The notes under the pieces are model-generated. The model saw only the letters and a list, made by a program, of their open reading frames with translations, did no database searches and was not told the DNA's origin. A stretch of DNA of 64,000 nucleotides, taken from contig OZ219747.1 in assembly GCA_964291265.2 (NCBI GenBank), forward strand, positions 1,664,001 to 1,728,000, read 5' to 3'. Numbering within the stretch: the stretch's first letter is position 1; every line of letters begins with the position of its first letter. Shown one piece after another: positions 1 through 64,000 of the stretch. Made by a program: the position numbers and the translations under genes. The DNA is from Alphaproteobacteria bacterium (GTDB lineage: Bacteria > Pseudomonadota > Alphaproteobacteria > SP197).

Positions 1-72
1 CGAGACAGCCGCAACGCGCCGCTGCAGACGGCGGGCATGGCTGTTCCTCGCCGTTGCCGTGGTGTCCGGGGT

Positions 73-1158
73 TCAGGCGTCAAGGACGATGACGTTGCGC
101 AGTGCTTCGCCGCGGTTGACCGCGGCGACAGCCTCGTTGATGTCGTCGAGGGGATAGGTGCTGGTGATGAGCTCATCGAGCTTGAGCCGGCCATCGCGAT
201 AGAGGTCGATCAGCCGCGGCACATCCACCCGGAGCCTGGTCGAGCCCATCTTCGAGCCGAGGATACGCTGGCTGGAGCCGGCAATGGCCTGGGTCTCGAA
301 GGAGGACATTTCACCAACCGCCGGCATGCCGACGATGACCGCCGTTCCTCCCGGACGGATCATGTCCATGGCCTCTTCCATGACCCTGGCATTGCCGACG
401 GTGACGAAGACGTAATCGGCCCCGCGGCCATCGGTCAGGCGCCGCACAGCATCGCCGACATGACCCTCGGCGCCATTCACCGTTGCCGTGGCGCCGAAGG
501 TGAGGGCCGATTCGAGCTTCTCGTCGAGGACATCCACGGCGATGACCTGGCGGGCGCCGCAGATGGCCGCCCCCTGGATACTGTTGAGACCGACCCCCCC
601 GGCGCCGACGATGACAACGCTGCAGCCGGCGGGTATCCGCGCCGTTCGGGCAACGGCGCCAAAGCCGGTGATGACACCGCAGGCGAGGAGGGAGGTACTC
701 GCTGGAGGCATGGACCGGGGCACCGTCACCACCTGTGAATGATGCACCACCACCTCTTCGGCAAAGGCGCCCGTACGCAGGCCCTGCAGGACCGGTGTGC
801 CGTCCCTTCTCCTGAGACGTCCCTCGCGGTCCACGGGAAACACGGACTCGCAGACGTAGGGCATGCCCTGATCGCAGCAGGGACAGCTGCCGCAGGAACG
901 AAGCAGGGTGACGATGACATGATCGCCCACGCCGGGATACTCGACCCCCGGTCCCGCCTCGCTCACCACACCGGCGCCCTCGTGGCCGTAAACGGCCGGC
1001 AACGCGCCGCCCCAGGCCCCGTCCATATAGTGGATGTCACTGTGACAGATGGCGCAGGCGGTGATTTTCACGCGAAGCTCGCCGGCCTGAGGCGGGTCAA
1101 GAACGAGGTCCTCGATGACAAGGGGCTCGCCGAAGGCGCGGCACACGGCGGCCTTCAC
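73..1158 (-). CDS. Zn-dependent alcohol dehydrogenase (MDR family, class III-like)
   Basis: CHSD and GHEGAG catalytic Zn motifs, CGSCPCC..C structural Zn, GAGGVG Rossmann motif. Confidence 0.92.
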   Translation of the reverse strand: MKAAVCRAFGEPLVIEDLVLDPPQAGELRVKITACAICHSDIHYMDGAWGGALPAVYGHEGAGVVSEAGPGVEYPGVGDHVIVTLLRSCGSCPCCDQGMPYVCESVFPVDREGRLRRRDGTPVLQGLRTGAFAEEVVVHHSQVVTVPRSMPPASTSLLACGVITGFGAVARTARIPAGCSVVIVGAGGVGLNSIQGAAICGARQVIAVDVLDEKLESALTFGATATVNGAEGHVGDAVRRLTDGRGADYVFVTVGNARVMEEAMDMIRPGGTAVIVGMPAVGEMSSFETQAIAGSSQRILGSKMGSTRLRVDVPRLIDLYRDGRLKLDELITSTYPLDDINEAVAAVNRGEALRNVIVLDA

Positions 1159-1184
1159 GGCGCGGCCTCCTCAGACGACGACCG

Positions 1185-2276
1185 TCACCCTCCGGCACGG
1201 ACCTCCTGATAGAGGTTCTCGTACTTGCTCTCGAACTCGGGCTCGAGGGCAGGGAAGAAGACCGTGTTGGCGATCAGCGACTCCGGATCGGAAAAGCCGA
1301 GCTGGTCGAGACGCTCCCGGGGCACGAGGTCGTAGGCAGCAAGGTTGGCGCTGCCGTACCCGTAGTTGTCAATCAGCCAGGCGCCTGATTCGGGAGAGAT
1401 CCAGGCGTCGATGTAGGTGTAGACGGCCTCGAGGTCCGTCGCGTCCTTGTGGATGATGAAGCCCGAACCCCAGGCGAAGATCCCCTCCTTGGGCACCATG
1501 TAGCCGACGGGAATGTTCTCGTTCTGCAGGTTCACGAAAGACTGGTTCCACGAATAGGCGGCGACGATCTCGCCGGCGGCGATGGCCTGCTCCATCAGCG
1601 TGACGTCTGACCAGTAGAAGCGTGTCAGGTCGCGCTGTTTCGCCATCAGTTCCTGAACCTCGGCGAGCTGGTCGTCCGACAGTGTCCACAGGTTCTCGTA
1701 TCCCAGCACGAGAGCGGAGACCGCAACGGTGGCGGGCGCCGTGTCGTACCAGGCGAGGCGGTTCCTGTAGCGCTCGTCGTAGAGAATCCGCCAGGAGTTC
1801 TCTTCGAGATACTCCTCGTCAACCAGGTCGGTGCGATAGACCAGCGACGAGTTGCCGAACTCGGCTGGCACGAACCAGCGGGTGCCATCGATGATGGCCC
1901 CGTCGATCTCGGCAATGCCGGGAGCGATGGTCGACCAGTTGGAGAGCCGGCTGGTGTCGATCGGCTGGATCAGTCCGGCATCGTAGTACCGCTGGATCAT
2001 GTAGTTTCCAGGATGGATGAAGTCGGGGGCGAAGCCGCCGCGGATCTTCTCGAAGGACTCGTCGTCCGATGCGATGTAGCTGAACTCGGGCGGCCCGCCG
2101 TACTTCTCGATGTAGCCACCCATCAGCTCGGGGAGATCATAACCGGCCCATGTGTGACCGGAGATCTCTCCGGCGGCACGGGCACTGCGCGACAGGATCG
2201 GCCAGCTCACGATGCCCACGCCGACCGCGGCCATGGCCCTTGCCAGTTCGCGCCTGTTCATGGTTACGTCCTTCAT
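1185..2276 (-). CDS. Polyamine-type (PotD/PotF-like) ABC substrate-binding protein with twin-arginine signal
   Basis: MNRRELARAM..SARA Tat-like leader, TWAGY start of mature domain, PKEG motif; true start uncertain (2262-2280), the longer ORF runs into the tRNA. Confidence 0.82.
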   Translation of the reverse strand: MKDVTMNRRELARAMAAVGVGIVSWPILSRSARAAGEISGHTWAGYDLPELMGGYIEKYGGPPEFSYIASDDESFEKIRGGFAPDFIHPGNYMIQRYYDAGLIQPIDTSRLSNWSTIAPGIAEIDGAIIDGTRWFVPAEFGNSSLVYRTDLVDEEYLEENSWRILYDERYRNRLAWYDTAPATVAVSALVLGYENLWTLSDDQLAEVQELMAKQRDLTRFYWSDVTLMEQAIAAGEIVAAYSWNQSFVNLQNENIPVGYMVPKEGIFAWGSGFIIHKDATDLEAVYTYIDAWISPESGAWLIDNYGYGSANLAAYDLVPRERLDQLGFSDPESLIANTVFFPALEPEFESKYENLYQEVRAGG

Positions 2277-2347
2277 GATCATCCTCCTTGAGAGTCCGGC
2301 TCGCAGGACTTCCCGCGATGGGTTCCTGAACATGGCCGTTGCAAATC

Positions 2348-2422
2348 TGGAGCGGGCGATGGGATTCGAACCCACGACCCCAACCTTGGCAAGGTTGTGC
2401 TCTACCCCTGAGCTACGCCCGC
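2348..2422 (-). tRNA. tRNA-Gly (GCC)
   Basis: Reverse complement GCGGGCGTAGCTCAGGGGTAGAGCACAACCTTGCCAAGGTTGGGGTCGTGGGTTCGAATCCCATCGCCCGCTCCA: cloverleaf, GCC anticodon, T-loop GTTCGAA, encoded CCA. Confidence 0.97.
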
Positions 2423-2533
2423 CCGCTCACACTCCGTCTCTACACCAGGCTTGCCGGCGATCGCAAGCACATTGCGCAGGGTGGGCCGTGGAGCGAAGAT
2501 GGGACGCGAGGCAGGATCCGGAGAGTGCCGTTC

Positions 2534-3385
2534 ATGAGCGCTGCGAGGTCGAGACGCAGTTTCATCTTCATGCCTGGCCTCAAGCCCGGGATGTTCCCCA
2601 AGGCGGTCTCGTCGGGTGCCGATATCGTCTGCATCGATCTCGAGGATGCGATCCACCCGCGCGACAAGGCGCGTGCGCGGGAACGCACCTTCGAGCTCTT
2701 CGCGTCGCGCCCCGATGCCGGCGCAGCCGAAGTGGTCCTGCGGATCAACTCCCTGACCTCGGACGAGGGCCTCATGGATCTCGCCGCCGTGATCGACGCC
2801 GGCCGGTGCGGTCCTCCCTCACTGATGCTCCCCAAGGTGGCCAACCGGGAGCAGGTTGCCCTCGTCGCCGACCATCTCGATGCGGCCGGACTCGATACCA
2901 CGCTGCACGTCATCATCGAATCCGCCGCAGGCCTGGAAAACGCCGCTGCCATCGCGCGGTCGGGTTCGCGGCTGCAGTCGCTCTTCTTCGGCGCCGTCGA
3001 CTATTCCTCCGACATCGGAGCCAGCAACACCTGGGAGGCGATGCTCTTCGCGCGTTCCAGGGTCGTCCAGGCGGCGGCCCTGGCCGGTCTTGACGCCATC
3101 GACGTCCCCTGGCTCGACCTTGACGATGAGGCCGGCATGAAGGCCGAAGCCGAGGCGAGCCGGGCAACCGGCTTCGTCGGCAAGGGCGCCATTCACCCAC
3201 GCCAGATCCCCGTCATCCACGAGGTGTTCAGTCCGTCTCCCGGCGACATCGAGGAGGCGCGACGCATCGTGGAAGCCTTTGACGAGGCCGCTACGGGTCT
3301 TGTGGTGATCGACGGCAAGCTCATCGAACGCCCCGTCCTGCGGGCCATGGAGCGCATTCTCGAACAGGCCCGGCGCATGGGCTGA
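2534..3385 (+). CDS. HpcH/HpaI aldolase / CitE-like CoA-ester lyase
   Basis: RRSFIFMPG, ADIVCIDLEDAI, LPKV, IES..GL, GF.GKGAIHP.QI, DGKLIE motifs; start taken at ATG 2534. Confidence 0.9.
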   Translation: MSAARSRRSFIFMPGLKPGMFPKAVSSGADIVCIDLEDAIHPRDKARARERTFELFASRPDAGAAEVVLRINSLTSDEGLMDLAAVIDAGRCGPPSLMLPKVANREQVALVADHLDAAGLDTTLHVIIESAAGLENAAAIARSGSRLQSLFFGAVDYSSDIGASNTWEAMLFARSRVVQAAALAGLDAIDVPWLDLDDEAGMKAEAEASRATGFVGKGAIHPRQIPVIHEVFSPSPGDIEEARRIVEAFDEAATGLVVIDGKLIERPVLRAMERILEQARRMG

Positions 3386-3437
3386 CTTCGGTCCGGGCGG
3401 GCGGCATGATGAAGCGAACTGATCACGGAGTGACTCC

Positions 3438-4067
3438 ATGGCCTCAGAGATTGTGTTTTACACGCACCCCACGTCGCGCGGACGTATCGTGCGCTGGATG
3501 CTGGAGGAAATCGGTGTCGACTACACGACCGAAATCGTCGAATACGGCCAGCCGATGAAGTCCTCCGACTACCTGGCGATCAATCCCATGGGCAAGGTTC
3601 CGGCACTCAGGCACGGTGACGCGGTCGTCACGGAGGCAGCGGCCATCTGCGCCCACCTCGGCGATGCTTTCCCCGAGGCCGGTCTGGCACCCGCTGCGGG
3701 TGCCCGCGGCGCCTACTACCGGTGGCTCTTCTTCGGCGCCGGACCGCTTGAAGCCTCCACCACGAACCGGCACTTCGGATTCACGGTGCCAGACGACGGT
3801 GTCGGCATGATCGGCTACGGAACCTGGGAGCATGTCATGGATGTTCTCGACGAGGCTCTCGCCGGGGGCGGTTACATCGCCGGCGAGGATTTCTCGGCGG
3901 CGGACATCTACATCGGCTGTCAGGTCGGCTGGGGCATGCACTACGGAACCGTGGACAAGCGCCCGGCCTTCGAGGATTACTGGGCCAGACTGAGCGCCCG
4001 GGAGGCCTGCCGCCGCGCCACGGCCATGGATGACGAGCTGATGGCCGACGCCAAGTCGCCATTCTAG
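3438..4067 (+). CDS. Glutathione S-transferase family protein
   Basis: [39 protein letters not shown]. Confidence 0.92.
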
Positions 4068-4075
4068 AATCGGCG

Positions 4076-5182
4076 ATGATCATCACCCGCCTGGAGACGT
4101 TCTCCGATCGCTGGGTCGGCTTCGTGAAGGTGACGACCGATACCGGCGACGAGGGCTGGGGTCAGATGTCGACCTACAACGCCGACATCACGACCGCGGT
4201 CTTCCACCGCCAGGTGGCGCCCCACGCCCTCGGGCACGACGCCCGGGACTTTGGCCCGCTCATCGATCTGATACCCCTGCGCGAGCACAAGTTCCCGGGA
4301 TCCTATCTCAGGCGCGCCTTGGCCGGTCTCGATACCGCACTGTGGGACCTCGCCGGAAAGCTCGAGGCGAAGCCGGTCACCGGCCTGATCGGCGGCGTTC
4401 CTGGCCCGTTGCGTGCCTATGCAAGCTCGATGAAACGGCGGATTTCGCCCCATGACGAGGCGGAGCGGCTGTGCCGTCTGCGTGACGAGAAGGGGTTCGA
4501 TGCCTTCAAGTTCCGGGTTGGCGCCGAATGCGGCTGCGATGTGGACGAGTGGCCCGGTCGCACGGAGGAGATCGTGCCCGTCGTGTCGCGGGCCCTCGGC
4601 GACGGCGTGGCGCGCCTGGTCGATGCCAACTCCGGATTTTCCCCGGCGCGGGCCATCGAGGTCGGGACCATGCTGGAGGGGGAAGGAGTCTCCCACTTCG
4701 AGGAGCCGTGCCCCTACTGGGAGATCGACGAAACGCGCGAGGTGACGAGGGCGCTCGCGGTCGACGTCACGGGCGGGGAACAGGATTGCGACCTGGCCCA
4801 GTGGCGGCGCATCATCGACACCCGTGCCGTCGACATCGTGCAGCCCGACATCATGTACATGGGCGGGCTGACGCGTGCCCTCGAGGTGGCACGCATGGCG
4901 GCGGCGGCAGGGCTGCCCTGCACGCCGCACTGCGCCAACCTGACCCTCGTGACCATCTGCACCATGCATCTCCTTCCCGCCCTCACCAACGCCGGGAAGT
5001 ACCTGGAGTTCTCCATCGAGGGCGCCGACTACTATCCCTGGCAGCAGGGCCTCTTTGTCGGCGATCCCTTCCGGATCGAGGACGGCAAGGTGAGCGTGCC
5101 GGACGCTCCGGGCTGGGGCGTGGACATTCACCCGGACTGGCTGGCGCGGGCCGGCTACCTGGAGAGTTCCCTGGAATCCTGA
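4076..5182 (+). CDS. Mandelate racemase/muconate lactonizing enzyme family
   Basis: [36 protein letters not shown] motifs. Confidence 0.92.
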
Positions 5183-5195
5183 TCCGCGAGGGTCG

Positions 5196-6185
5196 TCAGG
5201 CTTGCGTCGGCAACTCGTCGACGAAGCGGTCGAAACTGGCGATGAAGGCCGCGAGATCCTCTCCGGCATGGCGCGGGATCATGTCTTCCGGCGCACCCCG
5301 CACTTCCAGACCGGGCCAGGGTGCGACGACGGCATCCTCGTCGGGAACGGCGAAGAAGCCGATGGAATAGCGCTCGCGGTCGCGCGGCGGGTGGATGCGG
5401 TGCATGGTCGAGGCAAAGCGCCCGCCCGACCAGACTTCCAGCTCGTTGCCGATGTTGACGACCAGGCAGTCCTGCTGGTGCGGTATGTCGAGCCACCTGC
5501 CGTCCGGGCTCTCGACCTGCAGTCCGCCGACCTCTCCCGGCAGGAGGATCGTGAGCACGTTCGTGTCCCGGTGGGGCAGGACGTCGTCGGGCGGCAGTTC
5601 CATGGCCTCGGGACGCGCCGGATAGTGGAGCAGGGAAATGTTGGTGAGATGCCGGCGAAAGGACCGGGTGAAGGCGTCCTCGTCCAGGTCGAGCGCCATG
5701 GCAAAGGCCTCGAGCAGGCGATGCGTCACGGTCGTTGCGTGATCGAAGTAGGTGGTGATGGCGTCACGGAAGTCGTCCGGGGTGTCGGGCCAGAGATTGG
5801 CCGCGTAGAGATGGGGTCGGGTTCCCTTCACGGGGTCGTTCACCACCTTCTCGTCACCGGCGAAGAAGGCTTCGTAGCGCGGCCTTGGAACACGCGGGTC
5901 ACGCTGTTCGGCAAACGGCATGACGGGGCTGTATCCACGGTAGATTCCGGACGGACGCACGCACTTCAGCTTGGTCGCCGTGTCCTGGGCAAAGAAGCGC
6001 CGGGTGGCGTCGACGGCGCCCTCCATGACAGGGCGCGGGATGCCGTGGCCACTGACCGAAAGGAACCCGAGGGTCTCGCAGCGCCGGCCGATCTCGTGCG
6101 CCAGCCGGCGCCGTGCCGCGGCGCCGTCCGACCACAGGGCCGACATGTCGATGGCGGGCAGGACCATATCGTTCATGGAGAGCAC
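5196..6185 (-). CDS. 2-oxoglutarate/Fe(II) dioxygenase, isopenicillin N synthase-like
   Basis: LP.IDMS, GFL.V.GHGI, HRD iron motif, GGLQV, VVNIG, STMHRI, RYS. Confidence 0.9.
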   Translation of the reverse strand: MLSMNDMVLPAIDMSALWSDGAAARRRLAHEIGRRCETLGFLSVSGHGIPRPVMEGAVDATRRFFAQDTATKLKCVRPSGIYRGYSPVMPFAEQRDPRVPRPRYEAFFAGDEKVVNDPVKGTRPHLYAANLWPDTPDDFRDAITTYFDHATTVTHRLLEAFAMALDLDEDAFTRSFRRHLTNISLLHYPARPEAMELPPDDVLPHRDTNVLTILLPGEVGGLQVESPDGRWLDIPHQQDCLVVNIGNELEVWSGGRFASTMHRIHPPRDRERYSIGFFAVPDEDAVVAPWPGLEVRGAPEDMIPRHAGEDLAAFIASFDRFVDELPTQA

Positions 6186-6256
6186 CGGGGCATGTTCGCC
6201 AGCGAGTATAGCCGCCGCTCGGAGGTCTTCAATGTCGGCGGCCTGCCGGCCGCGCC

Positions 6257-7380
6257 ATGACCTCCGGCATGGGAACGTGGATCAGGTCGCCGCTGGCCAT
6301 TCTCGTCGACGACTGCGAGACCGGTGTCGTCTTCGAGGGTGGGAGGATCGTCGCGTGCCTGGCACGGGGCTCGACCCCTTCGCGTCGATGCGACGGTGTC
6401 GTCGATGCCTTCCGCCGCGTGGCCATGGCGGGGCCGGACAAAGCCCATCACTCCTGCAATCAGACGCTGATGCTCGCCCGTGCCCTCGATCGCGGCCCTC
6501 AGGCGCGCTGATGACTTCTGACGCGGGAATCGACGAACCTCGCCGAAGAGGAAGTGGGCTTGCCGCAACGGAGCATCGTCGAGGACCGTGACGCCATTCT
6601 CGCCGACAGCGAACGGATGATCGACACTCTCCACAACAGATCCGAGGGGGGCTTCGCGCAGATCGCCCTGACACCCTCCTCCCCCTTCTCGGTCACCCCC
6701 GGCCGAAGAGAAGGGGGCTCGGCTCCACACCCACCTCGGTCAAACCCTGGTCGAGAACCGGTTCCGCGAAGAGATGGTCGGGCGCCGCCCGTTCGACCAT
6801 GTCGAAGACCTTGGCTGGCTCACCGCACGGCGTGGTTCGCCCACGGCATCCACTTCACCGACGACGAGATCTCCAGGGTGGGCGGGATCGACCACGGCAT
6901 GGCTTGCTGTCCGGAACTCGACATGATCCTGTGATCGGAGCCGAGCCGCGCGCCCGAACGCGAGGAGGCCGGATCTCCCGTGGGCATCGGCGTCGTCGGT
7001 TCCGCGTACGAGGACGCGTCGCACATGATCCAGGCGGTGCGTATGCGCTGCAGGCCGAACGCCTGCGCCATGGAGTCCTGAGGTGAGCCACCGGGATGTG
7101 CTGCGCTGGCCCACGCAGGGTTACTCTGCATGCCCGGGGCGCGACGACATCGACCGGATCGAAGCGGCACACCAGGCCGGCCCGGCGCCCTTCACGCTTG
7201 ATGAGCCACGGTTCTCCGGTCCCACGATCCGCTGGCCGTCGTGGTGCTGTGCCGCGCTCGACGGCCGATCGGGTCATGGCGGCCAGCCGGCGGCTCAGTC
7301 ATCGACGGCGACATCGTCGATCCCGAACACCTGATGACTCGGCTTGTTCACTCCTGGCCAAGGCCGACCCTTGTGGTCAT
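6257..7380 (+). pseudogene. Eroded 8-oxoguanine deaminase-like amidohydrolase
   Basis: Fragments in several frames (TWIRSPLAIL, GLPQRSIVEDRDAILADSERMI, IALTPSSPFSVT, WFAHGIHF, DVLRWPTQG) with many stops, frameshifts and deletions; limits approximate. Confidence 0.72.
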
Positions 7381-7381
7381 C

Positions 7382-8254
7382 TCACGTGCTCTTGGCGGTC
7401 GTGCCTCCGGTCCACCGGCGGTTCCCCTCCGCCACGCCGGAAAAGTAGGCCCCGGCGCGCTCCCCGGTCACCTCATGCCACAGGGCGATTGCCTCCGGTG
7501 CGGCGTCCTTGCGGGGCCTTGGGATCGGCATGTAGTGGCCGAAGGCGTCCTCCCCGCAGACGAGCTGTGCATGGTCGCGTTCAAGGACCACCGACCGCAT
7601 CGCCGGCGTGGCAAAACGCACCACCAGTCCGACGCGTCGGTGCGGGGACCGATTGGGCTCGGATGCATGCATGGTGAGACCGTGGTGAACGGACATTTCA
7701 CCGGCCTTGAGTGCACCGAGTCTCGCCTCGCTCTCGTCCACATCCCACCTCGCGTTCTGACCCCGGGTCAAGAGATTGTCGGTCTCGAAGGTGTCCTCGT
7801 GGTCGACGAGGCCAGCGCGGTGTGATCCGGGAAGGAAGCGCATGCATCCCATGGCGCCGGTGGCGTCCGTGAGGGCGATCCACGCGGTGACGGCGTCGTG
7901 GGAATCGACGCCCCAGTAGCGAAGATCCTGGTGCCAGCTGACGTATCCCGGCGAGTGGGCCTCCTTGATGAAGACATCGCTGTCCCAGACGATGAGATCG
8001 TCGCCGAGGAGTTGACGCACCACCTCGAGAACGCGCGGGTGACGCACCATGTCGTCGACCGCGCGCATGACGATGTGGCTCCCCGTGCGGAACATCTCGG
8101 CCACCGGCAGGTTGTCGGCATGGTTTCGCGCAAACGCGTCGACCCTCTCAAGGACAGCGGCAGCCGCATCCGCCTCGAGAACCCTTGCACCGGTGATGAA
8201 GCCGTCGCGCCGGAAGGCGTCGGCAGTCGCCGAACTCCCCATGTCATCCATCAC
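7382..8254 (-). CDS. Phytanoyl-CoA dioxygenase (PhyH) family
   Basis: F.RDGF, WHQD..YW, VTAWIALTDA, GCMRFLPGSH, H.S.PN.S...R. Confidence 0.9.
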   Translation of the reverse strand: MMDDMGSSATADAFRRDGFITGARVLEADAAAAVLERVDAFARNHADNLPVAEMFRTGSHIVMRAVDDMVRHPRVLEVVRQLLGDDLIVWDSDVFIKEAHSPGYVSWHQDLRYWGVDSHDAVTAWIALTDATGAMGCMRFLPGSHRAGLVDHEDTFETDNLLTRGQNARWDVDESEARLGALKAGEMSVHHGLTMHASEPNRSPHRRVGLVVRFATPAMRSVVLERDHAQLVCGEDAFGHYMPIPRPRKDAAPEAIALWHEVTGERAGAYFSGVAEGNRRWTGGTTAKST

Positions 8255-8257
8255 GCG

Positions 8258-9802
8258 TCATGGCCGGCGTTTCAGCTCGTACCAGAACACGATTGCCGAG
8301 TAGGGCGGCACCGGTACGAGGCCCGCGATATCGCTGCCATGGGCGATGACGAGCGGTGCATCCATGGCGAAGATCGACACCGCTTCTTCGTGCAGGATGC
8401 GCTGTGCCTCCACCCAGGTCGCGCCGGCGGCGGCAGTGTCCGTGGCCTCCTGTCCCCAGGCCTCGAACACGAGGTTGTCGAATGCAGGGTTGTTGTAGCC
8501 AATGGCCGGGAACCAGCCGTAGGGCGAACTGGTGAAGATGATGAGCCAGGCGTAGGGCGATGGCACGTCACCGGAAGCGGCAACAACGAAAACGTCGTAG
8601 TCCTCGTTGTCGGGATTGAAGGCGCTGTCCCAGAAGGCGCCACCGGAAAGTTGGCGAATGTTGAGCGTCACCCCGACTTCGGCCAGGGCCGACTGCCACA
8701 GGCGTACGGCTTCCGCGACTTCCTTGGAACCGGCCGAGACTGCGAGATCCAGCTCGAATCCGTCACCGAAACCGGCTTCGGCGAGCACTGCGCGCGCGAC
8801 ATCGAGATCCTGCTTCCAGGACGGGAAGTCGACCGGAGGTGTCCACAGCGCGGTCGGCCCGGAGCCGGCGCTTACTCGGCCGTGACCGAGAAACACCCCC
8901 TTGTGGACATCGTCATAAGGAAAGGTCATCGCCAGAGCCCGGCGTACCGCCCGGTCGTCAAGCGGCGGATTGCTGTGATCGAAGGCGAAGATGAGCTGCG
9001 CCAGTGGCAGATAGGGCAGGACCACGAGGTCGTCCACGTTCTCGAGGCTGGCTATCGAATCGAACGGTAGGTGGGTTGTCAGATCGACCTCGCCGGAACG
9101 AATGAGCTGGTCGCGCACGGTGGGGTCCTCGACGATGAGGTAGACGATCTTGGTGAACTGACCCTCTTCCCAACCTCCCCAGTAGTCGGGATGGCGATCG
9201 AGCACGGCGCGATTTCCGGGTTCGAAGCTGGCAACGACATAGGGGCCGGTTCCGGCGTCGTTTCCTTCAGCCCACCATTCGGGCGGCTGGTCCACGGCCT
9301 CGGCCTTGTAGACGAACATGCCGTACTGCGCCGACACGATGAGCGGCACGTTGCGCGGTTCGCTGGCGACGAAACGCACGGTCATGTCGTCAATCACCTC
9401 GATCGATTCGATGCCGATGAAGTCGTAGGCGACCATGCCGACCGCGATGTTGCGATCGAGCGATGCCTTCACGTCAGTCGCCGTAAAGGGTGATCCGTCG
9501 TGGAACGTGACACCCTCGCGCAGTGTGAACGTCCACTCGGTACCCTCGGCATTGGAGTCCCAGGACGTGGCCAGCACGCCGACGATGCCCTGATCCGCGG
9601 TCCAGCGGGTGAGTGTCTCGTACACGTTGAAGCCTAGCGTCGTATCCCAGCTCAGCATGTAGGGAGGATCGAGCGATGGCAGTTCGGCGGGAATGGCCTG
9701 GAAGGCGATGTTCTCGGTGATGTCTGCAGCCTGAAGTGGTCCCATGCCGACAATCAGTGCGGTGATGGCGGCGATGGCCGGCCCGCGGACATACCTGTTC
9801 AT
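8258..9802 (-). CDS. Peptide/nickel-type ABC substrate-binding protein (family 5)
   Basis: Signal peptide from ATG 9802; SLDP, VYETL, LATSW, FTLREGVTFHDGSPFTA.DV, GTGPY. Confidence 0.92.
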   Translation of the reverse strand: MNRYVRGPAIAAITALIVGMGPLQAADITENIAFQAIPAELPSLDPPYMLSWDTTLGFNVYETLTRWTADQGIVGVLATSWDSNAEGTEWTFTLREGVTFHDGSPFTATDVKASLDRNIAVGMVAYDFIGIESIEVIDDMTVRFVASEPRNVPLIVSAQYGMFVYKAEAVDQPPEWWAEGNDAGTGPYVVASFEPGNRAVLDRHPDYWGGWEEGQFTKIVYLIVEDPTVRDQLIRSGEVDLTTHLPFDSIASLENVDDLVVLPYLPLAQLIFAFDHSNPPLDDRAVRRALAMTFPYDDVHKGVFLGHGRVSAGSGPTALWTPPVDFPSWKQDLDVARAVLAEAGFGDGFELDLAVSAGSKEVAEAVRLWQSALAEVGVTLNIRQLSGGAFWDSAFNPDNEDYDVFVVAASGDVPSPYAWLIIFTSSPYGWFPAIGYNNPAFDNLVFEAWGQEATDTAAAGATWVEAQRILHEEAVSIFAMDAPLVIAHGSDIAGLVPVPPYSAIVFWYELKRRP

Positions 9803-10001
9803 GATCCTGATCCTCCCCGTTGCATCGACGGATGTTGTCAGGCGAAGTGTGCATCGTGTCGATGATGGCCTCAACTGCTTCTGCCGACAGGCGACCTCGC
9901 GGCTCGCCTGCCGCGGAAAATCGGTGGCCAAAGACAGCCCGCGATCGCACAATCGTCGACGTCATGCTGGCTGTTTGCGCGTTCATCAAGAAGGTGTGGC
10001 C

Positions 10002-11039
10002 ATGAGCGGTGTCCGCTACTTCCTGCGGCGTCTGGTTCTGGCTCTCCTGGTGCTGCTCGGGGCGCTGACGGTGACATTCGCCGTTTCCCATGTCATTCCC
10101 GGCGATCCCGCGCGCCTTTATCTGGGAGCCCGAGCCAGCGATGAGGCCATTGCCGCAGTGCGCGCCGACCTTGGCCTCGACGATCCCCTGCACGTGCAGT
10201 TCGTGCGCTTCGTTTCCAACGCGATCCAGGGAGAATTCGGCTACTCCTATCGCACCAAGCGGCCGATCATCGAGGATTTGGCCGAACGCCTGCCCGCCAC
10301 CATGGAACTTGTGCTGCTCGCCACGTTCCTGGCGATCGCTGTCGGTGTTCCGGCCGGCGTCCTTGCGGCTGCGCGCTTCGCCACCGGTTTCGACCGCGTG
10401 ATGCGGGTGGTGTCCATTCTCGGGGTTTCCATGCCCGCCTTCTGGCTCGCCCTGTTGTTGCAACTCCTCTTCTTCCTGTGGCTCGACCTGCTGCCTCTCG
10501 GCGGGCGACTCAGTCAGGCCACCGGCTTCCTGCATCCGGTGACGACTCTGACCGGTTTCCATCTCGTCGATGCCGCACTCACCGGGAACTGGGTGGCGTG
10601 GAAGGACGCGCTGGCTCACGCGATCCTGCCGGTGGTGGTGCTGGCGACCTTTCCCGTCAGCCTGGCTCTGCGCATGACCCGGGCGTCGATGCTCGATGTG
10701 CTTGCGGAAACCCACATCGCAGCTGCCCGCGCGGCGGGACTGCACGAGCGCGAGATCCTGTTTCGCCTGGCGTTGAAGAACGCCATAGTGCCCACGTTGA
10801 CTGTTCTGGGACTGGTGTTCGCCTTCTCGATCACCGGTGCTGTCCTCATCGAGAGCATCTTCAAGTGGCCGGGCCTGGGCAGCTACATGCTCGATGCCAT
10901 TCTCAACGATGACATTCCGGTGCTGTTTGCCGTCACCCTGGTGGTGACCGTGATCTACATCGTCATCAATCTCCTCGTGGACCTGCTGCAAGCGGCGCTT
11001 GATCCGCGAATCCGGCTTGGTGAGAGCAGTGTCGGCTGA
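10002..11039 (+). CDS. dppB: Dpp/Opp ABC permease (DppB-like)
   Basis: YFLRRL, PGDPA, RLPATMEL, AARAAGL (EAA region), LDPRIR. Confidence 0.88.
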   Translation: MSGVRYFLRRLVLALLVLLGALTVTFAVSHVIPGDPARLYLGARASDEAIAAVRADLGLDDPLHVQFVRFVSNAIQGEFGYSYRTKRPIIEDLAERLPATMELVLLATFLAIAVGVPAGVLAAARFATGFDRVMRVVSILGVSMPAFWLALLLQLLFFLWLDLLPLGGRLSQATGFLHPVTTLTGFHLVDAALTGNWVAWKDALAHAILPVVVLATFPVSLALRMTRASMLDVLAETHIAAARAAGLHEREILFRLALKNAIVPTLTVLGLVFAFSITGAVLIESIFKWPGLGSYMLDAILNDDIPVLFAVTLVVTVIYIVINLLVDLLQAALDPRIRLGESSVG

Positions 11040-11949
11040 CAGGTCGGTTTCCGACAACGCAGCGACATTGTTGGCGGCCCTCGTCAACCCCCCTGCGGGA
11101 TCAGCGCGCCGACACGTTCTCGGCGACCGCCTGGCTGCGGGCGCCCTGTTGGCTCTTGCGGTCATTGTCATGCTGGCCGTTGCCGCACCCCTCGTCACAC
11201 CGCATGCAGACCAGGGGCGCGGAGCAACGAACATCGAAGACAAGCTCCTGGAACCTTCGCTGGCTCACCCCTTCGGTACCGACGCGCTGGGTCGCGACGT
11301 ACTGGCCCGCGTCCTCTTCGGCGCGCGCACGGCACTCGTGTCGGGTCTAGTCATCGTCCTCGTCGGCGTGGTGGCGGGAACGCTGCTCGGTGCCACGGCA
11401 GGCTATGTCGGAGGCTGGCTCGACGAGGCGATCATGCGCGTCACTGACGTGTTTCTCGCCTTTCCGCCCCTGCTGCTGGCCATGACCGTTGCCGTGGTCC
11501 TGCAACCCAGTCTGGAGAATGCGATTCTGGCCATCGCACTCACCTGGTGGCCTTGGTACGCGCGCATCGCGCGCGGGCAGGCGACTTCGCTGCGGAAACG
11601 ACACTTCGTCATGGCGGCGCGGGGCATCGGTGTCAGTCATCCGGTGGTTGTGCTGCGTCATGTTCTGCCCAATGTCATGACACCGGTATGGGTTCAGGCG
11701 ACGCTTGATCTCGGCGCCGCCATCCTGACCGTGAGCGCGCTGGGCTTCGTCGGACTGGGTGTGCCGCAGCCGACAGCCGACTGGGGGGCGATGATTTCGG
11801 AGGGCCGCATCTACGTGCAGACGGGCCACTGGTGGGTGCCGACATTTCCGGGCGTGGCGCTTTTCGTGACCATCATGGCCTTCAATCTCGCGGGTGACGC
11901 GGTGCATATGGCGACCAGCCCGCGCGGCCGTGCCATGCGAGGCGCATGA
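11029..11949 (+). CDS. dppC: Dpp/Opp ABC permease (DppC-like)
   Basis: HPFGTDALGRDVLARV.FGAR, RHVLPN, DWG.MI. Confidence 0.88.
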   Translation: MSADRSVSDNAATLLAALVNPPAGSARRHVLGDRLAAGALLALAVIVMLAVAAPLVTPHADQGRGATNIEDKLLEPSLAHPFGTDALGRDVLARVLFGARTALVSGLVIVLVGVVAGTLLGATAGYVGGWLDEAIMRVTDVFLAFPPLLLAMTVAVVLQPSLENAILAIALTWWPWYARIARGQATSLRKRHFVMAARGIGVSHPVVVLRHVLPNVMTPVWVQATLDLGAAILTVSALGFVGLGVPQPTADWGAMISEGRIYVQTGHWWVPTFPGVALFVTIMAFNLAGDAVHMATSPRGRAMRGA

Positions 11950-12917
11950 GTACGCCGCTTCTCTCGGTCACCGGTCTCAGGGTCGGTTTTCCCGGCCCCG
12001 TGAGCCGCCGTCCGGTGTTGCGCGGGATCGATTTCGAGGTCGAGGAAGGCACGGCCTACGGCATCGTCGGCGAATCGGGATGCGGCAAGTCGATGGCGGC
12101 CCACGCCATCCTTGGCCTCGTGCCGCCACCGGGGTCGATTGACGGCGGTTCGATCGCCTATCGGGGCCAGGACCTGGTTTCCGGAAGCCGCCATGCCTGG
12201 GCCGCGTTGCGTGGCAGGCACATCGCCATGGTTCATCAGGATCCAGCCGCCGCTCTCAACCCCCTGTTCACGATCGGCAACCAGATTACGGCGATCATGC
12301 GGCGGCACGGAAGAGCCCGGGCGAGCGAGGCGCGGGAGCGCGCGGTGTCCCTGCTTGGCGAACTCGAGCTGGCCGACCCCGCCGCCCTGCTCGAACGCCA
12401 TCCCCACGAACTCTCCGGCGGCATGCAGCAGCGGGTCCTTCTTGCCATGGCCCTGGCCGGGGATCCGGACCTGGTGATCGCCGACGAGGCAACGACAGCC
12501 CTCGATGTCACCATCCAGGCCCAGGTCCTCGCCCTGCTCGACCGGTTGCGCAGGACGCGCGGTCTGACCTTGATCATCATCACGCATGATCTCGGCGTGG
12601 TGGCCCAGACCTGCGACCGGGTGGCGGTACTGTATCTCGGACGGATAGTGGAGGAAGGCGATCCCGGTGATGTCTTCCTTGCGCCGCATCACCCCTATAC
12701 AAGGGGCCTTCTGAAAGCGCGGCCGGGTGAACAGGGGGAACGCACGCCGCTTGCCGTCATTCCGGGCTCCGTGCCTGCTGACGCCACGGACATCGAGGGA
12801 TGTGCCTTCCGCGAGCGGTGCGCTTTCGCCATGGATTCCTGCCGTCTGGAGGACCCCGCGGTGCGGTGGCTCTCGGATCTCCACCGCAGCGCCTGCCACC
12901 TCGAGGGCGGGCGATGA
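11946..12917 (+). CDS. dppD: Dpp/Opp ABC ATPase (DppD-like)
   Basis: GESGCGKS, LSGGMQQR, IADE, HPYT, C-terminal Cys cluster. Confidence 0.9.
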   Translation: MSTPLLSVTGLRVGFPGPVSRRPVLRGIDFEVEEGTAYGIVGESGCGKSMAAHAILGLVPPPGSIDGGSIAYRGQDLVSGSRHAWAALRGRHIAMVHQDPAAALNPLFTIGNQITAIMRRHGRARASEARERAVSLLGELELADPAALLERHPHELSGGMQQRVLLAMALAGDPDLVIADEATTALDVTIQAQVLALLDRLRRTRGLTLIIITHDLGVVAQTCDRVAVLYLGRIVEEGDPGDVFLAPHHPYTRGLLKARPGEQGERTPLAVIPGSVPADATDIEGCAFRERCAFAMDSCRLEDPAVRWLSDLHRSACHLEGGR

Positions 12918-13894
12918 CGGTGGAGCACGACATCCTGCTCGACGTCAGGAACCTCGCGGTCGACTACCCGACAGGGACCGCCATCTTCGGCAGGCGGTGT
13001 GGACACCTGCGGGTTCTTGAGAACATCAACCTGCGGCTCCGGCGCGGCGAAACCCTGGGCGTCGTCGGCGAATCGGGGTGCGGCAAGTCGACCCTTGCAA
13101 TGGCGCTGGCAAGGTTCGTGTCGGCCAGCCACGGCGACATCCTGTTTGACGGGCGCGACGTGCTCCGGCTTGACACCGCCGGCCTCAAGGCATGGCGCCG
13201 GGACATGCAGCTCGTGTTCCAGAATCCCGTGGCCTCCCTCAATCCGCGCATGACGGTTCGCGCCATCGTCAGCGAACCCCTGATAACGCACACAGGACTT
13301 GATCGCGGCGAACGACGCCGACGGGTCGAGGCCCTTCTCGTCGAAACCGGCCTCGACCCGTCATTGCTCGCCCGCTATCCCCATGAACTCAGTGGTGGCC
13401 AGGCTCAGCGGGTCGTGCTGGCACGCGCCCTTGCCCTCAATCCGCGGTTGCTGGTGCTTGACGAACCGACCTCCGCCCTCGACGTTTCCGTCCAGGCGCA
13501 GGTCCTCAATCTGCTCATGCGCCTGCAGGCGCAGCACAACCTGACTTACATGCTGATTTCACACAGTCTCGGCGTCGTCGAACATGTCAGTGACCGTATC
13601 GCCGTTCTCTATCTCGGCGAGATCGTCGAGGAAGGACCGCGAGACGAGATCTTCAGTCGGCCACGCCACCCCTATACCCAGGCGCTGATGGCGGCGACTC
13701 CTGTCGTCGATCCCTCGAAGAGGCAGGTTCATCGACCGCTGTTGGGGATGATCCCCGGTCCCGCGTCGCTGCCCCGGGGATGCCGGTTCCACACCAGGTG
13801 CCCCCGCGCTTGGTCCCTGTGTCATGACATCAGGCCAGATCCGCAGCGTGTCGGCGACGCTCATGTGGCCGCGTGCCACCTTCTGACGTCATGA
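12914..13894 (+). CDS. dppF: Dpp/Opp ABC ATPase (DppF-like)
   Basis: GESGCGKST, LSGGQAQR, LDEPTSALD, GCRFHTRCP; ATGA overlap with the upstream gene. Confidence 0.9.
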   Translation: MTVEHDILLDVRNLAVDYPTGTAIFGRRCGHLRVLENINLRLRRGETLGVVGESGCGKSTLAMALARFVSASHGDILFDGRDVLRLDTAGLKAWRRDMQLVFQNPVASLNPRMTVRAIVSEPLITHTGLDRGERRRRVEALLVETGLDPSLLARYPHELSGGQAQRVVLARALALNPRLLVLDEPTSALDVSVQAQVLNLLMRLQAQHNLTYMLISHSLGVVEHVSDRIAVLYLGEIVEEGPRDEIFSRPRHPYTQALMAATPVVDPSKRQVHRPLLGMIPGPASLPRGCRFHTRCPRAWSLCHDIRPDPQRVGDAHVAACHLLTS

Positions 13895-13967
13895 TACAAC
13901 CCCGGGGCCGTCGACGGGCGGCCGGTATTCCGGATACACTCGATCATACCACGCCGGAGAGAGACGC

Positions 13968-15578
13968 ATGAGCGCACGCGACGGCCAACGCAAGGCGCCC
14001 TACGCCTGGTCGATGCCGGACTGGCCATCCCCGGGACAATCCGCTGCCGACGATGCCATCGAGGTGTGGGGCTACACGGATCGCATGTCCTACGAGGCGG
14101 GTGACGTGATCAGGCTCCACGTCAGTGCGACACGCGCCTCCTGGTCGCTGACGATCTATCGTGACGGCGCCTCGCCGCAGCGTGTCCTGCAACGCCACGA
14201 CCTGCCGGGCGAGCGCCACACCGTTCCGGACGACGCCTTTGCCTTGGGCTGCGGCTGGCCCGTGGCTCTCACCATCCCTGTCGATGACGATTGGCCGTCA
14301 GGCCTCTACATCATTGTCCTCGGTGTCGGCGAGGGATCAGACCATTTCGAGTCCGATGCTTTCTTTGTCGTGCGCAGTCCGGTCCGCAAGAGGCGGAAGA
14401 TCGGCTTCATGCTGACGACAAGCACCCTGATCGCCTACAACGACTGGGGAGGCGCCAATCACTATCGCGGTCTCGGGAACGATCCGCGTGACGACATCGC
14501 GTCGCCGATGCTGTCGACACGACGTCCCGTGGGCCGCGGCTTTCTGCGCAAGCCGGCTGGAGCGCCGCGTGAATCCCATGACTTTTCGCCACCGATCGGT
14601 TGGCAGCCCCGTTATCCCTCCTACGAGTGGGCGCGTCTCCACAACATGAGCCGGCATCATGCCGATGCCTTCTGGGCGACCTACGAGAGACTGTTTGCCG
14701 TGTGGGCCGAGAACCAGGGTTATCAACTCGATTATCTCACGCAGCACGACCTTCACTTCGACCGGAGCAGCCTCGATGGCTTCGATGCACTGGTGATCAT
14801 CGGGCACGACGAGTACTGGACCTGGGAGATGCGCGACCGGGTCGACGACTTCGTTGATCGTGGTGGTGGTCTGGCCCGTTTCGCCGGGAACTTCTACTGG
14901 CAGGTACGGCTGTCCGAAGATGGGACCACACAGTATTGCTACAGGGTTCCCGACGCCGACCCCGCCACTCCCACCACGCCGCACCTTGCAACCACCGCAT
15001 GGGACTGCACCCTGATCGGACGTCCGGCGGCGTCGACGATGGGGCTGACGGGCATGTCCGGGACCTACAACCGCTACGGCGTGGCAGCACCCCGCTCTTC
15101 GGGAGGCTATACCGTTTACCGACCACGGCACTGGGCCTTCGCCGGGACCGATCTCTACTACGGCGATCTCGTGGGCGGTACGCCTGTCAATCTCGCGACC
15201 TTCGAACTCGACTCGGTGGAGTACACTTTCCGCCGTGGATTGCCTTTCCCGACATTCGAGGACGGCGCCCCGGAATCCCTGGAGATTCTGGCCCTGGCGC
15301 CCGCGGTGCGTGGCGAGGAGGACCGTTTCGATGGCACTGTCCCGCTCAACGGTCCGTTGCGCGAGGCCGAACAGATCATGGAGGTGCTTGGTGACCTGCT
15401 GCCGGCCCACTGCCACGAGAACGAAGGACGTGGCGCCGGCATGATTGCCGCCTTCACCCGCGGCAAGGGAGAGGTGTTCAACGGCGGATCCACGGAGTGG
15501 CCGCGAGCGCTGGAACTGCACGATCCCTTTGTCGAACGCATCGTCGCCAACGTTCTCGACCGCTTCACTGCGTCGTGA
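13968..15578 (+). CDS. N,N-dimethylformamidase beta-subunit family protein
   Basis: WGYTDRMSY..G, T..AYNDWGG, GHDEYWT.EMRD, FAGNFYWQVR, G.VFNGGSTEW. Confidence 0.8.
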   Translation: MSARDGQRKAPYAWSMPDWPSPGQSAADDAIEVWGYTDRMSYEAGDVIRLHVSATRASWSLTIYRDGASPQRVLQRHDLPGERHTVPDDAFALGCGWPVALTIPVDDDWPSGLYIIVLGVGEGSDHFESDAFFVVRSPVRKRRKIGFMLTTSTLIAYNDWGGANHYRGLGNDPRDDIASPMLSTRRPVGRGFLRKPAGAPRESHDFSPPIGWQPRYPSYEWARLHNMSRHHADAFWATYERLFAVWAENQGYQLDYLTQHDLHFDRSSLDGFDALVIIGHDEYWTWEMRDRVDDFVDRGGGLARFAGNFYWQVRLSEDGTTQYCYRVPDADPATPTTPHLATTAWDCTLIGRPAASTMGLTGMSGTYNRYGVAAPRSSGGYTVYRPRHWAFAGTDLYYGDLVGGTPVNLATFELDSVEYTFRRGLPFPTFEDGAPESLEILALAPAVRGEEDRFDGTVPLNGPLREAEQIMEVLGDLLPAHCHENEGRGAGMIAAFTRGKGEVFNGGSTEWPRALELHDPFVERIVANVLDRFTAS

Positions 15579-16097
15579 CGCCATGTCCGGACAGCCCCGG
15601 AACCGCCGCTTCACGCCACTGGCGGGCGGCGGTCACGAGGGCGGGGCTGACTGACTTCCTCTTGCTGTCCGGCGCAAGAAGAGTCTCGCCGTCGCCGGTG
15701 GCCCCTGGCCCGTATTCATGGTGTGTGCCCGGGCTGGTCGGTGACCGTGACCCTGCCATATTGCGGTGGAAGGTTCGTCATGGATGGGTGCGGTGAAGGA
15801 GTTGACAACGCTCACGGGAGCCGGCGGTAACCTTGGTGGCGGCAGGTCCGCCAGGGGCCCGCGGCGCTCCTGACCGCCGACGACCGGAGGAACCTTCTCG
15901 GGGTGATGTCTGAATCGTCGGGCGGATGTTGTCTGCACGAAGGTGATGGTGGATGATGGTGGGACATGGAAGCAGATCCGCGGGGGATGCGCGGCATCGT
16001 CAGTCAAGTCCCCCCAAACCATCCAGACGGCAAGGAGGGCAGATCATGGCTCTTGGCTCCATTGACAGACGCAGGTTCATCGGCACGTCGGCACTAG

Positions 16098-16485
16098 CCC
16101 GAAGTTCCGGACGATTTCAGCGCTATAACCACATCAAGTAGTTGAACTTACTGATAAAACCGCACAGAGACAACATGCAGAAGTTCCCATGTAACGGTGC
16201 AACACCCTGTTGACACAGGCGGCTGTTGCCCCCATGTACGTTGCCATGTACGTGGACATCGTCCCCAACCGCATGAGCCCCCCGCCACTAATCTATCCTC
16301 CTGGCCCATGGAGAACGTCGAAACCCTGCGGCCCTTCCAGATCACCACGCGGCCCACGACGCTCCACAAAAAGGACCTGAACCACCTCGGCGTGCGCCTC
16401 TAGCGTTCCCAGTAGCGACACACCCGATTCTCTCAAACGTCAATACATTCATAACGATACGTCTGAACGGCGCTGGAACTTCGGA
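16098..16485 (+). mobile_element. 388-bp MITE-like internally deleted IS1634-family derivative
   Basis: Flanked by CTAG at 16094-16097 and 16486-16489; inverted ends (C/T)CCGAAGTTCC..TTCAG; interior fuses transposase N-terminal remnants (MYVDIVPNRMSPP, NLSSWP.ENVETLR) to a C-terminal remnant (FQITTRPTTLHKKDLNHLGVRL*). Confidence 0.78.
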
Positions 16486-17202
16486 CTAGCCGGTGCTGCT
16501 GCGGCCACCGCAGCGCATCCGGGGAGAGTGAGCGCCGAGGAGACGGTTTCGCATCGGATTTCTCGCACCGCTGACCGGTGGTGTCGCGGCCTGGGGGCTG
16601 CCCGGGCTCTATGGATGCGAGATCTGGGCGGAACAGAAGAACGCTGCCGGTGGCGTCGAGATCGGCGGCACGTCCTACGATGTCGAAATCGTCCCGTACG
16701 ACAACGAGTATCTTCCGGACAAGGCGCGTACCGGCGCCCAGAAGCTGATCAACGAAGACGGCGTCTCGTTCATCGAGATGCTCGGCGGCGACACCATGCC
16801 GGCCGTGACCCCGATCGCCAATCGCGCCGAGATGCTTGTCTCGACGCTTCTTCCCTCGGACCTTTCGCCGGACACGCCCTTCCTGGTTGCGCCCGCGGAA
16901 GTTCATCCGATCTACAATCTCACGGGCGTCTGGTGGATGGCCGAGAACATGCCTGAAGCGAAGACGGCTGTCATCTGCGCCCAGGATGACGCGATCGGCA
17001 GGCCCTCCGTGGCGACCTACCTCGCGGCGTTCGAAGCGCATGGCATCGAGGTCAAGGACACGATCTTCTTCGACATCGCGACGACGGATTTCGCGCCCGT
17101 CATGACCACGATGCTGGCCCACAAACCCGACATCCTGTGCCTCGACACGGCCTATGCAGAGTTTGTCAACGAACTGTGCAAGCAGGCCTTCGTGCAGAAT
17201 TA

Positions 17203-19007
17203 GTGCTCGCCCGGAAATGCCCGTTTCGGCTGACCTTTCGGCGAAGCTTTGGGTTTGATCGCCCTCCGGAGCCGCCGAGCGCTCCGTTTTCGAGGCTTGT
17301 TCCTGCCGATTCATGGCGGCATCAGGGCTATCCCAGGCAAGAATCCAGACATCAGGCAAGCGGCTCCGTTCCCGCTTGAGCGGGTTTCGTTGCGGATAGG
17401 GTCTTGGGAGCTGCCGTCAGGCGGCGCGTCTTCGTCGTCGTCGGGCCCGGGCCCGAGCTTCCCTGTGCAGCAGCAGCCCGATGCGGTGGACATTGAAGGC
17501 CACCATGGACAGCGCCACCATCCGCGCAAAGCCGTCCGCTCCATAGGACAGGACCCGGTCCATGCCGCGTTGCTCAAGATTGTTGATCGCGGACTCCACG
17601 GCCGGATGCTGCCGGCGCATCTCCCGGAACGTCGTCTCAGCTTCCCGTTCCCGGTCCGCCCGAGAGAGCTTCCCTTTCTTCGGAAGCACGTTGTGATCCA
17701 GCAGTGCGTCCAGGGCGACCCGGTTGGAAGGGCTGTGGAACCCCTTATCGAAACTGCACAGACGCAGATCCGGGAAGCGGGCCTGCGCTTCTCGGATCAT
17801 GGGTACGGCATGGTCCACGTCACTGCCTTCCCACAGGATCCGGTGGTGCAGGAGAAAGCCGTGCTGATCCTCCAGCACGGCCACCGGCACACCGAGTTCC
17901 ACCGGCACACCGGCCTTGCCCTTCACGCACCAGCGCGTGTGCTCCTCGAAGATCGAGAACACCTTCTCATCCTGCGGAATCTTCTCGCCTTTGAGCAGGC
18001 GCCGGTCCACCTGGTCGATCTGCCGGCGGGCATGCTCAAGGTACGACTCGATCTTGAGAATCCTGAAGGCCCCGACGCCGCGCTCCACAAGCAACGGAAC
18101 TGTCTCCTGCGCCCGCCGGACCAACTCCCGGCTGACGTCGAGGTACGCCTCGATATCCTCCGAAGAGGCCCGACGGGTCTGCCGAACCTTCTGAAAGAGC
18201 TTCTGCAATACCCGGGTCCAATGCTTCCACTGACGCCATTCGGTCATTCCCGTGCGCATGGATGCGCGGCCCGTATCGCGCACCAGACAACGCATCGCAT
18301 CCCACAGAAGATTGACGTCCGTCGGGTAGTGCACGTCCGTCTCCACCACGAACGAATCGCAACGACCACGAAGAGGACCGTCCACATGGCGACGATCCTT
18401 GCCACGCTTGCGCTTGCGCACCATCGCATGGCCGCTCTCCGCCATCAGCTGCGATACCTTCTCCAGCACTTCCGGCGTCAGCTGGCTCACGTTGTCCACC
18501 ACCGTCTGATGCCCGTACCTTGTGTCGTCCCAGATGTCGGCGTGACCCAGGAACTTGCGAACCGTCTTGTGCTCGTTCACCACCTCGTGCAGGCGATCGA
18601 AGTCATACCCCAGGCCCTGCTTCAGGAGACCCATCACCAGGATCTTCCAAAGCTCCATGCCGGGGCGCCCTTTCGTGTGCGACACTCCGGGAAGGATCCC
18701 TTCCTCCAGGATCTCAAACAACCGGGCTCGGGTCGACGGGTCGGCGTACACGTGCTGAATCCCGCGCAGCATCGACGGAGTGTCGTCCCGCGAGTGCTCG
18801 TTGAGATCGATTTCCTCGATCGCTACCTGTCCCAACTCCAGCTGAGGGCGGACGAAGTCTCGCATGGCTATTCTCGCGAAGTTTCCCGAAAATCCGGCTG
18901 ATTCGAGACCAAGCCGGGCGATTCCCGCTCCAAAGCGGGATTCTTCGTCTCCCCAATACCCGATTCAGCTAGTCCAGTCAAGTGGTTGCACTTTCTCGGG
19001 CGGGCAC
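17203..19007 (-). mobile_element. 1805-bp insertion sequence (ISNCY/IS5-like DDE)
   Basis: 6-bp target duplication GAATTA at 17197-17202 and 19008-19013; imperfect TIRs GTGCTCGCCCGGAAATGC / GTGCCCGCCCGAGAAAGTGC. Confidence 0.9.
17417..18865 (-). CDS. DDE transposase (ISNCY/IS5-like)
   Basis: DSFVVETDVHYPTD, KVFSIFEEH, KGKAG.PVELG, SFDKGF, R..H.AVES.IN. Confidence 0.88.
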   Translation of the reverse strand: MRDFVRPQLELGQVAIEEIDLNEHSRDDTPSMLRGIQHVYADPSTRARLFEILEEGILPGVSHTKGRPGMELWKILVMGLLKQGLGYDFDRLHEVVNEHKTVRKFLGHADIWDDTRYGHQTVVDNVSQLTPEVLEKVSQLMAESGHAMVRKRKRGKDRRHVDGPLRGRCDSFVVETDVHYPTDVNLLWDAMRCLVRDTGRASMRTGMTEWRQWKHWTRVLQKLFQKVRQTRRASSEDIEAYLDVSRELVRRAQETVPLLVERGVGAFRILKIESYLEHARRQIDQVDRRLLKGEKIPQDEKVFSIFEEHTRWCVKGKAGVPVELGVPVAVLEDQHGFLLHHRILWEGSDVDHAVPMIREAQARFPDLRLCSFDKGFHSPSNRVALDALLDHNVLPKKGKLSRADREREAETTFREMRRQHPAVESAINNLEQRGMDRVLSYGADGFARMVALSMVAFNVHRIGLLLHREARARARRRRRRAA

Positions 19008-19631
19008 GAATTACGGCGGCCAGATCATTTCCTGCACCGCAGACTTCTACTCCGACATCATCGCCAACACCTCCGAAGAGTTCATGGAGGGGGTCATCTT
19101 CCAGTTCCCCGACTTCGACGATCCGGCGCTGAACGCCGAGGGCATCAACTTCAACGATCCCAACGGTTTCTTCGAGGTCTACAACGAGCGCCATCCCGGG
19201 CAGTGGGGCGCGGTCTCCTGGGAGTATGCGTCAATCCTCGATCTGTGGCTTGATGGCGCCCAGAAGGCGGGTTCCATCGAACCGGCAGCGGTGCTCGAGG
19301 GCATGAAACAGGGCGGTACGGGCGCCCATGCCTTCGGCGAAGCCAACTGGTGGGGCAAGGAACTGTTCGGCATCGACAACGCGCTCGTGGGCAACTGGCC
19401 CGTGGTGCAGATCCAGAACGGAAAGGCCGTGATCGTCGAGTTCAGGAATATCCCCGAGTGGTGGGGCCAACACAGCGAGACCATGATCAAGCACTTCGAA
19501 GCGATGGGCGAAATGTGGTACCAGCGCGCCTGATCACCTTCTTCGCCGGCCTGCGCGGCACGGCGGCACGCCATACCGGACCCGGTTTCGCGCCGGGCCC
19601 GGTATCGTCTTTCCGGACATCCCGTTAGCCC

Positions 19632-20510
19632 ATGGACATCGGTGTCTTCCTGCAGACCTGCCTGAACGCGACCTATGCGTCGAGTTATCTGGCGCTCGTT
19701 GCGGTCGGCCTCGTTCTCATCTTCGGCGTCATGCGGGTCGTGAACTTTGCTCACGGCGAACTCTACATGGCCGGCGCCTATTGCCTGTTCGGGGTGTTCT
19801 ACCAGAACGAGCTGCCGTTCTTCGCGGGCGTCGCGGTCGCGGTTCTCGCCGTGGCCGCGGTCGGGCTCCTCCTGGAGAGAACGATGTTCCGGCCCATGAA
19901 GGAGAACCCGCTTGGAGGTCTCATTTGCTCGATCGGCGCCCTCCTGATCCTGCAGGCCGGAGCCGTTGCGCTCTTCGGCGTCCGCAAGAAGTCCTTTGCC
20001 GGTCCCTACAATGAATCCGTGACACTGTTCGGGGTCGACGCCCTGACCATTTCCGGCCAACGTCTTGTCGTCATAGCCTTCGCCGTCATTCTCCTTGGAG
20101 CGCTGTGGGCCTTCCTGCGGAAGAGCCGGTTCGGCTGGGCGTTGCGTGCGGTCGCGCAGGATTCCGAAGCTGCCGCACTGCAGGGCATTTCGATCAGCCG
20201 CATCTCGATGCTCGCCATGATTCTGGGCGCCGCGCTGGCGGGGGTTGCAGGAGCACTGACGGCCACCATCGTGCCGACAGGCCCCTACATGGGACATCCG
20301 GTCATCATTGGCGCCTTCATCGTCATCATCGTCGGAGGCCTCGGCAGTCTCGAGGGGGCGATCCTCGCATCCGTGCTCTACGCCTTTACCCATACCTTCG
20401 TCACCACGCTGCTTGATGGCACGATTGCCGACATCACGGGCCTCGTGGCGATGCTCATCGTGCTCGTCGTGCGTCCCCACGGCCTCCTCGGCAAGCCGGA
20501 GCGAGCCTGA
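19632..20510 (+). CDS. livH: Branched-chain amino acid ABC permease (LivH-like)
   Basis: GLVLIFGVMRVVNFAHGE, G.ALRAVAQD..AA.L.GI, VGGLGS..GA. Confidence 0.88.
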   Translation: MDIGVFLQTCLNATYASSYLALVAVGLVLIFGVMRVVNFAHGELYMAGAYCLFGVFYQNELPFFAGVAVAVLAVAAVGLLLERTMFRPMKENPLGGLICSIGALLILQAGAVALFGVRKKSFAGPYNESVTLFGVDALTISGQRLVVIAFAVILLGALWAFLRKSRFGWALRAVAQDSEAAALQGISISRISMLAMILGAALAGVAGALTATIVPTGPYMGHPVIIGAFIVIIVGGLGSLEGAILASVLYAFTHTFVTTLLDGTIADITGLVAMLIVLVVRPHGLLGKPERA

Positions 20511-21574
20511 TGGGCGCCGTCACCTACGCGGTCTGGCTGGCGCTCATTGCTCTGGCGCTGACGGCGGCAGCCCTTGCCCTTGATCCGCATCTCGGAGGCT
20601 CGCACCGCCGCCGGTGGTGGCAGGGACTCGCTCTTGCGTCGTCCGCCGTGCTGGCGCTCTCGCCCCATGTCGTGACCTTCTCGCAACAGGAACTCCTCGT
20701 TTTCCTCGCCATCAATACCCTGATCGTCGTGAGCTACCGGCTGCTTGCGCTGACCGGCGAATTCTCGCTCGGTCATGTTGTCATGATGGGGTTCGGAGCT
20801 TACGCGTCGGCCCTGCTCAGCAAGCAATTCGCTGTTCCCGTTCCGCTTTCGATCATTCTCGCCGCCGGTCTCACGGGCCTCGTTGCCCTTGTCCTGGCCT
20901 TTCCACTGTTCCGCATGAAGGGTTTCTACTTCCTCATCGGTTCCTTTGCTGCAGGCGAGACCATCAGGTTGCTCTGGAAGGCCTTCATCGGTCCCAAGGA
21001 CATCTCCCGCATTCCCGGTGTTCCCGACATCGAGATCGGCGCCTTCGAGATCCACTTCTGGGAACCGGTCGCCTCGTACTACCTGGTGCTCGTGATCGCA
21101 GCCGTTTCCATCTGGATCCTCTGGCGTATCGAGCATTCGCACATTGGTCTCACCTTTCATGCCGTCCACTGGCGTGACCTGCTTGCCGGGGCAGTTGGCG
21201 TCAACACCTGGCGAACGAGGACCCAGGCCCTGGTGCTGGCGTCGTTCTTCGCCGGTCTGGCCGGCGCGCTTCTGGCGCACTATCTCACCACCGTCAATCC
21301 CAACCGCTTTGCAGTCCACGAGATGGTGTTCGTGCTGATCTGGGTGATTGTCGGAGGCACCGCCACGATCTGGGGGCCCATCATCGGGCTCGTCACGCTG
21401 ACCGCCATCAACGAGGTGCTGCTGCGCGACATCGGATACGACGAACTGCGCCCCCTCTTCTACGGCGTGCTCCTGGTCTTCGCGATGCTGTTTCTGCCGA
21501 ACGGACTCGAGACCCTGCCGGCACGCATCGTCCGGCACGTCAGGCGCGCAAGGCTCCTCGCATCGCCGCATTGA
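20510..21574 (+). CDS. livM: Branched-chain amino acid ABC permease (LivM-like)
   Basis: GEFSLGH...GFGAY, RMKGFYF, AGLAGAL.AH, VGG..T..GP. Confidence 0.88.
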   Translation: MGAVTYAVWLALIALALTAAALALDPHLGGSHRRRWWQGLALASSAVLALSPHVVTFSQQELLVFLAINTLIVVSYRLLALTGEFSLGHVVMMGFGAYASALLSKQFAVPVPLSIILAAGLTGLVALVLAFPLFRMKGFYFLIGSFAAGETIRLLWKAFIGPKDISRIPGVPDIEIGAFEIHFWEPVASYYLVLVIAAVSIWILWRIEHSHIGLTFHAVHWRDLLAGAVGVNTWRTRTQALVLASFFAGLAGALLAHYLTTVNPNRFAVHEMVFVLIWVIVGGTATIWGPIIGLVTLTAINEVLLRDIGYDELRPLFYGVLLVFAMLFLPNGLETLPARIVRHVRRARLLASPH

Positions 21575-22259
21575 GGTGGCGCCCCTGATCGGCGTCGAGC
21601 GTCAGCGGCACGAGGAGTGCTGCGGCGTAAAGGCGTGCTTCATCATCCCTCACCATCGGCGGATGTTCGGCGAAGCGATCGATCTCGCGGCCCCGGACGG
21701 GTTCTCCGAGCCAGTGCGCCATGGCGGCGGCCGCCGACTCGCGATGGCCGAAGGCGTCGCGCCGACACGCCATGGCTGCTTCCATGGCGTGCCGATCGCC
21801 GCAACAGGCGGCGCGTTCGGCCTCGATGAGGGCCATGCCCGCGTGGAGCATCCTGCGGCATCGCTGGCGTGCGATGTCGGGATAGACGCCGCGATGCTTC
21901 GATTCGAGCCGCATGTGAAAGAGCGAACTGCGGGCACGGACGCCAAGCGACATTCTCTCGACCCAGGGACCGGCGGACCGCCATGCCTCGAGCGCGGCGG
22001 TGAGTCCGGCTTCGGCACCTTCCGGCCCCGGAGCCATCAGAGCAAGCGCATGAGACGTTGCTGCCCGCCTCGGATCGTCCGGCTCGAAGCCCGCGGCCAT
22101 CGCGCCGGCCTCACTGCAACACGCTGCCGCATGGGCGGGATCGTCGTCGAGCCAGGCTGCGCGGGCTCCCGCCATCCACGCCACCCACAGGTCGTCCCCC
22201 AGGCGCCAGCCGGAGTCGCTGTCCCTATCCTCCGAGGTAGGCACGGCGGACGTGTTCAT
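21540..22259 (-). CDS. Hypothetical alpha-helical protein downstream of livF
   Basis: Ala-rich protein-like ORF (DDPRRAATSH, RARSSLFHMRLE) co-oriented with livG-livF; start uncertain. Confidence 0.55.
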   Translation of the reverse strand: MNTSAVPTSEDRDSDSGWRLGDDLWVAWMAGARAAWLDDDPAHAAACCSEAGAMAAGFEPDDPRRAATSHALALMAPGPEGAEAGLTAALEAWRSAGPWVERMSLGVRARSSLFHMRLESKHRGVYPDIARQRCRRMLHAGMALIEAERAACCGDRHAMEAAMACRRDAFGHRESAAAAMAHWLGEPVRGREIDRFAEHPPMVRDDEARLYAAALLVPLTLDADQGRHLNAAMRGALRA

Positions 22260-22935
22260 TCTCGCGCAGCACATCGGCCGGTCCGTGCAATGTGATGCGG
22301 CCGGTCTCGAGCACATAGCCGTAACTGGCGAGGTGAAGTGCCAGGCTGGCGTTCTGCTCGACGAGAATGACGGGGCAGCCCTTGAGGTGAATATCGCCGA
22401 TGATCGCGGCAATCTCCTGCACCATCAGGGGCGACAGTCCGATCGAGGGCTCATCCATCAGCAACAGTCGCGGCGCCGCCATCAGGGCGCGTCCCATTGC
22501 CAGCATCTGCTGTTCGCCGCCCGACAACGTCTTGGCGTACTGGCTGCGCCTCTCGCGCAGTCGGGGAAAGTGGTCATACACCATGTCGAGATCGGCACGG
22601 ACCGATGGACCGTTGCGGCGAAGATAGGCTCCTGTCATCAGGTTTTCCAGAACCGTCAGTTCCGGGAACACACGGCGGCCCTCGGGGACATGGGCAATGC
22701 CTCGGGCGACAATCCGGTCAGGCTCGAGTCCGTCAACTCTCTCGCCTTCGAACAGGATCGTGCCCCTGGTGGGACGATTGAGCCCGGAGAGCGTACGCAG
22801 GGTCGTCGACTTTCCCGCTCCGTTGGCGCCGATCAGGGTGATGATGTCAGCCGCCTCCAGACTGAGGTCGATTCCCTTGACGGCGCGGACCTTGCCGTAG
22901 TGAACCTCGAGGTCCGTCACCTTCAGGAGAGTCAC
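22225..22935 (-). CDS. livF: Branched-chain ABC ATPase (LivF-like)
   Basis: GANGAGKST, VPEGRRVF, LSGGEQQMLA, DEPS.GL.P; GTG start overlapping the livG stop. Confidence 0.92.
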   Translation of the reverse strand: MTLLKVTDLEVHYGKVRAVKGIDLSLEAADIITLIGANGAGKSTTLRTLSGLNRPTRGTILFEGERVDGLEPDRIVARGIAHVPEGRRVFPELTVLENLMTGAYLRRNGPSVRADLDMVYDHFPRLRERRSQYAKTLSGGEQQMLAMGRALMAAPRLLLMDEPSIGLSPLMVQEIAAIIGDIHLKGCPVILVEQNASLALHLASYGYVLETGRITLHGPADVLRENEHVRRAYLGG

Positions 22936-23711
22936 GCTACGTCCTCGATCGGGGTCCCGAGATAGGCATCGATCACCCGGGGATTGGCGCGGATCGCCTC
23001 GGGGTCGCCCTCGGCAAGGAGGCTGCCGAAGTCGAGCACGGTAATGGTCTCGCACAGACCCATGACCGCCTGCATGTCGTGCTCGACGAGCAGAATGGTG
23101 ACTCCCCGATCCCGCACCTGGCGCACGAGATCCATCATGCGGCGCGTCTCGTCCGGATTCATGCCCGTGAACGGCTCGTCGAGCAGGAGAAGCCGCGGCT
23201 CCGCGGCGAGGGCAACGGCGACCCCCAGGGTGCGCTGGAGGCCATGGGGGAGGTTGGCGCACGACTCGCCGGCAACTCCGTCCATCCCCATGAATGCGAG
23301 GATCTCCTCCACCCGGGCCAGGGCCTGTTCCTCACGCTCCCGTTGCCGGCCGAGGAGGACGCTCAAGAGCCCGGTCCTGGCGCCGAGGTGGCAACCGGCG
23401 AGAACATTCTCGGCGACGGTGAGTTCGTGGAACAGTGTCGTCGCCTGGAACGTGCGCACGAGACCGAGTGCGGCGATGGCGTGGGGCGCCATGCCCGAGA
23501 TGTCACGTCCGACATAGATCACGCGTCCCCTCGTCGGCCTGTAGAAGCCCGAGATCACGTCGAAGGTCGTGGTCTTGCCGGCACCGTTGGGTCCGATGAG
23601 GCCGTGGATCGCACCCTCCTCCACGGTGAAGGAGAGGTTGTCGACTGCCGTCAGACCACCGAAGCGTCTTGTCAGGCCCTCGATGTTCAGCATGTCCGCC
23701 CGCTGCCCCAT
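22932..23711 (-). CDS. livG: Branched-chain ABC ATPase (LivG-like)
   Basis: FGGL.AV, GPNGAGKTT, RTFQ, LLVEHDM, V..AYLG. Confidence 0.92.
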   Translation of the reverse strand: MGQRADMLNIEGLTRRFGGLTAVDNLSFTVEEGAIHGLIGPNGAGKTTTFDVISGFYRPTRGRVIYVGRDISGMAPHAIAALGLVRTFQATTLFHELTVAENVLAGCHLGARTGLLSVLLGRQREREEQALARVEEILAFMGMDGVAGESCANLPHGLQRTLGVAVALAAEPRLLLLDEPFTGMNPDETRRMMDLVRQVRDRGVTILLVEHDMQAVMGLCETITVLDFGSLLAEGDPEAIRANPRVIDAYLGTPIEDVA

Positions 23712-23958
23712 GGATTTCCATGGCCGTGCACGATATGCAGTCCCTGTCGTTCGTTCAGCGCTCCAGGCATGTCAGCCAGCGGATCCATCTCTGTTCGAGC
23801 AGGACTATTCCGCACGCCAGCCGCGTCATCAAGGGGCCTTCCCCTGAGATGCTGCGCCTGCTCCCCGCCGCACGCAGGACCCTTCACCGTTGCCGCGGCC
23901 GGACCCTCGCCGGACTTCCGCAACCCGGTGCGCGACTTGACGGTTTCCCGCCCGGGAC

Positions 23959-26309
23959 CTTTCAAAGCGCCAGACTTGTATAGGTGATTCGTTTCGTGCA
24001 TGCTGCGGGCATGCAGGTTGGTCTCCGCCATTTCGATTCGCAGACGCTTGACTGGTTTGCCGGCGCGTTGCGCTCCGCCGACGCCACCCGTCACGGTCTG
24101 GCACGCGAGCTTTGCGAGCGCACCGGCTGGCGCAACGCGCTCGGCCGTCCGTGCCTGTCGGCGGCGGCGAAGGTGCTGCCGGCGCTCGCCGAGCGCGTGG
24201 GGTTGGAGCTTCCGCTGCCGCGGAGCGTGCCCGATCCGACCGTCGTGCCCGCCGTCCCGGCCGGTGACGTCCCCGACACCAAGCTGGTCTGCCTGCTGGA
24301 GGATCTCGGCCCGGTCTCGCTCGAACCGGTGGGCGACGCCGACGATCGCCGGCTGTGGGAGGCGATGATGGCGACGCACCACCCGCTGGGATGGACGCGC
24401 TCGCCCGGCGGCCAGGTGCGCACCTGGATCCGCTCGCAACGCCACGGCACCCTCGGCGGGATCGGCTTCGGGTCCGCGACCTGGCAGCTGCGGGCGCGGG
24501 ATGAGTGGATCGCATGGTCCGCCGACGCCCGTGCCGCCAACATCGAGCGTGTGATCTGCGGTCATCGGTTTCTCCTGCTTCCCGGCGTTCGGGTCTACGG
24601 ACTGGCGTCTGAGGGTCCTGCGCATGGCGGCGGAGCGCATCGCCGACGATTGGGAGGCTCGCTATGCGGTGCGCTAAGGTGGCGGCCTACACTCATGTCG
24701 GTGCGGAGCACAGCGGCTATTGCTACCACTGCGCCGGCTGGACCGTGGCCGGGCGGACCAGCGGACGCCGCGGCAAGGTTGGCACGGTGCGGGTCCTGGC
24801 CCTGGAGAGCGGCTGGCGGACGGTGCTCCACGGGACACAGCGCCGTCCACTCGGCGCCCTCGCGGGCGTCTATGACGGCACTGACGCGGACTGGGCGGAG
24901 CGGGAGTACGGGCGCACGCGCCATACCGACGGTCGGGTGCGACGACGCATCGTTGACATGGGCCGGGCCTGGATGAAGAACATGGGGGAGGACCTGCCGA
25001 TCATCTTTCCCGAGAAGGCGGAGCAGAAGGCCGCTTATCGGTTGCTGTCGAACCCGAGGGTATCCATGGAGCACGTTCTGGAAGCGCATGTTGAGGCGAC
25101 CGTGGAGCGTTGTCGGACAGAGCCTCTTGTCCTGGCGATACAGGACACGACGGCGATCAACTACAGCGGCTTGGAGGCCACGAAGGGTCTGGACAAGATC
25201 GGCGGCGGTGGCAAGGGGAGCGTCGGCATCCTCGCCCACGCCGGTCTGGCGGTGACGTCGGAGGGCCGGCCGCTGGGCCTGTTCACGATGGATGCGGCCT
25301 TTCGGCAGGAGCCCGGGGAGGACAGTCAGCGCTGGGTCACCGGGCTTGAGCGGGCCCGGGAGCTCGCGGCGGCCTGCCCGGACACGCGTGTCGTCTCGGT
25401 CTGCGACCGCGAGGGCGACTTCTGGGAACTGCTCGCCCATGCCGCGGACGCCGGGGCCGCGCTGCTGGTGCGTGCGAGCCGTTCGGCGAAACAGCGCGTG
25501 GGTGAGCCCGACGGCAAAAAGAAGTGCCTGTGGAAGCATGTCGCGGCCCGGCCGCTGGTGGCGGTGACGGAGCTGACGATCCCGGCCGCTGGCGGCCCGC
25601 GCGCCCGCAAGGAGCGCGTCGCCCGTCTCGAGATCCGCACGGCACAGGTCGAGGTGGCGCCGCCGCAAAAGGAGCGCGACGCGGAGCCTGTGTCCATGTT
25701 CGCGGTCTCGGCCAGCGAGGCCGGAACCGGTGACGGCGACGAGGCCCTGCACTGGCTGCTGCTGACCACCGAGCGCCCGGCACCAGGGGAGGCCGAGGCC
25801 GTGCACGCGGCGACCGTCCTGGGCTGGTACCGGACGCGATGGAGCATCGAGACCTGGTTCCGCACGCTGAAGACCGGGACCCGGATCAAGGACCGCCGGC
25901 TCGACAGGGCCGACGACCTGAAGACGTGCCTTGCCTTCGACGCCGTCACCGCCGTCCATGTTGCCGACCTGACCGTGCTTGTCCGCGAGCGTCCCTTGAC
26001 CCCGGCGAGCGAGGTGTTTGCCGAGGAGGACATCGACCTGCTCGGCACGCTGCTGGAATCCCAGGGTCACCGGGAGGTCCGGGCGATGGGCGATGTCCGT
26101 GCCGTCGTCATCGGCCTTGGGCGCCTCGTCGGGTGGCATCCCACACGCCGCGCCAGACGCTCCCGGGAGCGAAGAAGCTCTGGCAGGGTCTCGAAAGGCT
26201 GAACTGGGCGATCCAGGTGCGTGACGCACTTAGCGAGAGAAGGCGGCGCGAAGCACTCGGTGAGAGAAGGCGGGAGTAACATCCGTATATAAGTGTGGGT
26301 GGTTGAAAG
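23959..26309 (+). mobile_element. IS4-family (IS50/Tn5-like) element, copy 1, 2351 bp
   Basis: 9-bp TSD GCCCGGGAC at 23950-23958 and 26310-26318; TIRs CTTTCAAAGCGCCAGACTTGTATA / CTTTCAACCACCCACACTTATATA. Confidence 0.92.
23984..26279 (+). pseudogene. Frameshifted DUF4338-like + IS4 transposase
   Basis: Near-identical to 47179-49470 but with +1 near 24610, +1 with TAA near 24675 and +2 near 26145. Confidence 0.88.
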
Positions 26310-26805
26310 GCCCGGGACGCGGCGGACTTCCGCGCCGACAACATCACCGGCCCCGCGTGTCATGCCGGCCATCGGGCGCCGTGCCCATGCTCGGGCGCTG
26401 CACCGGGCGGGATCGGTGCCGCGCCGGAACCACCGAGGACGCGGCGGGTTGCGACGACGAAGCTCCGAAAGGACATCTGGTTCCGGTCCTTCCGGCGAAA
26501 CTGGCCGTGCAGACCCAACCGCCGAAACCACTCCGACCGGACAGTCTTCACGGCTTCCTGACATGCCTGCCGATCCCCCTGTCTCGCCGTGCTGACCGGG
26601 AGTGCAGGCGGCCTATTCTGCTCGATCGTCCGTGAATCGAGACCGGCACGTGAGCCAAATCCCGGGTTGATCCACCGCGCGTTCCTGAATCACGAGGAGC
26701 ACTTCGTGATTGCGGGACGTTTCGTCGAAGGCCCGATCACCGCAAGATGAACCTCCTGGAGTTTGATCAGAAAGTTCCGGGAGTGTGGTTCCGCGGGATG
26801 TGGAG

Positions 26806-29067
26806 CTATAACCATCCCCGCTCGCGGAAAGGGCCCAGTTCCACGCCGGGCGGCGCGTACCAGCCCTTCGCCCCGTATCGGGCGCCCAAGCTGAACGCCA
26901 CGTCCTTGTTTCCGTACGGGATGCGAAGCGGCGTCGACGATCCCGCACGCCCATCGGCCGACGGTTCAGCCGTGACAGGAGCGGACCTCGCCGCCCCGGC
27001 TTTCCCCGCCCTGCGCGACTTCCCGCTCCGTGAGGCGGTGCCGGTCGGCCCGCCATCCGAGGCCGGCCCCTCCCGTTCCGGGTTCCGCCTCGGGGCATGT
27101 TCATCGAGGAACGCCCGGCAGATCGCCGCCGACTTCGTGTATCCGGCCGGCGGCCTGATCCCCTTGCTCTTCGTGATCGACGCCGCGAACTTCCGCATCT
27201 TCGCCGTCGGAGGCCTGTCGCCGCCTTCGGCTTCGCCCGGGACCATGTCCTCCGCATCCGCACCGCGTTCCCCGAGCCGGCCGATGATGCGCCGGGCCGA
27301 ATCGCAGACCGCGTCGATCGCCCCCGTCATCTCCTGCCGGCCGGTCAGGACATCGTCGAGCAGACACTCGAGTTCCGCCGTCACGCCCGGATCCACCAGC
27401 GCGGGATCGGCGCGCTTCAAGACACCGAACAGTGCGAGGCCCCGCTCGGTGGGCACGATGTTCTTCCCCTGCGCCGTCAGGAATCCCTGTTTCTTCAGGC
27501 CCGAGATGATCTCCGCCCGCGTCGCCGGGGTGCCGATCCCCTTCGCCTCCCGCAGACGCTCGCGGAGCGCTTCGTTCTCCACGAAGCGCCATGCGTTCTG
27601 CATGGCCTCGATCAGCGTGCCTTCCTGGTAACGCGGCGGAGGGCGCGTCTGTCTGTCCTCGACCTCGGGATCGCTGAGGCGTGCGGCCTCCCCGTCCCGC
27701 AGGGACGGCAGCGCCTGCGCCGCCTCGCCCTTGTCCTCGTCGGGCCGCCAGTCCGGAAAGGCTCCGCGCCAGCCGGCCTCGATGGACTGGCGCCCGGCGG
27801 CCCGGAACTCGAAGCCCCGCACGTCCATCGTCACCGTGGTCTGCCGGTAGCGGTAGTCCGGCATGACAGAGGCCAGGTAGGATCGGGCCACGGCATCGAA
27901 CAGCTTCTTCTCGTCCGCCGTGAGACGAGGCCAGACCTCGCGCAGGTCGTCGACCCTGTTCACGTTGGGGACGATCGCGTGATGGCTCGCGCCTTCCAGG
28001 CCCTTGTCGTGGAATGCGCCGTTCCTGCCCTTGCGGATCGCCGGTGGCGACGGCACCGGGATATCCGCGTAAGCCCGTCCTGCCCGCAGGCCCGCAACGA
28101 TCTTCGACACGTTCGCGGCGGCGGTCTCCGGCAGGTAGCGTACCTCGGCGCGGGGGTAGGTCAGGATCTTCTTGTCCTCCCCGTCGTAGAGTTCCTGCGC
28201 CACTTCCAGAGTTTTCGACGCCGTCCAGCCGAAGCGCGAGCTGCACAGCTTCTGCAGCGAGGGCAGGTCGTGCAGCCGCGGCGGGCGCTGGCGCTGGTCC
28301 TCGACCCGCACGCCGAGCGGTCCCTCGAAGTGCCGCGCCGTCGCGGCGACAGCCTCTGCCCTCAGGCGCTCGACGATGCGCTCCTTCGGCGCGTGACGCA
28401 TCCTGAACGCGGCGCCGGCGGCATGCGCCGTCGCCACGACCTCGAAATACGCGACCGGCACGAAGTCCCGGATCTCCAGTTCCCGCCGACAGGCGATTGC
28501 CAGCGTCGGCGTCTTGACCCGGCCGATCCCGATCACGCTCCGCGTGCCCCGGCCCAGCGTCACCGTCGCGGTGCGGGTGAGCGACAGGTTGTAGATCTGA
28601 TCCGCCTGCCGACGCGCCACCGCCGCCTCATAGAGCCGGGTGTGCTCGCCGTTGGGCCGGGCGCGCCGGAACGCGGTGCGGATGGTCTCCGCGTCCTGCG
28701 CCGTGAACAGCACCCGCAGCACCTCTCCCCGGTAGCGGCAGTGCTCCAGGATCTCCTGGCCGATCAGCTGTCCCTCGCGGTCGCAGTCGGTCGCGAGCCA
28801 GACTCGGTCGGTCGTCTTCAGCGCCTCCCGGATCGCCTTCAGCTTGGCCGCCTTGTTGCCGCCGGTGGCGGGCTTGGTGCCGTAGAGCCCGTCCGGCTTC
28901 AGCAAGGCCGTCGACCAGCGTTTCCAGGCAGGGTTCACGTCCTCCGGTTCGCACAGGTCGAGCAAGTGCCCCTCCGCCGCGAGAACCGCGCCGTAGCGCG
29001 AGCCCACGGCGCTGCGCACGTCCTTCGCCTGGCTCGCCTTCTCGGTGATGACGATCTGGCGCGTCAT
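26806..29067 (-). CDS. topB: Type IA DNA topoisomerase (Topo III-like) with small C-terminal DUF5710-like domain
   Basis: ITEKASQA, ATDCDREG (Toprim), IGRVKTPTL, LTYPR active Tyr, HHAIVP, GIGTPATRAEII; C-terminal LRIPY.NKD.A..LGARY...W. Confidence 0.88.
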   Translation of the reverse strand: MTRQIVITEKASQAKDVRSAVGSRYGAVLAAEGHLLDLCEPEDVNPAWKRWSTALLKPDGLYGTKPATGGNKAAKLKAIREALKTTDRVWLATDCDREGQLIGQEILEHCRYRGEVLRVLFTAQDAETIRTAFRRARPNGEHTRLYEAAVARRQADQIYNLSLTRTATVTLGRGTRSVIGIGRVKTPTLAIACRRELEIRDFVPVAYFEVVATAHAAGAAFRMRHAPKERIVERLRAEAVAATARHFEGPLGVRVEDQRQRPPRLHDLPSLQKLCSSRFGWTASKTLEVAQELYDGEDKKILTYPRAEVRYLPETAAANVSKIVAGLRAGRAYADIPVPSPPAIRKGRNGAFHDKGLEGASHHAIVPNVNRVDDLREVWPRLTADEKKLFDAVARSYLASVMPDYRYRQTTVTMDVRGFEFRAAGRQSIEAGWRGAFPDWRPDEDKGEAAQALPSLRDGEAARLSDPEVEDRQTRPPPRYQEGTLIEAMQNAWRFVENEALRERLREAKGIGTPATRAEIISGLKKQGFLTAQGKNIVPTERGLALFGVLKRADPALVDPGVTAELECLLDDVLTGRQEMTGAIDAVCDSARRIIGRLGERGADAEDMVPGEAEGGDRPPTAKMRKFAASITKSKGIRPPAGYTKSAAICRAFLDEHAPRRNPEREGPASDGGPTGTASRSGKSRRAGKAGAARSAPVTAEPSADGRAGSSTPLRIPYGNKDVAFSLGARYGAKGWYAPPGVELGPFRERGWL

Positions 29068-30896
29068 GGCGGGTCCTCGTGTGCCGGCGCGGCCGCGACG
29101 GCGGCCAGGAACGGCACGGCGAACTCCTTCAGCTTGGCCGCGCCCACGCCGTTGACCTCGGCGAACTCCGCCTCGGTGCGCGGGCGCCGGCGCACCATGT
29201 CGATCAGCGTCCGGTCGGGGAACACGACATAGGCCGGCACCCCGCGTTCCCGAGCGATCTCCAGACGCAATGCCTTGAGGGCGCCCAGCAGCGCCGCGTC
29301 CTCACCGGCAAGGGCCGGTTCTCCGGCTTCGCCGCGGACCGCGCCGCTTGCCCGGGCCCTTGCAGGCGAGCGCACGACCACGGTGTCCGCGCGGTAGAGG
29401 AATTCGCCGTCGCCGCGCAGCAGGCCCAGCCCCTTCTCCGTGATTACGATCCCCCCGTAGCCCCCGATGTCGATCCGCAGGAACCCCGTCGCCACCATCT
29501 GGCGGATCAGCGAGCGCCACTCGTTCTTGCCGCGCGCCGCCCCCACCCCGAAGGTCGGAAGCCGGTCATGGCCGAGGCGCGCAATCTTGTCTGTCCCGGT
29601 TCCCCGCAGGACGTCGATCAGGTGCGCGGCGCCGAAGCGCTGGCCCGTCCGCCAGGCGGCCGAGAGGATCTTCAACGCCTCCTCGGTCCCGTCGATGCGG
29701 GCTGACGGATCGAGGCAGACATCGCAGTTGCCGCACGCCTGGGTCCGCTCCCCGAAATACTCCAGCAGGGTCACACGCCGGCAGGCCGGCGCCTCGCAAT
29801 AGCCCAGCAGGGCGTCGAGGCGCCTGTGCTCCCGGCGCTTGCGCTCCGGTCCCGCCTCCTCGTCCTCGATGAACTGGCGGCGCATCCTGATGTCTCCGAG
29901 GCCGTACAGCATGTGCGCCTCGGCCGGCGCGCCATCGCGCCCCGCCCGGCCAATCTCCTGGTAGTACGCCTCGACGCTGCCCGGCAGGTCGGTGTGGAAG
30001 ACATAACGCACATCCGCCTTGTCGATCCCCATGCCGAAGGCGATGGTGGCGACGATCACAACCCCCGGCTCGGTCATGAACATGTTCTGGTGCGCCTCCC
30101 GCTCCTCCTTCGCCATGCCTGCGTGGTAGGGCAGCGCGCGAACCCCCTCGGACACCAGCATCGCGGCGGTCTCCTCGGTCTTGCGGCGCGACAGGCAGTA
30201 GACGATGCCGCTCTCGCCCTCGTGGCGGGAGATGAAATTCACGAGCTGGCGTTTCCACTCGCGCTTCATCTCCACCGTGAGCCTGATGTTGGAACGGTCG
30301 AAGCCGAGCACGAACTGCTCGGCCTGTCCGCCGAACAGCTTGTCCACGATATCGCTCCGCGTCACCTCGTCCGCGGTCGCCGTCAGCGCCGCGATCGGGA
30401 CACCGGGGAAGAGGTCGCGCAACCGGCACAGATCCTCGTATTCCGGCCGGAAGGCCGGGCCCCACTGCGAGATGCAGTGGGCCTCGTCGATGGCGAAGAG
30501 CCGGACCGGAAGGCGGGCAAGCGCCGCCAGCATGCGTTCCGTCATCAGCCGCTCGGGGGCCATGTAGAGTAGCCGCGTCCGCCCCTCCGCCGCCCTCCGC
30601 CATGCCGCGACGTTGGTGCTCCTGTCGTTCGCGGAGCTGATGCAGTCGGCGGCAACCTCCGCCAGCCGGAGCGCCGACACCTGGTCCTGCATCAGGGCGA
30701 TGAGAGGCGACACCACGACCGTGAGCCCGTCCATGACCAGGGCGGGGATCTGGAAGCAGAGCGACTTGCCCGAGCCCGTCGGCATCACGGTGAGCGCATG
30801 CCGGCCGTCGAGCAGCGCGCCGATCACCGCCTCCTGACCGGGACGGAACTCCTCGAAGCCGAAGACCTCCCGCAGCGCCTCCTGCGCCGCATGCAA
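29064..30896 (-). CDS. recQ: ATP-dependent DNA helicase RecQ
   Basis: FGF..FRPGQE, PTGSGKS, DEAHCISQWG, ATIAFGMGIDK, QEIGRAGRDG, CRR..CGNCDVC Zn site, RQC and HRDC domains; TTG start at 30896 preceded by GGAGG. Confidence 0.95.
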   Translation of the reverse strand: MHAAQEALREVFGFEEFRPGQEAVIGALLDGRHALTVMPTGSGKSLCFQIPALVMDGLTVVVSPLIALMQDQVSALRLAEVAADCISSANDRSTNVAAWRRAAEGRTRLLYMAPERLMTERMLAALARLPVRLFAIDEAHCISQWGPAFRPEYEDLCRLRDLFPGVPIAALTATADEVTRSDIVDKLFGGQAEQFVLGFDRSNIRLTVEMKREWKRQLVNFISRHEGESGIVYCLSRRKTEETAAMLVSEGVRALPYHAGMAKEEREAHQNMFMTEPGVVIVATIAFGMGIDKADVRYVFHTDLPGSVEAYYQEIGRAGRDGAPAEAHMLYGLGDIRMRRQFIEDEEAGPERKRREHRRLDALLGYCEAPACRRVTLLEYFGERTQACGNCDVCLDPSARIDGTEEALKILSAAWRTGQRFGAAHLIDVLRGTGTDKIARLGHDRLPTFGVGAARGKNEWRSLIRQMVATGFLRIDIGGYGGIVITEKGLGLLRGDGEFLYRADTVVVRSPARARASGAVRGEAGEPALAGEDAALLGALKALRLEIARERGVPAYVVFPDRTLIDMVRRRPRTEAEFAEVNGVGAAKLKEFAVPFLAAVAAAPAHEDPP

Positions 30897-31201
30897 CCGC
30901 CCTCCGTCCGGGACGGGGAGGTGCGTGTCCTCCGACGACGCTTCGATGTCCTTCGCAGACAGTCCAGGTGCGCTGCGACCGTCCGATCGAGAGGGAAACG
31001 CACTGTCCATGGCGCGGAGAGACATGAGGTGAAGCCCTACCACGAATCGCCATGGCGAGCAATGGCCGCAGAAGTGGAGTTCAGGACCATCCTCCGCCCG
31101 ATTCCTCGCGAGTTCGGGCATCCGCTGGGATTGTGCACACCAAACGCATCCACCGCGACCAACGTCAATACAGACTCAGACCTGACGAGGTTCCTGGGCA
31201 C

Positions 31202-31229
31202 TCATCGTCACCCTTGACCGAACGCTTAC
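31202..31229 (+). repeat. Left copy of 28/29-bp direct repeat (attL-like)
   Basis: TCATCGTCACCCT-TGACCGAACGCTTAC; matches 45055-45083 with one indel and one substitution. Confidence 0.75.
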
Positions 31230-31611
31230 CCTCATCGATGGCCTCTGTACCCTGAAGACTTCCGAGTGTCGTATCGATCCGGACTGATCATGGAACGCTC
31301 TGTGTGGCCGCGTGCCGAGAACTCATCCAACCATCACGTACGCGGCGAAGGTGATCGGCGGCATACCTCACTGAATTGCGGCGCCTGGAAGGGGTGTATG
31401 CTCAATGAAGTTGGGTTAAGGTAACCGCACCACTCAAGCATCGACGCATTCTCTCTCATATACAGACGCTGATACAACATGTTGCAGGCCCTGTCAACAT
31501 CATCGCGGCCACCCATCCGACGATGGTCTATCGTTTGTCCATCGTTGTATTGTTGCACTCGGGGAAGCAGGGCACCCATCCCGGCATGAGCACCTTGGAC
31601 ACAATCCTTGC

Positions 31612-31639
31612 TTGTCAAAGGCGATTTCTGTGGTATAGA
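31612..31639 (+). promoter_or_regulatory. Putative sigma70 promoter for the RHH operon
   Basis: TTGTCA-16 nt-TATAGA with an upstream TG (extended -10) in AT-rich DNA ahead of 31757. Confidence 0.4.
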
Positions 31640-31756
31640 AGAACGATATGAAACTTGACTGCTCAAGCATAATGTGAGAATCAACGAAGGTATTTTTTCC
31701 ACAGGAGGCCGATTGTGTCACCCCGCTTATCTGACCACAATGCCGCCACAGTTGCG

Positions 31757-32104
31757 ATGACATCCGGACGGGGAAGACGCCAGCGCGCGGTCATGGCGAG
31801 CGATGCCGAATGGGAGCGGATCGCCCGTGCGGCGGCATCGGCCGGCATGGAGGTCTCGCGCTTCGTCGTCCACCGTGCGCTGATGCCGGACACCCTGCCG
31901 CCGGATGTGATGCGCCGCGCCGTGCGCGAGATCCTGGTGCTCTCGAAACTCGAGGAGCGGCGTCTGCGCGAAGTGGGCGCCGGCAATGCCTGGGACGATA
32001 CCTGCGAAGCGGTCGACCGCTTCCTGGAGAGGGAGGGGGTGCTGGCGACGCTGACCGATCCCGGCGCGGCCAACCGCTGGAAGGCCGAGGGAGAGGACCG
32101 GTGA
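31757..32104 (+). CDS. Ribbon-helix-helix (MobC-like) protein 1
   Basis: RQRAVMASDAEWERIARAAASAGMEVSRFVVHRAL: beta-strand then two helices with the A...G.S.SRF/Y pattern. Confidence 0.7.
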   Translation: MTSGRGRRQRAVMASDAEWERIARAAASAGMEVSRFVVHRALMPDTLPPDVMRRAVREILVLSKLEERRLREVGAGNAWDDTCEAVDRFLEREGVLATLTDPGAANRWKAEGEDR

Positions 32105-32394
32105 GCCGTCCCCTCAAGCGCCAGCGGGCCGTCTACGCACGACCGGATGACCAGGCCCTGATCCGCACACAGGCGGCGAAGCGGGGCAAGTCGATCTCCC
32201 GGTATCTCGTCGACCTTGCCCTCGAGGATGATCCCGACATTCATCCGCTGCATCTCTCGCCTGCCGAGCAGAGGGAGGCCCTCGATGGCATCCGCGCCTT
32301 CGACCGGCTGAGCCGGTCCTTGCGGCAGGATCTTCCGGGCGCCGAGGGTCTCAACCTCTTCGGCATCGAAGCGCTCTCCCGGACGTTGCCATGA
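32101..32394 (+). CDS. Ribbon-helix-helix (MobC-like) protein 2
   Basis: GTG start overlapping the previous stop; RQRAVYARPDDQALIRTQAAKRGKSISRYLVDLAL. Confidence 0.7.
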   Translation: MSRPLKRQRAVYARPDDQALIRTQAAKRGKSISRYLVDLALEDDPDIHPLHLSPAEQREALDGIRAFDRLSRSLRQDLPGAEGLNLFGIEALSRTLP

Positions 32395-32906
32395 GACGGC
32401 CCCGCCGCCGGCAAGGAAGCCGGAAGCAGTCGAAGCACATCGTGATCGCGGCGACGGACGCCGAATGGGAGACCATCAAGGCCCATGCGGCGAGCCGAGG
32501 ACAGTCCTGCGCCCGCTACCTCATCGACCTCGTGAAGAGGGATGCCGCGGAGAGGGATGTCGACCGCCCGGTGGTGCTGACGGCCGAGGAGCAGCGCGAA
32601 CTCCTGGAGAGCGTCAGAGCGGCCTGTGCTCGCCTGACCGGCGGCGTGGCCGACGCGACGCCGCTTGTCGTCGACATGCAGGTGCGGACCGCGGCCGCCT
32701 TCATGGCCTATGCCGACGTCATGGCGAAGAAGGGCCACGGGCGGGAACTCCATCATCGCCTCGCCGACATCGTCGGGGAGGAGACGGCAAGACGGATCCT
32801 CGCCGACGCCGGCACGCAGAAGGAAGAGCGCCCGTCGGCGGTGCAGGTCGACACGGCGCCGGAACCGGCGACACTCTTCGACCTGCTGGACGAAGGCGAC
32901 ACCTGA
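32391..32906 (+). CDS. Ribbon-helix-helix (MobC-like) protein 3
   Basis: ATGA overlap; KHIVIAATDAEWETIKAHAASRGQSCARYLIDLV. Confidence 0.7.
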   Translation: MRRPRRRQGSRKQSKHIVIAATDAEWETIKAHAASRGQSCARYLIDLVKRDAAERDVDRPVVLTAEEQRELLESVRAACARLTGGVADATPLVVDMQVRTAAAFMAYADVMAKKGHGRELHHRLADIVGEETARRILADAGTQKEERPSAVQVDTAPEPATLFDLLDEGDT

Positions 32907-32916
32907 TGCCGCCGCC

Positions 32917-35900
32917 CTACATCGAGAAGCCACGGGACCGTCCCCTCGACTGATCGATCTTCCGAGCCTCCTGCAGTCGTGCGGCGCGCAGGGATTCGTC
33001 TTCCCATGGACGGCGGACGCAGCCGCGCGAGGCAAGTTCGGGTTCGCGCTGGTAGATCATCTCACCGACCTCTGGAGCATTCTCCAGTCCCCAGGACCGA
33101 TCGACCTTCAGGGTCACGAGCCGGCCCCGCCATGACGTGCCATCTGAGACCTCTTCGACCGTGGCCTCGACCTGGGGCGTGTCGCCCTCGACAACGACCC
33201 CGTCCTTGAACAGGTCGGGATCCCGCACGCACGTCCAGCGGATGCGGTCGCCGGCCACCACGCCGTCATCGCAAGGGATGCTGAACATGCCGTCGGGCGT
33301 CGCATACTGACGAGCGACCTCCCTGTCGCGCAAGGTCTCGTCGAACCACAGGCAGCGCCTGAGACCACTCTGGACGGCAAGCGTCCGGATCCGGTATCCG
33401 TCGAGGCTCACGCTCTCGCCCGTGCCTGCCAGGGGCTCGAGGATGACCGTGTTCGACCTGTCGTCGCTCGGGACGACATGGAGGCGCCTGACAATCATGT
33501 CGTGCACGCCTGCCGCGTCATGCCAGGAGAGCCGGTCTCCCCGCACCAACGGGTCGCGGCCGTCCCACGGGATCGTCCGGGCGGACCCTGGCGCCGCCTG
33601 CCGGATCTCCTTCCAGGCATGGCGCAGCCTGACGAGGTGAACGGCGCGGTCCCTCTCCTCGCGCAGCGCCTCGGCGCGGGCGAGCCAGTCCGGCGCCGCC
33701 TCGATGATCCGGGCGATGCGGTCCGGATCGTGCCCGAGGGCCCGCATATGGAGGGCAAGGACATCCCGGCCCATCCTCGCGTCCAGCGCGGCCGCATCGT
33801 CGATGAGGGCCCGCGCCTCGCGAGACCATGCGGCCAGGCCGACGGCGCCGGCATCCGGGCGGCCGGCCTCCAGGCGCAGCGCTTGCCCGGCAAGGCGGCT
33901 CGCCTCCCGGCGGTCCTCCTCCCAGCCCGTGATGCGGGACTTCCAGGCGTCGAGGGACCGGCCGAGTCCGGGCTCGAGTTCCTCAACCGCCTCCAGCCGA
34001 CCGATGCACTCCCGGAGCTTCGCCAGGTTGCCGTCATCGAGGGGGTGGACCGACGACGGCAACCTCCCGATGGCTTCCGCGAGGCGGGTGAACGCCTCGG
34101 TCTCCATGCGGACCAGGGATGCCGCGATACCGGCAACCGCGCGGTCGATCCTGGCTTTGGCGTCGGCCATGTCGTCTGCCGTGACGCCGCGCGACTGCCA
34201 CCGATCCGGCAGCGCCCGGCCCTCGTTCATCAGGACGTTCGCCCGTTGATGGAGGTCGTCGCGGCCCTCGGACGGAACAGCAGGCGGCATGCGGGCAACC
34301 TCGTCCTGCCAGGCGGCCACCCGGGTTTGCCACGCGGCCAGCTCCTCGCCGGCGTGCGTCGTCTCGAGCATGCCGGGCAGACCGTCGATGCGATGTCCGA
34401 GGCCGTGTGGATCGATGCCGCGGGCGCGGCAATGGGAGCTCCATGCAACCGTGTCGCGCGGTGGCAGGAGGGCGATCAACTCCTCGGTGTCCCTGGCCCG
34501 TCGCCGCCAGTCGAGCGCATCCGGCGCTCCGACCGTCGGCCGGGCGGCCTTCAGATCCTGCAAGGCCGTGGCCACCTGCGCCACCAGGTCGCGCCGGGCG
34601 CCCCAGACATCGTCCTGCGCCGTCACCCGCCGGGCCAGTTCCGTCACCGTCCCGTCATCCTCGTCATCGACAACGTTCCGGACGTCGTCCACGAGATCCG
34701 TCCACCCGTCGATGTCGCAGGGGAGAACACCGGCAGCATCGGCCCGGGCCTTGAGGTCGTCGAGACGCCACCTCAAGTAAGCGTGATCGAGGTTGACGAG
34801 AGCCCTTTCCATGTCACGCACTGTGCGTTCCGTGAGGGTCCGCGAGTCCGGGTCCGCCGCGAGGTATGGCGCATGGCCGGGTGAGGTCAGCAGGACCCGC
34901 GCCTTGTCGAGCCAGGCCCCGGCGTCGCGCCGCCACGCCAGCACCGCCGGAGCGCGAGGATCGACGCCGGTCCCGGGTTCGAGGGCGATGGCTCCCAGGA
35001 GTTCGCTCCCGGTCCCCGGATGCCGGGTCACCTCGTTCATGAGGACATGCTGGCGCTCATCGAAGACCCGCCATGCCTCGATCACGCGGCGTTCCCCTTC
35101 CTCCAACCCCTTCTCGGCCATCAGCGTCCTGGCCGTGGCGGCCAGGTCCCGGTAGTCGTCCCGCAGCAGCGCCGCCTCTCCGGCAAGGCGCGGTTCCATC
35201 TCCTCCCAGCGGCGACGAAAGGCTTCCACGCCGGCCTTCGCCATGACGCGCATCAGGCGGGCCACCGAGGCCTCGACGGCAGACGCCGCGTGCGCGAAAC
35301 CCGGAACCGGCGGCGAGGCCTCGAGCCAGCGCGACGCGGTCCTGAACAGACGAAGGCCGCGCTCCATCCACGGTATCATGCGGGGGAGATCCGGCCCGGA
35401 CCCGCCGGAGGAAGCCCAGGCGAGTTCCGGCCAGCACCGCCAGTGACCGGTGATGTCGTCGATCAGGGTCCGCACTTCCCGTTCCGCCGCCTTCGCCGCT
35501 GCGTGGGCAGTGAGACGTTCCTGCGTGAAGGCGCGCAGATCGTCGGGCAGATCCTCGATGGCCGCGAAGGAGGCGATGCGCGCCATCACCTCGTCATGGC
35601 CGGCCACGGTGGAATGAGGGCGTCCGGTGCGCTTTGTCTCGTCCTCGATCGTCTTCCAGTCGGCGATGAGAGCCGCCGCCTCGTCGAGGTCCACCACCGC
35701 GGCATCGAAGTCCTCGCCCAGGACCTCCAGGGCGTTGTCCGGCACGTCGGGCGACGTCTCGAGAGCTTCGATCAGCGCCTCGCGGTCGTCGGTAAGCAAA
35801 GAGAACCCTTCCGAGGCCCGGCTCACCTCGACATAGAAGAGGTCCTGGTTCGCCATGCCACCGGCATCGAGGACGGCGATGACCTTGGGCGCGGTCCTCC

Positions 35901-38030
35901 CCTGGGCGCCGTGGACCGTCGAACTCCAGGCATGGTCGAGGTGGCGCAGCTGGGGATGCGCGCGGGCCAGGGAGAAGGTCTCGCCGCCCGCCGTCTCCAT
36001 CGTCACCCTCCTGGAGCCGATCTCCCTGACGAGAGCCTCCTCTCCGTTCACCAGTTCGGGATGAGGGCTGCGTCCGGCCCGGGCCTTGAGATTGCGGGTC
36101 CAGCGTATCCGGTCGCCCGCCCGGATCTCGATGGGCGCCGTCTCGTAGACACCGAGGTTGCGGGCGGCGTTGCCCGAGGGCCGGAAGCGCCGCTCCCTGC
36201 CGTCGTCATGATCGAGGACGATGGCGTCGTCCCCGACCGAGCGAACGAGGCAGACGTCGTCGCGCCGGCAGCCGTAGGCGTCGCGGTGGAAGACCACCTC
36301 GTCGCCCACGTGGTAGCTGGCGGCAAGCGCCGCCTGCTGGCGGGTGAGGCGGCGGGGCACCAGGCGCTGGATGGTGAGCGTATTCCCGTGGAGAACGCCT
36401 TCCTCGGCCAGGCGCGAGCGGATTGCGTCGTTGATCTGGCGCCTCATCGCGTGGGTGGGAGCCAGCACTGCACAGCGCTTCCGGTCCTCCGGCGACAGCG
36501 CCAGCCATCGTCGGGCAGCCTCGGCGCCCAGAACCTCGCGGTGGTGCTCCCGCACCCGGTTGTCGAGGCGGGTGATGGCCTCGCGGGCCTCGCCCTCCCG
36601 GGCATGGGCCACCGCCACCTCGAGATCCGGGTCCTTCTGCCGCAGCACCTCATCCATCACCGCCGTCGTCATCCCGGCCTTCTGCAACAGCCCGAAGGGC
36701 TGCCCGGCGGTGATCGACTTCAGCTGAGCCGTGTCGCCCGTCAGCACCACCCGCGCCACGCCGAGCTCAGTTGCGATGTGGAGCAGCTCCTTCATCTGCA
36801 CCGTGCCGATCATCGAGGCCTCGTCGACGGCGAGGATGCGCCCCTGGAAGTCCTCCCGGGCCCTCTGCAGGCGGACCGGGTCGGAGAGGTCCCGGTGGCG
36901 CGTCAGGAACCACTGCAACGTGCGGGACGCGATGCCCGCCTCCTTCCGCAGGACCCGCGCCGCAGTCGCCGAAGGCGCCAGGCCGACGATGTTCTCACGC
37001 CCTGCCAGATCGGCCACGCTCTTCAGCATGGTGGTCTTCCCCGATCCCGCATGCCCCTGGATGCCCACGATGAGATCGGGCGCCAGCAGGATGGTGCGCA
37101 CCGCGTCCGCCTGGCCCCGGGTGAGGCGTGTTCCGGCGAGATGCGCCTCGACATCCTCCTGTTCCGCCAGGGCCCGGGCCGTGTCAACGCCCTCGCGGTG
37201 GAGTTCCAGGATGCGCCTCTCGGCCTTCACCGCTCCATCGGTGACGAAGGACCGGTCCGAGCCCTTCGCAGGCGTTTCGATCAGGATGCCCTCGGCCACC
37301 AGGCGGTCAATGGCGGCATCGACCTCGGGAAGGGCGTAGCGCCCCGGTGCAGAACCGAGAGCCAGCGTGCGGATGGCGCGTTCCGGAATCACCGTGCGAC
37401 GTTCCTCGTAATGCGCGACCGCCCGGCAGACCGCCTCCAGAACCCCTGTCTCGGGCGCCATGACGAGTTCCGGCGGAGCATGGCCGGATGGGAAGGCGCC
37501 GCGGATCCGTATCGGGTCGGCCCGTGGCAGGCCGACCTCGGCGCCGTCGCCGACCTTCGGCACGGCGGGCGACCGCCGCCGCCTGCGCCGTTCGTTCAAC
37601 GCCAGGCCGGCGTCAGGATCGGCGGGAAGCGGCGTCCTCTCGCCCGTCACCGGATCGCTCGGGCGCGGCGGCGCCAGGGCCTCCACGTCGCGGGTGAGAC
37701 CCAGCGAACGCGCCCGTTCTCGCCATTGCGGCACCAGTTCGTCGAGACCCGCTTCCACCTTGCGACGGCGGGTGTGGAGAGTCGCCTTCTGCAGCGCCTC
37801 CTTCGTGTGCGGCAACCCGTGCTCGTCGAGATACCTCAGGATCTCGCGGCGCCGCCCCGAAAAGGCGTCGAGGAAGGCCTGATCGTAGCCTGCCAGCTCG
37901 AAACCCGGAACGTCTCCCACCATGCGAGGCGTGATGGCGAACCCCAGGGCTGTCAGCCGCGCGGCGAGTTCGTTGCGGTAGTGGGCGCCGATCAGGCGCT
38001 CGTTGCGGCGCAGCAACGTTGGTTCGATCG
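32917..38030 (-). pseudogene. MOBF (TrwC/TraI-like) relaxase-helicase, C-terminal part (interrupted)
   Basis: YRNELA..L..LG, FS.RR.EI, GHAGSGKTT, DEASM, GDTAQL, STVHGAQG; joins in frame to 43362-43908 after removing the IS21 element. Confidence 0.9.
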
Positions 38031-38189
38031 ATCGCTGTCGGCGGCGATTTAGAACGGCGGGATATTGGCGGAGAACCGCTCTTTTGGGCGCTGATCGTGT
38101 GAGTGGGTGACCACGACAGGAGAACGTGCGGCATTGGACGAAGGTCCGCCCGGTCTTTGTTTTCTGCCTATTGTTGGATCCCATTGGTC

Positions 38190-38530
38190 TTGCATTGACG
38201 TTGACGATGTCGTTCCGGTCGGCGTTTTCTGGCGTTCGGCGTTTGTGGAACGTGATGTGGGAGGGGAGCTTCAGGCTTTTGCGCGTGGTTTCGTTCTGGC
38301 GTTCTCCGTCCTCGTCGTGGTTCGTCGGGCGGGACGATCTCGAGGCTGGAGAGCTGACGGTTTCTGTTGCGCTGGGCGAAGAGGCTGCGTGCGTTGCGGT
38401 TGCGGCGGCGCAGGGTGCGGCAGGCGTCGAGTGTTTTCGGGCGGATGCTGCGACCTGTGAGCCAGTCCGGCGGCGGATCGGGCGTTGCTGCGGCTCAGCG
38501 GCTGCGGCAGTCTCGTGATGTGGTGTCGTT
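38190..38530 (-). pseudogene. Diverged, internally deleted second copy of the Toprim gene
   Basis: 38197-38340 aligns to 39326-39468 and 38340-38530 aligns to 39716-39908, with many substitutions. Confidence 0.75.
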
Positions 38531-39131
38531 TGGACGGCCCGGGGGTTTCCCGGGGAGGCTGAGAGGCGCGTCGGGGTGAGACGTTCTCATTCCTGGATGG
38601 TAACGCGTGACCGCGTTCAAGGGTCTTGCGAGATTACGTGTCCCTTCCGTAGCCGCGTGGCGGTTCGATGTCCTCGAGAGCCTCGATGTCGGCATCGGCG
38701 ACGATCTGCAGGCGTTCTCCGTAAGGCGTGTCACGGAGGGTTTCGGGGATGCTGTCGAGGCGGTCACGCCATTCGTCCTGCAGGGTGCGGCAGGCGTTGA
38801 GTGTTTTCGGGCGGATGCTGCGACCTGTAAGCCAGTCCGGCCAGCGGCTGCGGCAGTCTCGTGATGCGGTGTCGTTTGGACGGCCCGGGAGTTTCCCGGG
38901 GAGGCTGAGCGGCGCGTCGGGGTGAGACGTTCTCATTCCTGGATGGTAACGCGTGACCGCGTTCAAGGGTCTTGCGGGATCACGTATCCCTTCCGTAGCC
39001 GCGTGGCGGTTCGATGTCCTCGAGGGCCTCGATGTCGGCATCGGCGACGATCTGCAGGCGTTCTCCGTAAGGCGTGTCACGGAGGGTTTCGGGGATGCTG
39101 TCGAGGCGGTCACGCCATTCGTCCTGCAGGG
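38410..39131. repeat. Tandem duplication of a ~350-370 bp unit
   Basis: 38410-38785 and 38780-39131 are nearly identical; the second unit lacks 24 nt; GCAGGG microhomology at the junction. Confidence 0.88.
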
Positions 39132-39270
39132 CGCGCAGTTCGGCCACGGCGTCGTTCCAGCGTTGCGGTCGCGAGCGCCGGTCACGATGCTTTGGGGTGT
39201 GGACGGGAGGGATGCCGGCCTTGCGCCGTTCCCGGTATCGCCGCTGCTTTTCGGCGGGCGTGAGGGGCAT
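38980..39270 (-). CDS. Small hypothetical protein (96 aa)
   Basis: AAGGAG RBS; MPLTPAEKQRRYRERR...EPPRGYGRDT; its 3' half is duplicated at 38634-38785. Confidence 0.75.
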   Translation of the reverse strand: MPLTPAEKQRRYRERRKAGIPPVHTPKHRDRRSRPQRWNDAVAELRALQDEWRDRLDSIPETLRDTPYGERLQIVADADIEALEDIEPPRGYGRDT

Positions 39271-39296
39271 GAGTGGTCTCCTTGTGACGGACGTGG

Positions 39297-40190
39297 TCAT
39301 GATCTCGCTTGTGGTTCTTTGGTCCTGGCGTTGACGACGTCGTTCCAGTCGGCGTTTTCCGGCGGTCTGCGTCTGTGGAACGAGACGTGGGAGGGGAGCT
39401 TCATCTTTTTGCGCAGGGTTTCGGCCTGTCGCTCTCCGGCCTCGTCGTGGTCCTGGGCGAGGACGATGGTCCTGACGTTGGGCAGGCTGCTTGCGGCGAG
39501 GCTGATCTGTTCGTGCTGTCTTCGCGAGGGTGCCCCGGCGGTGGAGAGGAAGGCGTGGCTGGGGGGACATTGGTCGATCTGGGCCAGGCTGAGGGCGTCG
39601 ACGGCGCTTTCGGTGATGACGAGGGCCTCGAGGTCCGCGGCGGTTCCGGCGCGGACGGCGAACAGGCTTCGGGTTCCACCGGTGGCGAAGCGTTTCGGTC
39701 CGTCGGGGGGACCGATCTCGAAGCCGGTGAGCTTTCGCTTCCTGTTGCGATGGGCGAAGAGGACGCGTCCGTTGTGGTCGCGGCGGACCAGGGGGCGGCA
39801 GGTGTCGAGGGTCTCCGGGAGGATGCCGCGCCCGGTGAGCCAGTCCGGGGCCGCATCGGGCGTTGCCGCGGCCCAGAGGCTGCGGAAGTCGCGTGGCGCG
39901 GTGTCGGGTGCTGTGAAGCGGGTGCAGATGTCGGCGAAGGCCAGTCCGCGGTTGAGCATGAAGTCGATGACGGTTCCGTTGTCTTCATCGTTCTGGGTGT
40001 TGAAGTAGACCCAGTGTCCGTTGTTGAGGCACTTCGTGACGAGCTTCGGCAGGCCGGGTGCGCACAGGACGGGGTTGGCGCGTGTCGAGGCCTGTTCGTC
40101 GCGGACGTATCCCCAGTCGGCGGCGATGCGTTCGAACGGCATGCGCTTGACGGCGTCGAAGTCGACGCGGCGGGGTTTATCGGGTTTCAC
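39297..40190 (-). CDS. DUF3991/Toprim primase-like protein
   Basis: WVYFN..DNGTVIDF, WL..RGI, VITESAVDALS, LAQDHDEAG (DxD), DWND; GTG start overlapping the istB end. Confidence 0.8.
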   Translation of the reverse strand: MKPDKPRRVDFDAVKRMPFERIAADWGYVRDEQASTRANPVLCAPGLPKLVTKCLNNGHWVYFNTQNDEDNGTVIDFMLNRGLAFADICTRFTAPDTAPRDFRSLWAAATPDAAPDWLTGRGILPETLDTCRPLVRRDHNGRVLFAHRNRKRKLTGFEIGPPDGPKRFATGGTRSLFAVRAGTAADLEALVITESAVDALSLAQIDQCPPSHAFLSTAGAPSRRQHEQISLAASSLPNVRTIVLAQDHDEAGERQAETLRKKMKLPSHVSFHRRRPPENADWNDVVNARTKEPQARS

Positions 40191-40878
40191 GCCTGAGCCG
40201 CCAGGAGTCGCTGTCGATGGAGATGAGGGTTGCGTCGTGCATGAGCCGGTCGACGGTGCCGGCGATGCCGGAGGCGCTGGGGAAGACGCGGTCCCACTGG
40301 GCGAAGGCGAGGCTTGTCGTGACCATGGTCGAGCGGCGCTGATAGCGCCGCGAGACGATGGCGTAGAGGATGTCGGCATGGTGGCTTTCGAGGGTCACGT
40401 AGCCGATTTCGTCGAGGACGAGCAGGCGGGGCCTGGCGAGGATCGCGAGGCGGCGGCGCAGCTCGCTGCGCGAGACGGTCTCGGCGAGTGCCTCGAGCAG
40501 TTCCGGCGCCTTCTCGAAGCGGACGGTGTGGCCGTGCAGCAGGGCCTGGTGCGCCACGTTGGCGGCGATCATGGTCTTTCCGGTGCCCTGCCCGCCGACG
40601 AGCACGGCGTTGTCCGCACGGTCGACGAAGCCGAGGCCGAGGAGCGCTTCGACATGAGCCCGGCTGATGTCGCGCGGCCATGTCCAGTCGAAGTCCGCCA
40701 GGGGCTTGAAGGCGGGCAGCCGCGCCGCGGCGCGGCGGCGCTCGTGGCTGCGGGCCCTGCGGGCCTGTTCCTCGCCGCTGACCACCTCCTCGATCCATGC
40801 GGTCCCGGCGACCTCGTCCCAGCGTTCGACGAGCCCGTGGAGGCCGAGCGCCCGGGCACGCTCCCTGAGCTCGCTCAT
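40177..40878 (-). CDS. istB: IS21 helper ATPase IstB
   Basis: FDWTW, GGQGTGKT Walker A, LLVLDEIG Walker B, RY.RRS..VTT, DRL.H. Confidence 0.92.
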   Translation of the reverse strand: MSELRERARALGLHGLVERWDEVAGTAWIEEVVSGEEQARRARSHERRRAAARLPAFKPLADFDWTWPRDISRAHVEALLGLGFVDRADNAVLVGGQGTGKTMIAANVAHQALLHGHTVRFEKAPELLEALAETVSRSELRRRLAILARPRLLVLDEIGYVTLESHHADILYAIVSRRYQRRSTMVTTSLAFAQWDRVFPSASGIAGTVDRLMHDATLISIDSDSWRLRRETR

Positions 40879-42368
40879 GTCTTGTTCCTGGCGCTGGCTT
40901 CGGGCCTGTCGTAGGCGTCGAGAGCGGTCCCCCGCGGCGTCGTGCCACGGCCGCCGCGGCCGTCGTCGGCGATGCTGAGGGGCGGCAGGCCCTGCTCCCG
41001 GCGGCGCTCCTCGATGATGACGCGCACGGTTTCGGGGTGGCACGAGCCGCGCTCCAGCGCCGTGGCGACAGCCCGGTCGAGAGCGTCGGCGCCGTGCGCG
41101 TTGAGAAGCGTCTCCAGCATCCGGGCGCAGGAGGCCACGTTGCGCCCGTTGGTCCCGGCGCGCGCCAGCATCTCCTCGGCCCGCGGCACGGTGCGCAGGA
41201 CCCGGTCGCGGACGCTCATGGAGCGGGCCCGCCGCTTGCCCGCGGCGATCGCCCTGGCATGCTCCGGATCGGTGACGGCCTGCTTCCTGTCGTAGGAGCG
41301 TCGGTGGCGCGCGACCTCGTCGGCGCCGTCGAGGATGCGGACCTCGTCGCGGTCGGCGACCAGCGTCAGCAGGGCCTTGGAGAAGCTACCCGGAACGCTG
41401 TAGTCGTTGGTGTCGAAGCGGGCGTGGCAGGTCTTGTCGATGCGCACCGGGCGGACCTCGTGATGCGGGAAGGGGTCGACGGGAAGGACGATCAGGTGCT
41501 CCCTCTCCCGGGCGAAGGCGTCCCGCACCAGGAGACTGTCGTCGTCCGGCCAGGGCCGCTCCGCGGCGGCGCCGAAGCACCACTCCCGAACCGCGGCGTT
41601 GAGCTCGCCGAGCGGGACCGTGATGTCGCGCCCGGCGAAGAACCCGGTGCGCGCGAAGCGCACACGGCGTTCCACGCGGCCCTTCTCCTGCGGGCTCCTG
41701 GGCCAGGCGGCGCTCGGTTCGAAGGCATAGTGGGCCGCGAGGCCGAGCAGCATCGGATGATAGGTGACCGCCTTGCCGCGGCGCGTCACCACGGCACTCT
41801 TCAGGTTGTCGTACAGAAGCCTCCGCGGCACACCCCCGAATGCCGCGAAAGCCTCGACATGGCCTTGCAGGAAGCTGGCCATCCGCGCGTCGTGGAACAG
41901 GCTCAGGACAGTCTGGCGCGAGTAGCTGAGGGTGACGAGAAGCCCCATGAGCCTGCGCTCCGCCCGGCCAATGCGGACCTTCCCGAACTCGGCCCAGTCA
42001 ACCTGCGCCTGCTCGCCCGGAAGGAAGCTCAGCCGCAGCGACGGCTCGGGCCTCTTCACCGGCCTCAGCCCGAGGCGGCGCAGGTCGTGACGGAAGTGAT
42101 CCTCGCCGCCGCGGTAGCCCAGGGCCACGACCTGTCGCCAGAGCGTGCTGGCCGGAAGGTCCGGCGACGCCTCAAGACGCTCCCCGAGGAAGGCAACGAA
42201 GGGGTCGATGAGCTTGGCCCGCGGCCGCCGCTCCTGCCCCGACGCCTTGAGCGCCCGCGTCACCGTGCCGTGGTGCACGCCGAGATGCCGGGCAATCGTC
42301 CCCACAGCCCAGCCCTCGGCCCGCGACAGCCGCACGATCGTCGCCCGCGTGTCCTCGTCGATCGCCAT
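40875..42368 (-). CDS. istA: IS21 transposase IstA
   Basis: N-terminal HTH, PGEQAQVDW, LSYSR, FGGVP..LLYDNLKS, QEKGRVER, N.YSVP. Confidence 0.94.
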   Translation of the reverse strand: MAIDEDTRATIVRLSRAEGWAVGTIARHLGVHHGTVTRALKASGQERRPRAKLIDPFVAFLGERLEASPDLPASTLWRQVVALGYRGGEDHFRHDLRRLGLRPVKRPEPSLRLSFLPGEQAQVDWAEFGKVRIGRAERRLMGLLVTLSYSRQTVLSLFHDARMASFLQGHVEAFAAFGGVPRRLLYDNLKSAVVTRRGKAVTYHPMLLGLAAHYAFEPSAAWPRSPQEKGRVERRVRFARTGFFAGRDITVPLGELNAAVREWCFGAAAERPWPDDDSLLVRDAFAREREHLIVLPVDPFPHHEVRPVRIDKTCHARFDTNDYSVPGSFSKALLTLVADRDEVRILDGADEVARHRRSYDRKQAVTDPEHARAIAAGKRRARSMSVRDRVLRTVPRAEEMLARAGTNGRNVASCARMLETLLNAHGADALDRAVATALERGSCHPETVRVIIEERRREQGLPPLSIADDGRGGRGTTPRGTALDAYDRPEASARNKT

Positions 42369-42400
42369 GAACTCCCTCCCTTTGGTTCCTCAACGCCGCA

Positions 42401-42931
42401 TCACAGGTCCCTCAGCACCACATGCGTCACGACCCGTCCGCACCGGGCGCACCGAAGCGGCGATTCGCGTCGCTCTCGCGCCTTCACAACCGCAGGTAGG
42501 GAGGTCGGCAGCAGTCGGGAAGGGTGGTCCGTAACGATTTCTTCGGAACCGGCGTCTCCAGACACCGCCGGAACGTCGCCAAGCAGCACCACAGCAGACG
42601 TCTGCGTGCCCATGATCTCGGCAAGCATCGCCGCCCTGGCCTTCAACGCACGCGCCTCCTCCGCCTTGCGGAGCCGGTAACGCCGCTGGCGGTGACGGCC
42701 CGTCTCACGGCCCCTCAGCGTGCTCTGGTAGCGACGACGCGACGCGCGGCGCCGCTCGATCCGGGACCGCTCCCTGCACTCATCGGAGCAATACACATGC
42801 CCCCGGTCACACGACCGGCAGAGAACAACCTGCCGCTGACACCGCTTGCAGTTGAACAGTCGTCCCGTCGTGCACACGATCCGTCTCGAGAGCGGGGGTG
42901 GACCCGGACGCAAAATGGCTCGACAATACAC
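42401..42931 (-). CDS. Cys-rich Zn-finger, Arg-rich hypothetical protein
   Basis: CKRC..CRSCDRG..YCSDEC then a basic helix and a C-terminal CARCGR; directly upstream of istA; start may be 42874. Confidence 0.72.
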   Translation of the reverse strand: MYCRAILRPGPPPLSRRIVCTTGRLFNCKRCQRQVVLCRSCDRGHVYCSDECRERSRIERRRASRRRYQSTLRGRETGRHRQRRYRLRKAEEARALKARAAMLAEIMGTQTSAVVLLGDVPAVSGDAGSEEIVTDHPSRLLPTSLPAVVKARERRESPLRCARCGRVVTHVVLRDL

Positions 42932-43258
42932 GGGAGTTCGGTCCCCCGTGACCGGCTCGTCCGGGTGCTGCGCCGGGGGGCGTCATCACAACTCTGCCCG
43001 GCATCGCATCGCTCTTTCTTTCGATGCCGATCTAGCATCCACCCGGGGCGGCGGCAAAAACGCCGCCCCGGGACCGGACAACACGACCCAGACCACAGGG
43101 AAAACAGACGATCCCGCGAGTGCCTCGGAACCGAAACCCTCCCGGCAACCGTCACCAAGACCGAAGCAGAGGCCGACGGAACAATCCGAACCGGACCAAA
43201 ACGACAATAGGAAAACGGGCGGCGCTCGGGGAGACAATCAGCCGAACACTGAACCCAC

Positions 43259-43297
43259 GACAACAGGACGTGACAATAGGACCTGACAACAGGGAAG
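43259..43297. repeat. Three tandem 13-bp subterminal repeats
   Basis: GACAACAGGACGT, GACAATAGGACCT, GACAACAGGGAAG; an extra GACAATAGGA at 43203. Confidence 0.65.
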
Positions 43298-43361
43298 AAA
43301 CACGACCCTGACAAAGCGCGGCAAATCGCCGAAATCCCGCCGTTCTATGCAGCCATCAACA

Positions 43362-43908
43362 ATCGCCAGTCGCCCTCGCGGTTCCTCGTCATGTTGGCGA
43401 CGATGCAGTGGGTATGGAGCTGGGGGTCGAGATCGCGGCTGGTCAGGTGGCGGAACCCCGCCACGACCGAGCCGTCGGCCTTCACCCGGGGGCGGCGCCT
43501 CGTCGCCGGATCCCAGCCCCGGGTCTCCAGCAGCTCCGCCTCGATCCAGTCGAGCGTCGCCCGCACCGCCTCGTCGTGGGCGCGGATGACACGCTCATCC
43601 CCCACCACCAGAGCCTCGATCGACACCGACTTGGGCGCCGAACAGGTGATGTCCCAGCCCGGACGGTGCTGGTGCTCGCCCTCGACGATCCGCCCCAGCC
43701 GGATGTCCGTCTTCGGAACCTTGCCCTGCAGCACCGACTCGAAGCGTGACGGCACCACGTGACCGCGCAAGCCGAGCTCGCGGGCCGCGGCGCCGTGCCA
43801 GAAGCTCGCCTTGCGGTGCTCGGGATCGTTCCGCGCGTAGTACCCGTCCTGCTCGTAGTACGAAACCGCGGTCGCCGAGGACGCCAGTTCGTGAACCGTC
43901 GCCACCAT
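43362..43908 (-). pseudogene. MOBF relaxase, N-terminal part (interrupted)
   Basis: SYYEQDGYY catalytic Tyr cluster, GWDIT.SAPKSVS, H.TSR..DPQLHTH (3H motif). Confidence 0.93.
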
Positions 43909-43949
43909 GGGTCAGGCCAGGGACCGCTTGCAGGTGCGCTGTCCGCAGC

Positions 43950-44843
43950 TCACCGGAACAATTGGTGCATCAGGAACATCTGATCCTCCAGCAACATGCC
44001 GGCAACGATCGCCAGGAGGATGACCGGCAGCGCCACCCGGAAATGGCGCAGACTGCGGGACTGTCTCGCCGCTTCGCGGGCCTCCGTGGAGAGAAGCGAA
44101 AGGTCATTCCTGACCGTCCCGAAGGACACGTGAAGCGAGTTGACCCGTTTGCCGTGGGTGTCGAGCGACGTGTGAACCGTCTCGAAGTCGCCGGACATGT
44201 CTTTCGTCAAAGTGCGCTGTGCGCTCTCGAGCTCGGCGACCCTCGCCGCCAGCCTGTCGATGCTGGCAAACCCCTTTACCAACTCTTCCGAAATCCCGCC
44301 GGCCGTCTCGGGCGTCGCAGGGGTAGCGGGGGTGGGCATGGCCGTCGGCGGCGCCGCGACTTCGTCGGGTCGTGGAATGCGCTCCACGGCGGCCCTGAGG
44401 TCGTCACGCACCTCTCCCAGAGAGCTGACGACCTTCGGAAAGAGCGCCGCACTCTCCTCGAGGCGTGCCGTGGCGCAATTCATCGCTTCCACTTCAGCGC
44501 TGACTTCCGCCGGGTCGTTCTGACGCCGACCCTCCTCGGTGTCGGGAGCGGGCGCCACCGCCTTCATGAGTTCGTCGTACTGAGACGTGGTCGCCGTGAC
44601 CTGCTTCTCCGTGGCAGTCTCAAGCTTCCCGATGGCCGCAAGGACATCGGCATGCGCCTCTGGCGCAGGCAGCGTGTCGGAAGGCAGGTAGTCCCGCACC
44701 AGTTGCTGCAGGTCCGTGCTGATCTCCAGCAGCCGGTCGATCTTCTCCGCGTCAACCGCAGCCGGCGGCGCGGCTGGCCGCAGAGGTTGCAGGAGATCGT
44801 TGTCGGGTGTCGTGTGTGGTGTCGCGTCGCGATCGGCTGTCAT
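43950..44843 (-). CDS. Coiled-coil protein with C-terminal transmembrane helix
   Basis: Heptad-rich segments, C-terminal VALPVILLAIVAGMLL; immediately upstream of and co-oriented with the relaxase. Confidence 0.7.
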   Translation of the reverse strand: MTADRDATPHTTPDNDLLQPLRPAAPPAAVDAEKIDRLLEISTDLQQLVRDYLPSDTLPAPEAHADVLAAIGKLETATEKQVTATTSQYDELMKAVAPAPDTEEGRRQNDPAEVSAEVEAMNCATARLEESAALFPKVVSSLGEVRDDLRAAVERIPRPDEVAAPPTAMPTPATPATPETAGGISEELVKGFASIDRLAARVAELESAQRTLTKDMSGDFETVHTSLDTHGKRVNSLHVSFGTVRNDLSLLSTEAREAARQSRSLRHFRVALPVILLAIVAGMLLEDQMFLMHQLFR

Positions 44844-45054
44844 GGTGTCAGGCTTCCCAGTGGACTTCCACCGTCATGATACCGACCGCACCATGCGCGT
44901 CATCTGTCGAAGCTCCATAATGCTTGGCGCCATGCCCTCCGTCGTGACGGACAAGCGCTGTAAGCGTTCGGCCACTCGGTGATTGGGGCGATGACAGCAC
45001 TGAACGAATGCAAGCGAGTCCCGGAGCCATGCGTGGTTTTCACTATCATTCTTA

Positions 45055-45083
45055 TCATCGTCACCCTGTGACCGAACGCCTAC
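45055..45083 (+). repeat. Right copy of direct repeat (attR-like)
   Basis: TCATCGTCACCCTGTGACCGAACGCCTAC. Confidence 0.75.
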
Positions 45084-45260
45084 TCGGCGACAGCCCGAAA
45101 TCTCTGGCGGCCGTGATGGGGCTGACCGACGAGGGCCGGATCCGGCCGCTGATAAGCCAAGTCCTAACGCTCTATCGGGCGGTCGAGGCGCATCGCATCA
45201 TAGCGGCTGGCGAGAACACACGCGGGTGGCTCGTGCTCGATACAAGGAGATTGGCGTCGC
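45060..45260 (+). pseudogene. C-terminal remnant of an MDR/quinone oxidoreductase
   Basis: GRIRPLISQVLTL..AVEAHRII.AG..RGWLVL resembles the conserved MDR C-terminus; begins at the repeat. Confidence 0.55.
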
Positions 45261-45408
45261 AACCGCCCGTCACGGACTGCTCCGGGGGCGGACGATCATG
45301 CACGCAACTGCCTCGTGACCCTGAACTCACTGGACTTTCGGTGACGGGGCACGGCATCCGACTGTCGTTGCCCTATGCCCTGTTGAGTTCGACCTCACAA
45401 GAAAGTTA

Positions 45409-45879
45409 CTACGTTACTCTCGATTTTTTAATACAATAGAATAGAGAATTTGCCTCGCAAGCAGCCTTGTCAACATCCGCAATAAAGGTTTCAACTTCTT
45501 CCTGATTCCAGCGCAGGTCAGAGATCGGCCTGGATGGCGTGGTCTGATAGTGAAGTATTTGTCCTTCCATGGGATCTGTGACCGGATGAGCATGAATCAA
45601 TGCATTGCGTCTTGGAATAAAATTATTGAATGTTTTCTGACAACATGCCAGTGATTTTTGTAGGCTGGGGGCGAGAGCATCACCGCATTCGAGAGCTGCG
45701 GAAAATTTATCGTAAACACCCTTGGATGTCAAAATTTTACTTCTACTATATTCGGAAACAAAACCTGGCTTCAATTCATCAATGATGTAAATGATCTGCC
45801 ACTCGTAATACGAGAAAACATACACAGCTATTCCTACCAATCTGACATAGGCTTCAGAGAACGGTATCCTGGTTTCCAT
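45409..45879 (-). CDS. Low-GC orphan protein with RX4H (HEPN-like) motif
   Basis: GGAGG RBS; helical N-terminus G.AVY.F...EW and RNALIH motif; markedly AT-rich. Confidence 0.6.
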   Translation of the reverse strand: METRIPFSEAYVRLVGIAVYVFSYYEWQIIYIIDELKPGFVSEYSRSKILTSKGVYDKFSAALECGDALAPSLQKSLACCQKTFNNFIPRRNALIHAHPVTDPMEGQILHYQTTPSRPISDLRWNQEEVETFIADVDKAACEANSLFYCIKKSRVT

Positions 45880-46014
45880 CGTTTCAATCCTCCGGGATAG
45901 TTGGGTATTGCAATTGAAAAGTGCACGCCTTTTTGAAGTGGCACTGCGATGCATCGCTCGGCCTCTTCGATTTTGATTAGAAGCAAACTGACTATACTAT
46001 TGTTTCCAACATTC

Positions 46015-46947
46015 TCAACTCTCTACAGGCCGAACGCTCGACAAGGACGAGCCGCTGGAAGGCTCGAATTGCCTCGGCATGGCAACGACAAAAGCATAAC
46101 CTGCGCCGGCAACATAGATGTTGTCGGGACCCGCGATGGAAGCGGCTTCGGCAATCCGGAAGATGGCATCCACCGTCCTGCTGCGGATGCTGGAAATGTC
46201 CTCAAGTGAGAATTTTGGTTCAAAAGCGACTGGAAAGCCGTCATGTTGGTGAAGATTCCTTAAATAGCCCGATTCATCCTCCTGGATGTTGATCCATGCG
46301 CCGTGACAAAGCGCGCTGCGCAAGGACCGGAGTTCCATCAGGCGCACGATGAGGTCTTCGCGAACGGTGTGGGGGACTCGAACATCTTCTTTCAGAACCT
46401 GGTCGAGCTCGCAGTTAAGGCCATGCAAGGCGTCAACTTGAGACTGCTTGATTCGGTTGAACCATTGGGAGATCATCACGTCGTCGTCTGTATCCAGGAG
46501 AACGCGCGCTTTTTCGGTTGTGGAAAGGATTGCGAAGCAAGTCGATGCAATAATGTCTTCCAGATATCCGAAAGTCGCGACCGTCTTTCCGAGTTCTTGC
46601 CAGAAGGTAGAGGATTCCCGGTTCACGGGCCAAGAGGAGGGAAAGGCTTTTCGGTCGACCGGCAGATAGCGTCGCATTCGTTCTCGAGCTTGTCGGATTT
46701 CTCGGGGGTTACGGGATTTTGCAAGACGGTGAATGAACCATAATCCGTTTTTTTGATTTGGGCGCTGCTCCTGGCCGGCAATTCGCCCAGCGCGGAGAAG
46801 GTTGCGGAGCGACAGGCCGTTTTTGTGATCTTTCAGGAGGCCCGCATGGTCGAGCCAGCCGGCGGCCTCTACGGCGCGAACCTCGTCGCGCCATTCACGT
46901 TCGAGGCGTTCCTGCAGGTAAAGACTGATGGCGTAGAGATCAGGCAT
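46015..46947 (-). CDS. Two-domain hypothetical protein with C-terminal RX4H (HEPN-like) motif
   Basis: ATG 46947 (MPDLYAIS); LGKTVATFGYLE helix and RSALCHG motif; the upstream part of the 1201-aa ORF is antisense to the IS4 transposase. Confidence 0.6.
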   Translation of the reverse strand: MPDLYAISLYLQERLEREWRDEVRAVEAAGWLDHAGLLKDHKNGLSLRNLLRAGRIAGQEQRPNQKNGLWFIHRLAKSRNPREIRQARERMRRYLPVDRKAFPSSWPVNRESSTFWQELGKTVATFGYLEDIIASTCFAILSTTEKARVLLDTDDDVMISQWFNRIKQSQVDALHGLNCELDQVLKEDVRVPHTVREDLIVRLMELRSLRSALCHGAWINIQEDESGYLRNLHQHDGFPVAFEPKFSLEDISSIRSRTVDAIFRIAEAASIAGPDNIYVAGAGYAFVVAMPRQFEPSSGSSLSSVRPVES

Positions 46948-47153
46948 TGGGTACTCTCGATGCAGCCTTGTGTGAATGACGCGCGAGTGACCGGAAGGAG
47001 GATATCCGATATCACACCTTCGCGGAAGACACGTCTGGACACTGGTCTCCCGCCGTCGATGGCAAGTCCCCTCAGACGCGGCGGACTTCCACGACCCACG
47101 CCACGAACCGGCAACGGCTTGCGAGCCGGCGATCATGGTGCGGGATGCGGGGC

Positions 47154-49499
47154 CTTTCAAAGTGCCAGACTTGTATAGGTGATTCGTTTCGTGCATGCTG
47201 CGTGCATGCAGGTTGGTCTCCGCCATTTCGATTCGCAGACGCTTGACTGGTTTGCCGGCGCGTTGCGCTCCGCCGACGCCACCCGTCACGGTCTGGCACG
47301 CGAGCTTTGCGAGCGCACCGGTTGGCGCAACGCGCTCGGCCGTCCGTGCCTGTCGGCGGCGGCGAAGGTGCTGCCGGCGCTCGCCGAGCGCGTGGGGTTG
47401 GAGCTTCCGCCGCCGCGGAGCGTGCCCGATCCGACCGTCGTGCCCGCCGTCCCGGCCGGTGACGTCCCCGACACCAAGCTGGTCTGCCTGCTGGAGGATC
47501 TCGGCCCGGTCTCGCTCGAACCGGTGGGCGACGCCGACGATCGCCGTCTCTGGGAGGCGATGATGGCGACGCACCACCCGCTGGGATGGACGCGCTCGCC
47601 CGGCGGGCAGGTGCGCTACTGGATCCGCTCGCAACGCCACGGCACCCTCGGCGGGATCGGCTTCGGGTCCGCGACCTGGCAGCTGCGGGCGCGGGATGAG
47701 TGGATCGCATGGTCCGCCGACGCCCGTGCCGCCAACATCGAGCGTGTGATCTGCGGTCATCGGTTTCTCCTGCTTCCCGGCGTTCGGGTCTACGGACTGG
47801 CCTCCCGGGTCCTGCGCATGGCGGCGGAGCGCATCGCCGACGATTGGGAGGCCCGCTATGCGGTGCGCCCGGTGGCGGCCTACACTCATGTCGGTGCGGA
47901 GCACAGCGGCTATTGCTACCACTGCGCCGGCTGGACCGTGGCCGGGCGGACCAGCGGGCGCCGGGGCAAGGCCGGCACGGTGCGGGTCCTGGCCCTGGAG
48001 AGCGGCTGGCGGACGGTGCTCCACGGGACACAGCGCCGTCCACTCGGCGCCCTGGCGGGCGTCTATGACGGCACTGACGCGGACTGGGCGGAGCGGGAGT
48101 ACGGGCGCACGCGCCATACCGACGGCCGGGTGCGGCGACGCATCGTTGACATGGGCCGGGCCTGGATGAAGAACATGGGGGAGGACCTGCCGATCATCTT
48201 TCCCGAGAAGGCGGAGCAGAAGGCCGCTTATCGGTTGCTGTCGAACCCGAGGGTATCCATGGAGCACGTTCTGGAAGCGCATGTTGAGGCGACCGTGGAG
48301 CGTTGTCGGACAGAGCCTCTTGTCCTTGCGATACAGGACACGACGGCGATCAACTACAGCGGCTTGGAGGCCACGAAGGGTCTGGACAAGATCGGCGGCG
48401 GTGGCAAGGGGAGCGTCGGCATCCTCGCCCACGCCGGTCTGGCGGTGACGTCGGAGGGCCGGCCGCTGGGCCTGTTCACGATGGATGCGGCCTTTCGGCA
48501 GGAGCCCGGGGAGGACAGTCAGCGCTGGGTCACCGGGCTTGAGCGGGCCCGGGAGCTCGCGGCGGCCTGCCCGGACACGCGTGTCGTCTCGGTCTGCGAC
48601 CGCGAGGGCGACTTCTGGGAACTGCTCGCCCATGCCGCGGACGCCGGAGCCGCGCTGCTGGTGCGTGCGAGCCGTTCGGCGAAACAGCGTGTGGGTGAGC
48701 CCGACGGCAAAGAGACGTGCCTGTGGAAGCATGTCGCGGCCCGGCCGCTGGTCGCAGTGACGGAGCTGACGATCCCGGCCGCTGGCGGCCCGCGCGCCCG
48801 CAAGGAGCGCGTCGCCCGTCTCGAGATCCGCACGGCACAGGTCGAGGTGGCGCCGCCGCAAAAGGAGCGCGACGCGGAGCCTGTGTCCATGTTCGCGGTC
48901 TCGGCCAGCGAGGCCGGAACCGGTGACGGCGACGAGGCCCTGCACTGGCTGCTGCTGACCACCGAGCGCCCGGCACCAGGGGAGGCCGAGGCCGTGCACG
49001 CGGCGACCGTCCTGGGCTGGTACCGGACGCGATGGAGCATCGAGACCTGGTTCCGCACGCTGAAGACCGGGACCCGGATCAAGGACCGCCGGCTCGACAG
49101 GGCCGACGACCTGAAGACGTGCCTTGCCTTCGACGCCGTCACCGCCGTCCATGTTGCCGACCTGACCGTGCTTGCGCGCGAGCGTCCCTTGACCCCGGCG
49201 AGCGAGGTGTTTGCCGAGGAGGACATCGACCTGCTCCGCACGCTGCTGGAATCCCAGGGTCACCGGGAAGTCCGGGCGATGGGCGATGTCCGTGCCGTCG
49301 TCATCGGCCTTGGGCGCCTCGTCGGGTGGCATCCCACGCCGCGCCAGACGCTCCCGGGAGCGAAGAAGCTCTGGCAGGGTCTCGAAAGGCTGAACTGGGC
49401 GATCCAGGTGCGTGACGCACTTGGCGCAAGAAGGCGGCACGAAGCACTCGGTGAGAGAAGGCGGGAGTAACATCCCTATACAGCGTGGGTGGTTGAAAG
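47154..49499 (+). mobile_element. IS4-family element, copy 2 (intact), 2346 bp
   Basis: 9-bp TSD ATGCGGGGC at 47145-47153 and 49500-49508; same TIRs as copy 1. Confidence 0.93.
47179..49470 (+). CDS. IS4/Tn5-like transposase with N-terminal DUF4338 (DruA-like) domain
   Basis: N-terminal HHPLG..G.QVRY, RDEWIAWS, RFLLLPGV....LASRVL, GYCY...GW...G.T.GR; C-terminal AAYRLL.N, IQDTT, V.DREGD, W.LLT, Y..RW.IE..F..LK.G. Confidence 0.88.
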   Translation: MIRFVHAACMQVGLRHFDSQTLDWFAGALRSADATRHGLARELCERTGWRNALGRPCLSAAAKVLPALAERVGLELPPPRSVPDPTVVPAVPAGDVPDTKLVCLLEDLGPVSLEPVGDADDRRLWEAMMATHHPLGWTRSPGGQVRYWIRSQRHGTLGGIGFGSATWQLRARDEWIAWSADARAANIERVICGHRFLLLPGVRVYGLASRVLRMAAERIADDWEARYAVRPVAAYTHVGAEHSGYCYHCAGWTVAGRTSGRRGKAGTVRVLALESGWRTVLHGTQRRPLGALAGVYDGTDADWAEREYGRTRHTDGRVRRRIVDMGRAWMKNMGEDLPIIFPEKAEQKAAYRLLSNPRVSMEHVLEAHVEATVERCRTEPLVLAIQDTTAINYSGLEATKGLDKIGGGGKGSVGILAHAGLAVTSEGRPLGLFTMDAAFRQEPGEDSQRWVTGLERARELAAACPDTRVVSVCDREGDFWELLAHAADAGAALLVRASRSAKQRVGEPDGKETCLWKHVAARPLVAVTELTIPAAGGPRARKERVARLEIRTAQVEVAPPQKERDAEPVSMFAVSASEAGTGDGDEALHWLLLTTERPAPGEAEAVHAATVLGWYRTRWSIETWFRTLKTGTRIKDRRLDRADDLKTCLAFDAVTAVHVADLTVLARERPLTPASEVFAEEDIDLLRTLLESQGHREVRAMGDVRAVVIGLGRLVGWHPTPRQTLPGAKKLWQGLERLNWAIQVRDALGARRRHEALGERRRE

Positions 49500-49521
49500 A
49501 TGCGGGGCTGGGTGTCCCCCG

Positions 49522-50703
49522 CCACTCAGCTGAATCTAAAGTTCGTGGTATAAGTTCTGTTCGACGCGGAAACAGAAGCGCTTGACGACGGCAAGGATTT
49601 TGTCGGCTGATTTGGCCCACTGGAAGGGTTTGGGATTTTCGTTGTGGGTTTCGATGAAGGCCTGAATGCCGGTTTCGCGTTGCAGGGTCGAGCGGTTGAC
49701 GCCACGCTGCAACTGCTCGCGGGTCAACTCTGCGAACCAGCGCTCGACCTGATTGAGCCAGGAGGCGGATGTCGGCGTGAAGTGGACGTGCCAGTGCGGT
49801 CGCCGGGCCAGTCAGGCGTCGACCGCCACGGTTTTGTGGGTGGCGTAGTTGTCAATGACGATTTGGATATCCAGACCCTCGGGAGCGGAGCGGTCGATCT
49901 GCTTGAGGAAGTCGAGGAACTCCTTGGCCCGGAGGCGCGATAGCACTTGCCGATGACCGCGCCGGTGGCGATGTCGACCGCGGCGAACAGCGAGGTGGTG
50001 CCGTTGCGCTTGTAGTCGTGCGTGCGCCGCTCAGCCATTCCCGGCAGCATCGACAGGACCGGCTGGGTGCGGTCGAAAGCCTGGCTCCGGCTTTTCTCGT
50101 TGACACATAGCATCAGTGCGCGGTCCGGCGGCGACAGATGGGGTCCGACGATGTCCCGTACCTTGTCCACGAAGTGCGGGTCGCTGGAGAGCTTGAAGGT
50201 CTCGCAGCGGTGCGGCTGCAGGCCGAACGCGCTCCGGATGCGCCGGCGTCGTGTGCGACAGGCCGGTCACCTTCGCCATAGAGCGCAGCGGCCAATGAGT
50301 GGCATCGGCCGGGGTGGAGGTCAACGCCCGCTCGATCACGTCGGCGACCCGCTCGTCCGCGAGACTGCGCGGCCGCCCCGACCGAGGCTCGTCCGACAGG
50401 CCCTCGAGACGATCCCGCACGAAACGGCGACGCCATTTCCCCACCGTGTGCTCATGCACGCCAAGCCCGGCCGCCACTGTTTGCCCGGACTATCCGGGCA
50501 ACGCAGGATCATGCGGCACCGATCCGCCAGCGAGCGCGCAATACGCTGGCGACGAACCTGCGCCTCCAGATACGACCGTTCCTAATCACTCAAGACCAGC
50601 ACCGTCATGGGCCGTCCCATACCGCGGGGCATTGCCATGACCTCCGTGTTCACACTCGGACGGCCATCATAAAACCATGTTTGCTTCAGTCCCGGATGAC
50701 TAG
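49522..50703 (-). pseudogene. Degenerate IS630-family element
   Basis: Fragments TVGKWRRRF....L.DEPRSGRP, THDYKRNGTTSLFAA, DNYATHK, HFTPTSASWLNQVERWF, KPFQW.KSAD.IL in different frames; CTAG end at 50700-50703. Confidence 0.85.
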
Positions 50704-50944
50704 GTCCCGACAAACAAGATCCAAGAGGCATTCCTCACCCCGGCTCGCACCCAAGCCCAAACTGACCACTATACGACTGATGCCGCTTTTCCCGTTACGA
50801 TCTTGATGGCCAATGTGGTGACGGTCTACTTCACTCCACCTGCGGATTTGGCCAGCCAATCACCTTGGTAAGGTAGTGGAAAGCTCGACATGGAAGAGGA
50901 TTTGGGGGCTGTTGTTCTCCGGACATGAAGGCCCGAGGAATCCT

Positions 50945-51745
50945 CTATACGGGCATTCGTATCAGAGTGCGGCTCTTGATCAACTTGCGAAAATAGTCCT
51001 CAATGCGCCGCGCGACAAGTTCCGAGTCAACGAGCAGGCCAAGCTCGATGTTTCGTTGCTGTGCGGCCTCGGTGAAGTTTGCTGACGTGACCAGGGCTTC
51101 GCGACCGTCGATGACCACACATTTTGCGTGCATGGAGCTTGCGGACCTCCCGGCCCTTTCAAGAGAGCGAGGATCGAAACAGATGTCGGGAAGGCGCTGG
51201 CCGGGCCACTCCTTATCTCGGAAGCGAACTGCAAACCGGCGGACAATGTCCCTTGCGAGTGAGGTATCACCGGGGCCCCGACTGATGTCAAGGCAGAGAG
51301 TTGCGTCGAGTGACGGGTCCGCGTCGAGACGGTCGGCAAGGACTCTGAACAGTGTCTTGCCCTGGTGGACCGCAAAGCCGGCTACGAGGATGCGTTGTGT
51401 GGCCCTTGCGAACAGCTGCCTGACAACAACACCGGTGTCGCGTGCTCCTTCGGTGTCGCCCGGGCCACTGACCACCACGTCGACGGGCCGTGATGTGGAA
51501 CTTCCTGACTCCAGCCCCGCCATGAAGGCGCGAAGGAGTCGCGCAAGGTCGCGTGGAGCCATACCCTCGGCAAAGAAGTGCGACAGACAGTGCGCCACGG
51601 TCTCGGCGACGGACATGGGAACGTGGGCATGAAGTGCAAGAGCACTGATTGGTGGAACGAGAAGGCCGGCATCGAGGAGTTCAGCGAGCCTCTGGAGGTC
51701 GTCCTTTGCAAGGGGGGAGAGGCCCTTGAAATCCCCGGTGTTCAC
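50945..51745 (-). CDS. drmC: DISARM phospholipase D nuclease DrmC
   Basis: MHAKCVVID...TSANFT.....N.ELG (HKD motif); last gene of the operon. Confidence 0.9.
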   Translation of the reverse strand: MNTGDFKGLSPLAKDDLQRLAELLDAGLLVPPISALALHAHVPMSVAETVAHCLSHFFAEGMAPRDLARLLRAFMAGLESGSSTSRPVDVVVSGPGDTEGARDTGVVVRQLFARATQRILVAGFAVHQGKTLFRVLADRLDADPSLDATLCLDISRGPGDTSLARDIVRRFAVRFRDKEWPGQRLPDICFDPRSLERAGRSASSMHAKCVVIDGREALVTSANFTEAAQQRNIELGLLVDSELVARRIEDYFRKLIKSRTLIRMPV

Positions 51746-53547
51746 GGATTGCCGAGATCAAAGAAGGCGGCGTCCTGGACACTGACTGTCGGCGCCACGA
51801 GGGCCCGGTCCAGAAAGTCATTGCGTTGCTCGCAGCTTGTTTCGGCTATGAGAAGACAGCCGTGGCATGCGGCTCCCTGCAGCATGCGCCCTTCGAGAGG
51901 GGAGTCGGGGCGATGTTCAGCACACACTGGATCATTCGAGCACAGACGACCCTTCTCGAGTGCGGCGTGAACATGCGTCTCAAGGCGTCGTCCTGCTTCG
52001 ACCAGACCACCGAGCGTGCCTTCGGCATCCGACGAGCCTGTATAGATCAGGATGCCGTATCCATTTTCGCCGGCATAGACACGTTCACGCAAGGAACTCG
52101 CGGGGTACCCGCAATCGAGGGCGATGGACGTCAACAGCATGTGGGAAAGCGAATGCAGCATCACATAGGCAAAACCGGGAAAGTCCTCGACAGAACGGTG
52201 ATGTTCTCTGGCCCATGCCCTCCACCCACTTTCAATCTCCTGACCTCGCTTCTGGACACCGGGTAGCGCCAGCCATTTCTCGATAGCGGCCTGACGAAAG
52301 GAGATGAAAACACCTTCACCGCGATTTTCGATGGCAGGGAGCCACTCGATTGTCTCTGCCAGCGCCGCTCTTGCCACACCGATGTCGAGTTCACCGTCCT
52401 TGTCCGGGTTGACGGCCTCGAAGCGTGTGAACCCGATCAGAGCCACGACCTCTCGCAGTCGGTGAACCAGGACGAGCTTGTCAATATCTGCGAGGGTTGG
52501 GATACCGCCCGGGTCCCAGTCTCCTCGAGGGAGCGTCTCGGCGTGGAACGTGTAACGCGGATCGTCGTGTCCAATGGTTAGGGACCCGTTGTTCAGCACG
52601 TCGAACTCGGCGGCCTTGACCGGAATGTCGTCTTCATCGCCACTGCGAAGCTGACGCCGGTACTCGGCGATCACGACATCATCATCGATGTTGGCGAACG
52701 CCGCATCGAGATCCGGTGATCCGCGGAAGTTGGCAAGCATGTTGACGTCGTCAAGCGTCTTCAGGCGATCAAGGTAAGGGGACACCATCGAGGCGAGGCC
52801 AACATCGTGTTCGGGAAGTGAGATGACACGCATCGTCTGTGGGAAGTAGGCGTTGCTCGCCGTGCGTACCAGGAGGCGATAGGGTTCACCGCAGGCTTCC
52901 CTGGCATACTGACCAATCCATGGTCTCTTGCCTTCGCAGGGGCCGAGAGACTCGGTGCCCGGCATGGAGGCTTCATAGAGAGAGCGCTCTTTGCCACATT
53001 CACAGACGGCGAACGCATCTCCGATATCGGCTCCGGTTCCGCGTTCTTCAAGCCACATGGGCCGTGCGCACGCCTTCCCACCAGGATGGACAAACCGCCG
53101 CCAGTCCAGATCGTCGATATGGCCCTTGCGGCATCCACAGACGAACCGCACCGGAACAACCGGCCTGCGCTTGCCCTTCTCGTTGCGGTATTGTCCCCCC
53201 TCCAGATCGTTCCACCGCACCAGCCGGCGCCGGCGCCACTGCGGATTGGTTGTCGAGGTCACGACGTCTTTCACGATGAACCATGTCGGAAAGATGCGGG
53301 CGCCTACAGGGCTCTTCTTGTCCTGTACGCCATCTTCATGGCGCGGAGGTGACTGGAGGACCAGCGCTGGCACGTTCAACAGGCGCTTCAGTTTGGCAAC
53401 GAGGCGAGGTTCGTCGATTTTTTCCCGTCTGAGCGCGGACCACTGTTCGAGGCTGGATACGACCACCGAACACTGTGGCAGATCGATCATGGCCCCTGGA
53501 CCATAGGTTGTGACGAGCTGGCTTTGGCGAAGGATGTTGTCGGTCAT
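51742..53547 (-). CDS. drmB: DISARM DUF1998 protein DrmB
   Basis: RQSQLVTTYGPGAMIDL, PVRFVC.C..GHI.D, H.LSH, GTLGGLV, CSNDPVC..ACHGC...ETSCE. Confidence 0.92.
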   Translation of the reverse strand: MTDNILRQSQLVTTYGPGAMIDLPQCSVVVSSLEQWSALRREKIDEPRLVAKLKRLLNVPALVLQSPPRHEDGVQDKKSPVGARIFPTWFIVKDVVTSTTNPQWRRRRLVRWNDLEGGQYRNEKGKRRPVVPVRFVCGCRKGHIDDLDWRRFVHPGGKACARPMWLEERGTGADIGDAFAVCECGKERSLYEASMPGTESLGPCEGKRPWIGQYAREACGEPYRLLVRTASNAYFPQTMRVISLPEHDVGLASMVSPYLDRLKTLDDVNMLANFRGSPDLDAAFANIDDDVVIAEYRRQLRSGDEDDIPVKAAEFDVLNNGSLTIGHDDPRYTFHAETLPRGDWDPGGIPTLADIDKLVLVHRLREVVALIGFTRFEAVNPDKDGELDIGVARAALAETIEWLPAIENRGEGVFISFRQAAIEKWLALPGVQKRGQEIESGWRAWAREHHRSVEDFPGFAYVMLHSLSHMLLTSIALDCGYPASSLRERVYAGENGYGILIYTGSSDAEGTLGGLVEAGRRLETHVHAALEKGRLCSNDPVCAEHRPDSPLEGRMLQGAACHGCLLIAETSCEQRNDFLDRALVAPTVSVQDAAFFDLGNP

Positions 53548-53552
53548 GATGT

Positions 53553-56500
53553 CTACTTGATGTCTTTGCCGTCCGGTGACTTGACCCCGAGAAGCACTCC
53601 TGGCTCCACGTCGCGCAGGGAGCGTGGTGAACGGAACCGGAAACGGTCTTCGCTGATCACGCCGCGGTCGGGATCGATCATCTCACGCAAGAGGCGTGTC
53701 GCATCTCCCTTGCCGCGTTCCGCTGTGTAGTGCAGGGACACACCGCCCTGTTGAACCGTGTCGGCAAGCTTCGCCCAATCGTCGAACAGGCTCTGCACAC
53801 GATCCCGGACGTGCGGACCGAAGTCACCTGGAAGGCCATCGGCATGAACCCTGGCGCGTTCGCCCACTGCGTCGGCCAGGGCGGTGGTTTCCGTCGCATA
53901 CCGCTCGACCAATCCCGCGTCTCTATTCGAGTTCAGGCCTGGAATGCCAAGTCGTGCCAGGGCAACCGCGACTGCGGGCAGGCCTCTGTCCATGGCCCTG
54001 GGCGAAAAGGGCGTGACACTGGTTGCCTCAACACTGCGGTAGAAGCTCTCGTGCCAGGCAGAAAAATGCTCGTAATGCGATCTGTCGCGGGGCTTGTGCA
54101 CATTCAGCAAGGTGATCACCAGTCCCGGACTATCTGCATCACGCCCAACCCGGCTTGTCGCCTGGATGTACTCGGCCGTCGTCTTCGGTTGGCCCGAGAC
54201 AAGCATCAGTCCAAGACGCGTGATGTCGAGACCAACCGAGATCATGTTGGTGGCGAGGGCCACATCGACCCGCTCATTGTTGCTGAAGTCCAGGGCCAGG
54301 CGCCTCTTGGCATCCGCGACTTCGCTGGTCGTCACCCGCGATGTCAACTCGACGGGTTCCAGGGCAGCTGTGCGGTTGGCAAAGAGTCCGGGTGTTTCAT
54401 CAGGACGCATGCGGAGTTTGCCATAGGTCCGCAGTCGGGAATTGATCTCATCCTCGACAATGCGCCGCGCACTGCCGAGTTCCCTGAGGGCGTTGAAGTA
54501 GGCCACGACCGTCATGTAGGGATCGGCCGGGTTGGCGTTACCGCTGGTCGATGCCGCATCCCATGCGGCCTGGGCTGCCGCCATGACCGTGATGGCGCAT
54601 CGCAGGAAGATCACCTTGGATCCCCGTCCTGGAGCGGCGATGCCAAGATAGAGCCGCGGGTTGATCTCCTCGCGGGATGCCTGTTTCGCGAAGAAGGAAT
54701 CCCTGCGGTCAAGGCCCGGCGCCGGGAAGACCGATACCGTGGAACGACCGAAGAGTGCGCGGATCTGTTTTTCGGCGAGGCGCACCGTGGCCGTGGAGGC
54801 GATGATCTTCGGGCGCACGACCTTGTCACCGATCCGACGCTGGCAGAGATGATCGATCGCTGTTTCGTAGAGACCCGCCATGGTGCCGAGGGGTCCCGAA
54901 ATCAGGTGAAGTTCATCCTGGATGATGAGATCGGGCGGGTGAGGATTGTCGGCATCACCGCCACGGAAGAAGCGTGCCGTCTCGCCGGTCCACGGCATGG
55001 CGGCAAACTTGTCGGCCGTAGCGATCATGAACGCCGGCAGGCGTGCATAGATCGGTTCGTCGACGGCGACAATGGGAAGAGGTCGTTTGCTCGAGAAATC
55101 GCACTGCCTGCTGGCACAATAGACATGAAGATCAGTCGGCCGATTGGTGTCGGGATGGAGGCGGAAGGAATTCTTGCCGAATCTGGTGGCGCACCAGGGA
55201 CACTGTTCAAGGGGCAGCGGTGGTTCGCCTGACGTGTCGTTCCCATAGCGCAGTGCCCTCGATCTCGCCGTCTTGTTGGACGGATCACCCTTTTTGCCCA
55301 TGTAGTTGGGGGTGGCCGCGCGGCCCACCCAGAGCGCGATCTCGAAGGGCCAGGAACCAAGACGCCCGGGGTTGCCCTTCCTTTCCAGTTCAAGGGCACA
55401 GATGAGTGCTGCGGCACGGCCAAGCTGATCGAGAGTCAGCAGGCGAAGCGTGTAGCGCATGAGAACCGACAGCCCGCGATGCACAGGGTCCGGGTCCCGC
55501 AGTCTGCGCAGGACAAGGGTGAAGGCGGCGAGGCCAAGATAGGCTTCGGTCTTGCCGCCGCCTGTGGGGAAGAAGAGAAGGTCGACGAACTCCCTTTCGG
55601 GGTGTGTGGGTTCAGCGATCCCTCGAAGGTTCATCAGGATGTAGGCGAGCTGGAAAGGGCGCCACCGCGGTGGGGGCGCTGCCGACGGCGAGGAAATATC
55701 GGGCTTCTGGGCTTCCCGTCTGCGTGCCGCTCGGGCCATGGCCCTGTTGGCCATGCGGAATGCCTCCAGCACGTCCGGATCATTCAGAGAGTCAACGCCG
55801 CCTTCCAATCGGTGCGCTACTAATTTCGCGCGATTGACCAGCTCATTGGCGACCTCGCGCCGTCGCCCGGTGAAGGCCTGGGCAGCCTGGTTCTGCTCAT
55901 CGATCCAGTCCCGATAGGCCGTGATCAGGGGCATGAGCGACTTCCTTGCGGACTTCACATCCTGCAGGGAGCCGAGCGCTTCCATGGAGAGTTCGACATC
56001 GGTGATGTCGCGGGGTTCGACCCGCTCCACGGCAGCACGGGGCATCCATTCGCTGTGGACTTCACGGCACACATCGCCCGTCACCTCGGCCCGGACGGAG
56101 ACGTTGTGACCGACAGCAAACTCAGCCGTGTCGCGGAAGTGCAGATCGGCGAGGCGTTCATCCCAGTCCCGGCTCTCCAGGTCACGCGGGTCGAAGCGCG
56201 AGATGAAGGATTGGTCAGCTTCGACACACAGTGCGACCTGGAAGGCGTAAGCCGTGTCCTGAAGATCATCATCGCTCGCCGGAGGTCGGCGGTTGACGAC
56301 GAAAACCGACAGCGCACGAGCAGCCCGTGGACCACTGGCGTCTCGAACCTGAGTGGTCCGCGCCAAGCAGACCACCTGGAGGCCGTCGCTCCCTGGAATG
56401 GCATGGGAGGCCTGCTCACCGTTCCGAAGGGAAACGAGATCGACACGAACGCTTTCCCCGCGCGGTACACGCGTCCACTCGGCGTAGCGAAGGCGCCGCC

Positions 56501-56930
56501 CTGCCGCGTCATCGCCTTCACCCTCGGCGCCGAGCGCCTCGGTCCTGTCTGGATGATAGTCGCCCCAGGACACCGTCACGTCGAGGCTCTGACACTCTTC
56601 CTCGACCAGGACGCTCAGGCCCATTGACGAGGGAAAATGGACCCGCTTGGTCGTGCCACGTTCCGGCGTGGTCGCATCATCGCTTCCCTCCACCGGATCG
56701 GTTGGCTCGTCGAGCTCCTCTTCTGCGTCCTGGGCGCGCTGGGACTCCGGTGCGTTGGTCGGCACAAGAAACCCTGTCAGGTACCACAATGATGGCGCAC
56801 GGGAGAGACGTTCCTGGTGATACCGGGCATCGTCCGGTCCGGGACCGACAAGATCGAGGCGCAGGGCATCGATGATGTAATCGCGGACCGCTGCGCTGTC
56901 GGTCACGGAAGGCGTAGGAGACTGGATCAC
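53553..56930 (-). CDS. drmA: DISARM helicase DrmA
   Basis: LLFFPTGGGKTEAY, RYTLRLLT.DQ, CPWC, IIQDELHL, ATNMISVG.D, QATSRVGR. Confidence 0.93.
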   Translation of the reverse strand: MIQSPTPSVTDSAAVRDYIIDALRLDLVGPGPDDARYHQERLSRAPSLWYLTGFLVPTNAPESQRAQDAEEELDEPTDPVEGSDDATTPERGTTKRVHFPSSMGLSVLVEEECQSLDVTVSWGDYHPDRTEALGAEGEGDDAAGRRLRYAEWTRVPRGESVRVDLVSLRNGEQASHAIPGSDGLQVVCLARTTQVRDASGPRAARALSVFVVNRRPPASDDDLQDTAYAFQVALCVEADQSFISRFDPRDLESRDWDERLADLHFRDTAEFAVGHNVSVRAEVTGDVCREVHSEWMPRAAVERVEPRDITDVELSMEALGSLQDVKSARKSLMPLITAYRDWIDEQNQAAQAFTGRRREVANELVNRAKLVAHRLEGGVDSLNDPDVLEAFRMANRAMARAARRREAQKPDISSPSAAPPPRWRPFQLAYILMNLRGIAEPTHPEREFVDLLFFPTGGGKTEAYLGLAAFTLVLRRLRDPDPVHRGLSVLMRYTLRLLTLDQLGRAAALICALELERKGNPGRLGSWPFEIALWVGRAATPNYMGKKGDPSNKTARSRALRYGNDTSGEPPLPLEQCPWCATRFGKNSFRLHPDTNRPTDLHVYCASRQCDFSSKRPLPIVAVDEPIYARLPAFMIATADKFAAMPWTGETARFFRGGDADNPHPPDLIIQDELHLISGPLGTMAGLYETAIDHLCQRRIGDKVVRPKIIASTATVRLAEKQIRALFGRSTVSVFPAPGLDRRDSFFAKQASREEINPRLYLGIAAPGRGSKVIFLRCAITVMAAAQAAWDAASTSGNANPADPYMTVVAYFNALRELGSARRIVEDEINSRLRTYGKLRMRPDETPGLFANRTAALEPVELTSRVTTSEVADAKRRLALDFSNNERVDVALATNMISVGLDITRLGLMLVSGQPKTTAEYIQATSRVGRDADSPGLVITLLNVHKPRDRSHYEHFSAWHESFYRSVEATSVTPFSPRAMDRGLPAVAVALARLGIPGLNSNRDAGLVERYATETTALADAVGERARVHADGLPGDFGPHVRDRVQSLFDDWAKLADTVQQGGVSLHYTAERGKGDATRLLREMIDPDRGVISEDRFRFRSPRSLRDVEPGVLLGVKSPDGKDIK

Positions 56931-59900
56931 GATTTCCTCCGGGGGTCGGTTGCTGATTCCGAATCCGCCTGTTCTTCGTCTGCGCGCTCGGCGTTGAGCG
57001 CCAGCAGCTGACCCAGGACCTCGTCCCGGACCTCGTCGGGCCAGCGATACCGCCAGGGCTTCTTCTTCCTGCCCCAGGTCTCTTCGTCAATATCGTAGTC
57101 CAGCAGAAACTCGCACCTCGTCGGGATGTTGCGCCAACCGTAGGCGTCCAGCACGGCACGGTCCATCACTGCATGAAGCCGACGCAGTTCTTCGATGCGA
57201 GGGTCGCGTTCGTCCGGGTCGTGGAAACGGTTGTAGGTCCTGGTGAGACCTTCGTTGTTCTCGACCATCAGCGCGGCGCGAAATTCGTAATAGGCTTCTC
57301 CTGCCTCCTCAAGGGCGGGGTGGGTTTCCCAGTCTTCGGGGAAGGGAAAGGTCTCGAAGCAGTCGGAGGGGGTGTAGCGAAGTCGGTCCTCCATGGACGA
57401 ACCGAAGAAGCGGGCCCAGCTCTCGTGGAGCCGGGATTGCAGGGCGCAGAAGGCGGCGACGGTGCCGAAGGGAAAGACGATCATGGACTCGGCGTAGACC
57501 AACCTTCCCGGCAGGAAGGTGAAGGCCGCTTGCTGTCCTACTCTGGAAATCACCAGGACACGGTTCATGCCGTTGATGGCGGCGTACAGTTCGCCAGCAG
57601 AAGAACCGTACCGCCACCAGAAGTCGGCTCGTTTTCGCCCGATGGCGTTCGTCGTGAGATGTGCGCGGGCCGGCTTCACCCTCGCTTCGACAATCGCCAG
57701 CAACTCGGGCCAGTCCGCTGCCACTGGATCTGGATAGTCCAGCGGCACGGTTCCCGAGCGCAGCCAATCCCGCTTGGCATCCCCGTCCGCCCACCGCCAC
57801 GTTCTTCCGAGATTCATGCGCCGCAGCGGCCAGTTGCGGAAGTTGATGACATGGCGATGGTGAGCGTGGGTCGGGCTGGTATTGACCTCCTCGCCGCCGA
57901 TATAGGGGAAGATGACATCGGCGTTGCTCGGATCGTCCTCGATCAACCGCTCCATGTCCGACAGTGATGACGCTGCACCCTTCGTGTCCGTGTCGTCAAA
58001 CGTGAAGCCCATGCCAAGCACGATGCTGCCCTGGAAGCTCTTGCGGGCATTGGCTTCCAGCCGTTCCGGATCGTCATGCCAACTCCCCGGTGCCAGGAAC
58101 GCCGAAATGGACTCGACCTCCTTTTCGTCGATGGATCGGGAACTCACATCCCCTTCCTTGATGATGTGGACCACGCTGACCACGACGGCGGCCTCGCCCG
58201 GCCACTTGAGTCGTTTTTGGACGCGGTAGATCTCCCCGCCGTTCTTGCAGATCCAGCGCAGACCTGTTGAACGCGTGTCGCCCTGACCGATGGTATTGGT
58301 GGCGATGAGACCGAGGGTACCGCCCTGGCGCAGAAGACCGAAGGCGTGGCGGAAGAAATGGGCGGCGAGATCCGCGTTACCGTGGCTTCCTCGGTGCTTG
58401 TGCTTGAGCCAGTCGAGGTAGGCATCGGGATTGCCGGCGATCAGCGTGTTCTTGCCGGCAAAGGGTGGATTGCCGACGATAACGTCGAATCCCGGATTGT
58501 CGCGGTCGAAGACTTCGGGGAATTCGAGCTCCCAGTGAAACGGCGTCAGTGCCAGGCGCTCACTGACCACTTGCGATATCTGCTCGCGCCAGTGGTCGGC
58601 GAAACGCATGTCGCCGAGCGCCAGGCGGAGTTCCTCGCGTTCTCTCGGCTTGTGTGCTGCGAAGAAGGCCGCCAGGACCAGGGCTGCCGTCAGGTTGATG
58701 TCCGAGAGTTCCTCTTCGACCTCGTCGAGAAGTTCCCGCAATTCCTCTTCACCCGCCTGATCTCCGATGTCGCGGATGAGATTGCGTATCTCCGCGACCC
58801 GCTCCAGACGCTTGTTGATCTGCAACGGATCCGTCCCGAGCTGGAAATGCTTCGCATCGGCGTCCCAGCTGAATCCTTCGATCTGTTGCCGACTGAGGCC
58901 GACCAGCGAGTCGCCGTGACGCAGTGCGTGGTCGACAAAGATGAACTCGTGGTCTCTTGACAACGTGACGAGCCACAGGGCGAGTCGACCCAGATCGATG
59001 GCCATGGCGTTGCGGTCAACACCATAGAGGCAGCGTTGAGCGACGAGACGCCTCGCGTGCAGCAGCTGATCCTCATCCGCGCCGAGATCCTGCGGAGCGC
59101 CATGACGGCCCCAGGCTTCGACCAGGCGCACCGACAACTGGCGGCAGGTCTCGACAAGAAAGGCCGCGGACCCCGTTGCGGGATCGAGGACCTTGAGGTC
59201 GAGGATCTCCTCTGGCCGCGCCTCAGGACCCAGGCGGGCGAGAACCGGACGCAGGGCCTCCCTCACGATCGGTTCGGTGAGGGAACGGGGCGTGTAGTGG
59301 CTCCCCGAACGCCGGCGCTCATCGGAGGGCTGCAACACGGGAGTGCCGATGGGCGTGACATCGGGGGTCGCGTCCCGATCGATGACGCGATCAAGGGCTG
59401 CGACCAGGTCAGGAATCGTCGATGCCTGACGCAGGACCCTTGCCGCCTTGTCCGGAAGTTTTCGGGCCGTTGCGTCCTGAAGGGCCTTCGCTCGCCTTGC
59501 TCCATCGAGGCCGATCAGATGATCGAGGTCGACGACGACGGCGGCGCCCGTCCGCTTCGGCGAGGCGACGGCGATCGAGCGACCCGTGGTGGTCTCGACA
59601 CGGAAACCCATGATCGCCTCGTAGACCGAACCGATCTGCTCGACATCAAGAGTGCGATAGGAGAGGCGCTCCCCGTCCAGCATCATCAGCGATCGAAGGA
59701 CCTTCCAGACACATCCGTCCGGCACCAACGGAATCGAGGGTTCATCGTCTCCATGGCGTCCCTCGAGAAACCCGAAGCGGTGGGGGTCGAAGAGGGCGCC
59801 GCGGCGCGCGACGAAGGAAAGATCGCCGTGTCCGCCGCCGCCGTGGATCAGCCGGAAGAGGGACAGCAGCTGCGCCCAGGCGCCGAACCGCTGATCCATC

Positions 59901-60883
59901 GTATCGGGCCAGGCCGCGGCATCGGCGCGCAACCGGGAGAAGAGGCCGCTCAGGGAATAGTGCTGCTGGTAGACACGATGATCGGGCATGAGCCCGCGGT
60001 CTTCGGCATAGAGAATGAAGACCAGACGCATGAGCGTTGTGACAAGACCACCGTAGAGTTCGTCGGGGGAGGGCCGGCTTGACGAGTCGCGGCGCGCGTC
60101 CGCCGCAACAAACCCGCGAAGCAATTCGTAGAGCGCCGCCAGCACCTGGCGGGCGAGCTTGGTGGAAACTCCGGCCTGAGCATCCCGGCTTGCTGCAAGA
60201 AGTGCCGGCAACCGTGATGTCTCGGGACCACTGAAGAGAGAGTCGGCACACAGCAGCATGTCGAAGGCCGCAAGGATCGGCCGTCCCGCCGGTTGCGCCA
60301 TGGCTGACAAGTCGAAGTCGAGATGTCCCGACGTTTCACCCTTCGGAGCGTAGACGAGACGGACCCGTTCATCCGTCGCGAGCAGCCCGATCGGAATCCC
60401 TGTCTCTCGCAGCAGGCGCTCGAACCGGGCGTGTCGAGATGCGTTCCATCCTTCGCTGTCGTCCGCAGGCCTGTCGAGATCCGCGCCGGCGTCCTCGATG
60501 CCGATCAGCATGATCCAGTTGGCATCGTCGGCCGCACCCCCGGGAACGGCCCATGTCGGGGAGAGCACGGCCTGCAGCTCCGGCAAGGCAATCTCGAGGG
60601 TGTCGCGGTGCTGGGTTGCGTCAATGAGATCGCTCTCTTCCCACCGGAGATACTCCAGGAAGAGCCGACGCAGATCGGGAGCCCGAAATCCGGTCGAGGC
60701 GCCTTCTCCGGTCTCTTCAAGAAGGTCGCGAAACTCCCTTTGGCGCCCCATCATGTTCCGATCGGGAACCACCTGGGCGTCCACCATCACGAACGGAGCG
60801 ACGACGAGGCCCGTGGGCTGAACGAACCCGAGCCACTCCTGGTGGGCGAAGACAAGGGCCCGATGCTGTCGGTCCATGCTCAT
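56927..60883 (-). CDS. drmMI: DISARM N6-adenine DNA methyltransferase DrmMI (Eco57I-like)
   Basis: GSHYTP, VLDPATGSAAF, YGVD.N, FHW.LEFPEVF, VGNPPF, C-terminal target-recognition region; ATGA overlap with drmD. Confidence 0.88.
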   Translation of the reverse strand: MSMDRQHRALVFAHQEWLGFVQPTGLVVAPFVMVDAQVVPDRNMMGRQREFRDLLEETGEGASTGFRAPDLRRLFLEYLRWEESDLIDATQHRDTLEIALPELQAVLSPTWAVPGGAADDANWIMLIGIEDAGADLDRPADDSEGWNASRHARFERLLRETGIPIGLLATDERVRLVYAPKGETSGHLDFDLSAMAQPAGRPILAAFDMLLCADSLFSGPETSRLPALLAASRDAQAGVSTKLARQVLAALYELLRGFVAADARRDSSSRPSPDELYGGLVTTLMRLVFILYAEDRGLMPDHRVYQQHYSLSGLFSRLRADAAAWPDTMDQRFGAWAQLLSLFRLIHGGGGHGDLSFVARRGALFDPHRFGFLEGRHGDDEPSIPLVPDGCVWKVLRSLMMLDGERLSYRTLDVEQIGSVYEAIMGFRVETTTGRSIAVASPKRTGAAVVVDLDHLIGLDGARRAKALQDATARKLPDKAARVLRQASTIPDLVAALDRVIDRDATPDVTPIGTPVLQPSDERRRSGSHYTPRSLTEPIVREALRPVLARLGPEARPEEILDLKVLDPATGSAAFLVETCRQLSVRLVEAWGRHGAPQDLGADEDQLLHARRLVAQRCLYGVDRNAMAIDLGRLALWLVTLSRDHEFIFVDHALRHGDSLVGLSRQQIEGFSWDADAKHFQLGTDPLQINKRLERVAEIRNLIRDIGDQAGEEELRELLDEVEEELSDINLTAALVLAAFFAAHKPREREELRLALGDMRFADHWREQISQVVSERLALTPFHWELEFPEVFDRDNPGFDVIVGNPPFAGKNTLIAGNPDAYLDWLKHKHRGSHGNADLAAHFFRHAFGLLRQGGTLGLIATNTIGQGDTRSTGLRWICKNGGEIYRVQKRLKWPGEAAVVVSVVHIIKEGDVSSRSIDEKEVESISAFLAPGSWHDDPERLEANARKSFQGSIVLGMGFTFDDTDTKGAASSLSDMERLIEDDPSNADVIFPYIGGEEVNTSPTHAHHRHVINFRNWPLRRMNLGRTWRWADGDAKRDWLRSGTVPLDYPDPVAADWPELLAIVEARVKPARAHLTTNAIGRKRADFWWRYGSSAGELYAAINGMNRVLVISRVGQQAAFTFLPGRLVYAESMIVFPFGTVAAFCALQSRLHESWARFFGSSMEDRLRYTPSDCFETFPFPEDWETHPALEEAGEAYYEFRAALMVENNEGLTRTYNRFHDPDERDPRIEELRRLHAVMDRAVLDAYGWRNIPTRCEFLLDYDIDEETWGRKKKPWRYRWPDEVRDEVLGQLLALNAERADEEQADSESATDPRRKS

Positions 60884-63800
60884 CCCGACCTGGGCCACAG
60901 GTAGACGAGGCCGATCGGGTCCAATCTGGATGCCTGGACCCTGAATGACTCTGCAATCCGTCCCGGCTCCGACACACGTTCCCTTTCGATCTCCTCGAGA
61001 CGCCGCTGCCAGGCTCGCAGATCCGCCTGACGTTGGCGTTGCTCGGCGTCATCGAAATCGAACTGGGGCTCATCCTCGTGTGCAGCCTTGGCAGCCCTGG
61101 CAATCCGTTCACGTTGACGCTCGAGCAACTCGACCATGGCCTTCTGCTCGACCTCGGAACGCTTGCCAAGGCGTTCCCGGGCCGTGTCCTCGTGTTCACG
61201 TGCCCGGCGTTCAAGGTGCGGCAGAAGGTCCTTGATGTCGCGGGCCGCCGCTTCCTTCAAGCGTTCGCTCACCTTCTCCGGTACCCGCGATCGTCCGACC
61301 TCATCGAGCGCCGATTGCAAGGAGGCAAGTGTTGTCCGTTCGCCTGTCCGGCCATAGACCTCGAGAGCGCCGCGACGCCGATCGGGCTCGATCCAGCGTG
61401 CCGCGACCGCGATGATCTCTTCATGCAGACGCGCGGCCCTTGGCCCGTAGACAGCGAGGCGGCCAAGCAACAGCACGCGCGGGATCGAATCGGAGGTCGA
61501 GGTGAGACACGCCTTGGAGAGATCATGATGGATCAGGCCCTGCGACGTGAAGCGCCCGAGCAGGCGCTTCGCCACACGGTGCTCGAGGTGCAGGTGAACG
61601 GCATTGTCACCCAGGCGACCGGCGTCCTCGAAGACGACGGGCCTGATGGCGGCACGGCGGCGCCATTCGCCCAGGGTCTCTCCTTTCTGTCTTCGCGCCC
61701 GCAGGGAATCAAGGGCCGCAGCCCACCCCGCATCCCTGACAAGGGCATCGTCTTCGGCGGGAAACGTGAAGCGCTGCGGCGCATCCTCCGACGTTTCTGC
61801 GTCCAGTTCCCTGATACCAGGCGCACGTGCGAGCTGCAGGCCCATGGAAAGGGTGTCGCGGAACTGCTCTGCGGCGATGCCGATGTGCCTGCGTGATCGA
61901 TCCAGACCGTTTCGCAGTCTGTCGATCTCCTCGCGCAAGACATCCTGACGTCGACGGGACGATTCGAGTTCTTCTTCAACTGTCCTGCGGTGCTTGTCGG
62001 CTCTGGCCGATCTGATGGAGATGGTGAGGGCATCGAGGGCGTCACGCCGCATGCCCTCTCGACCAAGCGAGCTAGCGATGCGATTCTCCACCACCCTTGC
62101 GACACTCCCGAGTTCCTCGCGAATGCGCTCGACCTTCTCGACCAGGACCTGAAGCACCCGGTCCTCCGGGCGCTGGCGGAAGACAAAGTAGCGGCAGATC
62201 ACCTCGACTGCGGGCTGGAGCTTGCGATCGATGCGGCCGTTGCGCTGATCCAGACGGCTGGGATTCCAGGGGAGGTCGAAATGGAAGAGGTCGTGACAGT
62301 GACGCTGCAGGTTGAGTCCCTCCCGTGCCGCATCGGTGGCGATCAGGATTCGAAGCGGATCACTGTCGGGTTCGGTGTTGAAGGCATGCTTGATGTCTTC
62401 GCGTCTCTGGCGGGACGTTCTTCCGGTGAAGGCCGCGATCCGCTCGGAAGCCTGATCGGAATGCTCGATCGCTTCTTCCAGGCAGCCTTGCAGCCAGCGC
62501 CTCGTATCTTCGTACTCCGTGAAGACAAGCAGGCGTCGGTCGTTCCACTGAGGGGGTGTCGAGCGCTCGGACGACAGGATCGAACACATGTTCTCGTCGA
62601 TCCACCTGATGATGGCTTCGGCGCGTGGATCGGGATCGTAGCGGGCCGTCTCGGCAATGCTTGCCATCGCGTCGACACTCCGGAGTTCCGCCGTCAGGGC
62701 CACTCTCGTGTTCTCGCATCGGCCATCGCTCGTCGCCGCGGTGGCGGTCTCCATCAATTCGGCAAGGTCGCGTTCCGACTGGTCCGCTTCCCGTGCATCG
62801 CCAGGATCGTCTCCGTCCTCCTCTTCGGGGACCGTATCGGCAAGGTCTTCGTCGCCATCAACACCCACAGTCAGGCGTTCGAGTTCGGCATGGGTTCCGT
62901 CCGAGAGGGTCGACGCGGGTTCCTCCTTCTCGAGGGCCCGCACCACACTTCTGCGGTGCACCGCGAGCGTGCGCGCGAAGGCGTCGATGGATGAGAGAAG
63001 GCGCTTCTGCAGTCCGCCGATGACAAGAGCGCCGGCGGCCTGGCGGGACCGGGACTCCTGCGAAAGTCTCTTCTCTCGCAAGGACCGATACTCCTCGAGC
63101 ATCTCCGCCAGCCGCAGTTCGGGTGCATCGTCGGGCAGGTGATCGATGGTGACGGGTCGGACCGTGCGCTTCGGAAATCCGCCCTGAAGTTCGCGGATGT
63201 CCGACTTGAGGCGCCTGATCAACACGTCATCCAGATGGCTCTTGAGGACGGGAACACCGCGACAGAACCTCTGGGGATCGAGAATCTCCAGCAGGGCGGA
63301 GAAGCTGTTCGAGTGCCCGTTGTGAGGTGTTGCCGAGAGAAACAGTCGGTGCTCGAACCGCGGCGCGATATCCCGGATGGCTCGTGTGATCTGGGAGTCG
63401 ATGGCGTAGCGCGCACCGCTCGACGGGGCAACGTTGTGAGCTTCATCGAGGATGAGCAGGGACTGCGGTGCGAGTTCGCCGAGCCAGTCCTGCAATCCCG
63501 AGGCGTAGGTTGGGTCAACCAGGAGGCGGTGGGAAATCAGGAACCGCGAATGGGTGGTCCAGGGATTGACCGAGAAACCCCGTTCCCGGCGCATGCGTGT
63601 AACGTAGAGGCGGTCGAGAATGACAAAGGAGAGGCCGAACCGGGCTTCCATCTCGTCATGCCATTGATCGAGCATCGATGGAGGGCAGCACACCACGATC
63701 CGGTCAATCCGGCGCCGCAGCAGCAACTCACGGGCGATCAGCCCGGCCTCGATGGTCTTGCCGAGTCCGACATCGTCCGCGATGAAGAGGTTCACCCGTG

Positions 63801-64000
63801 GCAGCCGCAACGCCTTCCTCAACGGCGCCAACTGGTAGGCGTCGATCCTCACCCCTGCCCGGAACGGCGCCTGGAAGAGATCGGGGTCCGTTGCCGTCAC
63901 ACAGTTCCAGGAAAGCGCACGCAGCCAGGCGGCAAAGAGGGCCGGTTCGTCGAAGCCGTTCCGGGCGACCGAGGACCAGCCGTCGTCTTCGAGGACGCGG
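60880..64000 (-). CDS. drmD: DISARM SNF2-like helicase DrmD (5' end outside the window)
   Basis: IADDVGLGKTIE, DEAH, LSATPHNG, TDAAREGLNLQ, WNPSRLDQRNGRIDR; frame open to the window edge. Confidence 0.92.
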   Translation of the reverse strand, partial: RVLEDDGWSSVARNGFDEPALFAAWLRALSWNCVTATDPDLFQAPFRAGVRIDAYQLAPLRKALRLPRVNLFIADDVGLGKTIEAGLIARELLLRRRIDRIVVCCPPSMLDQWHDEMEARFGLSFVILDRLYVTRMRRERGFSVNPWTTHSRFLISHRLLVDPTYASGLQDWLGELAPQSLLILDEAHNVAPSSGARYAIDSQITRAIRDIAPRFEHRLFLSATPHNGHSNSFSALLEILDPQRFCRGVPVLKSHLDDVLIRRLKSDIRELQGGFPKRTVRPVTIDHLPDDAPELRLAEMLEEYRSLREKRLSQESRSRQAAGALVIGGLQKRLLSSIDAFARTLAVHRRSVVRALEKEEPASTLSDGTHAELERLTVGVDGDEDLADTVPEEEDGDDPGDAREADQSERDLAELMETATAATSDGRCENTRVALTAELRSVDAMASIAETARYDPDPRAEAIIRWIDENMCSILSSERSTPPQWNDRRLLVFTEYEDTRRWLQGCLEEAIEHSDQASERIAAFTGRTSRQRREDIKHAFNTEPDSDPLRILIATDAAREGLNLQRHCHDLFHFDLPWNPSRLDQRNGRIDRKLQPAVEVICRYFVFRQRPEDRVLQVLVEKVERIREELGSVARVVENRIASSLGREGMRRDALDALTISIRSARADKHRRTVEEELESSRRRQDVLREEIDRLRNGLDRSRRHIGIAAEQFRDTLSMGLQLARAPGIRELDAETSEDAPQRFTFPAEDDALVRDAGWAAALDSLRARRQKGETLGEWRRRAAIRPVVFEDAGRLGDNAVHLHLEHRVAKRLLGRFTSQGLIHHDLSKACLTSTSDSIPRVLLLGRLAVYGPRAARLHEEIIAVAARWIEPDRRRGALEVYGRTGERTTLASLQSALDEVGRSRVPEKVSERLKEAAARDIKDLLPHLERRAREHEDTARERLGKRSEVEQKAMVELLERQRERIARAAKAAHEDEPQFDFDDAEQRQRQADLRAWQRRLEEIERERVSEPGRIAESFRVQASRLDPIGLVYLWPRSG

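Follow-up and report, generated by a model that had tools for sequence, protein, structure and literature searches.

An IS21-family transposon with a primase-fold gene behind istB, and a possible role of this gene in copy-out

What does a primase-like gene do inside an insertion sequence? The question is raised by an element of 5326 bp (38036–43361) in the 64,000-nucleotide window, the whole stretch of DNA analyzed here, to which all coordinates refer. The element begins with TGTC and ends with AACA, thus having TG...CA ends. Read in gene direction (minus strand), its left terminal inverted repeat (TIR; 43313–43361) starts TGTTGA and its right one (38036–38084) ends CCGACA; the inverted arms 38050–38084 and 43313–43347 make up the longest inverted repeat of the region. 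Sub-terminal CCTRTTGTC repeats occupy 43207–43293 on the minus strand, three at 13-bp spacing and two further in, which gives five such repeats at the left end and one clear copy at the right end; IS21 elements typically have several internal repeats at either end (L1/L2, R1/R2). A target-site duplication, ATCGC, flanks the right end (38031–38035) and the left end (43362–43366).

The interrupted gene, on the minus strand, has its 5′ part, encoding a MobF/TrwC relaxase domain, at 43362–43908, and its 3′ part, encoding the remaining relaxase, a helicase and a long C-terminal region, at 32917–38030. When the element and one ATCGC were removed in silico, an open frame of 1886 amino acids was restored, with DWR-SIEPT at the joint. 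The empty site also exists: in the contigs of sequencing runs X2 and X3, precisely 5331 bases are absent at this point. An earlier note, made from the letters of this DNA, had described TG-ended TIRs and a perfect 5-bp duplication enclosing 5326 bp, a relaxase restored by excision and a unit that moves as one; the sequence itself, the 1886-aa frame with the empty sites of X2 and X3, and the multiple copies with target duplications described below confirm these points in turn.

All five genes of the element lie on the minus strand. They encode a Cys-rich, putative zinc-binding protein of about 158 residues (42401–42877; GTG at 42877 is the likely start, judged by homologues), the DDE transposase IstA (497 aa, 40875–42368; D124, D187 and E233 by motif), the AAA+ ATPase IstB (233 aa, 40177–40878; Walker A at 98, Walker B at 155), a DUF3991/Toprim protein (297 aa, 39297–40190) comprising a zinc-less ZBD-like part and a T7/DnaG-type RNA polymerase domain, and a basic/acidic protein of 96 residues (38980–39270). 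The istA and istB genes overlap by ATGA, and the Toprim gene, starting with GTG at 40190, overlaps istB by 14 nt. IstA matched NCBIfam NF033546 with 222.4 bits (cut-off 160), and IstB matched PF01695 with 171 bits (cut-off 24.1) and NF038214 with 191.4 bits, just below the cut-off of 200. The Cys-rich ORF matched no family in Pfam, NCBIfam, PADLOC or Atlas. Downstream, the region 38196–38789 contains decayed extra copies of sequence from the 3′ half of the Toprim gene and a repeat of the end of the 96-aa gene: an internally deleted second Toprim copy in two pieces (38196–38528, minus strand; 81–83% identical to 39326–39467 and 39697–39906) and a tandem repeat, with a period of 346 bp, in which the 3′ part of the 96-aa gene recurs together with the sequence that follows it (38410–38789, minus strand).

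We rejected the 96-aa ORF as a core gene. Only one of the other assemblies having the four-gene element contains it, a stop interrupts it in 5 of 37 copies in the same genome, and its homologues also occur behind an IS110-like transposase and in a different IS21 element. It is exchangeable cargo. The co-directional operon of the earlier note therefore stands for the Cys-rich ORF, istA, istB and the overlapping Toprim gene, and the 96-aa gene falls outside the conserved core.

The genome has 32 full-length copies of the element, about 3.5% of its DNA, and 29 of 36 end pairs are flanked by target duplications of 5–7 bp, mostly 5 bp. In two copies, of 4971 and 4975 bp, some 350 bp are missing, and a 5-bp duplication flanks one of the two. 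Sixteen of the 29 insertions lie in repeated DNA, against a background of 23% (p = 1.5e-4), an enrichment for which survival bias also accounts. Elsewhere, the core of Cys-rich ORF, istA, istB and Toprim recurs in 14 assemblies, target duplications were found at 34 of 43 loci from 8 other genomes, and one other chromosome carries more than 20 loci; the search for istA-istB-Toprim units with new duplications that the earlier note had suggested was thus productive. With such copy numbers, the family is a major force in its hosts. Among 67 loci with a close Toprim relative, 55 had the Toprim gene at full length, in every case after istB, and all four genes were present in 50. The element is an active four-gene IS21-family transposon. 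It resembles canonical IS21 in IstA, IstB, the overlap of their genes, the TG...CA ends and the mostly 5-bp duplications. Canonical elements (IS21, IS5376) are described as having istA and istB between the TIRs (PMC10122671, PMC11208146), whereas this family, 4.0–5.3 kb in length, adds the Cys-rich ORF in front and the primase-fold gene behind. With four core genes and cargo instead of two ORFs, it is a variant of the IS21 family rather than a canonical member.

The Toprim gene is maintained with the transposition genes. A codon model gave omega values of 0.185 for Toprim, 0.202 for IstA and 0.147 for IstB (11 elements) and 0.396 for the Cys-rich protein (10 elements); we preferred this model, applied to trimmed rows, and Nei–Gojobori ratios were inflated by GC bias. 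Tree distances were correlated between IstB and Toprim (r = 0.86), IstA and Toprim (0.80), and IstA and IstB (0.89), and each pair of these proteins had 4 of 8 tree splits in common. Toprim is conserved like IstA and is under purifying selection. These values, and the 55 of 55 full-length genes behind istB, substantiate the coupling proposed in the earlier note: the gene belongs firmly to this IS21 lineage and is kept in it by selection. It fills no gap in the host, since dnaG and priA are intact in this genome, and loss of the host primase was accordingly rejected as the reason for its presence.

Whether IS21 transposition as such needs the gene can be judged from IstA relatives. The intact elements with at least 49% IstA identity, as found by IstA-first searches, all carry Toprim, whereas none of 15 loci of the next-closest relatives (39–47% identity) does. 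The earlier note had made its case depend on the closest IstA homologues, and its expectation holds for the former group and not for the latter. Because the relatives at 39–47% transpose without it, Toprim is dispensable for IS21 chemistry as such. The two IstA groups, Toprim-bearing and small-ORF, are sisters; one locus, L087, had no placement. The sister elements, found on plasmids of Burkholderia, rhizobia, Aromatoleum and Methylotuvimicrobium and annotated as istA, istB and hypothetical, share the order Cys-rich ORF-istA-istB and have a fourth gene that begins where istB stops, but this gene encodes a protein of 61–76 residues without Toprim, mostly with an SSB-like tail. As the Cys-rich ORF is common to these Toprim-less sisters, it is unlikely to act as the missing zinc domain of the primase in trans.

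A homologous 61–76-aa ORF starts at the istB stop in 13 of the 15 sister loci. Its product ends in xF after at least two acidic residues at 10 of 15 loci, as against 0 of 11,806 like-sized frames of this genome, a rule that was framed after the sequences had been viewed, and that 5 of the 15 fail; two pairs of these loci are near-identical. The SSB of the host ends in DFDDGIPF, and the SSB C-terminal motif DDDIPF is described as binding DnaG and PriA (PMC5872125). Since Toprim and the protein with the SSB-like tail occupy the same slot, both likely help to start the DNA copying of transposition. Our best reading of these gene arrangements is that the slot after istB would supply replication start-up for copy-out.

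The ends of IS21-type elements are nicked by IstA, and IstB loads IstA on the target. Copy-out of IS911 reportedly requires DnaG. Copy-out is described as depending on host replication (PMC9333248, PMC3219604) and has been proposed for IS21 (PMC11208146). In such a scheme, the freed 3′-OH would support leading-strand synthesis that displaces a single strand, and the displaced strand would need a new primer. The Toprim-bearing lineage would supply this primer by its own primase, and the sister elements would likely recruit host PriA/DnaG through the small protein with the SSB-like tail. We give a probability of about 0.5 to this main reading, in which the transposon is active, has four genes and uses the fourth to prime DNA synthesis during its copying out of the donor site, while the sisters likely recruit PriA/DnaG. 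Of the steps on the commonest bacterial transposition route, the one that turns a copy-out intermediate into a replication fork is understood least, and it has been assigned to host proteins. If the reading is true, the gene slot of these elements has natural alternatives, a primase or an SSB-tail mimic, and the step is therefore testable by simple swaps.

The predicted structure of the Toprim protein (pLDDT 90.9) matched T7 primase (1nui; Z 15.4, rmsd 3.4, 179 residues aligned), and an HMM comparison matched it to T7 gp4 (E 6e-10). In the alignment, T7 E157, D207, D209 and K137 correspond to E194, D247, D249 and R174; D281, outside the aligned stretch, is presumably T7 D237. E194, D247, D249 and D281 were invariant in 57 of 57 homologues. 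The protein is thus predicted to have a T7/DnaG-type primase fold that keeps the metal-binding acids. Other features would fit a non-catalytic single-stranded DNA binder or adaptor that protects the displaced strand or passes the intermediate to the host replisome. The N-domain lacks a conserved set of Cys/His zinc ligands: no Cys is conserved among the homologues, and only H59 is near-invariant. Compared with 48,161 chains, its top four matches were primase zinc domains, with Z scores of only 6.1–4.1 and rmsd of 3.0–4.3, and Foldseek with the N-domain alone gave no match at E 0.001. At the basic cleft, E158 and G160 replace T7 K122 and R124, with K166/R167 near K128, and 5 of 11 elements have Asn instead of D198, the residue at the position of T7 D161. 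The N-domain of human Twinkle is a precedent, as Twinkle is described as having lost priming through such changes and kept DNA binding (PMC9860392). IS21 elements with a catalytically dead Toprim did not turn up in the searches, in which 3–7 candidates per genome were scored in the three large samples. However, the zinc-less N-domain and E158 are shared by plasmid relatives and so belong to the family as a whole instead of having arisen by decay within the transposon. With the invariant acids also against it, we give this pseudo-primase alternative a real but minor chance.

The plasmid relatives bear on the origin of the gene as well as on a second alternative. The nearest non-transposon relatives, at 30–38% identity, are the DUF3991-Toprims of conjugative or mobilizable plasmids, free or MobV-fused, which have the same domain layout and catalytic acids; what sets the Toprim of the element apart is its location within a transposon and its joint inheritance with IstA and IstB. 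Among 89 loci of distant Toprims, 38 had conjugation or plasmid neighbours and none matched the transposase or ATPase queries, and of 503 matching plasmid records 363 were conjugative or mobilizable. A single origin of the transposon Toprims was rejected (p-AU 0.00026, for a grouping picked after the first Toprim tree had been viewed), which argues for repeated capture; one and two captures became separable only once plasmid MobV-type relatives had joined the tree. By their phylogeny, the transposon Toprims appear to derive from conjugative plasmids through at least two captures. Toprim could serve spread between cells rather than the jump: with the element aboard a plasmid or IME in conjugation, it would prime the second strand of the DNA that enters the recipient, as its plasmid relatives do. 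The position of this copy inside a relaxase gene and the enrichment of insertions in repeated DNA would suit such a role. Yet the relaxase entered by this copy is destroyed, the Toprim gene, overlapping istB, has remained intact in 35 of the 36 full-length copies on the chromosome, and the sisters have the SSB-like tail in the same slot. We consider this role in spread unlikely.

TnsE directs Tn7 to replication forks. That Toprim might similarly be a target selector, steering IstB to forks, is suggested by its place after an AAA+ gene and by the repeated-DNA enrichment with the caveat given above, but is quite improbable, as, relative to the fork direction deduced from GC skew, 16 copies are co-oriented and 17 opposed, without a bias, and no target consensus was evident in 29 insertion sites. 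Still more improbable is the strongest form of the earlier note, an excised circle replicating alone as a mini-replicon, for which a related 5161-bp element of this genome encoding a RepA-like AAA protein and Toprim could speak: none of the five ORFs is a helicase or initiator, end-to-end junctions, expected of the circle or tandem-dimer intermediates of IS21, were absent from the assembly and from the contigs of three runs at two settings, contigs being prone to drop rare forms, and the depth of about 2000 over the element in run X1, against 48–61 on the flanks, fits 35–37 chromosomal copies, contig depth being no direct measure of copy number. The element is thus unlikely to replicate autonomously, and the circles, the raised coverage as a replicon sign and the blurred line between IS and replicon anticipated in the earlier note found no support in these data.

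Returning to the main reading, priming by an element-encoded protein, its nearest parallel is IEE, the insertion sequence excision enhancer, described as an AEP primase-helicase whose gene lies outside the IS and which stimulates excision (bioRxiv 10.1101/2023.06.07.543989). From that description, both would be primases acting on the copy-out step, IEE on that of circle-forming IS, whereas the protein studied here is of the Toprim type and encoded inside the element. Openly searchable papers gave no description of an IS21 element with its own Toprim; subscription journals and ISfinder/TnPedia lay outside this scope, and an ISfinder entry may exist.

Other transposons of the DDE + AAA type are comparable. 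Tn6049 of Cupriavidus metallidurans is described as a 3.5-kb transposon with 12 copies and a gspA-like ATPase (PMC2864759, PMC4739549). It is likewise compact, and the Toprim-bearing ExeA-type relatives are tied to it by description only. These relatives, the 5161-bp element above (6 copies) and a 4006-bp element in genome G005 (15 full Toprim matches), both end in a DUF3991/Toprim gene and differ from our element in having an ExeA-type ATPase and an IS481/Mu-like transposase in place of IstA/IstB; the gspA/ExeA-like ATPase occurs only in such other elements, the ATPase here being IstB. Their Toprim appears, on phylogenetic grounds, to be a separate capture. Tentatively, at slightly less than even odds, DDE + AAA transposons (IS21, Tn6049-like) may have, next to the ATPase gene on its far side, an unrecognized position for exchangeable genes that start replication. 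Its occupants would be a primase, acquired from plasmids on two or more occasions, a helicase together with a primase, or an SSB-tail mimic recruiting the host restart machinery, and the elements would encode machinery of their own for a copy-out step hitherto ascribed to the host. A point against the main reading is that, in a 3423-bp IS21 element (G431), the Toprim gene faces istB and shares no operon with it.

The element at 38036-43361 is 5326 bp long, begins with TGTC, ends with AACA and has ATCGC at each flank. Deletion of the element together with one ATCGC regained a stop-free frame of 1886 aa, which encodes a MobF relaxase-helicase. In addition, contigs from two of three sequencing runs of one study (X2 and X3) lacked exactly 5331 bases at the insertion point and, therefore, an empty allele exists. 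The restored frame and this allele bear out the proposal of the earlier note that the unit, flanked by a target-site duplication, moved whole. Its five minus-strand genes are as described there, except for the start of the Cys-rich gene, which is likely the GTG at 42877. In the right-hand 0.9 kb, the 3′ half of the Toprim gene recurs as decayed copies, and there is also a 346-bp tandem repeat. One frame of the right inverted repeat (38053-38067, minus strand) reads IPPF-stop and resembles an SSB tail minus its acids, probably by chance.

The source genome (4.83 Mb, two contigs) contains 51 left-end and 42 right-end matches and 32 full-length copies, 24 of them distinct. Target duplications accompanied 29 of 36 automatically assigned end pairs (5 bp, n = 23; 6 bp, n = 4; 7 bp, n = 2); some of the seven pairs without a duplication are mis-pairings where copies nest. 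Intact full-length genes numbered 34 for the Cys-rich protein, 34 for istA, 37 for istB, 35 for Toprim (one more with a stop) and 32 for the 96-aa ORF (five more with a stop). Orientation relative to the replication fork was balanced (16 with, 17 against). Repeated DNA flanked 16 of 29 insertions, compared with 22.7% among 600 randomly drawn sites (p = 1.5e-4). Self-nesting (C2 295923-308929, 4058043-4075257 and 4237410-4258495) was not in significant excess (4 of 29 sites versus 6.5% expected, p = 0.12).

A Toprim-first scan of GTDB genomes gave 247 confirmed matches, from which 76 loci were kept; 67 had identities of at least 48%, and 55 of these were full length. All 55 have istB before the Toprim gene, 53 have istA as well and 50 have all four genes; the others are decayed or are interrupted by a nested element or a contig end. 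They span 14 assemblies, whose titles read Paracoccaceae, Rhodobacteraceae, Alphaproteobacteria and, once, Acidimicrobiales. Related TG...CA ends bound 4.05-4.65 kb in 43 loci of eight multicopy genomes, with 5-7 bp duplications at 34 (the automatic end choice was wrong for four). Searches that started from IstA, and were thus not selective for Toprim, matched five of 32 other family genomes: Toprim was present in G004, G009 and G016 (as a truncated remnant only at one of four G009 sites), G012 had a truncated istA, and the G015 match (47%) lacked Toprim. In genome G431, the istA count (four) equaled that of Toprim loci. Across 11 elements, omega was 0.185 for Toprim, 0.202 for IstA, 0.147 for IstB and 0.396 for the Cys-rich protein, and tree distances of Toprim and IstB correlated as well as those of IstA and IstB. 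The invariable position behind istB and the low omega of Toprim support the earlier claim that this gene is tied to the transposition genes. The core consists of four genes, Cys-rich, istA, istB and Toprim. The 96-aa gene, considered as a further core member, is cargo instead. A 78% identical homologue follows a transposase, presumably IS110-like from its motifs, at 3033243-3034510 (minus strand) of contig C2 of the source genome and in three more copies.

The predicted model of the Toprim protein (pLDDT 90.9) matches T7 gp4 primase, DnaG and Twinkle. With the modeled N-domain alone, four primase zinc domains ranked first at modest Z, Foldseek gave no match, and comparison of homologues revealed no conserved cysteines in this domain. 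E194, D247 and D249 align with T7 E157, D207 and D209, and R174 with K137; E158 and G160 occupy the positions of T7 K122 and R124, and at that of T7 D161, five of the 11 elements carry Asn. From this alignment, the metal site is intact and the priming activity is putative.

We sampled 15 loci of sister elements (IstA 39-47% identical), eight from 58 plasmid records and seven others. The Cys-rich gene is kept wherever the locus extends to it. A profile search that recovered its positive control found Toprim in none of the 15, and 13 have a homologous ORF of 61-76 aa at the istB stop. C-termini of these products include DDPPF, FDDPSF, FNDEIPF and FDPDEPF; the host SSB ends in DFDDGIPF. A tail rule devised after the sequences were known (xF after at least two acids) applied to 10 of the 15 sister loci versus 0 of 11,806 like-sized frames of the source genome. 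The SSB tail DDDIPF has DnaG, PriA and Pol III chi as reported partners (PMC5872125). Another occupant of this slot, an unrelated 101-aa ORF, lies behind istB in sister locus L188 (genome G141).

IS21 requires both IstA and IstB (PMC10122671), and copy-out has been put forward for it (PMC11208146). In accounts of IS30 and IS2, host replication processes the figure-eight, with priming from a freed 3′-OH (PMC9333248, PMC3219604). The displaced strand would need a primer, which the slot product after istB would give directly, as a primase, or through host recruitment by an SSB-like tail; we put the probability of this reading at roughly 0.5. Copy-out of IS911 reportedly depends on DnaG. The host has dnaG and priA, and any gain would therefore be speed or independence.

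That the Toprim protein is instead a non-catalytic adaptor is doubtful. A precedent for it is the primase-type domain of human Twinkle, which is described as still binding DNA after the loss of priming (PMC9860392). An aid to conjugative spread is still less probable, and a role as target selector is quite unlikely. The weakest alternative, an autonomous circle, is very improbable: no end-to-end joint was listed in the X1-X3 contigs, from which rare forms drop out, or found in the assembly, and X1 depth (about 2000 for the element, 48-61 for the flanks) agrees with the chromosomal copy count.

The element shares the transposase, ATPase, ends and duplication of the IS21 family but breaks its two-ORF rule; it is therefore an IS21 variant. 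Judging from published accounts (PMC2864759, PMC4739549), it is not Tn6049. The closest precedent for a primase at copy-out is IEE, which, as described (bioRxiv 2023.06.07.543989), works from outside the IS. The literature searched, with ISfinder and subscription journals outside its scope, held no description of such an element. New here are a 32-copy member with intact acids, tests of selection and of capture, and, for IS21 sisters, the SSB-like tail encoded in their slot.

Among 89 distant Toprim loci (28-40% identity), 38 have topoisomerase III, VirD4, TrbI, relaxase, RepA or ParA neighbours; transposase and ATPase queries, which other transposase types would escape, matched none. Of 503 plasmid records matching Toprim, ten were examined; in these, the gene was part of a transfer region, was joined to a MobV relaxase or lay amid unnamed genes. 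In one rhizobial mutant, a DUF3991 gene was reported to be up alongside tra genes (PMC13055273). A second Toprim clade is the last gene of ExeA-type DDE elements in G000 (the source genome), G005, G002, G009, G010 and G013, including a 4006-bp element in 15 copies in G005. The 5161-bp source-genome version (C2 47062-52222, minus strand, and five more copies) encodes a Cys-rich ORF, a DDE transposase, an ExeA-type ATPase, a RepA-like AAA protein and Toprim; two of its six copies are broken by the IS21 element. In G431, a 3423-bp IS21 element (L282:1506-4928; five copies, 7-8 bp duplications, IstA 31% identical) has a second-clade Toprim facing istB, and the G010 version (L265) has the 96-aa gene between. 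In a tree of 40 rows picked from larger sets (7 + 8 transposon, 25 plasmid-context), either transposon clade clusters with its own plasmid relatives, and forcing both together was rejected (p-AU 0.00026). The transposon Toprims thus reflect either two or more captures or a single capture followed by a return to plasmids.

In the window, two NikA/ribbon-helix-helix-like genes (31715-32906, plus strand), the split MobF relaxase (32917-43908, minus strand) and a coiled ORF upstream (43950-44843, minus strand) suggest a mobilizable island beside recQ. A complete-looking class I DISARM cluster, drmD-drmMI-drmA-drmB-drmC (50945-63900, minus strand), adjoins the relaxase region. An IS4/Tn5-like transposase whose N-terminus bears a DruA-like domain occurs at 47179-49470 and 23984-26202 (both plus strand), one copy being single-frame and the other split over two frames.
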